A stretch of DNA of 59,730 nucleotides from Cyanophora paradoxa CCMP329 (Eukaryota; Plantae; Glaucophyta), in the NCBI GenBank assembly GCA_004431415.1, contig QPMI01000069.1:1-59730 (forward strand), read 5' to 3'. Every line of letters starts with the position of its first letter. Within the stretch, counting starts at the first letter, position 1. Shown here in pieces: positions 1 through 59,730 of the stretch. Both the position numbers and the translations under genes were made by a program. The notes beneath the pieces were generated by a model. That model was not told the origin of the DNA and ran no database searches. It worked only from the letters and a program-made list of their open reading frames with translations.

Positions 1-257
1 GCGGAGCATGGGAGTTCGGCGTCGTCTCTTCTGCAACCACATGCTCCTTCGCCTGCGCATGCGCATCCCGCACGGCATCGGATCGGCTCCCGTCAATTGC
101 GCCATCGGGGTGACGCCATCGGGCTGGCTTGAACCCGTGACTCAGAGGCAGGCCGGTCGGCTAGTACAAAAGCCGCGCGCGGGCTCGTTCAGCGGTACAT
201 TCGACCTCGCCGAGGTTCGCTCTTCCTTGCCGGCCAGCGGCCCAACAGCGATCCAGG

Positions 258-3200
258 ATGCTGTCCCTGTCCCTCGCTAGGATCGCTGTGGCCCTCGGCG
301 CGTCGCTTCCTGCTCCCGCAGAGCTCGCCGGCGCCGTCAAGCCGTCATCAAGGCGCCCGTCGCAGCGCCGGCCGCCGTGGCGCCGCTGACGCTGCGGACC
401 GCCTTTCCTTCATCATGCAAGCTCATCGTGCGGTCGAAGCACGCCGGCCCTGTCCATGTGAGTGCTAGCCGACCCGCCTAAGTTGACGCCATCGCGATCT
501 TGCGCCCTGGCCGGCGGCGACGCACGTACGCGTTAAGTATAGATTTTATACGCCAGTCTAAAGCTTGTTTCTGTCTAAACAAGCACGGCGCGCCCACGCC
601 GCCAACTGGTGACGCGAGCCCCGGTGACGTTATCGCTCCCTCCCTAACCCTGCAAGCACTACCGGGTCCCTAAGTTGTGGGAGTGAAGCTTTAGTTATCT
701 TTAAGGTCAAGGCCGATCGTAGCGCTTCTGGATCAAAAGTAAGGGGCTGACGCGTACGCTTAACTCGCAGACTCACAAGATCGACCCGGAGGCGCACCCA
801 TCGAGCCTCATGCCGACGAGCTATCCGCCGCCGCCGCGTAGCGACCGGTCGTGGTCCATCGCCGACGTCTACGAGTACGCGCCCTCCAAGAGTGGTCTGA
901 GCGCGACCCGATCGGCTTCTGGACGCGCATGGCCGACCCAACATCGGTGCGAGATTCTTTCCGAGTACTAGTACTCTTTCTTCGCCGCGGCGAAGCCCGT
1001 CGTGCAGACTGGATCGAGCGGCCGAAGAAGGTCTTTACAACGACAACGCGCCGTTCTTTCAAGTGGTTCGAGGGCGGCAAGCTGGTGCGTGCCGGCGCCG
1101 CGAAGTGCGTTGCCCGGCGCCGCCGCTGACGCGAGGCGCGCGCGCACGCCCAGAACGTGTCGGCGCTGCTGCTGGATCGGCACGTCAAGAGCGGCAAGGC
1201 GGACAAGCCGGCGATCTTCTGGGAGGGCGAGCCCGAGGCCGACCGCCGCACGCTCACCTTCGGCGAGCTGCACCAGCAGGCGAGCCCGCCCCGCCGCCGC
1301 CCCGGCCCGCCGGCCCCCCGAACTCGATCGCCGGCGCTGACGCGACGCGGGGCGCGCAGGTGGAAGAAGTTCGCCGGCGTGCTGCGGCACAAGTTCGGCG
1401 TGAAGAAGGGCGACCGCGTCGTCGTCTACATGCCGCAAGTCCCCGAGACCGTCGTCGCCCTCCTCGCCTGCGCCCGCCTCGGCGCCCCCTAGTGCGCCGC
1501 CCCGCCCCGCCCGCCCTCTGCCGGCGCGCGGTCTCGCGCTGAGCGGGGCGGGCAGCTGCATCGTGTTCGGCGGCTTCTCGGACGAGGGCTGCGGGAGCGC
1601 ATCAGCGACGTCGGGGCCAAGGTGGTCATCACGGCGGACGGCTCGTTCCGGCGCGGCAAGCCCTACGACCTCAAGCCGATCGTCGACAAGGCCTCGCCCG
1701 GAGGCCGGCGCCCCCTACCGACTGCGTCGAGAACGTCATCGTCCTCCGCCGGTGCGCCCCCGCCTCGACCCCGGCCCGGCCGGTACCTCGTGCCTCGACG
1801 GCGGGAGGCGGGGGGCAGGCACATGGGAACTGCCCGATGAAGGCGGGGCGGGACCACGAGTGGACGAGCTGATGGCGGACAAGAGCTCGCGCCCGTCACG
1901 CAGCCGCCCCGTCGACGCCAACGACACCCTCTTCGTCATGCACACCAGCGGCAGCAAGGGCAAGCCGAAGGGCGTGCACACTCGGCGGCGGGCTACATCC
2001 TGTGGGCCAGCAGTCGTTCAAGTGGGTCTTTGACCTTCGCTCCGACCTGAACGATGTCTTTTTTCTCCACGCGGCGACCTGGCTGGATCATGGGGTGAGC
2101 CGCCGGCGCCCCTGGATCCGCGTCGACGGCGCCTCGTCCCCTCTGAGCCGGGCCGCGCAGGCACACGAGCATGTACGGCCCCTGGCCCTCGGCGTGACCA
2201 CCGTCCAGTACGAGGGTCCGCGAGCCGCATGCGCACGCTGCGAATTCTAGATCTCTTGCCCGCGCTGAGCCTTTCTTCGCAGCTTCATCTCGACGCCGGA
2301 CGCCGGCCGTCTGTGGCGTGTGCGAGCGGTACAAGGTCTCTCAGTTCTACACCGCCCGACGGCCGTCCGCCTGCCTGGCGCGAGAGGGGCCCAGGAGCCC
2401 GAGAAGTACGACCTCTCCAGCATCCGCGGTGCATGCCGCCTTACTTTCGCTTTTTTCTGCGCGATCTGTCTGACGCGTCGGGGGCGGCAGTGATCGGGTC
2501 GGCCGGCGAGCCGATCGGGCCCGTCGCGTGGCACTGGTTCCACAAGAAGGTCGGCGGCGGCAAGGCCCCGTCGCGGACAACTGGTGGGCAGACGGAGACG
2601 GGCGGCCCGACCATCTCTTCCATCCCCGGCGCCACCCCTCAAGCCCGGCTCCGCAACCGTCCCTCTCCCCGGCATCCACCTCGCCATCGTGGACCCCACC
2701 GGCAAGCGCGTGCCGCAGGGCGAGCAGGGGCTGCTCGTCATCACGAGCCCCTTCCCTCGATGCTCCGCACGCTGTACAACGCCGACAAGCGCTTCGTCAG
2801 CTCCTACTTCGACCACGTCAAGTTCAGGGCAACGACGTCTACTTCACGGGCGATGGCGCATATGAGGACAAGACGTGCCCCGCACCCGCGCTTTCTGTTC
2901 GCTGCGGCCCGTCTGACCGTTGCGCGTTCAGGGCTACATCTGGATCACGGGGCGCGTCGACGACGTGATCAACGTGGCCGGGCACCGCATGGGCACCGCC
3001 GAGATCGAGGCGGCCATCAACCACTGCTCGCTCGTCGCCGAGAGCGCGTCGTCGCCCGCCCCGACCCATCAAGGGCGAGGCCGTCGTCGCGTACGTCGTC
3101 CTCAAGGCTGGCGGTGCGCAGCTCTCTCCCTGTCTTCCGCTGCTGAACCGCGCTCACGGCGGCGGGGGCGTGCGCAGAGGCCACCGGACGCAGAAGGAGG

Positions 3201-3460
3201 TGGACAAGGCGGTGCACGAGATGGTGTACCACCACATCGGCAAGATCGCGCACCTGGACACGCTGATCGTCGTCCCGGGCTGCCGAAGACGCGGTCGGGG
3301 AAGGTGATGCGGCGGCTGCTGCGCTCGATCGCGCGGGAGAGGCGATCAAGCAGGACACGAGCACCCTCGAGGACCCCGCCACCGTCGAGGCCGTCCTCGA
3401 CGCCTACCACAAGCTCGTGGCCGCGAGCGCCCCGCCCAAGATGGCCGCCGCCGCCGCTAA
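258..3460 (+). CDS. acs: Acetyl-CoA synthetase (AMP-forming), multi-exon, with several apparent frameshifts
   Basis: Exon peptides [75 protein letters not shown] (AMP-binding motif), [45 protein letters not shown] and [15 protein letters not shown], separated by short introns. The ATG at 258 is tentative (possible targeting peptide); stop TAA at ~3458-3460. Confidence 0.93.
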
Positions 3461-4569
3461 GTCCCCGTCCCTCTCTTCAGAGAGAGGCCCGCCTCTCAGA
3501 CATAATCTACTTTCCAACGAGTCTGCTGTCTTGCGTCTCCCTTCCTGTACTTTAGCACAGTCGAGATCTGCGATTTTACGTTGCGTTTTTGCTTATGCTT
3601 TTACCTGATTCATTGAAGTCGGGGGCGTACGCTCAAGGTTGTAGATTTTTTCGCGAGCTTCGGATTGGACTTCATTGTTCCAAACCCCCTCCGAGTTGTA
3701 ATGTGCAGTAGTGGGTTCTTGTGGTTCATATCTATCTAGCCAGTGCTAGGCAGATAGCATGTAGGGCTCTTCAGATCTAACACAGAGCTGAAGTGTTCAG
3801 GTATACGTAGCCTAATAGCTGTGGCGTCATACGGGTTACTAGTCATAGCCCGGGTAATTACCGTAAGTCAAGTGTAGCGAGTGTCGTTGCATTTGAGTTC
3901 ATTCAAGAATCAGAATTAATATTCGATCATATGCATGAACTTCGAATTCGGAATTCAGAACCTCAGATCAAGAAAGTCCAGGATCCGCGGCCGGGTGAAG
4001 CTAAGGCCGGCCGGCGGCGCGGCGTCGGCGCGCGGGAGCCCTGAAATCATGAATACTAGTCCGATCCGACGGTAAATCGATATCGCCGAGTCGCGACACC
4101 ACATGCACGCGTACGTGCAATTGAGAACCAAGAGCCGCTGAGCAATTGAGTGCAATTGGATCCCGGATTGAAAAACATGCGTATGAGTGCAATTGCGCAT
4201 TCGAACATGCGTATGTTCGAACTCGCGGTCGGCATTGAAAAAATATTAATATTGGAATTGAGCGTCGACGTCCCACTGAGCGTACGCGAGTATACGAATT
4301 ATAATATTTTGAGCGTACCACGTATACGGTAAGCAAAGGTCTACTTTGTATGTACGTACTGGAAATAGGCAACTACATACTGTGCTTAAAAAGTGAGACC
4401 TAAGGCACTGTAGAACATATGGGATGATCTCAGAAGCTGCGTGCGGAACTACATGCGCAAGAAATATGTGCGATAACGGGTAGAAGGTGATTGAGGCAAC
4501 GCACAAAAGGCGGCTGACGAAGGCGGCACTTCAAAGATGCACGTGCGACTCTAACGCGGGGTCCTAGTC

Positions 4570-7500
4570 CTACCTACCTGCGCGGTCCCTACAGGCGCGG
4601 CCTAGTGAAAGGGCGTGGCGCCCGAGGCTGGGGGCCGCGGGGCGCCTGGCGCGCTCACATGGGGGGAGGGGTGGTGGTGAGGGAGGGGACGGCTGGCCCG
4701 AGGGGAGCGGGGCAGCGGGGGGGGGCCACGGGTCGCTCGCGCCGCCGCTGCTGCCGTGGCCGGGCCCGGCGAGGGCGAGCGCGTGCTCGAGGGGAGATGC
4801 CCCACGGCGAGCCCCGCTGCCCGTCCCGAAGAGCAGCGAGGGCGACGCCGCGCGCCCGGCGCCGCCCCACGGCGCCCCAGCGCGAGGGGGACGAGGCGAG
4901 CGGGGCGTGAAGCCGCCGCCCCCGAGGCCGCCCTGGGCGCCGGCGGGAACGTTGGGTCGTGGGCGCCCGGGCCGGCCTCGAAGGGGGAGCGGCCGCGGGC
5001 CCAGGCGAGGCTGTAGGCGGCGGCGGCGGCGGCGGCGGCCGAGGAGGAGAGGGGGTTCGAGTCCAGCCCGGCCCCGCCCTCCTCCAGCCCGTGCCACAGC
5101 GGCGACGGCGGCGCCGAGAGGGCCGTGTACGCCCGAAGCCGCCCCCGCCCAGGCCCCCGCGCCAGCTCGAGCCGGAGCCGGAGCCGCCGGCGCCCGAGGC
5201 AACGGCGGCGGCGGCGGCGGCGCGGCGGCGGCGAGGGCGAAGTGGCTGTGCTGCTGCTGCTGCTGCTGCGGGTGCTGCTGCGGGACCGGCTGCCCCATGT
5301 GCAGGTGCTGCTGCGCGCGCAGCATCTGGGCGCCCGGCCCCGCCGAAGCGCTCGAAGTCGTGCTGGGACGGCCACGCGTCCTCGTCGTTGATCTCGATGG
5401 GCGGCAGCGCCGAGAGGCTCCCCCGCCGCGTCCCCGGCCCGCTACCGCCCCCGCCCGCCCGCCGGCAGCGCCGGCGCCGAGGGCGGCGGCGCCGAAGAGG
5501 GCGCGGAGCTCCTCGAGGCGCTCGCGAGGGCGCGGTTTCCTCCTCGAGCTGCACCAGCGCCCGCCGGCGCTCGCCCGCAGCGCCCCCACCTGCCGCCGCA
5601 GCTGTCGGTTCTCCTCCTGCAGCTGCTCGTTCGCGCCAGCTGCGCCATCTCCCGCCGGAACTGCGCCACCGCGCCGCCGCGCCCGCGCGTCCAGCTCCGC
5701 CTCCAGCGGCCCGCCGCCGCCCGGCCCGCGGCCCCAGCGGGCGCTCCGCCCCGCGCGGCGCCCCGCGGGGCGGCCCTCGTCGGGGCGAAGGGGACGGGCT
5801 CCTCGGAGGAGTCGGCCCCGCCGGGCCCGGCGAGGGGCGAGCCGCGGTGCGGGGGCGTGCGCGCTCGCGCGGCGTGCGCGCCGGCGAGGCCGAGCCGAGG
5901 GCGCCGGCGAGCCGCCCGCCGTCGGCGTGCCCGACGCTGCCCCGACCCGCCGACGCCGCCGTTGCTGAACAGGTTCGCGATGCCGCCGCTGCCGCAGACG
6001 CCGGGGGCCCCCGCCGCGTCCAGCGCCCGCTCGAGCGCCTGGGCGGCAGGGCAGGCGGCGGCGGGGCCGGCGGCGGCGTCGTCGCTGGCGGCGGGCGCGC
6101 GGCGAGCTCCTCGAGCGCGTGGTCGAGGACGGCGGCCGCCTCGTCGCGGTTCAGGCCCGAGAGGCGGCCCGGCAGCTCGCTCCCCAGCCGGAAGGGCCGC
6201 GGCGCCGGCGCCCCCGCGGGGAGCCGCGCGAGCAGCTCGAGCTCGAGCCGCAGGAGCCGCCGCCGCGCGCCGGCCTCCACGCGGCGCGACTGCGCCGCGC
6301 GGTCGCGCAGGGCGCGCAGGTACTCCAGCCCAGGGGCCCCGCCCGGCCGCCCCGCCGCCACGTCGCTCACCCAGTTGGCGGCCGCTCGACGAGCTCCGCG
6401 CCGTCCTTGCCCCGCGCACTGGATGCACCGCAGCGCGGCCGGGTCCGTCAGAGCGCCAGCAGCGGCGGCACCGCCGCCCCGCGGCGCCCCCGCCGCCCGC
6501 CCCGGCGCCTTCCTCGGCGCCTCGACCGTGAGCGCGGGGCGGCGGCTGCCTGGGCGGCGGTGGCTGGGCGGTGGCGTGCTGGAGCTTGGCGGCGATGCGC
6601 TCGAGGACCTCCGGGCGAGCGAGCCGCCCGAGTCGCCGCGCGGTCGTGCGGGCCTCGCGCTCGGGCGGGCGCCCGGTCGCCCTCGGGGCGTGCGCCGAGC
6701 ACGGGCGAGGAGGTCGCAGTGGTCGGCGACGCCGCGGGGCCGCCGCGAGGGCGACGTGCTCCACGAAGGCGTCAGCGCGGCGTGCGCGGCCGGCAGCGGC
6801 AGGCCGGCCAGCTCCCGCAGCACGCGCGGGTCCAGGAGAGCACCCGTCGTGCGGCGACGCCGACGTGCTCGCCGCCGCCGCTGCCGCCGCCGCGGCCGCC
6901 GCTGCCGCGCCGCGCGCCGACGCCTGTTCGGCCGCCCGCCGACTCGATCTCGATACGGAGCACGCGCCGGCGCACCCCGCTCCATGCTCCGCTGTCTGCT
7001 CGCCGCCGCGTCGGCGCGGCCGGGTGGCGCGGGGCGGGCGGGCGGGCGGAAAGGGGCGGGAGGGCGCACGCTTCGCTCGAAGTGGAGGGCCCGCGTAGTT
7101 GAAGAGGGAGCGGGGCCTGCGCGGCGGCGCCCTCGTCAGCGGGCGGCGGCCGGCGGCACGGCTCGGGGGCGGACCGGTGATGACGCCGCCCTTGAGCGCC
7201 TCGCGATGCTCTCGAGCATGACGCGCCCGTTGTCGCGCCGGCATCGCTGCGTGCGCGGCTCGCGGGGCCCGGGCCCGGGCGGGGCCGGGGGCGGGGCCGG
7301 CGGGGGGGGCGGGGCGCACGCGACGAGCTGGAGGACCTCGTCGTGAAGGCGACGCGGCCGCCGCCGCACGAAGCGCAGCGTCCGCTCGATCGCCGCCGCC
7401 ATCTGCTGCAGCTCCCCGCAGCGCCGCCCGGATCTCTGCGCCCGCCCTCCCTCAGCCCGGCACGCGGCCCGGGCCCGCGCGCGGCGAGCAGAGGGGATCG

Positions 7501-8343
7501 AAGACGCACGGCGGCGGCGGAGGCGGCGCCGCGGCAGGCGTCCTGGGCGGCGCGCGCGCGGGCGGAGGGGTCGTCGCGAGCAGGTCGTCGTCGAGCAGGT
7601 CCGTGAGGCCCCGCCGGGGAACGGCCCGGGGAAGCCGGCGAAGGAGCCGCCCAGCAGGGCTCCAGGCTCCGCTGCGAGCTCGACTGCGGCATCGTGCGCG
7701 GGTCCGGCGAGACCGAGCGCGAGCGGTCCGGCGAGGGCACGCCCAGCGAGTCGCCGGCGCTGCTGCCGCTCCATTCGAGCGCGTCGGCACCGTCAGTAGC
7801 GACGGCGCATCGCCGCGCCCGGCACGAAGGGCGGCCCCGAGGCCGCGGAGCGTGGGCGAGACCCGACGTCGCGCCGGGCCGGACTTGCAGGGCGACGCGC
7901 CGCGGCGGTCATGCCGCGAAGTACGCGCGGCAGAGGGCCGACAGGTTCTCGATCGGCGGTTGCCGCGGTCGTCCAGCCGCTCGCAAAGGGCGCGTAGCGC
8001 GGCGACCGCCTGCGGCGGCTCGAGCCGCCGCAGGGCCGAGATCTTCTGTGCGTCCATAAGCAGGTTCCCCCGCAGGTGGTAGAACTGCAGAGCGCGCAGC
8101 GCGTCAGCTGGAGCGAAGGGCAGCCGAGCGGGGATGCAGCCCACCTTGCGCGAAGCGATCACCCGCGCCTCCATCGCAACCTCGGGCGAGAGCTCCGCAG
8201 AGCAACGAATGACGACGAGATGTATTCCGCGCCGTCTACACGCGTGCCTCGATCAGCCGTGAGCAGAACTGCGCGAACGGCAACGCGCACCGTTGATGTA
8301 CTTGGCGGAGAGGGCACGCCCGGCCCTTTTCCGCAGCGGACAT
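4570..8343 (-). CDS. Hypothetical Ala/Pro/Gly-rich protein, spliced and frameshifted, with a poly-Gln/His tract
   Basis: Protein-like segments in different frames (FYHLRGNLLMDAQKISALRRLEPPQAVAALRALCERL; LLDPRVLRELAGLPLPAAHAAL; LSGLNRDEAAAVLDHALEEL; LPPIEINDEDAWPSQHDFERFG; QQHPQQQQQQHSH) with intron-like gaps. Boundaries uncertain. Confidence 0.5.
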
Positions 8344-9539
8344 GCCGGACGATTGCGAAGAGAAAGGCTCAAGTTCGGCAGGGGTCAGCTCGCTGGGGCA
8401 AAGCGTGAGTGAAAGGACCGGGGCGCGCCGCGGGCTTATCCCCGCGCGTTTGTTCACCTTAGCGCTGTTAGCGCCCTGTCGTCGAACGAGAAGTTCTCCG
8501 GGACCCGGTTGCTGCTATGACGTAGCTTCAAGGCCAGCGCGAGATCAGCAGGAAGTTGTTTGCCGGATCCATCGATCGGCTATACCCGCCTACACCGCCA
8601 TCGATCGCTAGCGCGCCTTCCCGCGCGCATGCTCTTTGCTGCTTGTAGCAGCAATGTGCTCCCCGCGGGGGTACAGTATCTTCTTCACCTTTGAGAAGCA
8701 TGGGGCCGCTTCAGCTTCCGAGCGTGAAATGGATCATTCGAATTCCGGGATTGTCGCAGTGCGATCGCAATAGCTAATCCACTGCTGCTGCAGAGGGTGC
8801 GCACGCATCCTGGATCCGGAATAGCGCTGCGTGCGAAACTGCACGAAACGCTCGAATTCGACGTTCCGGAAGTTGCGTGCAGCCTGCTGCGGCTGCAGCT
8901 TCAGACGCGTATGCACGTCGACGTCGGTCAGACGTGCGGCCGCGGCGATTGCACGCTGGTTAACATTAACGCGTTCGATGTGTGTCGCGCTGCGCATGCC
9001 TCCGACATATTGCCTCGCGCAGCAGCCAGCTGGCCATGGCAGATCATTGGATGCATATGTTGGATGTGTCGACGTCGCGCGGGGAGTCGCCGGGGACTCG
9101 CCGGGGAGTCGCCGGGACGCGGAAGTGCCGCAGGCCCGCAGTGCGCCCACCAGCTGCAGCTGCAGCTGCGCTGCATGCGCAGCCTCCGCGCGCGCGCGCG
9201 CGCGCGCTGCGTATGCCAGGCTGGCCCTTGACAAGTTCAGCAGGCGCGCGCCGCCGCGGCGCCGGCGCGATCCGGCGCACGCTGGCTAGCTGCAGCTGAT
9301 CATAGGCGTGCGCGCATACGCGCATGCGCAGTTTGAATGTGATGCCCGCCGATTCCCGGAGAACGTCATGCAATTGCGAGGCCTTGCAATTGGTCCGACG
9401 GTCTGGCCCATGCATGCGCACGGTCTTGTGTATGCTTATATGTGCCACGGTGTTTACGTATACAAGTGTACTGCGTACAGATCGAGTAGGAGCTTTTGGA
9501 TCCGGATTGGTGCGCTGGAAAAAGCGGCAATGTTACAGG

Positions 9540-11031
9540 CCTAGGGCGACAGGGAGAGGGGGCAGCGAGGCTCGCAGCCCCGGGGGCGGAGGGGCCCTGC
9601 CAGGCTGGGGGAGGGACGGCACGGGGGCCGCCGGGCGGCTGCGTGGAGGCGGGGTCGGGGGCCTCTCCTGGGGGCCTAAGCCTAAGGGAAGTAGGCGACC
9701 TCGACGGAGGCGACGACGGCGCCGTCCACTCGGGCCCACGCCGGGAACGCCTCGAAGTTCGCTGCCCGCGCCGAGAGCTGCCCGCCCCGCCCCGCCCCTC
9801 AGAGGCGCCCGGGCGGCGGCGGCGGGGCGGGCGGGGCGGACGGTGGCGTAGGTGCCGTGGAGGAGGGGCGCCAGGTCGGGGCTGAAAGCGGAGGCCGCCG
9901 CGTCGCGCTCAGCCTGCCCCGCGGGTGAGCGCCGCAGCCGCGCGGGCGAGAGAGGGCGCGGGGCTACCGGAAGCCGGCGGGGGGGCGGGGGAGTCGAGGG
10001 AGAGGCGGCGCGGGGAGGCGGCGCCGGCCACCGCGGGGAGCCCGGCGACGGCAGCGAGTTGAAGAGCCGCCGGGGGTACGCCACGGGGGCCTGCGGGGGG
10101 TCGGAGGGGGAAGCGGAGGCAGCGGGGCGGGGCGGGGCGGACGGGGCGCATGAGGGCGGAGCGGGGCGGGCCGCCGGCAGAGGCCTCCTTCTCCACCGCG
10201 AAGAGGAACGAGGACTCGGGGTGGAAGCGGTCGAAGTAGCCTCCTGGCGGGCGGGAGGGGCGCCGGGTCGGCGGGGCACAGAGGCGGGGCACAGAGGCGG
10301 GGCGGCGCGCACCGACGACGAGGGAGGCGGGGTGGAAGCGGGTGCGGAGGTGGGAGACCTCGCAGACGCTGAAGAGGTCCACGATCAGCACGAAGCGGTG
10401 CAGGCCCCGCACGCTGCGAGGGGGGGCCGGGCAGCGGTCAGAGCGGACGACATGGGGCGAGGAGGAGGCGGGGAGGGGGAGGCGGGGGCGGACCAGGCGT
10501 CGAAGACAGCGGAGTCGAAGGAGAGGTGCCCGACGTCCGGGAGCTCGCCCTGCACCGCGCGGAAGGCCATCGGGCCCGCCGCACCCGCCCCGCCGCCTCC
10601 GCCGGCAGCACCGCCGCCACCCGCTCCAGCGCCGACGGGCACGAGCGCAGCAGCACCGAGGGGACGTCCACCCGCGAGTTCGGCTGCTGCGCCGGCCGCT
10701 CCGAGGGCGAGGCCCAGTCGACCGCCTCCACCGCCGGTCGCGCGGGGCTCCGCGCCGCCCGCAGCGGCGCCGGCGATGCGTACGACGGCGAGAGCAGCCG
10801 CGCCGACTTGAGCGAGATGGTACCGTACCCGAACCCCGTCTCCAGCGGGAGCGCCACGTGCGCCGCCGCCTTGCAATTGTCCCGCCCCGCCTCTGCGGGC
10901 GGCCGCGTGAGCGGCGGGCAAAGGCGTCGCCCGTGCTTGGCTGGGCCCCGCATCGCACCGGTCGACAGCACCCGCGTGAGCGAGAGCCGGCGGCGATTCG
11001 GGATGGTGGCGTGAATCGAATAAGGAGCCAT
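9540..11031 (-). CDS. Hypothetical spliced protein, divergent from GWD
   Basis: Exon-like peptides (HVALPLETGFGYGTISLK; MAFRAVQGELPDVGHLSFDSAVFDAW; GLHRFVLIVDLFSVCEVSHLRTRFHPASL; GYFDRFHPESSFLFAVEKE) separated by C-rich introns. No family recognised; ends uncertain. Confidence 0.45.
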
Positions 11032-11502
11032 GGCGCCTAAGGAGCACTTTCCGGACGGCTCAGGTCTTGGTGGCCTTGGTCTCTTCTTGCTTCGAGTCTG
11101 CGCATAAGCATAAATCAGCTCCGGCACTGCTCGCGGCGAGCGAGCTCCGTCCGCGACGAACCTATAGTGAGTTCTTTGGTGAAACGAAGACGATGGAGTT
11201 CGCAGGCGGCTCGTCGGGCGTCGAGCGGTCGCGGCTAGCCGGTGCCTTTGGGGTTTCTTGTTGATGACAGCGAGTGAAGGGTGGAGGGATCTGGAGTGCG
11301 TCGGGTGTTCTGGGCGCTCGGCTTCATTGTCGGATGGCCTAGTTGGCAGCGGGCGCCAGATGGCAATTGCAAGACTCTAAGACACGTAAACCCGGGGGGG
11401 GGGGAAGCGAAGTCTAGGGTACAGCAGTTCTCGGCTGCGAAGCCGAAAAACGTTCAGGACTCTTCCCGAAGGAACCGTAGCACCCCCAGCACCTTCAGCA
11501 GC

Positions 11503-14500
11503 ATGGGTGACGACAAGCCGAAACTCCCCTTTGGGGAGAAGATCGTCCTGGTTGAGAAAGAGCCCAGCAATGGCTTCTTCACGCGCTTCTGCACGGTGAG
11601 TGCACGTGTTAACGCACCTAGAGGGATCTCGCACACAGGCGAGCCCCTGCGCGCGCTAGCCTGCCCGGGGCAAGTTGCCTGCGCGCACGACCCTCGCGAG
11701 CGGGAGGGCCCTGGGCCATTGCACCAGGCGATCGCACGTACTTCATAAATCGAATGCAAGGGCGTCGAAGGGCGCCTGCCCCAGGCGGATCGGGCCAGGG
11801 CGCGTTTGCGCACCAACTGACAGGTGCTGCTTCCCGCAGATCTTGGAGTATCTGGATGAAGCAATGGAGAACGAGGAGATTATGCAGTGGGTATACGTGA
11901 CCCTGCGCCTCCACCACTTGAAGCAGCTTCGCTGGTCCGCCCTTTCGAAACTTCGAGCTCGAGCTTCGAGCTAAGCTCGCCCACTCAGGTACACGAAGTC
12001 GCGCGCCAGCCGAGGGACGTGGGTCACATCGTGGTTCGTTTCCGCGCTCCGGTCGCCGAGATCAAATTAAGATATCGAGTCGGCCGCGCGCGCAGAACCA
12101 GCTTTCGATGCGTATGAGCACAGCGGCCGTGTTCGGCAAGAATCCGGCGTGCCGCCGCCTCGCGCGCATGTGCATTCCGTACCTGTCAAAGGGCGGAGGC
12201 AACGGCGAGCAGGTTGGTCCCGCGCGCGTCTCTGCCCGCCAACGACCGCGTCTCGCGTGATCCTTCCCGCAATCAGATTCGTCTCGAGATTCTGGCCATC
12301 ATGCGGCGCCACGGCATCAAGGAGGGGCACCGCCCCGGTTCGCCCACTCCGACCTGCCGCCTCCGCCTGCTCTGTCCGCCGCGAGCCGAGCGGCGCGCGC
12401 AGGCATCGACTGCAAGTTCCTCGAGCAGTGGCACCAGGTTTGACTGGCGCCGGGCCCTCCGGGCGCCGCTGACTCGAGGCGGCGCGCGCCGCCCCGGTCT
12501 CGCAGAAGCTGCACCAGAACACGACGATCGAGGACATCGCGATCGCGGACGCGTACATCCACTTCCTCGAGTCGGGCTCGCCGGGCGCGTTCTGGTGGGC
12601 GCTCTGGGAGTGGCACAAGATCCCCAAGGAGCGCCTCGCCAAGTGGACGACGCCGATCACGCACGACCCTCTGCACCTGCCGCAGCTCATCAACGACATC
12701 AAGCACTACCGCTGGATCCTCAAGACCGTCCACGCCAACGACTTCGGCTACCTGCTGGAGACGGGCAAGTGGGCGCTCGAGAAGGCCGGCGAGAACGCCC
12801 TCGTCGGCGAGATCTACGAGGTCCTCCGCAACCAGAGTGCGCCCCGCCCGCCCGCCCGCCCCGCCCGCCCGCCCGCCCGCCCCGCGCACGCCTCGGGGGC
12901 CCCTCCCCGCCCCGCCCTCCCCGCTCGGACCCGGCACCGTCGGCTTCACGAGCAGCGCCTAAGGCGCGAGGCGACGTAGGTGGAGGTGCTAACGCGGGTA
13001 ACGCAGGCGAGTGGTGGGTCCCCGGCAAGATCGCCGACGTGCGCCGCCCCGCCCGCCCGGCGGCGGGCCGCCCTCCCTGACCGGCCGACGCCGCCCGGCG
13101 CCGCAGATCCGGCAACGGATGCAGGGCCCGATGAAGAACGTGTACCAGGGCGAGCGCGACATCCTTATGATCGACGGCGCCGTCCGCCCCGCCCCGCCCC
13201 GCCCCGCCGGCCCCGCCCCGCCGCCACCGACGCGGCGCGCGCAGCTGGAGACAACGTTCCGGGTGCAGCTGGAGCGGGCGGAGGTGGCGGAGAAGCTCGA
13301 CCGCGACGCCCTCATCGACATCTTCGACCTCATCCTCTCCCAGTCCAGCCTCTCCCGCGAGCACCACCCCGAGTGGGAGGGGTACGCGCCCCTGGCCGCC
13401 CCGCCCCGACCCCCGGCGACCGGCTGACGCCGCTTGCGCAGCGTGCTGAAGCAGTGGCGGAAGATGGTGAAGGAGGCGGGCCCGCGGTGGACGCAGGAGT
13501 GGTGCCTGCGCGCCAAGGCCGCCGCCGAGCGCGCCGGCCTCCTCCTCGCCTCCGAGGCCGAGCTCTACCAGCAGTGCGCCCGCGCCGCCCCGCCGCCCGG
13601 CCCTGCGGGGCGCCCGACGCGCCCGACGCGGGACGGGGCGCAGGGTGCTGCAGCCGAAGGCGGAGATCCTCGCCAAGGCCGTGCCTGAGGTGGACCAGGC
13701 CTACATCACCAACTTCGTCGAGGAGGCGCGCCCCGCTCGCCCCGCCGCCTCTGCCGTCTGCGCGCGCTGACTTCGCGGCGGGGGCAGATCATCCGCGGGC
13801 AGCCGTCGTCGATCCTGAGCCAGATCCTCATGAAGCTGGAGCCGCAGTTCCGGGAGGGGGCCGGCATGGGCAAGTGGCAGGTCGTCAGCGCGGGCCGCAC
13901 GGGCGCCGCCACCGGCGAGATCATGGTCATCCCGGACTTCGCCGAGGCGCGCCCCGCCCGCGCAGCTCGCGCGCTGCGCCTTCGCGGCGCGGCGCGGGGC
14001 TGAGGGCCGGGGCGGGCGGGCGCAGGTGCAGGGCAAGTCGTACGCGGCGGGCCCCGCGAAGATCGTCTTCGCGGACAAGGTCGGCGGCAACGACGACATC
14101 CCCTCGGCATCGAGGCCGTCCTCGGTCCGCCCCCCCCCCCCCCCCCCCCCCCCGGCCCCGCCCCGCACCGCGCCGGCCCTGCCGACCCCTTCCTCCGCAG
14201 CCGCCGGCTCGGCGGACGTTCTTTCCCACGTCGCCATCCGCGCGCGCAACCAGGTGCCCCCTTCCCTTCCCGCCCCCGCCCCGCGGCGCCGGCGCCGGCG
14301 GGGTGCCGAGGGTGGCCGGCGGGGGGCGCAGGGCGTGCTGCTGGCGTACTGCGACTGCACGGAGACGCTGAACAAGCTGCGGGGCCAGCACAAGGAGCGC
14401 GACTTCGTGCTCGTACGCATCGACGCGACCGGCGGCGTCGAGCTCAAGGAGGGGCACCACGCGCCGGCCCCCGCCAACGGCGCCGGCAAGGCATCCCCGG

Positions 14501-16394
14501 CCCCCGGCGGCTTCGCGATCCCGGCGCCCAAGGCGTGGCCCGGCTACTTCCTGGCCGCCAAGGACTTCGAGAAGGGGCTCGTGGGCGGCAAGTCGCTCCA
14601 CCTGAAGAAGCTCGGCGACGCCCTCGCCGGCATCGGCGGCGCCGACTCGTGCGCTCCGGCCGCCCGGCCGGTGCCGACGCCGCTGACGCGGGGCGGCGGC
14701 AGGGCGGGCATCAAGCTCCCGAGGGCTTCGCCGTCCCCTTCGGCTCCTTCGAGAAGGCCCTCGGGCCCTCGAGCGCCGAGCTCGCCGCCAAGAAGGGTGG
14801 CGCCGCCAAGGCCGACGAGGCGCGCCGCCCCGCCCCCGCCCGGCCGCCCCGCCCCCGCGGCGCGCTGACGGGGGCGCGCAGGCCCCGGCCACGCCGGCGG
14901 AGGCGCTCATCCGGACGATCGAGGCGCTGCTCAAGGCCGCGCGCGAGGCCGACAAGGCCGGCGTCCGCGCCGCCGTGCAGGTCCGCCCCGCCCCGGCCCG
15001 CCCCGCCCCGCCGCGGCCCGGCGCCTGATGCCTTTCGGGCGCAGGCGTCGCTCCAGGGCGTCGTGGCGGCCATCGACGAGTCGGAGTACGGCCCCCGAAG
15101 GTCCCTCGCTCGCCCCCGGCCTCGGGCGCGGGCGCGGTCCGAGGGGAGGCGGCGCGCAGGCGGAGGCGGCGGCACCGGCGAAGCCGAAGGTGAAGAAGGC
15201 GCTGCCGGACGCGGTGGAGGCGCTGGCGGCGGAGGCGCGCGAGGCGCACGCCCGCGGCGACGGCGCCGCCATGTCCGCAGCCCTTGCCGAGCTCCGGTCC
15301 GCCCGCCCGCGCGCCCCGCCCCGCTCGGCTCGGCTGACGTGCGGCTGCGCCCCAGGGCGGACATCGTGGAGCGGCTGGAGGCGCCCAAGGAGGCCCGCGC
15401 CGCCGTCGAGCGGGTGCGCCCCGGCCCCGCCACTCGGGCCCGCCCGGCCCGAGGCCGAGCGGGGCGGGGGGCCAGATCGTGGAGGGCCTCGGGGTCGCCC
15501 CCGAGGAGCGCTCCTCCGCCTCCGACGCCCTCTGGACGAGGCGAGACGCCCGCCCGCCCCTCGGAGCCCCGGCCCTGACGGCTGCGCCCGCCGCCCTTGC
15601 AGCGTCAAGCGCGTGTGGTCCTCGAAGTGGACGGACCGCGCCGTCCTCTCCCGCACCACCATGGCCGTGCCCGACCGGTGCCCCGCCCCGCCCCGCCCCG
15701 ACGTACCCCCCGCCGCCTCACCCCCCCCGCCCCGCAGCGCGCTCGCCCCCTCCCTCCCCCCCGCCCCCGCCCCTCTCCTCGCCCCCTCCCTCCCGCCGGC
15801 CGCCGACGCGGCGCGCCCCGCAGATCCTCTCGTTCCCGTCGAAGCGGGTGGGGATCTTCGTGCCGGAGGGGGCCTCGGCGGCGCTCATGGCCCGCTCCGA
15901 CTCCAACGGGGAGGACCTCGAGGACTTCGCCGGCGCGCCCCCCCCCCCCCCCCCCCCCCCTCCCTTCCCTTCCTTTTCCTTCCTTTTCTCTTCTTACGGG
16001 GCGGGCCGGCGCGGGCGCAGGGGCCGGGCTGTACGACTCGGTGGTCTCGGGGGCGAGGTCGGAGGAGCGGGCGCTCTCCTACGCCGACGAGGCGCTCTTC
16101 TGGGACGCCGCCCTCCGCGAGACCATCGTGCCCCGCCCGCCCCGCCCCGCCCGCCCCGCCGCCTTTGCTCGCGCTGACGAAGCGGCCTCGGACAGGTCAA
16201 GCGGCTCGCGGCCGTCGGGCTGGCCGTCGAGCGCGCCATGGGCGGCTCCCCGCAGGTGCGCCGCGCCCCCGCGCGCGAGGCCCCGCGCGCGGTGCCAGCG
16301 CTGACGCGCCGTTGTGCGCGCGCAGGACGTGGAGGGCGTGTGGGGCCTCGACGGCTCCATCACCGTCGTCCAGACGCGCCCCCAGGTCCTGTAG
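11503..16394 (+). CDS. GWD: Alpha-glucan water dikinase (GWD/R1 family), multi-exon
   Basis: IRLEILAIMRR..FLEQWHQ|KLHQNTT, ILKTVH, FVEE|IIRG, GKWQVVS, phospho-His motif DVLSHVAIRARN (~14215-14250), VGGKS, FAVPFGSFE, VKRVWSSKWTDRA, RSDSNGEDLEDFAGAGLYDSV and PQDVEGV..VVQTRPQVL-stop (TAG 16392-16394), all colinear with plant/algal GWD. Confidence 0.95.
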
Positions 16395-17025
16395 GCGTCG
16401 GCTCTCGCCGGCCCGAGCTCCGAGTGGGGCCACCTGTACACGTAATTCTATTTTGCTCGTTCCTCTGGGGCCGGGCGTCTGTAGGCAGGGAGCTCAGTCA
16501 CGGCCGCTCGCGGGGGCCGCGACCCGCCGGCCCCTCGCTCTACTTCCGGACCGGATCGGGAATCGATATCGGCGTGACGTCGACGTGCACGTGCGGGCCG
16601 GTGCGGCTCTAGCTAACGCGACGTTCCGGGTAGCCTAGTAGTGGCGCGGCAGGAGCGCGCGGCTGGCGAACGCCGGCGCCAAAGGGATGGGGTTGATAGC
16701 GATAGCGATCCGGGTGCGGAGCAAACCGGATCGGTAAATACGTACCGGTACCGTTGCATTGCAGCCAATTTGCAGGCGCCGCGGCGCCCGGGCCGGCCCG
16801 CCGGCAATTGCAATACTAGTACAAATTGTACAATTAACAAGGGGCCCGTCCGGCTTCCCGCAGAAGTTCCGTGCCGAGGCCTGAAGCCGGGCCGCGCCCG
16901 CGGCACTCCCAGTCTCCCACCCGCCGGCGCCGGCGCGCCGCCGCCCGGCACGCGCCAGGCACGCCATCGACACCAGCGGCTCGTGGCCATCGGCGGCGCT
17001 GCACGGCTCGACGCGGTGCCTCAAA

Positions 17026-17097
17026 TGTCCCCTGTGGGGTTCGAACCCACGACCTGTAGCGTGTAAAGCTAACGCGCTACCACTGCGCCAAGGGAAC
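17026..17097 (-). tRNA. trnV-TAC: tRNA-Val (anticodon TAC)
   Basis: Minus strand GTTCCCTTGGCGCAGTGGTAGCGCGTTAGCTTTACACGCTACAGGTCGTGGGTTCGAACCCCACAGGGGACA folds as a cloverleaf with A-box/D-arm, loop TTTACAC and GTTCGAA T-loop. Confidence 0.93.
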
Positions 17098-17284
17098 TGG
17101 CGACCTGACAGATTTCGACCGGTACTCGTTCGCTGTTTGTTCGTGACCCGCCGGGGGACCCGGGAGTCCGTGAATTCCATGGCCAGTCGACGTCTCTCAA
17201 TTTGAGTCTGGCGGCCGCGTGGCCGGGCCCAGGCCTACGCATAGCGAGCTCAAGATCTGTTGAATTAGACCCCTCCTTGCACAC
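17046..17284. repeat. 239-bp direct repeat, copy 1 (tRNA 5' part plus upstream flank)
   Basis: Matches 19204-19442 at offset 2158; one substitution noticed (cgacctgaca vs cgacttgaca). Confidence 0.92.
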
Positions 17285-19203
17285 GAGAGAGAGACGTCCG
17301 TCAGCAACAGTCGTCTCCCGGATCCGATCGAAGTTCGCCTCGAGCTCCCGGCCGTCGGGCCCAGGCCCGCGCAGCGCAGCGAGGCGCCGGCGTCGCATGC
17401 GCAATTTTCTAGATTTTCGGGGATGTCGCGCGGCTCGGGAATCATGATCAGCCGGTTTGGGATCCGGTGCAGCGCCTTCAGAAAGCTAGCGCTTCCGCGC
17501 TATAGCTAGCGCTGCGCATGCGCAGCTGCAGCGGCGCGCATTCAAAGCGCGAAGCGCGCGCTCGCTGGCCCATGGCCATGCCATGATCATCGGATAGGGC
17601 AGCCTGGCACCGCGCGGCCGCTCCGATCCGGATCCGCGGCCGGCCGCGGCGCCCGGAGGGGACCGGAGACTCGGAGCGCGCCCGCCCGCGCGCGGGCCCT
17701 GCGCAAGATCCCCTTTAAGTTACTCTCGCGATCGCACATATTATACGACCACTCCGGGGATTCGTTGCGGGCGCACGCCCCGGGCCCTGACTGTTTAATT
17801 TGCAAGTTGCTACGCCCCACGGCGCCCCGGCCCGGCCCGCGCCCGGGCCCGCCCCGCCCCGTAGCCGCTCCGCCCCGCTGCCGCCCCGCCCCGCGGCCGC
17901 CCCGCGCCGCGGTCGCCCCGCTCCGCCCCGCCCCGTGCACGTGGCAGCTCCGCCCAGCCCCGCCCCGCCCCACCGGCGGCCCGCAGCCGCCCCGCAGCCG
18001 CCCCGCCCCGCGGCCCGTGGCCGCCCTGCCCACTCCGCCCCGCCCCTCCCCGCCCCGCGGCCGCCCCGCGGCCGCCCCGCGGCCGCGCGCCCCGCCCCGC
18101 CCCGCCCCACCCCGGCCGTCTGCAGACTGCCTGTTCTGATTATGCTGGCGGGAGAAGGATCGGGAGTCGCGATCGGTCCTCGCCGTCGACGTTAACGCTA
18201 AGGTTGCAATTACCAACAGCCACCGCGGCCGCCAGCTGCATCCGCTGGCCATGCATACGGTGGCCCCCCGGTGCTCCCCTAGGCCTCGAGCTCGCGGTCG
18301 CGCTCCGGATCCGGATCCTCATCATCGTATATACGCATCCTCGCCCTTCGAATTCATATAATTATAATACGTATATACGTATATATGTTTTTAATTTATA
18401 ATCATGATCGATATCATGATCATGAATGCCTCTCGAGGAAACTTTGAAATGCTGCAGCACGTGGAGGGCATTTGCATCCTAGGCCTGCGGCTCCGGGATC
18501 CCCCCGCGGCCGATCGCGACCAGCTCCCGCAGGCGCGCGCAATATACAGCGCACGTTCTGCATACGCAGCCTGTTCCATTAATATTCCAACCCCAAGATA
18601 TTAATAATCCCCCCCCCCACACACACACACCCCACCCCCCCACCCCCCACCCCCACACCAAATTTCATTCACCATGCCAGTAGTACCCCCTTCCGCCCCC
18701 TCCCCCCTCCCCTCCCCCTCCCCACTCCCTCCCTCCCCCCCCCCCCCCTCCGGGCCCCATCGATATCGATACATCGATACATGTAAACTGGTACCATGCA
18801 TGATATATATGTATGATATCGATCATGAGCCCTGGATCCGGACTCGAGCTCCCCCCACGTGCGCCCCCACATCATTCCTCAGGAGAAGGGCTCCACTCCC
18901 ACCCCTGGAGGATTAATATTGGAGGGCAGGAGAGCTCCTTCCCCGCCCCTTTTTCCCGCCGCGCGGCGCCGGCCGGGCACACCATGGCCATGGGGGAGGC
19001 GCCTACTACTTGTGCCTGTACAGAAACAAAGCCCTATAGCTAGCTATATATAGCCTAGTAGGACAGGAGCAAGAAGATCATTAAGACTAATTATATAAGA
19101 GCCAAGCTAAAAGCGAGACAGACCGATCGAGTTACCTGAAGATTGATTGACGATGTAGTCGAATTCGAAATCTTTAGCTCCGCCCGGCCCTCGAATTGCC
19201 CGG

Positions 19204-19255
19204 CCCACGACCTGTAGCGTGTAAAGCTAACGCGCTACCACTGCGCCAAGGGAAC
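19204..19255 (-). pseudogene. 3'-truncated copy of tRNA-Val(TAC)
   Basis: Identical to the 5' 52 nt of the tRNA at 17026-17097; ends just before the TTCGA T-loop and lacks the 3' acceptor strand. Confidence 0.88.
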
Positions 19256-19442
19256 TGGCGACTTGACAGATTTCGACCGGTACTCGTTCGCTGTTTGTTC
19301 GTGACCCGCCGGGGGACCCGGGAGTCCGTGAATTCCATGGCCAGTCGACGTCTCTCAATTTGAGTCTGGCGGCCGCGTGGCCGGGCCCAGGCCTACGCAT
19401 AGCGAGCTCAAGATCTGTTGAATTAGACCCCTCCTTGCACAC
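19204..19442. repeat. 239-bp direct repeat, copy 2
   Basis: Near-identical to 17046-17284. Confidence 0.92.
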
Positions 19443-19941
19443 CCTGCAGCTGAGACGAACAGGGGGCGGGTGCAAATCGAAGACCTAGCTATAGAATATA
19501 TATGAGACGTGGTGTTCTTGACGAGACGTCCACTTTTGCAATAAAACTTCCCCTTCCCCCCCTACCCCCTGCCTCACGACTGAGCTTCGCGACTGGGAAG
19601 TCGCGATCGTAGATCGGGGATTAGCTTCGGCCGATGGACACCGCGCCCCGCACCGGGTACCGGTGCCGGCATGACCTTCGATTAGGGATTTTTCTGAGCG
19701 ATACGACGGGTAGTAATATTAAAAGACAACAGAGTAATCACAACTCAAAGAGATCGCAGACAATCGCAGACACTCGCAAGACGATCACGTTAAGGGGCAC
19801 GGTCACGAGAACGCAAGAGATAAGGAGAAAGGTGATAGCTATAGGAAAGTTTACAAAACTAGATTTATTATTCTATGTATACTTAGGCGGGATCGTCGAA
19901 AGAGTGCGCATATGCATGCACATGCTGCTCTACGCCGACGA

Positions 19942-22900
19942 TTAGGAGCTCGCGATCGTGTCACGATCGCGAACAGGTCGCGAAAACGCCAGAGGGCGCC
20001 CGCCTCTGGCCGTCGGCAACGAGGCACTGGCTGGAAGAAGCTCTAGAGCGGATTCCAACGCATCAATGTCGGGCTGGCCCGCGGGGTCAGCTCCGAGGGA
20101 GTCGGCACTGCTCGCGATCGTCATGGCCCCCAGCAGAGGCGGGGCTCGCGCGTCGGCCTTCGGGGTGCCGGCGCTTGGGGCGGGGGATGCGGACTCGCCA
20201 TCGCCGGACACGGTTCGCTGCAGCAGCAACTGGCCGTGGTCAAGGTCGCCACCGATGCCCAGGGCTGACGAGGGTGGGCGCATTGCGGATGTGGCTTCCG
20301 AGTCGGGGATCAGGACAGGTGCCACAGGCTGGACGCCGCCTGAGAAACGATACAGAGGCGACTGGGGGGCACTGCAGTGTTGATTGCGCGGTGAATCGCC
20401 GGCCGGACTGCCAGAGATCGCAGGCAAAGATGCGCGGTGGGTGATAAACGAGTCCACGGAGACGCTGGACGAGTTGCTGGGCCTGCTGGCAGCGGACGAG
20501 CCGTCGAGCACGACGACTGCGCCGGCGGGTCCCGCCCGAGGGCGGCCCTTGGCGAGCTCCAGCGTCGTGGTGGAGAACGACCGGGAGCGGTGGAGCGCGC
20601 CTCGAAATCCGTTGGCTTCAGCGGGCGAGCAGTGACCTGCACCTTCCTCCGCAACGGATGGGACTACTTCGACTTTTTCGAAGCGCCACAGCTCGCGAAG
20701 GACGCCACGCCAGTTCCGCATGCGGCGAATCCGCATTTTGTCCGCCGCCTCCCACTGGGACTTGAGCCTGCGCGTGCGGCCGCGGTCGCCCTGCAGCCGC
20801 CCGCGCTCCGCGAGGCGCTCGAGCTCCCTGCTGCGCCGCCCGAGCTCCGCCGCGCGCTCCTCCTCCGAGAAGAGGCCGTGCTTGCCCAGGAGCTCGTTGA
20901 GCGCGACGTCGTTCTTCAGCCGCTTGAGCGCGGCGGGAAGCTTCGCCTGCGACTCGCCTGATTCGCTCCCTGTGCCCGTTTTGTCTTCACCCTCGAGCTT
21001 GCTGTTGGAGTTCAGGTCGCGATCGCTTGGGTCGGGGCCCGTATGCGTATCCGAAGCTGTCGTCGACTTTGCTCCCTCGGCTTTCTTCTTGCCGAACAGC
21101 TGCCAGGCTGGCGGATGCGCTGCAGCAAAGAGCGCTTTCCACTAGCTGCTGCCTTTGCGTCCTCCCTCCGCTTCTGTTGCTTCAGCTCTTCAAGAGCGCT
21201 CAGTGCCTTCGTGAAGTCGCCATGCAGCCCCTCTTCGGTCTCCTCGGCCACAGATATGTGCAGCTTTGTCGTCCCGTCGACGGCTGCCGGGGTCCTCTGG
21301 AGCGCGCAGAAGAGCCCGAGGAGAATGGAGTCATAGCGCGACCTGCAGGGCCATTAGCACGATGTCAATTGGCATGGCTGTAGCTGCTGCCGACTGCAGC
21401 GCTTGTGCACAGCTCACCTATACAGCGATTCCATGTCTACCGAGGTGCTTGTGGGCTTCGAACCATCACCATCCTTTGCTTTGCTGCGGCCTCTCTTTTC
21501 TTGATGGGAGGCATCCGGATCTAGCCGCAGCGTCCACTCGACGTCAGCAATGATAGTCCACGCGTTGCGAGTCCTGTAGAAAGGAAATTTCAGAAACGTG
21601 CCGGATTGCCAGCACACTTCACGGATCACGAGATCAACTCACTTGCTGGCGAGGAGTTCCAGAGCGATGCGCGATTCGGCGCAATTGACGCGCAACGCCC
21701 TCACCCGACCGGTGACCGCATCCGACACAGCATTAGACGCCGAACGTATGGCGTTCAAGTATGCATCGCGCTTCTTTATCAGCGCCCCCAGCAGCTGGAG
21801 CTTGCCGAGCATGTTGTCGGCCACCAAGATAAAGCTCATGACCATCGCGACTTGGAACATGATCGCGCCTTATAGGGATTAGGGCGGGCCTTTGATGCAT
21901 GCGTCAACGAGCCAGGAAGCGCTCACCGGCGTCCCAGCCCCACCCGAGGTCCACCTGCAGGATGGCGAGCATGATGATTGACTCCTCGAACAGAGTGAAG
22001 CCTTCCACAATGCCGACCCTGGCGAAACTCGGCGTCAGAAGACGGATGAAGCCCGCATTATTCTACAACTAGCTTTAGCCCACAGACCAGCGGCAGATGA
22101 ACGGGCGGGCGATTATGTGCAGAACGAGCGTGAAGATGTTGATCCCCAAAAGCAGCGTCACTTGAAGCATGGGGGTGAACGACTCGCCGACCGAGGCGAG
22201 CGCGCCGCTGATGGCGTTGTCCTCGCCGCCGCTGCCGCTGCTCTGCGCCTGCTGGGCCGACATGACGCCGACGACGATCACGCTCAGCAGCTGGCGGACA
22301 AGAGCCAGTACACCCGTCAGAAACGCCATTTGGTTGTCGGTGAAGTCCGCGTAGAGAATCTGACGAAAGCCAGTCAGCTTTCGTCGCGTCGCTGTTGCGC
22401 TGAAAAGTGATTGAACGACGTCAACGCACGTTCCATCCGTCCGCAAAGCCCTTGGCTCGGTTTCCGTACTCCCGCTGATTCACCACCCAACTCCCGCGGA
22501 ACATCAACGTATTCAGCTGCGCGCACGGCGAAAACAATGTAAGAGCTACTAACTGAATGCAGGCTAGGGGATATTCAGCGCAGGAAATTAAAGCCGACCT
22601 TGTTGAAGAAGACCTCCATAGCGTCTCCGAAGCGAATGGCAAGCTTCCCCGCTGCACGGCTGATGTGGACGCCGACTCGAGTAGCGAAAGTCTTTCTACG
22701 GACGCGCCCTTTCGCATCGAACTGTGTGTCGTCAACCTCCTCGAGCAGGCCATCGCTCCGTTCCGATGTGGCCTCGCTCCCGTCGATGCTACGTGCGACT
22801 GTCCGCGGGCGAGCGCGCCCATCCGCTTCGAAGCCGCTCTCATCGAGCTCCTCGAGCAGTCCACCGCTCCGCTCGGATGTCGCGTCGCTCCCCCCATGGC

Positions 22901-25900
22901 CTTTCGGTTTCCCGACATCCGTCGCGTCCTCGAATCCATATACACGCTCGCCCGGGCGACGGTATCTGCCTATGGCGATCCTCCCCCGCTGCGCTTCGCG
23001 GAGTTCCTCCCAGACAACGTCCGGGGCACGCGAGCCCGTGAATGTCTTCGCGAACGATGACAAGGGTCAGAGCAAAATCAAAATCAGCGTGGAAACGGCT
23101 GGACCTGGAAGAGCGACTCGTTCGGCTCGTAGATGAGAAGCCGGTCGTTCCGAATGCGGTACACAAGCACGCATAGAAACAAGGCCGGAACGACCACGCA
23201 GCCGAGAATCTGCCTCGGCGGCCGGATTGGTGAGGCTGCGGCGACACTCTGTATAATGAGAGCCACGCACCAGGAATGCAATGATTCCCGCCTGGACACC
23301 CGAGGGAGCCAGGGGGAGATACGCGGCGGATGCCATCGCCATTGGTTGGTACACGCTCATGAGCACCGAGAGCTCCGGGAACGGGAAGGCTGCGGCGGGA
23401 AGCAATTAGCAGCCTTCGATTTACTCATTGCAGCCGTGCGGATCACTGGAAGGGGGAAAGCGCTCACCAAGCTTGCCAGGCAGCCCCGGGAGCTTCTTGA
23501 GCCACCGAACCACAACGAGATGGAGCAGCAGGTGCGCGACGGTCACGATCGCCAGGATCCCAAAGCCGTACAGCATGGCGCTGTGAAACGCCCTCCGCGC
23601 CGTCTCACTCGCGCTCATCGTCGCCGCTGTCGCAACGGCCTGCAGCATCTTGCGAGCAGTCGGGCGGGGCACGGGCCTGCGCAGGACGCATCAGCGCGCT
23701 GTGAGCACAGCGAAAAATGAAGATTTGCTCACGTGGGCGTGGGGGCGGCCGATGTTCCGTTGGCCGAGCCGTCCATTGGAACGACATTGAACTGGGCCCC
23801 GCGTAATTATAAGCACTTCGATCCCATCGTGTGGGACGAGCAGACATAGCTCGAAATGCGAACCTGGAGCATGAAAGTGCCGAGGGCGCCAGACATCGCT
23901 CTGTACGACTCGGGGACGTTGTCGCCGGAAATGGCCCCAATGACCGCTATTTTTTGCGTCTGATTGATGAGGGTCTGCCGGAAGGCGCATTCACGCGTCA
24001 AAGTCAAATTCAATGCCGACGATGCCAAAACGGCGCCGAAACTTTGCGAATGCGCACCGTTGTTCCGGTGTTCGTGTCGCCTTCGACCTTCGGATTTGGT
24101 GCATCGGCGCCACCGCCTGCAGCGGCGCCGGCGCCACCTCCCGCGCCACCTCCGCGCCACCCGCTGCACCGCCAGCGGCGCCGCCGGCCGCGCCGGCCGC
24201 GCCGGCGGCGCCAGCGGAGGCGGCAGCCGCTCCAGCTGCTGCGGCCGTGGCGGCGGCTGTCGCCCCTGCCACGGCTCCAGCCACGCTCCCCGCGACGGCG
24301 ATCGCGACGCTCGCAGCGACGCTGGCAGCGACAGCGGTCGCAACCTGAGGCGCGGGCATGAGCCGCTTCTCCGCATATTTTATGCGACCCAGGAGCAGAG
24401 GAGCAGACGCACCGTCTCGCCGGCGGCCTTCGCCGTCGCGGGGTCCACCGAGTCCACAACAGTCGTCGAAGAGACTGAGCGAAATCAGCTCTGGAAAATC
24501 AAAGGCTTTCAAACCCTCTCGCACCTTCAACATCAAAGTCGGCCTTGGAGCTCAAGGGGCGCAGTACTCCCATAACGCCGTTGTCCGTCGCGGTGACGCG
24601 GAATCGCCACTTGCCTTCCGTCAGCCCCGAGATCTGAAGCCAGTGCGCCCAAATCAGCCGATATTAATTACATAAACCCGGCCCGAAAACGTTGCAATCG
24701 ATTGCAAAAATTCGGCATCACCTCGACCGCGGTCTGGCCACTGGACTTCAGGGTTGCGTTGCCAGGCCCGAACACCTGCTCCCATCTCACGGACGCTATG
24801 AACCCTGCAAGGGAGCTCCCACGTCAGCAAATCAAAAGTTTACAGTGCGAAATACCCCAGCGCTGCCACCGCACCATCCTCGTCTTGGTCGGCGATGCGC
24901 GGCTCGAGCTTGAGGGATGTCGATGCCAGGCGAGCGCCAATGCGCGCCTTGACCTTGCGCGTGCCGAAGATGACGGGCGGGAGGTTCTGCCGCGGGTTCA
25001 TGACGAGGTTGATGATGATCGGTTCCGTGGATGTGGTGAGGTCCGAATCTTCCACGTTGAATTCGACCTGCGAAAAGAGAGCATAAGAACTCGGCAAAAC
25101 TACAGAACAGCAGCTATTGTCTGCAAACCTGGCAGAAGCCCTGCTCCTTGGTCGTAACGTTGCAGAAACCGGGAACAGAAGTGTCCAGGTCCGCTCTGCA
25201 AGCGCATCTTATCAAATCTGACGTGCTTTTAGTGGATCAGAAATTAAAAACGCACTGTGTGAGAGGACAGCCTGGGTCCGGAATCAGGTTCCAGACATAC
25301 GACTGCACCGCTCCATCTACATCGCTGCTCTGACGGCCGTCGAACACTGAGGATACGAGTGAGCGCGTGAGTCACTAGAGGTCAAATTGGGCGCGCAGCT
25401 AGAACTGCGTTTCAAAAGAAAGTGCGACGGCACACCGGTCCAGAACGCAGAGCCGTTGACCTCAACGTCCTTCGGCCCGATCAGAATGGGCATCGGCGGC
25501 GCGTTCTCCCCGCGGTCGAGAATGCTGGAGTTGAGCTGAGTGACGCCGGCCACGGGGACCTGCAGCAGGTCCGCAACAGGCTGTACGGTAAAGGCTTCAG
25601 CTATCTGTAATAATGAGTCCGCCTCGGAGAGAGTCGACGCCGTTATATTGACGCTCAGAAGAACGGATCCAGCCTTCGCGCTGATTCCTGCAATGCGCCT
25701 GCAGAGAAGGAAGAGACCTCAGTAATAGAATTTTAATCAGTCTAGCGCAAGTGAATGATTGGCGATGAGAAGCACCCCTCGGCGACTCCGTAGGCTTTTG
25801 CTAGAGAGCTCCGCAGAGCCGCCTTGTAGGACGCATTCGCGTACTTGAGTTGGAAAGCGTCGAAGGACATGTCGGCTCTGACAGTGGTGACGAGAACTGC

Positions 25901-28900
25901 GCTGAAGGCATTAGAAATAAGCATGGCAAAAGCAATTTCGATTTCGATGCTCGTACCGGGAAGCAAAACGGCCTCCATCAATACTGACGCTCTAGTGCGC
26001 TCGCCTCCGTCCACGTCCATCACTTCGACGGTGAACGTGTAGTTTCCCGGAGCGGTGAGGTTTGCGACCGTCACGTTCGCCAGCGAGTCGTTCCCGAAGT
26101 GCGCGGGGCCGGGGCCGACGACGCTCCACGCAAAGGAGAGACCCTCGGAAGGCGCGGGCACGCCCTGCTGGGCCACGATGTCGGGATCTGTGCAGCGGTC
26201 AGAGCGGTCGCGTCTATACATCGAGCGACACCAATATAATAAGCATTCGTCGCACCGAAGGAGAGGAAAGCGCTCAACTCCAGACTCGCGATGGGCAGCG
26301 CCATGCGCGCGGGGAGAGGCAAAATGTGCGCGACAGGTGGCGCATTGTACCTGTTCGTCGGTCGGTTGTAAGACGCGAGATTACTGCGACTAGATAAAGA
26401 TGCGCCCGCTAGGCAGACCTGAAGCTGGAGGGCCAGACGCCAGCCAGCACGCCCCCGACGGAGAGCTCTATGTCGCAGTACGCGAGACCGACGGGGGCGA
26501 GCGTCGACGGGTTGCTTGATCTCGCGGTGGAATTCGACGGTTGACCAGCAGCCGAAGTGGCGTTTGCTGCAGTTCCGTTACCTGTATACGTATTCCCTAT
26601 CCCTGTTTCATTCAAGGCTCTGCTGCTGACCGCAGGGGGCGCGACGATGACGGCTCGCGTTGCAGTCCTGCACGAGCGCGATTGATACACAAACCTAATA
26701 TGCCTCAACGCGAGAAACGCACAGCGACCAGACGACTGCAGGCGAGTTGCAGACGCGCGCCTCGAGTTTCGCCCCAGTGTTCGGAGGCAGGGCCGTCCCT
26801 GTGAGAGTCACGCGCGTGCCGCCCGTCATGGGGCCGATGTCTGGATACGCCTCTCCGATCACCGAGTTCGTAACGTAGAGCTCCGTTGACGCGGCGTCCT
26901 CGAAGACGGTGTCGTTGAACCCCGTCGAGTACACGGCGAGCATGTAGCCGCCGGTCGTGATCATCGGCGCCACGTGCGAAATGAGGAAGAGATCTCCGAT
27001 CGCGGGCGCGTCGGGCATCCAGGCGGCAGAGCCTGGCATCCCGCGGACGACGACGGATATATTCGCGAGGGGCGCCATGAGCGGGATGCCCGTCTGTGCC
27101 GGGCTGAAGGTGCAGTTGATCTGAGGGAAAACGATTGTCACGACGGCGAGCTCGAGCTGTCAACAGGGGGCGGGCGCCGGCCGAGTGCTCACAGACTGGC
27201 CGCCGACAAGACTGAATGCGGAGCATACGAGTGACGATGAGCTGTCGCGCGGCACATCTGGCGCACATAACACCCGGAATGATCGTGGTCAGCGATGTAC
27301 AAATCCGTTCGACGAGGGCGGCCGTTGCGGCGGTTGAGCGCACCGATCACGGTGATCGAGGCCGACGCGACGACATCGGACGCATTAGACCGGAACGCCA
27401 CGGTGACCTCCCCGGGCCCCGTGTCTGCATTTCGATCAGATCCATCGCATCGAGAGCGATCCCGCCGGCACGCCAATTCAGTTTCGACTCACATCCGGAC
27501 GTAGGGAATGCATACGTCGACGCTGTGAGCACGGGCTCAGGCGAGACCCCGCTAGGAGCGTCCACCTGCATGACGCTGCCGCTCCAAGAGACGAAGAGGT
27601 CCTCCATGAGAACCGTGATCCGCTGCGAGGCCTGCGGCGAACCCACAGAGGTTAGAGTACAGCGCACACATATCAATTGACGACGTCGACATGCGCAATC
27701 CATTCGCACCCAGCGAGGGATCAGCGTGCACGTTGTGCGGTTCGAGGCCCACACAGGCTCCGAAGGGCAGATCTGCGGAGAGACAGAACAGAGATGAGCG
27801 AGCACCCAATAACTTCAATCGCGAAATGAGCCGACGCACCAATGAGCTGGTGGCGTCCGGTTCGCGATACACCGTGATCGAGCTGTTGGCGATGGACGCG
27901 TTGCTCGACAGCGCCATCGCCACCGAAGGGCCCGTCAGCAGCCGTCCCGACTCTCCGAGCATCTGGAACACGAACGACTGCGCCGGCCCCGCCCCCGGCT
28001 GCAGCGATCCCGCCACCGGCGCCAGCGCCCCGTCGCCGATGAACCCGATGGTCGCCGCGTCCGCCCACACGAGCTCGCCCAGTCGCCGTGGCGTCAGCGT
28101 GCAGTCGACGATGGCCGTCAGGATGAGCTGCGCGACGCCGCACGCGAGGCTGCTGCTCTCGTCGGCGATGTACACGATCGCGCTGCCGGCCTCCGCGAGC
28201 TGCGTCTCCATCCCCGGGAGCCACGCGAGCACGCGGATCGCGCTGCTGCCGTTCGTCACGGGCGTCGCCCACGCCGTGACGGTGATGGTGAACTGGGTCG
28301 CGAGGGTGCCAAAGGGCTCGAAGACGACCGCGTCGGCGTTCGTTGCGTTGGCGGTGACGTTGTCGGCGAGACCGTAGATGACGAAGCCGGCGCGCTTGGG
28401 GATGAAGGTGCAGTTGAAAGGGATGAGAGCCGGAAGCTGGTGCGAGGGGCATGACAGCGTCGAGTTGTCCGCGGAGCTCCGCGGAATATCTGCAGCGCGT
28501 CATCAAACAGTGCAATAATCTTAAGAGCGGAAGCCCCGATTCGCAAACCCATGACGGAGATCGAAGCCGATGCGAGGTCAATAACAGGATCGGCCTGCAG
28601 CACAACTTGAACGCGACCGGGACCAGTGAAGACTTCTGAAGGCTCGGCAGTTGTGTTCACGATGAGGTGGCCGGACGTGGCATAGCCAAGCATCGGGATG
28701 TAACCGGTCAGGCTCGCAGAGAAACCTGCACCTAGGACGAGATTGTGGAAGACCGCGGCCGTGTCGTCGAGCCGCGCCCAGATCACGGAATCGTTCTGCG
28801 TACGTGTCGAGTCAGCGTAAATACAGAATCGTTGCAGATGAATACGCGAAGCAATATTAATAGGTAATCTATAACGAGGAAATCGCACACCATTCGCGGA

Positions 28901-31900
28901 GTAAACAGACAATCAACGCTCTGTCCAGCCCAAACGCGAGTGGGGCAGATCTGCAGCAAACATCATCGGGTGCATTCGAATTCGCGTCTAAAATTCCAAG
29001 CCAGAGTGGTACCAGAGAGCTTGTGTTGTCAGGCGGTCCGTACACCAGCACACTTGCGTTCGCCACAGAGACCCCAGCGGACAGCGCCATCGCCACCGAT
29101 GGGCCCGTCAGCAGCCGTCCCGGCTCTCCGAGCATCTGGAACACGAACGACTGCGCCGGCCCCGCCCCCGGCTGCAGCGATCCCGCCACCGGCGCCAGCG
29201 CCCCGTCGCCGATGAACCCGATGGTCGCCGCGTCCGCCCACACGAGCTCGCCCAGTCGCCGTGGCGTCAGCGTGCAGTCGACGATGGCCGTCAGGATGAG
29301 CTGCGCGACGCCGCACGCGAGGCTGCTGCTCTCGTCGGCGATGTACACGATCGCGCTGCCGGCCTCCGCGAGCTGCGTCTCCATCCCCGGGAGCCACGCG
29401 AGCACGCGGATCGCGCTGCTGCCGTTCGTCACGGGCGTCGCCCACGCCGTGACGGTGATGGTGAACTGGGTCGCGAGGGTGCCAAAGGGCTCGAAGACGA
29501 CCGCGTCGGCGTTCGTTGCGTTGGCGGTGACGTTGTCGGCGAGACCGTAGATGACGAAGCCGGCGCGCTTGGGGACGAACGTGCAGTTGAAAGGGACGAG
29601 AGCCGTCTGCTGCGTGATTGGGCACGCCAGCGTGCACCCATCGTTCATGTCGATCGGCACGTCTAGCGCAAGCAGCATTGATAAACCAAAAAGAGCGTAC
29701 AAATGGGCACACAAGAGAGCATGCACCTTGGACAATTGTGTTTCCTGTTGTCAGCAGCTGCCCTGAGGCGTACCAGAACTCGACGCCGCCCGGGCCGGTG
29801 TGGTCGGCCATGGGGACGGCGGTCGTGTCGAAGGTTATGTTGCCCTCCGTTGCGTATCCAGTCATGGAGGTGGACGCCTTGACGCTCGCAAAGGGAACCA
29901 GGATGACGTCGTCCAGCAGAGCCCAGATTACCTCGGAGCCCTGCCAATGCGCGACTCAGCTCGCAAACGTGCGATTTGGTTTCGCTCCAAGCTAGTTTAT
30001 TTTGATTCACATCCGGCTAGGATTGTCGCACCAGGCGAGGAGTAAAGGAGCACACAGCAGACACTCCAGCCCAGATGTTCTGGTCGCAACCCTGTGCGAA
30101 TGCCCATGTACGGTCAGGGATGCTCAAAGATGCGCGGCACGCGGGGCGGCACCGCCGTCGTCGTGTTGTCGGGTGCGCCGTACACCAGCACACTTGCGTT
30201 CGCCACCGAGGCCCCAGCGGACAGAGCCATCGCCACCGACGAGCCCGTCAGCAGTCGCCCCCGCTCCGCAAGCATCTGGAACACAAACGACTGTGCCGGC
30301 CCCGCCCCCGGCTGAAGCGACCCCGCCATCGGCGCCAGTGCCCCGTCGCCAATGAACCCAACGGTCGCCGCGTCCGCCCACACGAGCTCGCCCAGTCGCC
30401 GGGGCGTCAGCGTGCAGTCGACGACGGCCGTCAGGATGAGCTGCGCGACGCCGCACGCGAGGCTGCTGCTCTCGTCGGCGATGTACACGATTGGTACAGT
30501 ACTGCGAGCGAGCGCCATTCCCGTCGACGAGCCGTTCAGGGACAGAAGGTACGCCACAATTACAATGCTGCTTCCGCCTTCGGAGATTGGCGATGCTGCT
30601 GCAGTAACCGTGACAGTGAACTGAGTTGCGACGGTCGAGGGCGGGTCGGCGACGACTGCGCTCGAGTTGACGGAGTAAGCAGTCACGCTCGATGCGATGC
30701 CAAAAACCGCCACATCGCCGGTTTTCGGGTAGAATGTGCAGTTGAAGGCGACGAGAGCCGTCTGATGCCCCAAAGGGCAGTCAAGAACTGATGTCGCAAC
30801 GCCACTATCGGGATTGTCTATAGAAGCAGAGCGTCAGAATTCGAAGGCCGGCGCCCGCGATTAGGCCAAAGAGACCACGCAATTGCAATGCAAGTCGATA
30901 CACACCGATGACGACCAACGAATACGACGCCAGCGTTGCACTTGTAGCAGGATCTATCGCCGCAACGCCGCCAGGACCAGTGTACGTAGCATCCGGAATG
31001 TTTGTTGTGACGACAGTAAACTTCCCCTCCATATGATATCCCTCCATCGCAACTCGCACAAACCCTTTGATGCTTCCGCTGACGGAAAACGTGACGTCGT
31101 TCAAATATGACCAGATCACCGTTGATTGCTTTGCGCCGGATATCGATCCGTCTTAGACAACTCGTGCCAAAAGGGAATTCGAATCAAAAAGAGCCTACCA
31201 TTCGCGGGATAAAGATGCAGTCCGAGATCGAGCCCGCCCACATTGCAACCGGATTGTCGCAGGTCTGCGATGGCCACTGGTTAGCCAAACAAAAACAAAT
31301 CAAAGTAGCGCTGCCTTGCAAAATCGTGTATGCGCACGATTGTGCTTGTGGAATCTGGCGGCCCGTACACGAGGACGGTCGTGTTAGCAGCCGACTCTCC
31401 GTTCGAGAGCGCCATAGCCGTCGAGTTGCCTGTCAAGACCCGCCCGGACTGACCCAGCAGCAGAAATACAAATTTCTGCGCGGGCCCGCTCGACGGCTGC
31501 AGCGAACCCGCCACTGGCGCAAGCGCCCCGTCGCCGATGAACCCGATCGTCGACGCCTCCGCCCACACCAGCTCGTCCAGTCGCCGTGGCGTCAGCGTGC
31601 AGTCAACCGTCGAGGCCAGCGCCAGCTGCTCGGCGCCGCACTCGAGGCTGCTGGATGCATCGACCACATAGGAAATACGCGCTTTCGTCTCTGCGAGCAG
31701 CTCTTCGGTGCCCGAGAGCCACGCAAAGACTTCAATGGAGCTTTCGCCGCCGATGACGGGATCCCGGTCTGCAACCACTGCCACGATGAAACGAGGGCCG
31801 ATCGCGAACGCGCCAGCGGCCTCTGCGATTGCGGCTCGCGCGTTCGTTGCGTTGAGCGACACGTTCTCCGGGACGCCGTAGATGGAGAACCCGACTCGCT

Positions 31901-34900
31901 TCGGGTAGTAGGTGCAGTTGAACGGGACGAGCGCGACCATCGGGGTTGCGGGGCAGGCGAGGGAGCTTCCGTCGTAGGAAGGGACGTCTGCAAGCGAGGC
32001 CATGAGCTACGTCGGATTTAGCGTTTACGTATACGTTCTGGACACTCGCACCAAGAACAGTGATTGAGCCTGACGCAAGGAAGACATTTGAAGATGACAT
32101 GAGGTCAACGCTCCCGAGGCCAGAGTGATCAGACGACGGGTTGGACGTGGTGTAGATCTCGAATTGACCTTCCACCGCGTAGCCGGACATGAGCGACGCG
32201 CCCTTCACGCTCGCGACGCCGGTCGACGAGATGTCCGCCAGGTTTGCCCAAATAACAAGGGAATTCTGCGAGCAATTGTTCGCAAATGCAGCCCCAGGTC
32301 GAAACGAGGGCTGCAACGCACCTTGCGAGCATAGAACGTACAGACGGCAGACTCGCCTGCCCACAACAGATCGGGACACACCTGCGAATGCACGGGAATG
32401 GAATCAATCCGTTTCATGCACAGGGTATCCCAATTTAGATGATCATGATCATAAAGAGCGGCGCACGGCACTGCTCGTCGCGTCGGGGGAGGCGAAGACG
32501 ACGACGGTCGCATTCGCAATCGACACGCCGTACGAAAGCGCCATCGCCACAGAAGGGCCTGTCAGCAGCCGTCCCGACTGGCCGATCACTCGGAACGAAA
32601 CGGACTGAGCCGGCCCGCTCGTCGGAGACAGCGTTCCGGCTACCGGGGCGAGGGCCCCGTCTCCGTCAAATCCGACGGTGGCCGCGTCAGTCCACACAAG
32701 CTCGCCGAGACGCCGCGGCGTGAGGGTGCAGTCGATAGTACCCGCCAATGCAACCTGAGGCTTGGCGCACGCGACGCTGCTGCTGTTGTCCGCAACGTAA
32801 ATGATCGGCACGAGGGCTGTCCCGAGGAGCTGGCCATTCTTCAGCACTGCCTGCACCGCGACGTTGCCGTTGAATCCGGGGGGCGGGTCCGTCGTAGGAT
32901 GCACGGTGATCGTGATCCGCGACTGCACGGGGCCGTTGCTCGGAGGCACAATGCTGGCCGAGCCGCCCGCCGCATTCGCCGCCACCTCATCCAGATTGGC
33001 GTACAGCTCGGTGCCGTCGAGGACGTCGTAGAAGGTGGCGGTGCAGTTGAACGCTTGTGCTGGAATCGGAGTGGTGGGGCACGAAAGCACGGTGGCCCCG
33101 GGCGTAGCTGCGCGGAGATATCGATATCAGCGCACGCGCCCGGAACACGAAGCGAAGATCACCGCGCACTGTACACATGAACAGGCAAGCTGTAGAGGAG
33201 CTGCCCCGCGGCGTTCCGAATCGTGAAGGCTCCGGGCCCCGTGCACGTCATGCAGAGGTCGGGGCTGGTGGCCAGCGTCACCGTCACCGACGGCAGAGCA
33301 GGCAGGGTCTGGTCGACGTCGCTCAGAGTTGCCAGGACGAGGCTGCCGCTCACGGCGAGCCGCAGGCCGGCCACGTTGGGGTACACGGTTGCCGAGCGCA
33401 GCGTGGCGGCCACGGTGGCGTGGAGGGTGACGTCTGTGCCCATGCGGATCCAGAAGGGCTCCGCGCCGTCGTGCGCGAAGGTGATCGCGTCCGGGTCCGC
33501 TGCGCCCACGCTCAGCAGCGGCTGCAAAGACGACCCGAACCGCACGCACTGGTGACTGAGAGAGAGATGGAGTTCGCGCTTGGAGCGACAGTCACGGTCA
33601 GAGTGCCTGAGACGTTTCCAGCCGTAATGACTATTCGGAGCGCATTCGATGTGTCGGCGGGAAGCGTCGCATTGCCAGCACTCATTCCTGAGAGCGCCGA
33701 GCCGTCGACGGCGACCGCTGAGATGCTAGGAACGAAGATGGCTGAGGAAGTGGAAAAGCCCTCTTGTTCGAAGCGTGGATACACAAAACAGCGGACAGTC
33801 GTGCCCGCCGGAACCGTAGTGACAGTACCGCAATCGATCGAGCTGGTCTCATCCGCGAAAACTAAGCGGGTCTCAGTAATCATGAGCAGGGCAGTGCGAG
33901 ATGAGACTTCTTGGTTTTCGCAATGCACCGTATACAGAGATCTCAAGTGAGCCGAGATTGATTCCGTTCTGCCCATAGAACTGCGAATCGCTGTGAGACT
34001 GAGAGGGGGTTTCTATCACGTGGCAGAATGCACCCGTAAAATGCCCGTCCCGCTCCCCTCGACAGAGGTGTGCAGTTGGAGCGAGAACGAGCAGTTTTTG
34101 GTGTGGACAAAGTAGGTGGTGAAGGGCGGATCGAAGGGGACTACGTCGCTGACGGTGCCGCGACTGTACTCTAAACTCGCGACGGACAAGTCCCTGCCGG
34201 CGAATGAGAAGCTAAAACGACGTCGACGTTTGCGCGAACAAAGGCAGAAGGGAGTACCACACGCGGTAGAAAACAGGCAGCGCGCCGTACAAACCGGCAT
34301 ACGTGCAGTTTAACGTCGTGCCACTCTACAAATTGCACATTAAGACAAGCGGATATCGATGTGATCGCACAAACTCGAAGTATCTAGATGCACTCACAGG
34401 CACGGCGGTCGCTCCGCAGTCGAAGATGCTGGTTGCATCAGGAAAATCTGGGAGCGCGCTAGGAATCCAGTTGGCTGGGTTAGAATCGCCGAGGATCGAG
34501 AGCTGTATCTTGGAGGGCATGGCAGTTGCGCCGCAGCACGTTGAAGCGCAATCGCAAACGTCGGTTGTCTCTGGATAGTCAGGATGAAACGTGGCTTCCG
34601 CCTTGTTTTGTAGCACTTGATTGTTCTCTAAGAACTGCGGGTGGAAGGGATCTGGTTAGAATCCCAAAGCTTTTCTCGATTGTTTCAACGGAACGGGCGA
34701 CCGTGGAATTAGACTTGCCGCCTGTGAACTAAAAGTCAGCGGCTCTCGTAGCGCCACACGCGGGACACAATGTTACCTTTCGTGCAGTTGAATCGGTTGC
34801 ATGTTAATATCCAACTGCTGGCTATCCTGCGTCCGCTTTGGAATTTGGTGCTGCGCGGTGCGAGTGCATTCGCATCCGGACGCAGAAGTTCGATCAATCA

Positions 34901-37900
34901 ATCAGCCTCACAAATTCGAAACGGGAACAGAGAAAACGAAATGCTGAAGACCCGTTCGTTTGGAAGGTGAATGGTGTGTCTCCTGTGATGTGAGAATATT
35001 AATGAGATATTGGAAAAAGCGACCCCTGGATGGCTGACTCACGGAGGTCCATAATTGCCGATCTATTATTGTGGCCAAGCGGCAGATGCCTGATAAAAAG
35101 CGATGGCGATGAATTCTTGGCTCAGAAAAGCATCCAGCTGCAGAGCATCTAGAGAGGACGAACGTACCATAGGCAAGACGCAAATGGGTACCACACATCG
35201 CCGCAGACTCGCCCGATACCCCAGACCCAAGTACAGACTGTGAGCTGCGGTTCGCGCGATTACATATTGAAGGCGACACATTCTGCAATGTTGCTACAAA
35301 CCTTGTTGAAACCGGCTTTGCAGACGGTCAGGGAAAGAACCCAATCTGTATAGCACTGGCAGGACTGCATATAGCCCCTAAGACAGCGGACAGTCAGCCA
35401 AAATGCTATTCGCGCTCAATCCCGCGGCCGCTCATGATCATCAGGGGCCTCGCACCATGCCGGATCCCTGTTTTGGATTGAAGTAATAAAAAGTTATTAT
35501 TACAAAATTGCAGGATTTCTGCAAAAAAAACACAATACAAATAGAGCATACGATTTTCCCATTCTCTCCTTGTATCCCCTTCGCGTACGAATTTAAAGAC
35601 GAGAAATTAGAACGGCACATTAAGGATCCGGAGCGAACGATGATCAAGACTGAATTGTTTGTGCGCACGGATCTGTATAAGGCTACAGCGATTCGTCAGC
35701 GGGTGCTCAGTGAGGCGAAGTTTTCTCAAGTACAGCTCGGGGCGCACGAAAGTCTGCAGAGCATCCGGATCCACGTAGACGATGTGGTAGTAGGACTGGA
35801 TCGCCGTAAGTGCACATGCAATGTATGTGACATCTTAAAGCCACGCAAACCTTGTCTTCGGGGAAACCGCCTCTTACTCGCTGGGAGATAAAGTCCCGCT
35901 AAACCAGCAATAATACGTAATTGGAGGGAGGCGGGCAAATGTTTACCTTGACATCTGTCGGAACCGCGTTTCCTGTGTTTTCTCTGCGTCGAGCGTACAT
36001 GCACATTTGCAATTAGTGCTGGGCTGGAGGATGCTTCACGAGAAGCGGGAAGCGAACCGAGGCAAGTACAGGAGGGCGGACTCCCAAAGGTTCAAATAAC
36101 GGAATGTCCTAACGACGCTTACATTTGTCTTGTGGTAGTACCTGGAGCAGGAGGGGGGGGGGGGGGGGGGGGGGTGGGGGGGGGGGGGCGCTGTCAGCGC
36201 ATGCTCAGGCCCATCAGCTAGAAAAACGTACGCGTAGTCTAGAAGCGCGGCTGGTTCGCGATGGAAGCAAGTCATAATCAGAGCATGCGCAAGATAAAGT
36301 CGTCGTGCACGTGCTCATAGTCGGGGAATTTGCTCACCGCAGACAGAGAAGGGGTATGCGAGGGTATCGAGCGATTTATTCCCAATCGCCACACGCATCG
36401 AGAACCTGCATTGATGATAGGTTTTAAAAAGGACGGCAGTTAAATCGCCCTTCTGCGCTGAAGGCTCGTACTCTCTTGTGACGCAGAACTTGTCCCACTT
36501 CGTCGGGTCGATCTCGCTGTCCGCCTGGAACTTGACGATGAACGGGAACTCGGAGTCGTAGTCCGGCCGGAGGCTCTCCGTGTACCAGAAGGCCGTCGGC
36601 GGGGGCCACCATTCCAGCTCCACGTTTCCCGTCGTCCGGCTCGGGTTCACGACGATCGACGAGCTGGGTGGAGGCGCGTGCGCGCGAGAATCATAAAAGA
36701 CTTCAAGTGATGGATCCTTTTAAAAGCCACAGCCTACCGGGGAATCGTGTACGGCGAGTTGGGGCCCCTCCGAGCGTGGAAGGTTCCGAACACGACCTCG
36801 CCCTGCCACGTGGGCGGGTGCGGCGTCGAGTACCCCCAGTGCGTCTGCCACTGAATGTAGGAGCTGGCGAACGCAGTCGCGTTGATTGCCTCGGCCGCCA
36901 TGAATACACGGATCGAAGAGCCCAAATTGAACTGCGCGAGTATCTCTTTAAATTTCATGATCACGAGCTTAGCACGCCAGCGGACCTCCCCAGCTGGCAC
37001 GGTGACGAAGAACTCAAAGAAGCCTGTTCAGATTTGAGTGCAAGCTCACACGCTCAAACTATTATAGCAAGCGCATGCGCACTGGTGGTTGGGTTCGAGG
37101 AAGGGAACGAGACGGAAAACCCGACGAATTCCGCCTGGGCGCTGGGGTCTCCGGGAGACAAGGACCCGAGCGTGGCGCTCGCGGAGGAATCCGCCGATGC
37201 AGAGACGCGCAGCCAAGAAGCGTCCGAAGTTACCGCAAGACCGGAGCGCCGCATGGCCACCGTGCATCTAAAAAAAAGGACAATCTATACAATTTGTAAT
37301 GACTCCGATCTCGAATAGCGACTCACTGTATCGAGTCCCCCGGGACGACTGCAAGGGGGCAGGAGACGGAAGAGGTTTTGTCTGGGGTCGCGCTCTGCAC
37401 GGTGCGCTGCACTAGGGTCGATGATGTGCTGAGCGGCGATCCAGCGGCATCGTAAAAGGTCGCCGGGAAAGCGGCGGTGGGACTCATGTCCCTCGCCATG
37501 AACGCGTCTGTGTCATTAATCGCGAGCTCGTCGAAGCTGCAGAGAAACGCAAATTAATATTGCAAAGAATTTCGAGGTGAAGCCGACACATATGCGGACC
37601 TGTAGAAAAGGCGCAACGAGGAATCTGAGAGCAAGGCGGTCGTTGTTCTCCCTTGAACGATAGAAGAAAGCTCGTTTGTCGAGAGCGATCGATTCCACGC
37701 GCGGACTTCGTCGATGAGTCCTGATCATGAGCACGAGTGAGCGCTCCTCGCCGTTTCGGATCGCTTTAAGGACGCGATTGAGAATAGAAGTCGACTGTCA
37801 CCGGTGAATGCACGCGCCGCAGCCGACGAGCCCGCAAAGGGCGCCGCCCCAATCACTAGCGGCCCCGTCCAAGGGGCCCCCGCAGCCGGCAGGGTCCCCG

Positions 37901-38987
37901 TCCCGCGCAGAGCGCCATCAACGTAGATCGAGGCCACGGCTTCCGTTCCATCCGCTATCAGGGACACTGCGACGTGCGTCCACTGCGGCGCGGAGTACTA
38001 GTTGAGAAGGCGATCGAGGTGCGTGCTGGACGAGGCCGCGCCCACCTTGGAGGCGACGAGGACGGCATCGGTCTGCACGCCCTCCCCGGCCCGCTCCACG
38101 CGCAGAGCGCCCCCTGTTGCTACCTGCGAGGAGTGCGATGTCAGGTTGACCCGCCTCGTCGACGTCTCTAATGGAGAAGGGCCATAGCCAGGAGACAGGA
38201 GAGGCGGTGGGGGTAGAATGCGGCGGCGGCGGTGGGGAAGCCCGTTGAGCCGCGGTAAGGGGGGTCGGCAAGGGCGAGGGAAGAGAGGGGCCGAGAATAT
38301 CAATGGGTTCGAATGATATGCGCAATCCGAACGATGAATGATGTGCTTAATCCGAAGGATGAATGAGGTGCAAGGGGCAAGGGGGCAGCAACGGAGGAAT
38401 TCATGATCAGGGGCGGCCAGGGCGCACAAGGGCGAAATCGACATCCGACGTCCCCGGGTCCCCCCGCACAAAGATGCCCAGCACATCCGGTGCATTCGCC
38501 GACTCCGCACTCGGCTTCAGCCTGCACGCAATAGCAAGAGAGCCGCCCGTCAGCGCCGACGGACGCCGAAGAGCGATGAAAACAGAGCGCCGCGCGCGAA
38601 CCAGAGCTCGACCGTGAGCCGCATCGTCGCTTTGCTCCAGTCGAGCTCGCCGGCAGGCTGCGGCGCGATCGCGATGTAGCCGCCGGTGACGCTGAGTGCG
38701 CTCCCATGGGGATTCAGGTCAGTCGTATTTGCGCCGGTTGTCTGCAATGCCACCGCTGCGCGAGCCACATCAAGGTTAGGTTGCGTGTGCACGTGCCGGA
38801 CGCTTACGTATACGCATCTCATGAAAAAATCTTAATCGTGAGCGCGGACGGCCGCCGCAAGAAAGTGCGCACCCTCCAAGCTAAGCGACCCGCAGATGCA
38901 CGCCACGAAGAGAGCGGCGATGCGGGCCTGCAGCTGTTCAAGCCTAGGCCTACGACGCCAGCGGATGCGGCGAAAACCCGCCTCCAT
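19942..38987 (-). CDS. Giant multi-exon cell-surface/membrane protein: signal-like N-terminus, LamG/concanavalin-like domain, five tandem beta-rich repeats, IPT/TIG, PKD/Ig-like and SEA-like segments, multi-pass TRP/polycystin-like membrane region, low-complexity cytoplasmic tail
   Basis: MEAGF..RIAALFVACICGSLS (38987); MRLTVELWF and WTHVAVSL..ASIYVDGALRG..PLVIGA..AFTG (LamG, ~37800-38780); AYPDIGPMTGGTRVTLTG (IPT, ~26800-26860); GLSFAWSVVGPG..VANLTAPGNYTFTVEVMD (PKD-like, ~26000-26150); AVAASVAASVAIAVAGSVAGAV followed by several hydrophobic helices (~21640-24360); many N-x-S/T sites. All exons are on the minus strand. It could be more than one gene. Confidence 0.72.
27850..33090 (-). repeat. 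Five tandem intragenic exon-intron units, period ~1.15 kb
   Basis: Peptide YIADESSSLACG..DCTLTPRRLGELVWADAATIGFIGDGALAPVAGSLQP..GPAQSF..GRLLTGPSVAMALS recurs at ~27900-28430, 29080-29605, 30220-30760, 31410-31940 and 32535-33055. Confidence 0.93.
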
Positions 38988-40060
38988 ACTATGATAGCTG
39001 CTGACACGCGAACGGTGCATGCGCACGGACACGTGCGCGCCACGGCCGCCGCCGACTTAGCTAGCGCTCCGCTATATATACGTGTATATACACTAATATG
39101 TGGATATCGATATTGAAGGCTGTACAGCGCATCAATCTGGATTTTTGAATCGATCCGATGATCGCGATGTTGTGCCTCCACAGGCTCCGCTTCTCGATTA
39201 GTACCGTAGTACTGTGAAGCAGTGCGAATCTAATCCTACCGGAATATCAAGGCTTGCTATGCGATGATCATGATGATCTGCTCAGCCGCCGCAGTGGCCG
39301 CGCGGCTGCAATCGCCGCGTACTGCGGTATACGTTATCATACACTAATGACAGTGCACAGTGCACGCGCAGTACTCAGTAGTACTAGTGCCGGCGTGCGC
39401 CGGCGCCGCATGCGCAGTGCGCACGTCTAGATCTAGCGATCATCGACTCGGCGATCAGCCCGGCGGATCTGTAGTGATACGTATACTACGTCCTACCGTA
39501 GTACGTATACGGTATGCGGAACGCGGGTGTAAGTAATATAACGGGACGGAGCGCGCGGGACTCTAGCCTAGCTATAGTACTACGGTACTGTCCGACGGTC
39601 TGCGGGAGCTCAGCGGCTCGAGTCGACGACTCGAGTCACTCGACGTCTGCCGCGGTAGAGTCCGGGTCACCGGGTAGACGGATGTACAGTGAGCACACTA
39701 CTAGTACAGTGATGGGGCGCAAGTCGAAACCTCTGAAATCCTCTCTCCCGCCTTCAAAAAAGACTTCGAAAAAAAACTTCTCTCCTCTTTTTCTCGAGCC
39801 CAGGATACCCGGTACATCGTAGAGCTTCGATTCGGTCTACAATTGCGGAGTCGAATGATTAATCGGCCCCACTTACCGGTTGCGACTCTAATTCATTACG
39901 TATACAATGCTATACATAGTTGCGAATCCGTAAAACACTTAATCACAAGTAATGCGGGCACTTAAGTAATGCGGTCCCGAAATAATGCGTTTTCCGATGG
40001 CAAAACGCGAGCGGTACTTTTGTCGCCTTCCCCGTTCGCGATAACCAGATAATTCCACGG

Positions 40061-41229
40061 GTGCTGGATTACGTGCCGCGTGTTCCTTGCCGCCCTGCGG
40101 CTTCCCACCCTGTGGGCCTATCCTCTAATTCAATTCTATCTCGTTTGCTTCCGCTGCACGTTTGCTTTAGCGCTGTCTTTCTCTCTCTACGTCGCGGAAC
40201 CCTGCCCGGTCTTTTTATTCTAGGAGCAGGCCCTTCTGCCTTTCTTTCTCTTGATAATCTTGCGTTCACATTTGCTCGTATGCTCCCTCTCCGCCTCTCA
40301 TCTGTTCGTCGCTTCTACTGCCTTGAGGTCCAGCGGCTTCGCGATGTGTCTAGCCACGCTCAGATGCCCGATGCTAAGTGGGGGTTTCCCGGCGCCTTGT
40401 CTCCGTCCCGCCTTCCTCATCTTGTCGTCCTTCAGTGTTTCCCGATGCTTTGGATCGATGCTCTTTACCGTTTGCATTTCAAATTGTATCGTTTGGGCGA
40501 GCAACAGTCGCCTCGCCGTCGTTTCTGTCGGGTTTGTAATGACGGATCTTCTCGCTCTCACGCGCACGTTTTCTCTGAGTGCCCGCTTTCTCGTTCGTTC
40601 TGGGATTTCATTCGTGAGCGCCTGAATTTCTGGGCTTCTACTCTTCCACCGGAGGAGCGTGAAGAGGTCGCAGTGCCTGACCTCTCTCTCTTCCACATCC
40701 TCTCGGTTCCGGATTTATCTGGGCCCATTTTGCGCAGTAAAGTTAACCCCGCCTTCTGCCTTCGCTCACTTGGAGCGATCCTTGCTGGCGTATTTTCCAT
40801 CCAACAGGTTGCTCGCGCTCGGTGCGATCTTGAGGAGGCTGACATTGATGCACCTTCTTACAACCGCGCCGCGCTTGTTGCCGCCTGGGACAGAAATATG
40901 TCGTACCTAGAGTTCACCATCCCGCAGGCTTCGGCCTTGTTGGAGGAGCGGCGCGCTCGCTTGGCTGCTGCTGACGCTGATGATCAGGATGCCTCGGATG
41001 CTGACGCACATGATTCAGAGTCTGGTGCCGGTTCTCATCGTTCTAGTTCAAGCTCTGAATCTGACTCGCCCGACCCTCCTTCTTCGGGCGGTGCTGACAA
41101 CCTCGTCTCTTCGCGTGACATCGATTCTGTCCTCCGGAATCCTGCGGAGTTTGCCGTTCGTGGGAATGTCCGGTTGGGGATCCCTGGTGGTCGCCCGCCT
41201 CCTGCGCCGTCCCCTCCTGCTCTGGCCCC
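40061..41229 (+). mobile_element. 3' fragment of a non-LTR retrotransposon (L1/Tx1-like ORF2 C-terminus with zf-RVT-type zinc finger), 5'-truncated
   Basis: Intron-free, C/T-skewed ORF with ALYRLHFKLY..FCRVCNDGSSRSHAHVFSECPLSRSFW (CxxC..HxxxxC..W). No RT or endonuclease core is visible. It ends abruptly at the AT-rich element. Confidence 0.65.
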
Positions 41230-42815
41230 TGTAGTGACACATATGAATATTCATATTTTAATCCCTCGGCGTTCCGCCTCAGGATTAAAATATGAATATT
41301 CATATGTGTGATTCGATGTTATATCAATAAAATCGATTAATTTATTTGAATTTTCACATGAATTTTCATATTTTTATATGCAATTTCAATTAATTTAATC
41401 GATGTTATATCGATAAACTCGATTAATCGATATTGTATCTTAATTGTAGTTAATCGGAATTATATCAATAACTTCGATTGATCTTAATTGAATCCTAAAT
41501 GAATCTAATCGGAATTATATCAATAAATTCGATTAAATCATGTTCTTTTCCGATTAAATCAATTAAATATTTAACTTTGTTATCATAAGTGGTCTAAGTT
41601 GACTCACTTTCATAAACATTTTGAACTCTTAGTCTCTTTGAATTTCTTAAGATGACTCAACTTAGTCAACTTAGTCAACTTTGTTACCATAATCAATCAG
41701 GGTGGACTCACTTTTAGATCAACTTTGAAATTTCAAGCAAAATCAACTTGGATTTCAAAAGTGGATCTTCTAAGTGGACTCAAAATGTTCACTTTGTGAT
41801 ACATGTTAGCTCAAATCCTTACTGTTTATGGTCAGGGTTGACTAAGTGGGGGGAGTTGACACATTTTTTGAAATCCTTTTTAGAAAACTTTTGGTCCCAA
41901 ATATTTCCTGTGAAATTTGAGTCAACTCAACCCACTTAGTCAACCCTTGCATTGAATTCGTAACAAAATCCATATACTATTACTACTTTTACGATTTATA
42001 TGAGTCAACCTTGAGTCCACTTTAATATAAATATTATATAATAGGGGGAATCAAGGGGAGATGCTTATAAACATATGAATTATTGAGCCTATGATACTTA
42101 CATCGTCAGGCAGGCCTCGTTAAGAGGATTCCGAATCTGTTTTTGGTTTTGTCACATGATGAGTTGGTGAAGAGATACATGCATTTTAGTGTTTTGTATG
42201 TGGTTTAATGATATGATGTCATAATGCATGGGTTTTCGTCAACAGTTAAATGAACAGTTAAGTGGACACCGTTTCACGATAAACGAGTAGACACTGCCTA
42301 CTCCCAACAGGTGTCCACTTAACTGTTCACTTAATTGTTCGCAATTTGCTTCATTGTCTTTCAATAGCTTTCCCGCATATCTTGTTTTCAATTGTTGTTG
42401 CAGTACACTATTACAATAGTTGTCTCGTTAACTGTTCACTTATCTGTTCGCTGCGGAAAAAAGACGATGACGGACGTGTTATGTTACGAAATGATGTCAT
42501 AATGACGATGCATATGTATATGATATATATGACACACCATCGAACTCGGGAGATCATGACGATCACGGCGATATATATATGTTATGTGTTTATGATACAT
42601 CATTATTACATCATTATGATGCATCATTCCGAAATCTCGAAAAATCGATAATCGGCATCTTCAAACGCTTGTATCTCATCACCAGATTATCAAATCGCAA
42701 CGTTCTGCATATCGCTGTGAAGCGCTTGAAAAGATCTACAAGACAATGTGTATATCATATGCATATATGTATATCAGTCATACATATATTTGGAAAAAAC
42801 GAGTTTTCGGCTAGC
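41230..42815. repeat. Non-coding structured left end, putative terminal inverted repeat region
   Basis: 28-bp perfect hairpin (41237-41264/41282-41309), four ~28-bp direct repeats (41313-41536), AGTCAAC/GAGTCCAC palindromic module (41590-42025) and a 30-bp hairpin (42241-42270/42310-42339). The partner TIR is not visible, so TIR status is inferred. Confidence 0.65.
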
Positions 42816-42818
42816 AAA

Positions 42819-44204
42819 CTAGCTAGTTTTGGTCCTCTCTCTTAGTGTTCTTTGAGGTTTAGGGGCTGTATATGACTCCTTAGTAGTCTGAAAGTCACTA
42901 TACCATCTCTGGCTATTCACTTCTGAAAGTTTCTGTGTGCCTGCTATGGTGAGCTTTTTGAGTTCCCTATTAACTTTCCCAGCCTTCTCCTTCCTAGCCT
43001 CTATCAAAGGCTTATCTGGGACTTCATTAGCAGCTTCTATGCCTTCTCTCCTTATAGCAGCATCAACCCTAGCTTCCTCTTTAGCTTGCTCTAAGGCATC
43101 TACTGTAGGGGTTTCCAGATACTCAACTGCATTCACAGGCAACAGCTCATGGAAAGCAAACCTGTTATCTATGATCTCTCCAGTGGGACTCTTTAGCTTA
43201 AACTTAAAGCCTTCCCTACTATCAACAGTGTAAACCATCCTAGACCAATTGTTACCCTGTTTAGCAAAGGGGTTCTTCTCTACTTTCACTCTAACAAACA
43301 TGCCAGGCTGCATGGTATCAAGATAAGCTATTGATTTCTTGAATCTTTCATCTTCTAATCCTACTATATACCTATAATGCTCCTCTGTAGTTTCACCTGG
43401 CTTCATCTTAGTAGCTGAGTGAACTGTATTATTGTAATTAAACTCAATATCACCCAACACATCAAAGAATCTAGCTGTGTTATTAGCTATGCAGTAGTTT
43501 GTGATCAATCTCTTAATCTGCTTGTTAAAGGCTTCAATTCGACCTTGGCTCCTATGGTCTGCAGTTCCACTCACTTGGTGTTCTATGTATTTACTAGATA
43601 AATACTCCTGGAATATTCGATTTTGGAATTCACTCCCAGCATCTGATTGAACTTTTACTATGGGTCTTGCTACTCTCATCTCAAGCTGTTTAAATGCAGC
43701 TAATGTAGTGAGAGCTGATTTATCCCTTATAGGTATGATATACCCAGTTCTCAGTGTTGATTCCATTGCAGTCATAAAGGTATCATAGCCATTGTTTTGT
43801 TTCTTATAAGCTGGGAAAAAGAGCAAATCAATCACATAGGTATCAAGGGGTTGCCTTATTGGGACCATGGGATCTCTCTTCCTAGATATAGCAGGTGCAT
43901 TGATCTGAACTACCTCTTGCTTTTTATAGAACTCTTGCAACTGCTTATAGGATTCATCTGGTAACTCAGCCCTCATAGCTTGAAGCCCTTTGTAACCAGT
44001 TCTCACATCATAGAATCTCTTGGCAATCTTGCTAGTTTCTTTCACTGCAATAGCAACTGGGATCTCTACTGGGACAAGCTCTTTCATCTCAGACTTTTTG
44101 ACAATTCGAGATTCCCCTTTTTCCTCCTTTGGAACTGTGATAGGCAGTAGGTTACCTTGCAGTTGCTCAGTGGTTCTCCTTACTATTCTTCCAGTTGCTG
44201 GCAT
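42819..44204 (-). CDS. Retroviral-like (rve) DDE integrase of Maverick/Polinton type
   Basis: Intact 461-aa ORF with YVIDLLF (D), VQSDAGSEF (D), QGRIEAFNKQIK (E) and YNNTVHSATKMKP, followed by an SH3-like VRVK..NWSRMVYTV segment. Confidence 0.95.
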   Translation of the reverse strand: MPATGRIVRRTTEQLQGNLLPITVPKEEKGESRIVKKSEMKELVPVEIPVAIAVKETSKIAKRFYDVRTGYKGLQAMRAELPDESYKQLQEFYKKQEVVQINAPAISRKRDPMVPIRQPLDTYVIDLLFFPAYKKQNNGYDTFMTAMESTLRTGYIIPIRDKSALTTLAAFKQLEMRVARPIVKVQSDAGSEFQNRIFQEYLSSKYIEHQVSGTADHRSQGRIEAFNKQIKRLITNYCIANNTARFFDVLGDIEFNYNNTVHSATKMKPGETTEEHYRYIVGLEDERFKKSIAYLDTMQPGMFVRVKVEKNPFAKQGNNWSRMVYTVDSREGFKFKLKSPTGEIIDNRFAFHELLPVNAVEYLETPTVDALEQAKEEARVDAAIRREGIEAANEVPDKPLIEARKEKAGKVNRELKKLTIAGTQKLSEVNSQRWYSDFQTTKESYTAPKPQRTLRERTKTS

Positions 44205-44207
44205 CTC

Positions 44208-47200
44208 TTAATTAAAAGGAACAGAATTAATACCATCTGGTAAGATGTATCTCTTTGCATCAAAGCAGTTTAGGGCAACCCTTCTACTCACAGTATCTAT
44301 TATTGTGTGATCTGCCCTTCTTTTCTGCTTTGCAGTCACAGTCTTGCTGATACCTGCAAATAAACACTCCTTAAAATCATTGAATTGGAGTTCCTCAGTG
44401 GAAGTCCCAGATAGCTTACTTCTCTCAATCTCAGCAGTTCTGAAACTGTAAACTTTGGCTCTCAGACCTACATACTCCAATATAGCAGAACCTGGCATCT
44501 CATTTTTGTATTTACCTGGGGTCATTCTGTTAGATCCCCTAAGTCCAGATTAAAGGATATATTCTCTAGGTCTTTTTGGAGGGTCTGAGATTCGATATAT
44601 AGACAAAAGGAATCAGTATCATGGAATAGTAACTTTGCTTTTGCCCACTGGGACCTTACAGTATCATAGAAGAACTTGTAGTTATGCAGTTTGGCAGTAT
44701 CCAAAACATAAGCCCCAATAGCAACAGGCTTATCTAGCTTCACATGTTTTGTGTAAAACTCAAAGGCAACTGCCCTTTCACTTATGGGACTTGTTGATTT
44801 CACCAATGGGGAAGCTGCATATTTCATAAATAGCTTCTCAGTGTTGGCAATCTTAACCACAGATCGACCTCTACATGATTCAATGCATTTCCCATAGATT
44901 GAATTATTCATGAGCTTATAGAAATCAGCCTCGAATTTATTCACTGCTTTCCTTCTCATATCAGTATTCAGCTCAATGTAGGGTTTCATTACAGGAGCCA
45001 CAGTAAATGATAGGACCCTGTGAACCTTCTTTAGTTTCACACCTTTAGCTAACATGTATTGTAGAAGAGGCTCAGAAACTACATAGTTGGTCACAGAACC
45101 AAAGGTTGCAGTTAGCTTAGGGTTTTATCAAGCTCTTCTCCTGAGAGATCCAATAGGCTTTTTTGATATTGTGATAATTCGGCATATTCTACTATTTTCT
45201 TGTTAATAATTAGAGGGAAATCACTGTGATCTAGAAACAGCCTAATTGGGTAATCCAGATCAACTTCTAGGAAACTGGATCTGTTATCTTGTGGGTTGAA
45301 TTCGGTCTCCCATCTAAAATCACCAACTGGGATTGGCTGACTCAAACAGTAGCCATACAAGTTGTTAGCATCAAACAGCATAATATGGGAGTTCTCACCA
45401 TCAGCCTCAGCATACCTACAAGGCATTGTTGCAAACCCACCCCTGATTCCCCTCTCAACAAATTCGTATTGCTCTACATCACTTATAAGCTCTATTTTTG
45501 CCTTGGTGGTCCTAAGCATAGCATCCCAAGATAACCCTGGTGCAGATACATAATGAACTGGGTCAAGTCCATATACTGAGTGTGAAAGCCTTCTAAATGC
45601 CTGGAATTTGTTCATTAACTCAGTCACATCAGCAGCTCCGAAATCCATGAAATTGCTTGCATCAATGAACTTGTAAAGACCCCATTGCAATGAAAGGTAT
45701 TGATCAAAGTTTTTCGAAAGGATTTCGATTCGCTTTTTATCACCCATGCCTGCTATTTTTCTGAAAATGAATGTCCCACAGTCATCCATTTGATCAACAA
45801 CAACTGCAACTTTGGTTTGCTTTGAGATTCTCCTATGGAGATTGCAGTTTCTGCATGCAGGGGCAATGTAATGACCTGTGTGGTGATCATGATCCCTGCA
45901 TTTGAAGTTTTCCTTAGTGAACCTCTCACTGCAAAGGTAACAGTGTTTAGTAGCCTTGTAAATTGCTTTCTGCTCATCTGTGAGTTCATTCATGGGAATA
46001 TTGGTAAACAGGAAGTCAATTAGCTCTCTTGCTTTGGACTCCAAGCATTCAAACAGACCTCCCATTGGATCCTGACCCTCAAATCGAAAATCTTGAGCAT
46101 CTGCCCCAGTGACTACTCTGAGGTTGACTGCTGAGACTTCTCTCTTGGATTTTGATGCATCAATGGGGATGCTTCTATGTTCAATCTTGCAGTAGACCAC
46201 AACAGGAAGCCACACAGTTTTCCTAAGGTTTTTCAGTCCAAACTCTATTGTGGTCTCAGGCTTAGGAGTGATTCCCTTTGAGAGTCTCCAATCAATGCAT
46301 CTATTTGAGTCCACATGAGCAGTGAGTTTAGCCTCAGACCTGAATCGAGATAAGCATGTGTCACAGTAGTGTAACTTCTGATCATTGTATGTTTCATGGT
46401 TTACTTTCAATAATCTTGAAAGGGACATGATTGTAATATAATGACCATTCCCTTCATCATCAAATATCAGCATGAGATTAACCTTATGCTTTCTGCCTGG
46501 GTTACTTGATTGATGCAGGGGATAAATAACCTCTCCATCGATTCCAAATATATTAATGCTAATGCCTGCATTTTGAGCCTCGAATTTATCAATAATATCA
46601 GCATCACAGGCAACAGGGAATGGGATGTTATCGAAATTGAGAGCCAGCGGATTATAAGCGATTGCTGAGTATTTCCATTTGCGATATTGTGAAAGCTCAT
46701 TCCTCTTATGGGAGTTTATCGCTTTTCTGTGAATATATGCCAAAATTGCATTTTCGAAGCAGGAATCATCAATATTTCGAATATTTACTGTGGCTCTCTT
46801 CCTAGCAATCCACTCTGGGGTTTGTAGAAAGCATCCACCAGTTGGAGCATAACTCATAATAGCCACTCTGAGTATTTCAATTCTTTCTAAGCGATAGCTA
46901 TCAACCACATTCATCTGCTCCTGACACATTTGGGCTGCTTTATTCAGCTCAGTTCGAATATTTCTCGACCTGGTTAATACAAAGTAATCACTGTAAATGT
47001 ATTTCGATATCCAAACCTGTGGATTGCTCACTTTAACGAACTTGCAGATAAAAGACAAGCGAACCTTGATTGCCCTGAATTGATCTAAACCCTGCTTTAA
47101 TCGATTTGGAAGGGATGTAGCAATTCTATCCAGGAATTCAATCACATCTACAACAACTTCCCTTCTGGCTCTGTAAGTGAGCCAGCGATATAATTCATTC

Positions 47201-47451
47201 ATGGCTGTTCCATCTTCTGCATCTGGTTCTATTTGCCTAAGCCTATCCAATTCATCCAAGGTTTCAATTTTATCATATAGGTTATTTGCTTTTCTGGTTA
47301 ATCTGCTTAAAGTGGGTCTGCCCTTTGCAATTAAATCTATTTCCCGGTCATATTCAGCCTCTGTAATTTCATGGGCTGCATAAAGTGTTCCCAGCAATCC
47401 CATGAGTTCCCATTTCTTCTCCCTTATGAGTTTGTTGGTAATTCGGGGCAT
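44208..47451 (-). CDS. Protein-primed family B DNA polymerase (pPolB), split into three ORFs by two 1-bp indels
   Basis: DANNLYGY (motif A), KLMNNSIYGK (B), FHDTDSF (C), GKYKNE..GLRAKVYS, YGLDPVHYVSAPGLSWDAML and endonuclease VII-like CYLC..RDHDHHTG..CRNCNL. Adding one C to the CCC run at ~45120 gives KTPKLTATFGSVTNY; adding one G to the GGGG run at ~44537 gives GGSNRMTPGK. Confidence 0.95.
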
Positions 47452-47511
47452 TATTCCTAACTTGTTCCTATTCTAAGGGGATATTTTATTTTAGGATGTT
47501 CTAAACGCAAT

Positions 47512-47862
47512 TTAAAATGTTTTAATGGATCCATTGGCTTCCTCTGAATGAAATCGCAAAAACCTATTAATCCTAAATCGGGATTTCGGTTTTTGTAAAT
47601 TGACTATCCAAGGTTCAAAGAGATACATGTAATATGCTTCTCTGTTCATTAGGTCTTCATGCCCACCCTTCTTACTTGAATACAGGACTGAGAACTTCAC
47701 ATCAGAAGCCTTGCATAGGTCTGCTGTAGATGGCATTTGACCTGATTTGTGTTGTCTCCATCTTTTTTGTAGTGGCTGTGAGGTTCTCCCTATATAAACT
47801 TTATTCAATTCTTCACTCTCAATCATATAGATCGATCCAGAATCATGATCTGTTCCAGCCAT
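47512..47862 (-). CDS. GIY-YIG endonuclease
   Basis: GSIYMI..KVYIGRT..LQKRWRQH..REAYY..VN, the canonical GIY/YIG, Arg, Glu, Asn pattern. Confidence 0.9.
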   Translation of the reverse strand: MAGTDHDSGSIYMIESEELNKVYIGRTSQPLQKRWRQHKSGQMPSTADLCKASDVKFSVLYSSKKGGHEDLMNREAYYMYLFEPWIVNLQKPKSRFRINRFLRFHSEEANGSIKTF

Positions 47863-47913
47863 TTCTTACTACTTACATATAAATATATTTTTCTATCTCT
47901 TAAATCATTTTTT

Positions 47914-48100
47914 GGTTGACTTAGTGGGTGGAGTTGAGGCACTTTTTATTTCTTTTTAGGGCAGAGTCCTTTTTTAGAATCTGTGAAAAAATGAGTCAAC
48001 TCCCCCCACTTAGTCAACCTAATCGATAAATAAACCATAAATAAAAGACTGTTTGGGTCTTTTATGATAAATTTGAGTCAACCATGAGTCCACTTTTGAG
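47914..48100. repeat. Internal copy of the palindromic AGTCAAC/GAGTCCAC module
   Basis: 47995-48019 is the exact reverse complement of 41836-41860 (25 bp); tgagtcaaccatgagtccacttt at 48074 matches 42001 with one mismatch; the copy has its own internal inverted repeat (47914-47936/47995-48019). Confidence 0.88.
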
Positions 48101-48105
48101 TAAAC

Positions 48106-50700
48106 CTAAACTTCAACATCAGAATCATAATCTGATGCATCAGGATCAGCAGCAGGTAGGTCCTGTTTCATCCTTGGATTAGCTTCTTCCTCAATAGTCT
48201 CATCATCTACAAGCTTCATCTTTCTGAATTCCTCAAATACTTGTGGGAATAGGAAATGATAGTATTGTTTGCCATTTGTAGTTTTCACTTGGATATATGT
48301 AACACTTCTCATTTCAGTATAATATCGGCGACTATTATAATCGTTTTTATATTTATTGCTGGTAATAAACTCCTGGAACCACTTCCAGGTTTCCACAAGG
48401 CTACCAGACTTGCATTTATTCTCGGAAATTAAGCCTCGATCCACAAGCCACTTAGTGAACATAAGAATGATTGGAGCGCACACCTGTTGGGCTAAATAGT
48501 ATTTATTTGTAAGGGGTCTATCAGCAATCCAGTTCACATCCTCACAGTCAACTTTGGTTCTCAAATAGTGGGCAATGTTTCGAATATTGCAGTGATCATT
48601 TAGCCATTTTACAAGTGGAAGGAAGTATGACCTATCCTTTGCGAATTTCTTACTAACTTCAACAACCACAAATCGCCTATCTCCAGCTTCAATTTTCACT
48701 GGAATGTTGTTATTGCTGGTGAATATAATCCTGGCAAAGTTGCTTTTTGTGTATGAATCTATCCCTTTGTGTTCAATTACAATCTTATCAGAAGTTATGA
48801 GATCTTTGAGCATATCATTATTTTCGAATGTGTCCTTGCCTGAGGCTTCATTCACAACAATCAAGATCTTATCCTCTCTATTGTGGGCAAATCGACCAAA
48901 CAGATCCTCTTTTGGCTTTCCAGTTGCATAACTTAGGGCATCTCCAAGTATCTTCTTTTGGAAAGTATCAACCAACACATTTTTACCAGTTCCCTGCTCA
49001 CCAATGAAGATTAAGGATACTCCATTGAGTTCCCCAGGCTTTTGCAGCATGTGGGCAAACCATTTCAACAGATATTCATAGGTATTTTGATCCTCACCAG
49101 ACATTAAGAACAAGTGATCTAGGAAAGGCTTAATCATCTCAGCAGTTACATCCTCTGGAGCATTTTCGAATTGCTGATGGTCGACCTTCATTCCTGGATA
49201 GAGATTAAATACAGACTTGCATTTTGCACTGAGAGAAGCAGGAGGGGGAAGGAAATCCATGTAAGTTGATCTTGTGGCTGTTGGATCCACAATCCATTTC
49301 CTAAATGATTGCTCCCATTTCTCTTTCTCATTATCTGTTCCCTCATTGACAATCACCTTATGCATCAAATGGGGGAAATGCTTTGTAGAGAGCTTCCCAA
49401 TATCTTTGGGCATCCAGCAAAGTAGTTGTTCATCCCAGAGCATCACACAACCAACATTTTCAACATGATGCATTCGAGCATTGAAATACCTCTTATGCAC
49501 ATTGTAATGTTCAGCCAAAGGAGGGATACTTGCAGTCTTGTAATCGATTTCATCTGTGTCCTCTGGTAGGAATGCATACTTTTTGGGGAAGAGTTCCTTG
49601 AAAAGCTCATTGTTATCTTTGCTCAACCAATAAACCAAGGATTTGAAGGTCAACACTTTGCCAGGCTCAGCCTTCTTCTTGCTTCTGCGAAGCTGTGTAA
49701 ACTTCTCCTGGCATTCATCATAATCATACTTGTCACTCTGTTCTGAGAATTGGTGGAAGAGTTCAGCTTGCATTTTAGGGGTGAACTTGTTGTCTTCCCC
49801 AACATTGATGATGACCAGTCCTACATCAATCCAAGTTTTATACTCATTAGCTCTCTCACCATTCAGACCCATTATAACACTTTGTAGCAGTTCGAAAGTA
49901 ACAGGATTTTCGGGTTCAGTGTCTTTTTCAGCTTCTACCTTCTCAGTCTTCACTTTATCACTTTTTGGCTCCTTTTTAACTGGTTTTGGCTCAGGGCTAT
50001 AATTTGCGAATGCAGAAATATTCGATTCATCCACAAGTTTAGTAGAAGCTGAGAAGAAAGATACAAAGAAGTCCTCATTTCGCATTAACACTTTGTCACA
50101 GTCAACGAATTTCTTAAAGCAAACGTTTTTATCAACATCTTTCTTTGATTTATTTTGAGCATCCAGAGTCTCACCTTTGCAGCAATTGAGGCAGATTAGG
50201 TTCTGTGTGGAGCTGTAAACTCCACTGTCATAATCCTCATTTTTCACCAATCCCATCGCTTTGAAAAGCTTGGGGATATCTTCATGTTTGCATGCAAGCG
50301 ATTTAATAATAAAGTGGGCTGAAATCTTGAACTTGGTGACATCCTCCTTAATCAAATAAACCCTTCTATGGCGAACTGCAACAGCAATATCGTTAATAGA
50401 AGTGGTACCAGATCGCTTCCATAGCTTATCTCTCATCTCTCTTACAACAGTTTCCGCCTCAGCATAGTTATCAGCAATGTTCTCCTTCAAATCAGCGAAT
50501 TTATCCAGGTCCAGGTAAACTCTGGTCACTTGCTCAGGTTGAATGCATTCAGCCCAGGTCTTAACCTTGCTATTATCAATGGCTTCAAGGGCATCTTCGG
50601 CAGAATCAAATACATGGGTGACCTTGTTGCGATCACCAATGAGAGTACTAAGGAATGTAGCATTTTCAACAGGGGTGGCGAATTTCTCGATTTTGTTCAT
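48106..50700 (-). CDS. Primase-helicase: AEP/PrimPol domain, PriCT-2 and SF3 helicase
   Basis: Intact 864 aa. AEP motifs RVYLDLD, KISAHFII and DSGVY; PriCT-2 EYKTWIDVG..FHQFSEQSDKYD..TFKSLVYW; Walker A GEQGTGKN; Walker B LIVVNEA; IIFTSNN; GDRRFVV. Confidence 0.95.
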   Translation of the reverse strand: MNKIEKFATPVENATFLSTLIGDRNKVTHVFDSAEDALEAIDNSKVKTWAECIQPEQVTRVYLDLDKFADLKENIADNYAEAETVVREMRDKLWKRSGTTSINDIAVAVRHRRVYLIKEDVTKFKISAHFIIKSLACKHEDIPKLFKAMGLVKNEDYDSGVYSSTQNLICLNCCKGETLDAQNKSKKDVDKNVCFKKFVDCDKVLMRNEDFFVSFFSASTKLVDESNISAFANYSPEPKPVKKEPKSDKVKTEKVEAEKDTEPENPVTFELLQSVIMGLNGERANEYKTWIDVGLVIINVGEDNKFTPKMQAELFHQFSEQSDKYDYDECQEKFTQLRRSKKKAEPGKVLTFKSLVYWLSKDNNELFKELFPKKYAFLPEDTDEIDYKTASIPPLAEHYNVHKRYFNARMHHVENVGCVMLWDEQLLCWMPKDIGKLSTKHFPHLMHKVIVNEGTDNEKEKWEQSFRKWIVDPTATRSTYMDFLPPPASLSAKCKSVFNLYPGMKVDHQQFENAPEDVTAEMIKPFLDHLFLMSGEDQNTYEYLLKWFAHMLQKPGELNGVSLIFIGEQGTGKNVLVDTFQKKILGDALSYATGKPKEDLFGRFAHNREDKILIVVNEASGKDTFENNDMLKDLITSDKIVIEHKGIDSYTKSNFARIIFTSNNNIPVKIEAGDRRFVVVEVSKKFAKDRSYFLPLVKWLNDHCNIRNIAHYLRTKVDCEDVNWIADRPLTNKYYLAQQVCAPIILMFTKWLVDRGLISENKCKSGSLVETWKWFQEFITSNKYKNDYNSRRYYTEMRSVTYIQVKTTNGKQYYHFLFPQVFEEFRKMKLVDDETIEEEANPRMKQDLPAADPDASDYDSDVEV

Positions 50701-50953
50701 TTTCGATTTTGGGACTTCTACCTTTAACGAAGAAAATAATTTCGGAAGGAGGAATTGTCTTTTATATATATCCTATTATTTGCCAAGTCCTTAAGTAGTT
50801 TTGGGTCGGGATACTGTCTCGATATATAGGTACAGTTTTAAAAAAGAGGGAAGAAAGCTGTCATTTTTTTGCCTCCGATCAAATCGATTTCTACAAAATT
50901 TGTTTCGATCGAGAATTTATTCTTCGATATATTTCCGAGGTCTTCCAACCGGT

Positions 50954-51241
50954 TTATGCTCTTTGGGTTTCTTGGCTGTTCATCTTTCTTCTTGTGGTAA
51001 TATTCCAGCGCTTTTGCCTTTTTTTGCTCGCGATATTCTTCATTTTCCCTGTATTTCCTCTGGTGTCTGAGGGCAATCTTTTTGAGTTCTTCTGGTGTGT
51101 GAACTGTAGCGGCTCCTTGGGATAATCGTTCCTGCTTCTTTTTATGATAGGCTTCGCGTTTTCTTTGGCATCTTGCTCCCTTTTCAGTCTCAGCTTCTCT
51201 GCTTTTTCATCATCTGTGAGTATCTTGCGGATATTCGGCAT
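50954..51241 (-). CDS. Small basic hypothetical viral protein
   Basis: 95-aa Lys/Arg-rich ORF in the same orientation as its neighbours, with an AT-rich leader; the C-terminal frame may be affected by an indel. Confidence 0.5.
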   Translation of the reverse strand: MPNIRKILTDDEKAEKLRLKREQDAKENAKPIIKRSRNDYPKEPLQFTHQKNSKRLPSDTRGNTGKMKNIASKKRQKRWNITTRRKMNSQETQRA

Positions 51242-51290
51242 TTCTCTTTAATAGTAGATACGAAAATAATTTTTCCTCAATACAATCTAT

Positions 51291-51638
51291 CTACTTTTTC
51301 CTTAAGTCATTTTTTGTTGCGAACACCAGTTCCTGTCTGTAAACTTTTATAGCTGCCTCAGTGGCATACTGAGACCGCTTTTTCTCAATTATCTTATAGA
51401 CCTGGGGTCCATTGCTACTATCAGTAGGCAAATAATATTTAATCGGTCTCCCTCTGGGTCTCTGCTCCTCTTTTTGGGCTTTTCTGCGATAATAGGATGC
51501 CAGGGCTTGCTGCTTTTTATACTCTCTATATTCTGGGTCCTCTCTATATCGTTTCTGCATTGCCAGAATGTGTCTTATAGACCCCTCAGTAACAGGTTCA
51601 TCACTGGTAAACTCGATTAAACTAATAGTGTCCTCCAT
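51291..51638 (-). CDS. Hypothetical DNA-binding protein with an AT-hook-like motif
   Basis: Basic helix KRYREDPEYREYKKQQALASYYRRK followed by RPRGRPIK. Confidence 0.6.
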   Translation of the reverse strand: MEDTISLIEFTSDEPVTEGSIRHILAMQKRYREDPEYREYKKQQALASYYRRKAQKEEQRPRGRPIKYYLPTDSSNGPQVYKIIEKKRSQYATEAAIKVYRQELVFATKNDLRKK

Positions 51639-51892
51639 TTATATTCCAGAGAAAACGTTTTCTGCTGGCAGAGAACTTCTCCTTGGATACTCCTGTTGCT
51701 CATATGTATACTCTGTGGGTCTGCTGGCATTGACTCCACAGACACTGTTGATCTTCTTCTCTCTCTTGCTTCTGAGGCATTATCCTCATTATCTGACATC
51801 TCAAACTCTATTGTTGTGTCACAGCATCCACTGTGGCAATTGCTGACCACATGCAGACTGAGCATCTCAATAAACTTTCGTATTATATCCAT
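51617..51892 (-). CDS. Hypothetical viral protein
   Basis: 91-aa ORF with SNCHSGCC near the N-terminus, tightly packed between neighbouring genes. Confidence 0.45.
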   Translation of the reverse strand: MDIIRKFIEMLSLHVVSNCHSGCCDTTIEFEMSDNEDNASEARERRRSTVSVESMPADPQSIHMSNRSIQGEVLCQQKTFSLEYKWRTLLV

Positions 51893-51960
51893 GTCTCTAA
51901 TAAAACAGAGAAAATTAAAGCCAAACTCGTCTTTTATATACTGTTGGGCTACTCCCTTTT

Positions 51961-52646
51961 CTACTTCAGCTTTGTGGCACCAGGCTCAATGGTTCCCTTT
52001 TGGGTCTTTGTTTTCATTTCATCTACTGCTTGCTCATCGATTTGGTTCTCCTTCTTGGCAATAAACTGTTTATCTGGGACACCAGTAATGCCCATTTTAT
52101 AAACTTCCTTTCGAAGCATCTCCTTTAGCTTGGCTCTCTCTTTCTTCTCAGTAACATACTGCTCCAAGGCACTTGATTTGGCTTCCAGATCTTTGAGTTT
52201 AGCAGTCATCTCATCCCATTGAGCCTTGGGAATTCGATGAATATTTTGAGTGGGAGCAGTCTTATATGTGACTTCACCAGCCATAGACTGAATAACCTTG
52301 TCTGATTCCTTACTAAGACCTTCACCTTTGCGAGCCAGTGAAAGATCTTGCAAGCCTAAACCTTTATCATCAGCAGCCCCAATAATTCGCCTGGCACCCT
52401 CAGCAACAGCTTTCATTTTTGAGGCTTCTGGTGAGATGTTGAGTTGGTCACTGGTTGAAGCCTGTGGGCTTTGTCATCGACTGATTCCTCATAGGCAGCA
52501 TTAAGAGGGTCTTCTTCTTGTTGTGAGGGCTTCACCTCATTCATACCATTGAACTTCAGTGGTTCAGTGTTAATGGATCCATTGTTTCCACCACCTGAAT
52601 AGCCAACAGCCCCAGCTGGGATCCCTATCTTTCGTTTGGGAGGCAT
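51961..52646 (-). CDS. Hypothetical coiled-coil protein, probably one gene split by an indel near 52415-52470
   Basis: Two abutting ORFs (52413-52646 and 51961-52416); N-terminal MPPKRK resembles an NLS; predicted helix MTAKLKDLEAKSSALEQYV. Confidence 0.55.
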
Positions 52647-52724
52647 TGTATCTTTATTAGAATGAGAGATAATTTTATAAACCGCGTTTATATCGCATCA
52701 ATTTATTGCTATGGACTTGGCTTT

Positions 52725-53454
52725 TCACTTCTTTGGGGCTTCCTCTTTCTCTGGTGGTTTCAGTTCATCTTCTTTCTTCTTGGGCTTCCTGTGGAAGCGA
52801 GGAAATGGGAAATCTTTCACAAGCTCAGCTTTATCTACATAGTATTTAACTGAGTAGTTTGCAGAGGACCAAATAATATACTGATAGGAGTGAACATACT
52901 CTTCAAACATCTTGTAAAATCCTCTTTATTTCGCATTATATTGTATTCTTCCTCTATGGCTTCAAGTTCTTTGCGATTTGCAGCACTGAGAAACATAGCA
53001 TAGTCCGAATTAACTCGAATAGTCGAAGAGACTTTCCTTAGCTTTTGTGTGATGCAGATAATGGATATTTTCGAATGGCGACCTCTGGAATACAGAGAGC
53101 CAATAATTTTATCACGAGTTAGGTCTACAATCTCATTATCTATAAGATCATCTAAAACTACACATAACTGGTTAACAGGTTGACCTTTTTCTATTTTCTC
53201 TTGCCTTTCATCTAGCAATTTAGCAATGTAAGGGCATCCCATTTTCCCAGTTGCAATGTTGCAACTTTATCCCAGAAATGATTGAAGCTGGTTCCACTCA
53301 CAACTAATACAACATCAATCTTTTTGGCATCATGCAACTGCTTCAACCAATACTTCACAGCTTCTGATTTACCAGTTGCTGATTTTCCTATTGCCAGTAC
53401 ACGAAATGGTGGCTCTATCATTTCACCAGCCACAAATTCATCCAAATCAGTCAT
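52725..53454 (-). CDS. Genome-packaging ATPase (A32/FtsK-HerA family), frameshifted
   Basis: Walker A IGKSATGKS, Walker B CVVLDD, family motif SRGRHSKISIICITQ and IRVNSDY, spread over three frames. Confidence 0.92.
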
Positions 53455-53519
53455 TGTTGTATATCTTTCTTAATAAAGACATATAAAAATAATGCAGGGA
53501 GACTGAATATCGTCACAAT

Positions 53520-54883
53520 CTACAAATTTATACGACGAAGCCCATCTTTGTCGACAATAATAAAGCTATGCATGAGAGCGCGAACATTAACATCGATTAC
53601 CTTATCTGAAGGCATGTAGAGGGTGAGGAATGAAGAGGAGGAATTTGTTAAATCAACATAACCAGACTGGGCAATATTTCGAATCGCCTTTTCTCCATCA
53701 AGGCAGAAAGGCAATCCTGAAAGGACATAGCGATCAGCAACCTTATCCATGTTAGAGCATTTGAAGGCATCAGCAATTAGCTCAGCACCTTTGAGTAGGA
53801 AATTGGCTCAGTGGCAAAAAGTCGCTGTCCATTTATTTCAGTTGTGAATGTTATCTCTTTGGAGTTGGCATAGGTCTTAAGAACACTGTGGGAGCCTGTG
53901 GATTTATCAACAGTTGCATTATCACGAACTGAAACAAGCAGAGCATAAACCAGTCCAGAGATTTGAGAGAGGTTAATTCGATTGGGTTGGGCATTGCCCT
54001 TGGCAGGGAAAGCACTAGCATCAACAAACCCAATGTCTAGAGCAGGAATAGCCATGCCAGTAGTCTTTACTTTTTCAATAACAGTAGCGAAAAGCTCATC
54101 AGAAACATTAATAGCATGCATGTAAAGGCGAGGAGAGGTAATTGTAATACCAGGGTTGTTGCACCAAGACTGAAAGTGGTGATGTTTTGACCAACATGGG
54201 CAAGGGTTCCATCTGTGAAGTTTCCAAGACCATCATCGGCAGTTGCATCAACTGTTCCAACAGCAGTTGTGAGTTCACGACCACCATAGGAAGTTTCAAC
54301 ATAACCCTTCTCAGCATCCTTAAACCAAACAGTAACAACCATTTCACCAGATAAAGCACCAAGGGAAGGTAGTGATTTAGCCAAGGCACAGGAATTTCAA
54401 CGAAAAATGAGCCACCAAGGCGGTTGGTTCCATGAGCAGGAATGCCATGAACCATGCCCATTGATCGCTTCTTTTTAGCTAGTTGATCCTCCGAATAATA
54501 GACCAGGGGAAATGAGCAAGGAAATCAGATGGAATATGGTAGGTGTAAGATCCATAGGTAATTTCAAGTCGCTGAACTAAAGCACCAACTGGGCGAGTGT
54601 ATCCATTGCGAACTAGGTCAGTATCACCAGCAAAAGTGATGGCTGGAAGGTCGAAAGCAAGTTCGAGTTTTCCACAGAAATTGTAGCGAGGTAGCTTAAA
54701 GGAAATGCGATTTCCAACATTATTCTCAAAAGTATTGCTGGGATTCACAACAACTAGAACTGGCTTAGACTTGGATTCGAGACCAAGCATAAGGGAGTTA
54801 TCCAGGAAAAAGGCTTTCGCCTCCTCTGGGGTTGTTAGGGCTTCTTTCAGCGAAAGTCTTTGAAGAGTGGAAGTGATATCCAT
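53520..54883 (-). CDS. Putative double jelly-roll major capsid protein, frameshifted
   Basis: About 450 codons in total, beta-strand-rich (NRISFKLP, LELAFDLP, LVQRLEITYG, FFVEIPVPW, MVVTVWF, INLSQISGLVYALLVSVR, FTTEING, GYVDL, FLTLY), adjacent to the ATPase and penton-like genes. Call rests on pattern and context. Confidence 0.72.
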
Positions 54884-54935
54884 TATATTCTCTTTTATTA
54901 TACTGCAACATAAAAATCTACCAATGATCCTTAAT

Positions 54936-55939
54936 TTATGCGAAGCTTGTAATAACTGGATAGGAAGGGTGAAGCTGCGACATTCTCATCTTAAAGTATT
55001 CATAAACTGGGTCTCCTGCTGGCTCATCACCATAGCGAATTTCAAAGGTCAGATGAACAGGTTGACCCTCAAAATCAATTGGTTCATTTACAGCATTAAC
55101 AATATCAACCGAGAAAGTGGATAATCCAACCTTTTGTTATAGTATTTATAAAGTGGATGAGCTTCTGTTGAATTGTAAACAACATGCTCACCATAGTCTT
55201 TATCAGGGACCACTATTTTGTGAAAGTAACCAGTCAGAAGACCATCCCACATTGCACCAGATCACCCAGCTCCTTTACTCTCACAAACAAAACACTGTCC
55301 CTGTCTTCTCAGGCTCAAAAGAAGATATAATGCCATTCACGCGACCACCAGTAAAGATTCCATCAGTGAGAGCATCATAGACCTGTGATTGGATTGGGAG
55401 TTACCATATCTTCCAGGATCAAGACCCAGCAGTCTAGCTGAACTCAACAGCTTTTGGATTGTTTGTTGGCTTGGGTTCACAGCTACTGAGAAAGCCAAGT
55501 AAAATGGTACTGCTGAGTGGAATATAATTCGTTTCAGTGATTCATCCCATTTGCAGCGAATGGATGGTTGGGGATTTCTGCCTTCGAATTTAGAGTTAAT
55601 TACATTCACCAGTTGCTGTGGCTTTGGATGGGGGTGTTTCGACTTATAATGAATTGTTTCCATTGTTCATAGTCAGCAGCTGGGCGAACTGTTGGAATTC
55701 CTGAGCTTCCAGCTCCAGGAGTTTGTTCAGAATAATAAATGCTAATGCATTGTCAACTGTCACATCTCCTGCTTTGTTTCACCACTCACCATAGGGATAC
55801 TGTTATAAAATTCGGCTGAGACCAGTCTCACAGCCCTCACATTCTCATAACTACTGGGGAGTCTAGCCACAAAGCTTGATGTGGGACCATCACCAGAGAT
55901 TGTATTAAATGAGCTAACCTCGATGTAATCCACAGGCAT
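54936..55939 (-). CDS. Putative minor capsid (penton-like) protein 1, frameshifted
   Basis: Manual translation: N-terminus MPVDYIEVSS..SSFVARLPSSYENVRAVRLVSAEFYNS; middle LLGL; C-terminus LSTFSVDIVNAVNEPIDFEGQPVHLTFEIR, typical of PLV/NCLDV single jelly-roll minor capsids. Confidence 0.68.
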
Positions 55940-55967
55940 TCTTCTTTATCTATATTTATATATTAAA

Positions 55968-56890
55968 ATGAACCGGCTCGTTAATATTGATAGCAGGGAT
56001 AGAAGCCAAGGACAAAATGAAAACTCTTACAGGGTCACCCTCACAACTCCAGTAGAGAGACCAAGGGAATGTAGGGTTCTCTATGCAGAGATTCCAAACA
56101 GTATCTATAACAGTGTGGGAACTGATCATCTAACAGTTCAGTTTAATTACCAAGATGGTTCATATAACCAAGTGATCACACAACAAGTGTATCCCCTTCC
56201 CAGTGGCTACATCAATCAGGGTCATTTTGGGTCACACACCCTTATAATTATGGGCTGAACTATTCAAGCTTCCAAACTATGCAGGCAAAACAGTAGCTTT
56301 GAGTTCAAGATATTCTACAACCCAACTACCTATAAAGTGGAGTTTTACAGTAACCATGAGTTTCGTTTTATTGCAAGCAACCAGAGAATAGGGAAGCTTT
56401 TGGGTGTGAGTTCTACTGAATACACCAATGGTTATTATAGCACTCCTCCTGCTGGTGGAATCTCCCTATCGACCTGAGAACCTTTTAAAGTATGATGGCA
56501 AACCTATTACACCTGATCACCCAGCATGGGGAATCACCTTCTCAGGACCAGACTCTCATCTAAGCCCTTGCAATATTATTTTGACAGCAGAAAGATGTCT
56601 GATATGAATGCTGAGCAGATCTATACATGCACATTAAAGAGCTTGCCCCTTTTGCCAGCAGACACAATATAATTCCGAAATCGCAACCACATAACCAGGG
56701 GCAATCCTTAGATTGCAATTGAGTAAGGATATAGTGGCTATGTTTACCATAGAGTGAACATGCAGAATTCATTCAGATAAATGACAGAAACCTGGTGATA
56801 AGGAACTCACAGTTGAGTTTAAAGATTACTTTGGTGAACTGATTATATGAATGAATCGATAATTCTTTTCAGTTGGAGTTTATCGAATAA
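55968..56890 (+). CDS. Putative minor capsid (penton-like) protein 2, frameshifted
   Basis: MNRLVNIDSRDR..SYRVTLTTPV..CRVLYAEIPNSIYN; later GKLLG and ELTVEFKDYFGEL..NSFQLEFIE-stop. Confidence 0.72.
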
Positions 56891-57409
56891 AGGCACCTGT
56901 AAAGTCAACTCTCATTGTGAGCATTCACATACACAAGGGGATAAATGCGAATATATTTAATTCTGAGAGAAAAACCTATGTAAAAAGCATCCTTGATGCT
57001 GAGAGAAATCCACTCAATAGAGCCACATCACCTGAGTGTGAGCATTGTTAATGTTCTCACAGACATATATTTGTTTTGCCCATCTGATCGATAAAAGACC
57101 AGTTGATCCCATCATGGATGTTGCCACATGAAGTCTTAATAAAGCATTGTGTCCCCTGATCCATAGGCAATCACAGAAGAGAGTTCAAAAGTATATGGAA
57201 AGCAACTTGAAGTATTCAGTGGGTTTCCCATATCTGCTCAGGAGCATAGGCTCCAGCTTCCCAGCCAAATGCTGAAGTCTACCATGAAGGCTCTTACCAG
57301 TCACAGAGGATAGGCAGTGAAGCATCATCTGCAAGCTGATACCAATTAGCATCCAAAGTGTGATGTAGTGAGAGTGGATGAGATGTAAGCCTTGTAGGTC
57401 TTTAATCAT
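56880..57409 (-). CDS. Possible F5/8 type C (discoidin) domain protein, heavily frameshifted
   Basis: Fragments across frames in discoidin order: GWEAG, LQVAF, VIAYG, DGINWSF, IKYIRIYP, MRVDFTG. Confidence 0.45.
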
Positions 57410-58395
57410 AGTTTGCTACTAGAATGCTGCAAAGCTTATTAATCATATCATTGTTTGCTGCTATGTATGTTTCTGTGAAAGAAAGCATATCTGGGATTTT
57501 AGAAGTGTCATCCAGGAGCTTACTATGTGATCGGAAGAGGTACTGATAACCTATAGTATCTCCCATAATCCTGATCATAGTTGTAGGGTAACAACTCCTC
57601 CATCTTATCAAGGGCAGAAAGCTCACTTGCAGCATGAGCATGTTAATCAATGGGCTTCCATCGTTGAGGCAATCCATGAGAGAATGCCCCAGCTTTGACA
57701 GTCTCATAAGCATAACCCACAATAATCAGACTCTAAATGTGGGTCACCTCTCCACAAGAGATACTTATTACTATAATCATCATCATCACTGTAAATCTTC
57801 TTTGCATGGCTGTAACCACACACACTGGGATTATTGTTTCCCGAAATGGCACCATCAATGAGACAGACATATACTCCCCGATTGAAATCAACAATGCTTA
57901 CAGGAGAAAATATGTAGGAGCAGCAGAAGTAGCCCTAGCAGCAATCTTACAAGGCATAAAGTTGTAATTGTTGTCATTTGTGATAAATATTGGTTTCATA
58001 TTCTGAGTATCAAAGGATGTAATCACAATGTCCTTTAGGGAATCCTGTATTAGTGATTCACCAGTAACTGAATTGATTGCAGTCTCCAAGGGTCCCACAT
58101 CATACTTTGTGTTAAAAGGGCATTTTCATGATATTTCGAGGATTTGCGAAAATCAAGGGCAGTTGAGTTAGGTAAATATTGTGTAAATCGTTTGCTGTCA
58201 GTTTAGGTTCACCTGGTTATCAGGATGCCTTATATTCAAACCTATTGCAATGATCCCACCAGTGGAAGTTCCACTCACAAGATCCACAAGATCGATTATT
58301 CTCCTGCCAGTTCGATTTTCGATTTCTTTTAGCAGCCTGGTTATGATAATGCCCCTTGCACCCCCGCAGAAAGACTAAACGACCTTGAGAGGCAT
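57402..58395 (-). CDS. Patatin-like phospholipase, frameshifted
   Basis: GGARGII (oxyanion loop), LVSGTSTGGIIAIGL (GxSxG), IVITSFD, AARATSAAPTYF and LIDGA (catalytic Asp). Confidence 0.88.
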
Positions 58396-58438
58396 CTTTT
58401 ACTTATCAGGAATTTTATAAATCCATATAGTAAAAGCC

Positions 58439-59704
58439 ATGAGCTTCAATTACCCACCAAATCTAGAAACCATTCAAGATGATAATGCAAGCAGCACCAA
58501 GCATGTGAACTTTGATAATATTAAAGTAAAGGGTTCAGTTTCAATTGACCACAGCTCTGATAATTCATCAAAGACTCAATCAAGGAGCATGCTTTATCTG
58601 TGAATCAAACCGATCCAGATAAAGAGGATGTCAGTGTAGCCTTTAGTTTGGGTAATGTGAAAGCAAACCAAGTGGCAGAGATCAAAGCAACAAGAAGGAG
58701 ACCTAGGAAACTAAAAACCAGTGGCACTCACCCAGATATACCTTCCAGGTTCGATAGTGGTCGATTGATTTTCAATGTTCAAGATGAGCAGGGCAAACAG
58801 AACACAGCTTTGCGAATTTACAATGAGGGCAGCACTGCAAAAGCTGAGGTCCCCCAAGTATTGCAAGTGGGTCCCATTGCCAATACAAATCAGGTCTCCT
58901 ACACAAATGATGTCTACCCCAAGGATATTACATATGACTTTGCAAGAATGAGCCTTTTGGGTTCTTTACTCCAAAAGATGTCCATCAAAAAAAAGCCATC
59001 AATTACAATCAACAGTAGCCCCAGTCAACCAGTAGCAATCCATTTACACCTGATTTAGTCGAAATGGATAGGCACCTTTTGCCTTTGTATAGCAATGTGA
59101 AAGACCTTGGAATTCGAACCAGGCAATGGCGAAATATCCATGGCAGCAATGTGTATGCAAATGGAGAAGCTTGTAAGTGAGAAAACCCTAAGAGAAATCA
59201 TTGAGCATTATGGTCCCAATGGACCTACTGTCCCATTCCCTATTCCATTTCCCAATGGACCACCGATTTAACACCAAAGAAGCAACCTGGAAGAGAATAC
59301 ACAGCAACTGAAGATGTAGCCTTTGGGCAGCATATTGTTAGTTGGGAGCAAGTTCGCAATAAACCTATAATTGAACCAAAAGCAAATAGATGAGCAGTAT
59401 TTACCTCCTGAAATCGATATATTAGAGCTTGATGAATATCAATTCGTTCCAGATGAGGAAGATTTTACCAGATGGTTTTGACCCACAAGAATATGAGTAT
59501 GATCAGTTTGACCCAATGAGGAGGAGATACTCCCAGATGGTTTTGACCACAAGAATTGAGTATGAACAGAACTATGAACCTGATGAGGAGTATTTACCAG
59601 ATGGTCATGATCCACCAGCTGTTGACTATGAGCAACCTTATGAACCCCATGAGGAATTGTTACCAGATGGATTTCGACCTGAGATCTGGGAGTTCTTTCC
59701 CTGA
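58439..59704 (+). CDS. Putative fibre/spike-like protein with acidic C-terminal repeats, frameshifted (could be two genes)
   Basis: GRLIFNV..TALRI, HLLPLYSNVKDLG..RQWRNIH and WEQVRNKP resemble tail-fibre motifs; the C-terminus has four LPDGxxP acidic repeats. Confidence 0.45.
59445..59685 (+). repeat. Coding tandem repeat, four units of ~65 nt (~22 aa; EE.LPDGFDP..YEY)
   Basis: ccagatgg cores at ~59468, 59533, 59597 and 59663. Confidence 0.85.
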
Positions 59705-59730
59705 TTTGAACAAATTAATAAATAAACCTG

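What the first reader, a model, noticed from the sequence alone, without database searches (positions are those of the whole stretch)
41230..59730. Endogenous Polinton-like virus with two replication systems and an expanded virion module in a cytosolic-starch protist
Seen: at least 18.5 kb of AT-rich, intron-free DNA encoding an rve integrase, pPolB, GIY-YIG, an intact AEP-PriCT2-SF3 primase-helicase, A32 ATPase, an MCP-like gene, two penton-like genes, patatin and discoidin-like and fibre-like genes; no adenain-type maturation protease appears in the visible part. Established: integrase, pPolB, ATPase and MCP define Maverick/Polinton elements, and PLVs often carry SF3 helicases and lipases. 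Inference: a mosaic of a Maverick-type integrase/PolB block and a PLV-type primase/morphogenesis block, possibly an undescribed lineage; host features suggest a glaucophyte-like alga.
Basis: partly seen in the sequence, partly recalled or inferred. Interest (0 to 1): 0.85.

Follow-up and report, generated by a model that had tools for sequence, protein, structure and literature searches.

The report
Algal provirus with proofreading-dead polymerase
A small DNA virus, integrated in an estimated 30 or more copies in what is likely a glaucophyte alga, carries a DNA polymerase that has lost its proofreading motifs and a separate primase-helicase, so the two enzymes likely work as one copying machine rather than two rival systems; the virus's capsid family was already catalogued.

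Summary
The element is real. It starts at 41,237-41,239 (not 41,230) with a 73-nt hairpin, inside a truncated LINE. It encodes rve integrase, an HNH-containing pPolB, GIY-YIG, an intact primase-SF3 helicase, A32 ATPase, a double-jelly-roll MCP and patatin. Pentons and fibre rest on recalled motifs; discoidin is unconfirmed. Short-read contigs show a multicopy family (about 30-40 copies of this primase; some other parts 90 or more), and the listed frameshifts look like assembly errors. Much of the novelty is in print: the MCP is 58-66% identical to a Cyanophora paradoxa capsid listed by Bellas 2023, and dual-replicase elements and terminal palindromes are in 2026 preprints. This scan also found sibling elements on other DNA of this genome. 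What I did not find in print: the pPolB has lost its Exo I, II and III motifs and about 95 residues, which 40 of 41 relatives keep, while its polymerase motifs are intact. That parallels mavirus (exonuclease-less pPolB plus separate helicase). Best reading: one coupled replisome with an exchangeable helicase-plus-origin cassette, not two systems. New variant of a known kind; interest 0.42.

The parts
39947..41238 (+). 5'-truncated non-LTR retrotransposon (LINE) fragment, the insertion target; its reading frame runs without a stop into the element
   Evidence: zf-RVT E=0.02; about 27-29x single-copy depth; other LINE copies continue behind 41,238 in 3 of 4 runs (table 7)
41237..41309 (.). Left terminus: 73-nt fold-back palindrome
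   Evidence: 35-nt arms, 91% complementary (I2); -29.5 kcal/mol with DNA parameters; a contig of run X15 begins at 41,237 with a different flank
41237..42067 (.). Probable left terminal inverted repeat, about 830 bp (inferred; right end not in the window)
   Evidence: A different sequence follows 42,067 in contigs of X1, X4, X12, X16 and X15. One X12 contig here has 87x single-copy depth against 40-42x for the primase; an X4 contig here has only 27x
41586..42023 (.). Block of direct and inverted GAGTCAAC/TTAGTCAAC repeats, candidate origin inside the terminal repeat
   Evidence: (D2, D9, I1, I3); origin function inferred
42241..42450 (.). Second palindromic repeat block (AACAGTTAA type) with no copy elsewhere in the window
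   Evidence: (I6, I8, D11)
42819..44204 (-). rve integrase, intact, 461 aa, D-D-E residues present
   Evidence: Pfam rve E=1.4e-4; motifs; 27-31% identity to integrases next to pPolB in L002-L005
44208..47451 (-). Protein-primed family B polymerase with HNH/EndoVII insertion (pPolB2 type), in three frames; motifs A, B, C and KxY intact; vOTU-type Cys and His present (motif recalled)
45625..46194 (-). Eroded 3'-5' exonuclease region: Exo I Asp replaced by Lys, Exo II H-N..D lost, about 95 residues including the Exo III Tyr missing, in an open frame
   Evidence: a variant contig with 16 substitutions and no gap spans the deletion point (record 20)
47512..47862 (-). GIY-YIG endonuclease, 116 aa
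   Evidence: Pfam E=1e-10; an X12 contig bridges the pPolB start and this gene at 28x depth
47914..48096 (.). Internal copy of the GAGTCAAC block directly after the primase stop codon, candidate cognate origin
   Evidence: 68% over 192 nt to 41,836-42,023 in direct orientation, plus a 34-nt inverted match at 97%
48106..50700 (-). Primase-helicase (AEP motifs, PriCT-2, SF3/D5-like), intact, 864 aa
   Evidence: Pfam, PHROG primases E to 5e-26, PDB 6k9e E=1e-16; 6 of 6 listed variants synonymous
50841..52925 (-). Cluster of small, mostly basic ORFs of unknown function
   Evidence: no Pfam hit
52835..53454 (-). A32-type packaging ATPase in two frames
   Evidence: Pox_A32 E=2.9e-8; 5 of 5 listed variants synonymous
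53520..54883 (-). [quoted passage not shown]
   Evidence: 58-66% to P0001 in four pieces, 47% in the fifth; Atlas Capsid_N 0.98; fold search; published HHpred for the protein that reads as P0001
54936..55942 (-). Penton-like gene 1, frameshifted (identity from recalled motifs)
   Evidence: no family hit
55968..56880 (+). Penton-like gene 2, frameshifted (IDSRDR..AEIPNS motif recalled; end approximate)
   Evidence: no hit
57402..58400 (-). Patatin-like phospholipase, frameshifted
   Evidence: Pfam Patatin E=1e-7 on the G-T-S-T-G piece
58433..59058 (+). Fibre-like ORF (likeness recalled only), one break
   Evidence: no family hit
59432..59704 (+). Acidic ORF with about 65-nt repeats; the window ends before the right terminus
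   Evidence: D4-D6

Best explanation
This is one copy of a multicopy integrated Polinton-like virus whose protein-primed polymerase lacks its proofreading motifs and likely copies the genome together with the neighbouring primase-helicase, as one replisome. Shown: the gene set, the insertion into a LINE at a hairpin-capped end, the multicopy state, the lost exonuclease motifs beside intact polymerase motifs, and a repeat block present both after the primase gene and inside the end. Inferred: the SF3 helicase loads at the GAGTCAAC blocks and unwinds; the AEP domain primes, or the terminal hairpin or terminal protein starts the ends; the exonuclease-less pPolB extends; rve integrase inserts new copies; A32 ATPase packs genomes into double-jelly-roll particles. 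The primase plus its repeat block is likely an exchangeable cassette in a backbone of integrase/pPolB and capsid genes. It works like mavirus (exonuclease-reduced pPolB, separate SF3 helicase, rve integrase) but carries a Polinton-type HNH pPolB and a different capsid.
For: Exonuclease: the window has K for the Exo I Asp, lacks Exo II H-N..D, and has 5 residues between Exo II and Exo III. Relatives: Exo II kept in 41 of 41, Exo III in 40 of 41, median spacer 99 aa (41 of 84 loci had 300 or more open residues and were counted). The one exception, L008, is a broken gene in four ORFs. The loss lies in a 779-aa open frame and is shared by a variant contig (record 20). Polymerase motifs are intact. 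Listed variants are synonymous in 4 of 5 pPolB and 6 of 6 primase sites, 20 of 22 overall. Krupovic 2024 states that exonuclease loss goes with helicase gain in mavirus and in pPolB-S1H PLVs (PMC11161782). Cassette: summed depth over 47.8-51.1 kb is about a quarter of the flanks in 3 of 3 DNA runs. Single primase contigs are at 30-42x, while at 45,538 (X12) and 57,090 (X4, X12) at least one contig must be at 90x or more (arithmetic). Insertion.
Against: No biochemistry or transcript data. AEP-SF3 proteins are sole replicases in many PLVs, and authors read pPolB plus primase as a transient replacement state. The pPolB is on a very long branch (2.58 against a median 0.27; quick tree) and lacks the Lys of a thumb K-G motif seen in 4 of 4 relatives, which could mean relaxed function. 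The two pPolB frameshifts were not among the 12 of 152 indels shown, so an intact pPolB is inferred. The variant sample is 22 tool-chosen sites of 986. In X4 and X1 the lower bound at 45,538 (32x, 19x) does not exceed the primase depth. Summed depth is inflated where variants are dense. No contig bridging the junction appears among the 32 of 1,508 pieces shown.
Confidence: 0.52

Rival explanations
1. Replacement in progress: the AEP-SF3 protein is the real replicase, and the pPolB is decaying or is kept only for its terminal-protein and vOTU part.
For: Long pPolB branch; eroded exonuclease and thumb motif; hairpin ends are preferentially linked to non-pPolB replication genes in Halocafeteria, whose authors call dual replicases transient.
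Against: Motifs A, B, C and KxY are intact; 4 of 4 listed variants in the polymerase part are synonymous; pPolB appears at least as widespread in the family as this primase.
Confidence: 0.25
2. Two independent modes: protein-primed pPolB replication from the ends in one setting (host nucleus) and primase/hairpin replication in another (for example a giant-virus factory).
For: Both genes look constrained; vOTU-type catalytic residues are kept (motif recalled); replication-module switches are suggested to reflect different life strategies.
Against: A proofreading-less pPolB is not known to work without a helicase in the cases Krupovic 2024 lists. No data on a helper virus.
Confidence: 0.15
3. 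The stretch is two abutting elements (a transpoviron-like integrase-pPolB-GIY unit with its own ends, next to a primase/capsid PLV) or an assembly chimera of related copies.
For: Repeats bracket integrase-pPolB-GIY (I1, D9), as in Barth et al. Fig. 6 text; the right part of the window is error-rich; one contig joins the terminal repeat to 56,712; no single contig spans the element.
Against: The internal repeat matches only the inner 190 bp of the end, mainly in direct orientation, at 68%, with no hairpin. Depth is continuous at about 28-42x from pPolB start through GIY-YIG and the repeat into the primase in X12. Only one joint across this boundary is listed, at 88.5 depth in X1 (15 of 29 joints shown).
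Confidence: 0.08

Closest known systems
Cyanophora paradoxa endogenous viral elements in Bellas et al. 2023 (PMC10120064, Tables S2 and S4)
   Same: Same MCP family: P0001 (EukProt C. paradoxa) reads as gene_47449 (HHpred 98.47% to an iridovirus MCP, 406 columns); gene_64235 shares 49 of the first 60 residues with the window's MCP (counted by eye). 366 MCPs in two clusters.
   Different: The rows seen give MCP counts and HHpred checks only. By my column count the two clusters fall among the unnamed iterative-HMM clusters. No replication-module analysis was seen; Dataset S1 was not seen.
Dual-replicase polisuviruses (Barth, Ha, Aylward, 10.64898/2026.10.13.758929; Halocafeteria elements, 10.64898/2026.07.28.741278)
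   Same: pPolB plus DDE integrase together with an AEP or D5 primase-helicase; repeats bracketing a replicase; terminal palindromes; one example carries the assembly prefix that Bellas Table S1 gives for C. paradoxa.
   Different: They read the state as acquisition or transient replacement. The sections read do not mention an exonuclease-dead pPolB. Figures were not held.
Mavirus (Lavidavirales) replication module (PMC11161782; PMC3671162)
   Same: Exonuclease-reduced pPolB, separately encoded SF3 helicase, rve integrase, GIY-YIG, a lipase, multicopy insertion in a protist.
   Different: The mavirus helicase has no primase domain. Here the pPolB is the HNH-containing Polinton type with an eroded, not deleted, exonuclease region; the MCP is not shown to be virophage-type; no maturation protease is seen; the lipase is patatin.
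pPolB2 Polintons of oomycetes and nematodes (Jeong et al., 10.1101/2023.08.22.554363) and IMG/VR contigs L002-L005
   Same: pPolB with an HNH/EndoVII insertion, directly upstream of rve integrase in 4 of 4 loci.
   Different: They keep all exonuclease motifs, and none matches this primase or MCP within the DNA held.

Membership tests
Polinton-like virus (Polisuviricotina, broad sense) | [quoted passage not shown] | tested here: met
   Full-length match to P0001. Low-confidence model (pLDDT 35.5); N-terminal domain: top 10 rows all DJR capsid proteins, best 8h2i Z 6.1, rmsd 4.5, 130 aligned. Atlas Capsid_N 0.98, 25 of 30 hits, recognition below its threshold. The second jelly roll rests on the published HHpred match.
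Polinton-like virus (Polisuviricotina, broad sense) | A32-type packaging ATPase | tested here: met
   Pox_A32 E=2.9e-8, above the curated cut-off
Polinton-like virus (Polisuviricotina, broad sense) | [quoted passage not shown] | tested here: inconclusive
   Recalled motifs and mutual similarity at E=0.12; no hit
Polinton-like virus (Polisuviricotina, broad sense) | 15-40 kb unit bounded by terminal inverted repeats | tested here: inconclusive
   At least 18.5 kb; left end defined; right end outside the window; no genome held
Polinton-like virus (Polisuviricotina, broad sense) | Target-site duplication | not testable with these tools
   Right flank missing; the empty LINE site is known, so it is predictable
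Maverick/Polinton (Polintoviricetes) | pPolB plus rve integrase | tested here: met
Maverick/Polinton (Polintoviricetes) | Ulp1/adenain maturation protease | tested here: inconclusive
   No motif and no match to the L005 protease in the visible 18.5 kb; right part unseen
Maverick/Polinton (Polintoviricetes) | MCP in the Maverick-Polinton or Gossevirus clades | tested here: inconclusive
   Leans against: 0 of 84 pPolB loci match P0001 or P0003, and Bellas Table S4 counts the species' MCPs outside those columns by my reading. No MCP tree could be built: only 2 homologs were found.
pPolB2 class (Jeong 2023) | HNH endonuclease domain inside pPolB | tested here: met
   Endonuclease_7 E=1.5e-4 at residues 492-538, slightly under the curated cut-off; same in 4 of 4 relatives
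pPolB2 class (Jeong 2023) | Conserved Exo I, II and III motifs | tested here: not met
Mavirus-like virophage | Exonuclease-reduced pPolB with separate SF3 helicase and rve integrase | tested here: met
   against PMC11161782; a functional likeness, not membership
Mavirus-like virophage | Virophage-type MCP and cysteine protease | tested here: inconclusive
   Mavirus MCP ranks 10th, Z 4.0; Bellas Table S4 shows no virophage MCPs for the species by my reading; no protease seen
Mavirus-like virophage | Dependence on a giant virus | not testable with these tools
   Needs infection experiments
Transpoviron-like integrase-pPolB unit | Its own pair of inverted termini around integrase-pPolB | tested here: not met
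   The internal repeat is a partial, mainly direct, 68% copy without the hairpin

The most novel reading that the evidence does not exclude
A third, independent case of 'exonuclease lost, helicase gained' among protein-primed viral polymerases, after mavirus and the pPolB-S1H fusions. Here a Polinton-type HNH pPolB has become proofreading-dead and dependent on a plug-in primase-helicase that brings its own origin, in a so far glaucophyte-only, unnamed capsid lineage. Dual-replicase polisuviruses would then often be stable two-enzyme replisomes, not snapshots of replacement.
Probability: 0.3. Interest if true: 0.65.

Novelty: new variant of a known kind. Interest (0 to 1): 0.42.

Why it matters
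Dual-replicase Polinton-like viruses are currently read as transient states of gene replacement. This family offers a direct test: dozens of near-identical copies, two intact enzymes, a candidate origin and a predicted loss of proofreading, probably in a cultivable alga. If the enzymes cooperate, the link between exonuclease loss and helicase gain becomes a repeated rule, and the exonuclease state of a pPolB predicts whether a helicase partner is needed. The element itself is one more copy of a family already counted.

Tried and rejected
No whole genome was held, so sibling copies, the right end and the target-site duplication could not be read. MCP homolog searches: none with the N-terminal fragment; 35 rows, of which 2 are full-length homologs and 33 were set aside as repeat-type partial matches; only itself with P0001; no PDB sequence match; one weak short locus, L001; nothing in metagenomes with P0003. 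No close relatives of the primase or ATPase in viral contigs. Penton searches were blank. The pPolB model was low-confidence (pLDDT 43.5) and its Foldseek search gave nothing at E<=0.001: no use either way. Foldseek of the MCP model on BFVD had no row at E<=0.001. Expression: no RNA holder listed; X15 and X16 are only guessed RNA runs with low, patchy cover, so nothing is concluded. Rejected: a decayed fossil (all 12 indels shown of 152 are bases missing from the window but present in contigs of several runs; 20 of 22 variants synonymous); start at 41,230 (the LINE runs to 41,238); the internal repeat as a second element end; discoidin. My first reading of the depth dip as a plain copy number was softened, because summed contig depth over-counts variant-dense stretches. 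The pPolB tree is the quick version and cannot place the long window branch. Scan look-ups near the finding, by primase sequence and by exonuclease words returned nothing.

Full report
Observation. GC content drops from about 0.6 to about 0.39 at 41.25 kb and stays low to the window end. The stretch encodes, on the minus strand from the left: rve integrase (42,819-44,204), a protein-primed polymerase in three frames (44,208-47,451), GIY-YIG, an intact 864-aa primase-helicase, small ORFs, an A32 ATPase in two frames and a capsid gene in five frames. Two penton-like genes, a patatin and a fibre-like gene follow. Pfam supports integrase, polymerase, HNH insertion, GIY-YIG, PriCT-2/SF3, A32 and patatin. 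The AEP domain, pentons and fibre rest on recalled motifs. No discoidin domain was found in 72 of 72 fragments. No protease was found in the visible part.

The end and the insertion. The left flank is a 5'-truncated LINE (zf-RVT) at about 27-29 times single-copy depth. In 3 of 4 runs, other LINE copies continue behind position 41,238 with a different sequence, and one contig of X15 starts the element at 41,237 with another flank. The element therefore begins at 41,237-41,239, exactly at a 73-nt palindrome. A join at the precise terminus with only two shared bases argues for a true insertion (inference). An alternative continuation behind 42,067 in all five runs laid suggests a terminal repeat of about 830 bp.

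Multicopy and probably intact. Single-copy host DNA at 38.4-40.0 kb has depth 132 (X4), 43 (X12) and 63 (X1). Long, nearly invariant primase contigs are at 30x (X4) and 40-42x (X12) of that; GC bias or free DNA could inflate these figures. All 12 indels shown (of 152) are bases missing from the window but present in contigs of several runs; several fall at breaks in the MCP, penton 1, patatin and fibre-like genes. Of the 40 substitutions shown (of 986), 22 lie in frames I assigned and 20 are synonymous. Bellas 2023 describes such frameshifts as common assembly artefacts.

Capsid. The MCP matches P0001 along its whole 456 aa (47-66% per piece); P0001 is a Cyanophora paradoxa protein. Its model is poor (pLDDT 35.5), but the 10 best structural rows are all double-jelly-roll capsid proteins, for the N-terminal domain only (best Z 6.1, rmsd 4.5, 130 aligned). 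Bellas 2023 Table S2 lists a protein that reads as P0001, with HHpred 98.47% over 406 columns to an iridovirus MCP, and a closer one sharing 49 of the first 60 residues with the window (by eye). Table S4 counts 366 MCPs in that species in two clusters (272 and 94), which by my column count are unnamed. The capsid family is thus catalogued but unclassified. Only one other homolog, P0003 (35% to P0001), was found among 1.84 billion representatives.

Modules. Four IMG/VR contigs carry the same HNH-pPolB directly upstream of rve integrase. Among 84 pPolB loci, 16 match the integrase and none matches this primase or MCP; most are short. The integrase/pPolB block is thus a known mobile module paired here with another capsid. 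Within the family, summed depth over 47.8-51.1 kb is about a quarter of both flanks in X1, X4 and X12. Summed depth over-counts variant-rich stretches, so I used a bound: at 45,538 (X12) and 57,090 (X4, X12) at least one contig must be at 90x or more, against 30-42x for the primase; at 45,538 X4 and X1 give no such excess. The primase block is therefore rarer or more uniform than its flanks, as expected for an exchanged cassette. A GAGTCAAC repeat block follows the primase stop codon and recurs inside the terminal repeat. I first read these repeats as bracketing integrase-pPolB; scan notes on sibling elements suggested a helicase-matched origin, which fits better because the internal copy is partial, mainly direct and lacks the hairpin. 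Origin function is untested.

The polymerase. Aligned with relatives, the window's pPolB has Lys for the Exo I Asp, has lost the Exo II H-N..D motif, and has 5 residues between the Exo II region and Exo III, with the Exo III Tyr gone. Of 84 loci, 41 had at least 300 open residues before motif A and were counted: Exo II is kept in 41 of 41, Exo III in 40 of 41, Exo I Asp in 23 of 24 covered, and the median spacer is 99 aa. The exception, L008, is a gene broken into four ORFs whose Exo I lies in an upstream frame. In the window the loss is inside a 779-aa open frame, and a contig with 16 substitutions and no gap spans the deletion point. Motifs A, B, C and KxY are intact. Against a healthy enzyme: a very long branch in a quick tree and a changed thumb motif.

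Mechanism. Krupovic 2024 notes that loss of the exonuclease goes with gain of a helicase in mavirus and in pPolB-S1H PLVs. By analogy, I propose one replisome: the helicase loads at the repeat blocks, the AEP domain or the hairpin/terminal protein starts synthesis, the proofreading-less pPolB extends, integrase inserts and A32 packages (0.52). Rivals are replacement in progress (0.25), two independent modes (0.15), and abutting elements or chimera (0.08).

What is in print. Dual-replicase elements with repeat-bracketed replicases, including one with the C. paradoxa assembly prefix, are in Barth et al.. pPolB plus D5 primase-helicase and terminal palindromes are in the Halocafeteria preprint. 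Starrett 2021 mentions adintovirus-like sequences in C. paradoxa. Yutin 2013 calls pPolB plus primase-helicase uncommon. Jeong 2023 reports exonuclease motifs conserved across pPolB1 and pPolB2. I found no report of an exonuclease-dead pPolB2 beside an AEP-SF3: searches and scan look-up.

What I saw of each paper. PMC10120064: part 2 of 7 of the text and search rows of supplement file 2 (cut when stored); Dataset S1 not seen. PMC8502044: one passage and section 10. 10.64898/2026.10.13.758929: abstract, section 10 part 1 of 2, sections 11 and 13, passages. 10.64898/2026.07.28.741278: passages and section 7. 10.64898/2026.06.19.733378: abstract, sections 5-7. PMC11161782: passages and section 5. 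10.1101/2023.08.22.554363: 12 of 40 passages. PMC12721341: 11 passages. PMC13215967: 12 of 16 passages. PMC3671162: 12 of 19 passages. Figures and preprint supplements were not seen and could already show this element or its polymerase state.

Verdict. A real, multicopy, probably intact endogenous Polinton-like virus of an already counted family. The proofreading-dead polymerase with an exchangeable primase-helicase is a modest, testable variant. Interest 0.42.

Noticed in passing
window 41902-42067 and 56712-57393: One 1,167-nt contig of run X15 runs from the inner terminal repeat through 316 other letters into 56,712-57,393, and the same continuation behind 42,067 occurs in four other runs. 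Some copies therefore place this block next to an end, in another order than this window: an inversion, another subfamily or a local misassembly.
   Followed up: partly
window 51.8-59.7 kb: A divergent subfamily at about 86% identity and 11-17x depth shares the capsid-side genes (records 15, 16, 30), and a partial match at 49,062-49,166 suggests a second primase allele.
   Followed up: partly
window 42241-42450: A second palindromic repeat type (AACAGTTAA) lies between the terminal repeat and the integrase with no partner in the window; it may be the origin of another helicase type.
   Followed up: no
window 47517 and 51282: One X1 contig (depth 88.5, about one copy) joins the GIY-YIG end to 51,282 on the opposite strand: possibly a copy with the primase block rearranged.
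   Followed up: no
window 12000-16400: Intron-rich, GC-rich host gene with a recalled glucan/phosphoglucan-water-dikinase motif; not confirmed by Pfam on six exons.
   Followed up: partly
window 25700-34000: Large minus-strand host gene with five repeats of about 1.15 kb at 72-99% identity (D3), probably a repetitive surface protein.
   Followed up: no
window 17046-17284 and 19204-19442: Two identical 239-nt direct repeats 2,158 nt apart (D13), possibly the LTRs of a small element.
   Followed up: no
L008 1510-12287: A decayed Polinton-type element with a broken pPolB that independently lacks the Exo III region; LINE-like ORF at its left edge.
   Followed up: partly
   Followed up: no

What the first reader, a model, noticed from the sequence alone, without database searches (positions are those of the whole stretch)
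42819..59730. Extreme, context-specific CpG depletion in viral genes: survivors are almost all TCG/CGA
Seen: by manual count 42841-44204 has only 3 CpG in ~1360 bp (at ~43540, ~43618 and ~44107), all in TCGA, where about 50 would be expected at ~40% GC. In the pPolB lines inspected, nearly all CpGs are TCG or CGA (rare exception GCGG at ~46648). Host genes are CpG-rich, and the non-coding 42230-42810 keeps CpG in many contexts. Inference: the footprint of a host CpG methyltransferase or silencing system that spares TCGA-like contexts, acting through deamination or viral avoidance.
Basis: partly seen in the sequence, partly recalled or inferred. Interest (0 to 1): 0.72.

Follow-up and report, generated by a model that had tools for sequence, protein, structure and literature searches.

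The report
Methylation scars in algal integrated virus
A virus integrated in a likely algal genome has lost about 70% of its CG dinucleotides in a flank-dependent way (TCGA kept, ACGG gone) and also lacks GGCC and most GYRC words; this likely records host DNA methylation that skips TCG, plus likely avoidance of restriction sites, and public methylation data could test it.

Summary
In 42819-59730, a multi-copy Polinton-like virus, there are 203 CpG against 680 expected; 183 of 203 are TCG/CGA (51% expected by composition). TCGA is not depleted (70/61), whereas CpGs with neither a 5' T nor a 3' A fall to 20/334. This survives codon-shuffle controls, and none of 23 viral contigs with a related integrase shows it. 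Loss is graded by the 5' base on each strand (A>C>G>>T, about zero for T), is roughly strand-symmetric, reaches non-coding DNA, and at fourfold sites the missing C reappears as T. That points to 5mC deamination rather than plain avoidance. The rank equals the known human deamination order, but human proportions under-predict TCGA, so a TCG-skipping methylase is likely; mouse DNMT1 does not fit. Against: host DNA and an adjacent retroelement fragment keep their CpG; the host (probably Cyanophora) is unverified here; no methylome by flank was seen. The scan's notes held no earlier report of this signature. Verdict: new variant of a known phenomenon, directly testable.

The parts
42819..59730 (.). 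Region carrying the signature: flank-graded CpG loss, no GGCC, few GTAC/GCAC/GTGC; the element runs off the window end
41237..41309 (.). Palindrome with 28-bp perfect arms at the step from 55% to about 33% GC; likely left end of the element
   Evidence: arms; end-hairpin reading taken from earlier notes e1-10643541 and e1-10595815, not tested further
41312..41600 (.). AT-rich terminal repeats with 11 CpG, 8 of them in TCGA and the other 3 TCG/CGA
   Evidence: (family D17)
41601..42229 (.). Non-coding stretch with the same CpG loss as the genes (5 vs 18 expected, all TCG/CGA)
42230..42818 (.). CpG island, no context bias (30 CpG; 9 non-TCG/CGA vs 9.5 expected); likely unmethylated regulatory or origin DNA, or a recently gained module
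   Evidence: copies nearly invariant over 42232-42573
42819..44204 (-). rve integrase, 461 aa, intact; most eroded gene (3 CpG, O/E 0.05)
   Evidence: Pfam rve E 1.4e-4, below cut-off; 5879 relatives, one at 76% identity
44208..47451 (-). Protein-primed family B polymerase with endonuclease VII-like insert, in three ORFs in this assembly; CpG O/E 0.09 (3' part) and 0.30
   Evidence: Pfam DNA_pol_B_2 E 0.002, Endonuclease_7 E 1.5e-4
47512..47862 (-). GIY-YIG endonuclease
   Evidence: Pfam E 1e-10
48106..50700 (-). Primase-helicase (PriCT-2 + DUF5906), 864 aa, intact; CpG O/E 0.33
50701..51290 (.). Second CpG-rich stretch upstream of the primase-helicase (22 CpG, O/E 1.05; 5 non-TCG/CGA vs 9.9 expected)
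52835..53454 (-). A32-like packaging ATPase, in two ORFs
   Evidence: Pfam Pox_A32 E 2.5e-8
53523..54883 (-). Likely major capsid protein, in pieces; CpG O/E 0.47
   Evidence: N-terminal piece 54482-54883 resembles Capsid_N clusters (Atlas score 0.98 but low recognition); no Pfam hit; extent of the rest is inferred
57405..58374 (-). Patatin-like phospholipase, in pieces
   Evidence: Pfam Patatin E 1e-7 for the first piece; 3' extent inferred
40061..41230 (+). Flanking retroelement-like fragment used as control: high depth in reads, CpG O/E 1.03, no context bias
   Evidence: zf-RVT E 0.019

Best explanation
The virus has lost CpG by C-to-T change in a flank-graded way, most likely because its integrated copies are CpG-methylated by a host enzyme that is predicted to skip TCG and the methylated cytosines likely deaminate and become fixed over many rounds of latency and copying, while the missing GGCC and GYRC words likely reflect separate avoidance of restriction sites. 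Shown: the counts, the grading by 5' base on both strands (loss about 1.5 for A, 1.2 for C, 0.5 for G, 0 for T, natural-log units against control viruses), the C-to-T sink, the two spared islands. Inferred: that 5mC is the cause, that the writer is a host DNMT1/DNMT3, that deamination escapes repair when the viral polymerase copies the element through single-stranded intermediates (which would explain why host DNA keeps its CpG), that the islands are unmethylated promoter/origin DNA, and that a co-infecting giant virus or an earlier host supplies the GGCC and GYRC pressure.
For: Fourfold sites before G: C 6 of 350, with T taking up the loss; C-to-T transfer fits (p 0.42), proportional avoidance does not (p 2e-5). 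NCGN survival fits a product of two strand factors (deviance 11.9, 6 df) and not a uniform rate (179, 9 df) or additive equilibrium (29.1, 6 df). Rank A>C>G>T equals the order of unrepaired 5mC deamination in MBD4-null human cells, ACG > CCG > GCG > TCG (PMC11564873, passage). Both strands are affected alike (coding strand TCGB 25, VCGA 23) and non-coding 41601-42229 too, so the target is duplex DNA, not mRNA. Likely promoter/origin stretches keep CpG, the opposite of what escape from promoter silencing predicts. If the host is Cyanophora paradoxa, it has DNMT1 and DNMT3, 32% mCG, methylated repeats and viral genes, and non-CpG methylation at background (PMC12344493, passages). 0 of 23 related viral contigs show the pattern (TCGA-to-VCGB survival ratio 13.9 here, 0-1.84 there), while sharp palindrome loss is common among them (16 of 23 have a non-VCGB palindrome at O/E 0.2 or less, 7 of these 16 by CTAG alone).
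Against: Host DNA 1-39000 (O/E 1.19) and the adjacent high-depth retroelement fragment (O/E 1.03) show no CpG loss. CpG loss is as deep in Arg codons, where C-to-T changes the protein (VCGB in that frame 2 vs 56 by resampling), which suggests some selection on the motif. After C (NCN codons) the lost G is only partly replaced by A (A 0.35, C 0.22, G 0.03, T 0.41), weaker than deamination predicts. A C-to-T sink can also arise from recent selection if transitions are the easy path. Among copies, 42232-42573 (19 CpG) is one invariant contig in one run and few listed variants are CpG transitions, so ongoing deamination was not seen (contigs drop rare variants, and the stretch is an island). Mouse DNMT1 favours the surviving hexamers TTCGAA, ATCGAT, TTCGAT, ATCGAA (class >1; PMC7381644 source data). 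The host was not identified by sequence (one search found nothing).
Confidence: 0.55

Rival explanations
1. Selection against methylatable or recognisable CpG: variants with fewer non-TCG CpGs escape host silencing or a CpG-reading defence, and lose them mostly by transitions.
For: Loss is equally deep in all three codon frames, including Arg codons (2, 2, 2 observed vs 67, 56, 45 by resampling); G after C is not replaced by A alone; host DNA keeps its CpG.
Against: Proportional avoidance is rejected at fourfold sites before G (p 2e-5); likely regulatory stretches are the CpG-richest parts; the smooth grading follows the deamination order.
Confidence: 0.2
2. The methylase is viral, not the host's: a C5 methyltransferase of a helper giant virus, of this virus family (perhaps in the part beyond the window) or of an earlier host methylates VCG, and possibly GGCC and GYRC too, during lytic replication, and deamination follows.
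For: Explains why host DNA is untouched; GGTC/GACC is enriched (108 vs 82) and Gly codons before C are mostly GGT (15 of 21), as inner-C deamination of GGCC would give; most Polinton-like viruses encode methyltransferases (10.64898/2026.06.19.733378, passage).
Against: No methyltransferase gene was found among the 32 ORF pieces scanned with Pfam, though the element is cut by the window end; spared islands are more typical of chromatin-guided methylation; T before C is also favoured in Val and Ala codons, so the GGT excess is confounded.
Confidence: 0.17
3. Pure restriction-site avoidance: several 4-base cutters (ACGT, CCGG, GCGC, CGCG, GGCC, GTAC and asymmetric ones) together remove most CpG contexts.
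For: 7 of 16 palindromic 4-mers are below 0.45; related viral contigs avoid such words.
Against: Avoidance in relatives is all-or-none by site (L021: ACGC 5/48, ACGT 3/49, but ACGG 42/48, ACGA 97/98), whereas here nine of ten CpG classes fall along a four-parameter gradient with a C-to-T sink.
Confidence: 0.05
4. TCGA is shielded by an adenine methylation (TaqI-like) that blocks an otherwise unbiased CpG methylase, or the pattern is a by-product of composition, codon use or assembly error.
For: TCGA is not depleted at all and WTCGAW is enriched (41 vs 22); TCGA words cluster at the end and upstream of the primase. The assembly has single-base gaps.
Against: Half-sites are spared in a graded way (0.72, 0.33, 0.22), which a palindromic mark does not predict; codon shuffles and resampling do not reproduce the pattern; short-read contigs cover all 30 bins of the stretch, most at 95% identity or more.
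Confidence: 0.03

Closest known systems
5mC deamination signatures SBS96/SBS1 (PMC11564873 and PMC12376743, passages read)
   Same: CpG-to-TpG loss ranked ACG highest and TCG lowest; SBS96 order ACG > CCG > GCG > TCG equals the order here.
   Different: SBS1 proportions (41.6% ACG, 12.4% TCG; not normalised for site abundance) predict only 29-43 TCGA against 70 seen (deviance 54-116); here TCG loss is about zero.
Repressive CpG methylation of endogenous viruses in protists: Amoebidium adintoviruses and giant viruses (PMC11244446), Cyanophora and Acanthamoeba (PMC12344493); passages read
   Same: Integrated Polinton-related viruses are methylation targets; Amoebidium has a flank-biased methylome (CGC/GCG about 70%, other CG about 20%).
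   Different: The passages read report methylation, not CpG erosion of the viruses; the flank bias there favours CGC/GCG, here loss is strongest at ACG and CCG; no flank-resolved data for Cyanophora were found.
Mammalian DNMT1 flanking preference (PMC7381644; passages, section 8, source-data parts 1, 3, 4)
   Same: Large NNCGNN differences; its best sites include TCCGTA and TACGGA (CCGT/ACGG is 0/82 here) and a very poor site is CGCGAG (GCGA is largely spared here).
   Different: It favours TTCGAA/ATCGAT-type sites and disfavours CTCG, whereas here WTCGAW survives best (41/22) and STCGAS worst among TCGA (3/10).
Restriction-site avoidance in small DNA viruses exposed to giant-virus restriction-modification systems (PMC7253447, PMC12220804, 10.64898/2026.06.19.733378; passages read)
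   Same: Missing 4-base palindromes (GGCC, GTAC), as in viral contigs L003, L009, L020-L022.
   Different: The whole GYRC family is reduced, including non-palindromic GCAC/GTGC, a specificity I do not recall for a common 4-cutter (recalled, not searched); no enzyme or helper virus was identified; PMC7253447 found no methylation in the Acanthamoeba mimivirus-virophage system.
Polinton-like viruses / Maverick-type elements with rve integrase and pPolB (PMC12220804, passages read)
   Same: rve, pPolB, primase-helicase, A32 ATPase, likely capsid, patatin; that paper lists PLVs in Cyanophora paradoxa and patatin in glaucophyte PLVs.
   Different: No close relative in IMG/VR or JGI scans; the passages read do not mention CpG (0 occurrences).

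Membership tests
Polinton-like virus (Maverick/Polinton-related) | Integrase (rve or tyrosine recombinase) | tested here: met
   rve E 1.4e-4; catalytic D/D/E-type columns invariant in 20 aligned relatives
Polinton-like virus (Maverick/Polinton-related) | Replication genes: pPolB and/or primase-helicase | tested here: met
   DNA_pol_B_2 E 0.002; PriCT_2 E 3e-9, DUF5906 E 2e-21
Polinton-like virus (Maverick/Polinton-related) | A32 packaging ATPase | tested here: met
   Pox_A32 E 2.5e-8
Polinton-like virus (Maverick/Polinton-related) | Double jelly-roll major capsid protein | tested here: inconclusive
   Atlas look-alikes Capsid_N, score 0.98, low recognition; no Pfam hit
Polinton-like virus (Maverick/Polinton-related) | Terminal inverted repeats and target-site duplication | not testable with these tools
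   Right end lies beyond the window and no genome is held; a hairpin marks the likely left end
5mC deamination footprint | CpG loss balanced by TpG/CpA gain | tested here: met
   C-to-T transfer fits before G; only partly met for G after C
5mC deamination footprint | Acts on both strands and on non-coding DNA | tested here: met
5mC deamination footprint | Context proportions of human SBS1 | tested here: not met
   Rank agrees, amplitude does not
5mC deamination footprint | The DNA carries 5mC in vivo at those sites | not testable with these tools
   No methylation calls available; supplement of PMC12344493 has no trinucleotide data in text
5mC deamination footprint | Excess CpG transitions among extant copies | tested here: inconclusive
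   3 of the C>T/G>A rows listed for 42230-42830 fall in CpG (7 such rows); island only, unpolarised, contigs drop rare variants
Mammalian-type DNMT1 flank footprint | Survivors are the enzyme's poor sites | tested here: not met
   Surviving WTCGAW hexamers are in DNMT1's favoured class
Restriction-site avoidance | Sharp loss of specific 4-base words in all frames | tested here: met
   GGCC 0 vs 13.8, GTAC 3 vs 19, GCAC 3 vs 16, GTGC 7 vs 18 in ORFs, each below all 300 shuffles
Restriction-site avoidance | A cognate endonuclease in host, helper virus or element | not tested
   No host genome or helper virus available; GIY-YIG specificity unknown

The most novel reading that the evidence does not exclude
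The virus genome is a two-layer fossil record: it encodes the flank specificity of a glaucophyte CpG methylase that leaves TCG unmethylated, unlike mouse DNMT1, written by unrepaired deamination during viral copying while the host's own DNA is repaired, and it also lists the restriction sites (GGCC and an unusual degenerate GYRC) of the still unknown giant virus or earlier host it replicates with.
Probability: 0.3. Interest if true: 0.7.

Novelty: new variant of a known kind. Interest (0 to 1): 0.48.

Why it matters
CpG loss in methylated parasites is textbook, but a clean four-step flank gradient with TCGA wholly spared, in a host whose own DNA keeps its CpG, gives a sharp prediction about an algal methylome that has been sequenced (PMC12344493, PMC12695648) but for which I saw no flank analysis. 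If true, word counts in endogenous viruses could be used to read off host methylase specificity, to show that a Polinton-like virus lineage has cycled through methylated nuclear latency for a long time, to rank gene modules by time spent in the host (integrase most eroded), and to predict restriction enzymes of an unisolated helper virus.

Tried and rejected
No whole genome is held, so host DNMTs, other repeats and sister copies could not be counted. Close relatives with DNA were not found: primase-helicase and pPolB in viral contigs, integrase and its 76% relative in metagenome contigs; the integrase alignment could not be used on metagenomes. The 23 control loci are distant (23-35% identity), several share samples or look related, and their hosts are unknown. 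Host identification by a host exon failed; its resemblance to glucan water dikinase is recalled only. No RNA holder was listed; run X17 is of uncertain kind and was not used. Laying contigs on the whole element gave only an unpolarised, context-free spectrum (X1: A>G 138, T>C 108, C>T 104, G>A 82) and 40 of 1266 variant rows. Rejected: composition or codon usage; uniform and additive-equilibrium models; SBS1 proportions alone; mouse DNMT1 preference; an mRNA-level CpG sensor (strand symmetry, non-coding loss); a 6-base GGYRCC site as cause of GYRC loss (GCACC is spared, 14/16). SBS96 numbers were not found in the supplement. PMC6138700, PMC11879396 and PMC9861306 passages added nothing decisive. 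Paper searches for the signature returned no paper with all terms or only the papers cited; the library lacks most subscription papers, and bioRxiv supplements were not seen.
Full report
Observation. The integrase stretch has three CpG, at 43540, 43618 and 44107, each in TCGA. Over 42819-59730 (40% GC) there are 203 CpG against 680 expected and 183 of them are TCG or CGA, against 51% expected from base composition. By class: TCGA 70/61, TCGC+GCGA 59/82, TCGG+CCGA 27/82, TCGT+ACGA 27/122, CCGC+GCGG 8/55, CCGG 3/27, GCGC 3/27, ACGC+GCGT 4/82, ACGT 2/61, ACGG+CCGT 0/82. In ten ORFs the CpGs with neither 5' T nor 3' A (VCGB) number 6, against 69 in 300 codon shuffles and 168 under composition-only synonymous resampling, while TCGA is at its expectation (38 vs 40 and 43). 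Host DNA 1-39000 has CpG O/E 1.19. Depth varies by module: integrase 0.05, 3' pPolB 0.09, others 0.22-0.47; two stretches keep CpG, 42230-42818 (1.49) and 50701-51290 (1.05); non-coding 41601-42229 is depleted like the genes.

GGCC is absent (0 vs 27; 25 by Markov expectation), GTAC is 6 vs 61 and GCAC/GTGC 27 vs 82, whereas GATC, AGCT, TGCA and CATG are at or above expectation. In ORFs each of these words is below all 300 shuffles and is low in all three frames. GCGC, GTGC, GCAC and GTAC together form one family, GYRC.

What the element is. It carries an rve integrase, a protein-primed polymerase, a GIY-YIG nuclease, a primase-helicase, an A32 ATPase, a likely capsid gene (a lead) and a patatin, behind a 28-bp-arm hairpin at 41237-41309: a Polinton-like virus, cut by the window end. 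Short-read contigs of three DNA-like runs cover all 30 bins; single contigs of the primase region have depth 1524 (X1) and 3935 (X3) against 43 and 116 for a contig I assume to be single-copy, which suggests some 35 copies of this subtype, and several one-base gaps of the window are absent from much of the contig depth (12 of 168 rows shown), so part of the frame breakage is probably assembly error. Copies are young: 42232-42573, with 19 CpG, is one invariant contig in run X3. The CpG loss is therefore a property of the lineage, not decay of this copy (inference). The host region is 65% GC with many short C-rich introns (23 pattern matches of 54-131 bases), which agrees with Cyanophora paradoxa (67.6% GC, mean intron 86 bp; PMC6704402, passages). 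Two earlier scan notes name that species; my own attempt to confirm it by protein search failed, so it stays probable.

Controls from other viruses. An alignment of the integrase with 19 relatives fetched 23 IMG/VR loci at 23-35% identity. None has VCGB O/E below 0.41 (element 0.06), and the TCGA-to-VCGB survival ratio is 0-1.84 against 13.9 here and 1.06 in host DNA. Sharp palindrome loss is common among them: 16 of 23 have one of eight tested palindromes at 0.2 or less, 7 of these only CTAG. L021 shows what site avoidance looks like: ACGC 5/48 and ACGT 3/49, but ACGG 42/48 and ACGA 97/98. The element's CpG pattern is graded instead; its GGCC and GTAC loss is of the common kind.

Mechanism tests. 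(1) Survival of the ten NCGN classes fits a product of one factor per strand set by the base 5' of the C (A 0.10, C 0.12, G 0.26, T 0.50; deviance 11.9 on 6 df), not a uniform rate (179) nor additive equilibrium (29). Against six GC-matched control loci the loss per strand is 1.47, 1.17, 0.53 and -0.14. (2) At fourfold sites before G the third base is A 114, G 39, T 191, C 6; C-to-T transfer predicts 103/42/199 (p 0.42), proportional avoidance 143/53/148 (p 2e-5). The mirror test is weaker: after C the third base is A 0.35, C 0.22, G 0.03, T 0.41, between the two models. (3) The pattern is roughly strand-symmetric and reaches non-coding DNA. (4) The order ACG > CCG > GCG > TCG is that of unrepaired 5mC deamination in MBD4-null human cells (PMC11564873, passage), but SBS1 proportions (PMC12376743, passage; C/G labels ambiguous, both tried) predict 29-43 TCGA, not 70. 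(5) Mouse DNMT1 agrees on CCGT/ACGG (favoured) and GCGA (disfavoured) but favours the WTCGAW hexamers that survive best here (PMC7381644). (6) GYRC has no transition sink at synonymous sites: Val before C is A 1, G 1, T 9, C 6 and Ala before C has A 2 of 31, which fits selection against the word. If the host is C. paradoxa, its non-CpG methylation is at background and no PF01555 N6/N4 methyltransferase was found in it (PMC12344493), so GGCC and GYRC likely come from another source; giant-virus restriction systems are the usual suspect (passages), although they were not seen acting in the Acanthamoeba mimivirus-virophage system (PMC7253447).

Best reading (0.55). Integrated copies are likely CpG-methylated by a host enzyme that skips TCG; 5mC likely deaminates and is fixed when the virus copies itself; promoter or origin islands likely stay unmethylated, as 6mA-marked promoters of a latent algal giant virus do (10.64898/2026.10.09.758095, passages); GGCC and GYRC are likely avoided separately. 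The chief difficulties are that host DNA and the adjacent retroelement fragment keep their CpG, that Arg codons are as depleted as synonymous sites, and that no methylation data were seen. The first needs the untested idea that chromosomal repair or GC-biased processes protect host DNA while viral single-strand copying does not. The islands could also be recently gained modules. Rivals: selection against CpG (0.2), a viral or earlier-host methylase (0.17), restriction avoidance alone (0.05), a TCGA adenine mark or artefact (0.03).

Novelty. CpG loss through methylation, flank-biased methylases, methylated endogenous viruses in protists (PMC11244446, PMC12344493) and restriction-site avoidance are all known. 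I found no paper on flank-graded CpG erosion in a Polinton-like virus (searches; open-access library only, bioRxiv supplements unseen) and no earlier scan note on it. It is a new variant of a known kind, with a prediction that existing methylome reads can settle. Interest 0.48.

Noticed in passing
window 41237-41309: Hairpin with 28-bp perfect arms at the element's left edge, like the palindromic ends noted for other viruses of this genome.
   Followed up: partly
window 41825-41869 and 47986-48030: 45-bp inverted pair (87%) bracketing integrase, polymerase and GIY-YIG; the second arm lies just downstream of the primase-helicase, as in the 'cognate origin' notes from other windows.
   Followed up: no
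window 47238-51185 versus the rest of the element: Summed contig depth is about 3-5 times lower over GIY-YIG and primase-helicase than over integrase, polymerase and capsid parts, suggesting a swappable module.
   Followed up: no
window 40061-41311: Retroelement-like ORF (zf-RVT, weak) of high read depth abutting the viral hairpin; possible preferred insertion site; keeps its CpG.
   Followed up: partly
window 17026-17097, 17046-17284 and 19204-19442: A tRNA gene (Rfam) overlapping a 239-bp repeat whose second copy, 2158 bp away, holds a truncated tRNA; SINE-like or duplication.
   Followed up: no
window 27907-32833: Five tandem copies (about 1.15 kb spacing, 72-100% identity) of a repeated domain in a large host gene on the minus strand.
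   Followed up: no
window 11500-16400: Intron-rich host gene resembling alpha-glucan water dikinase (recalled, no hit), with many introns that seem to start GC rather than GT.
   Followed up: partly
L003, L009, L020, L021, L022 (whole loci): Environmental viral contigs with near-complete loss of GATC, GTAC, TCGA, TGCA, CATG or RCGY words, each a different set; likely fingerprints of different restriction systems.
   Followed up: partly
window 59432-59704: Short ORF with acidic repeats (LPDG-type units) at the window end; no Pfam hit.
   Followed up: no
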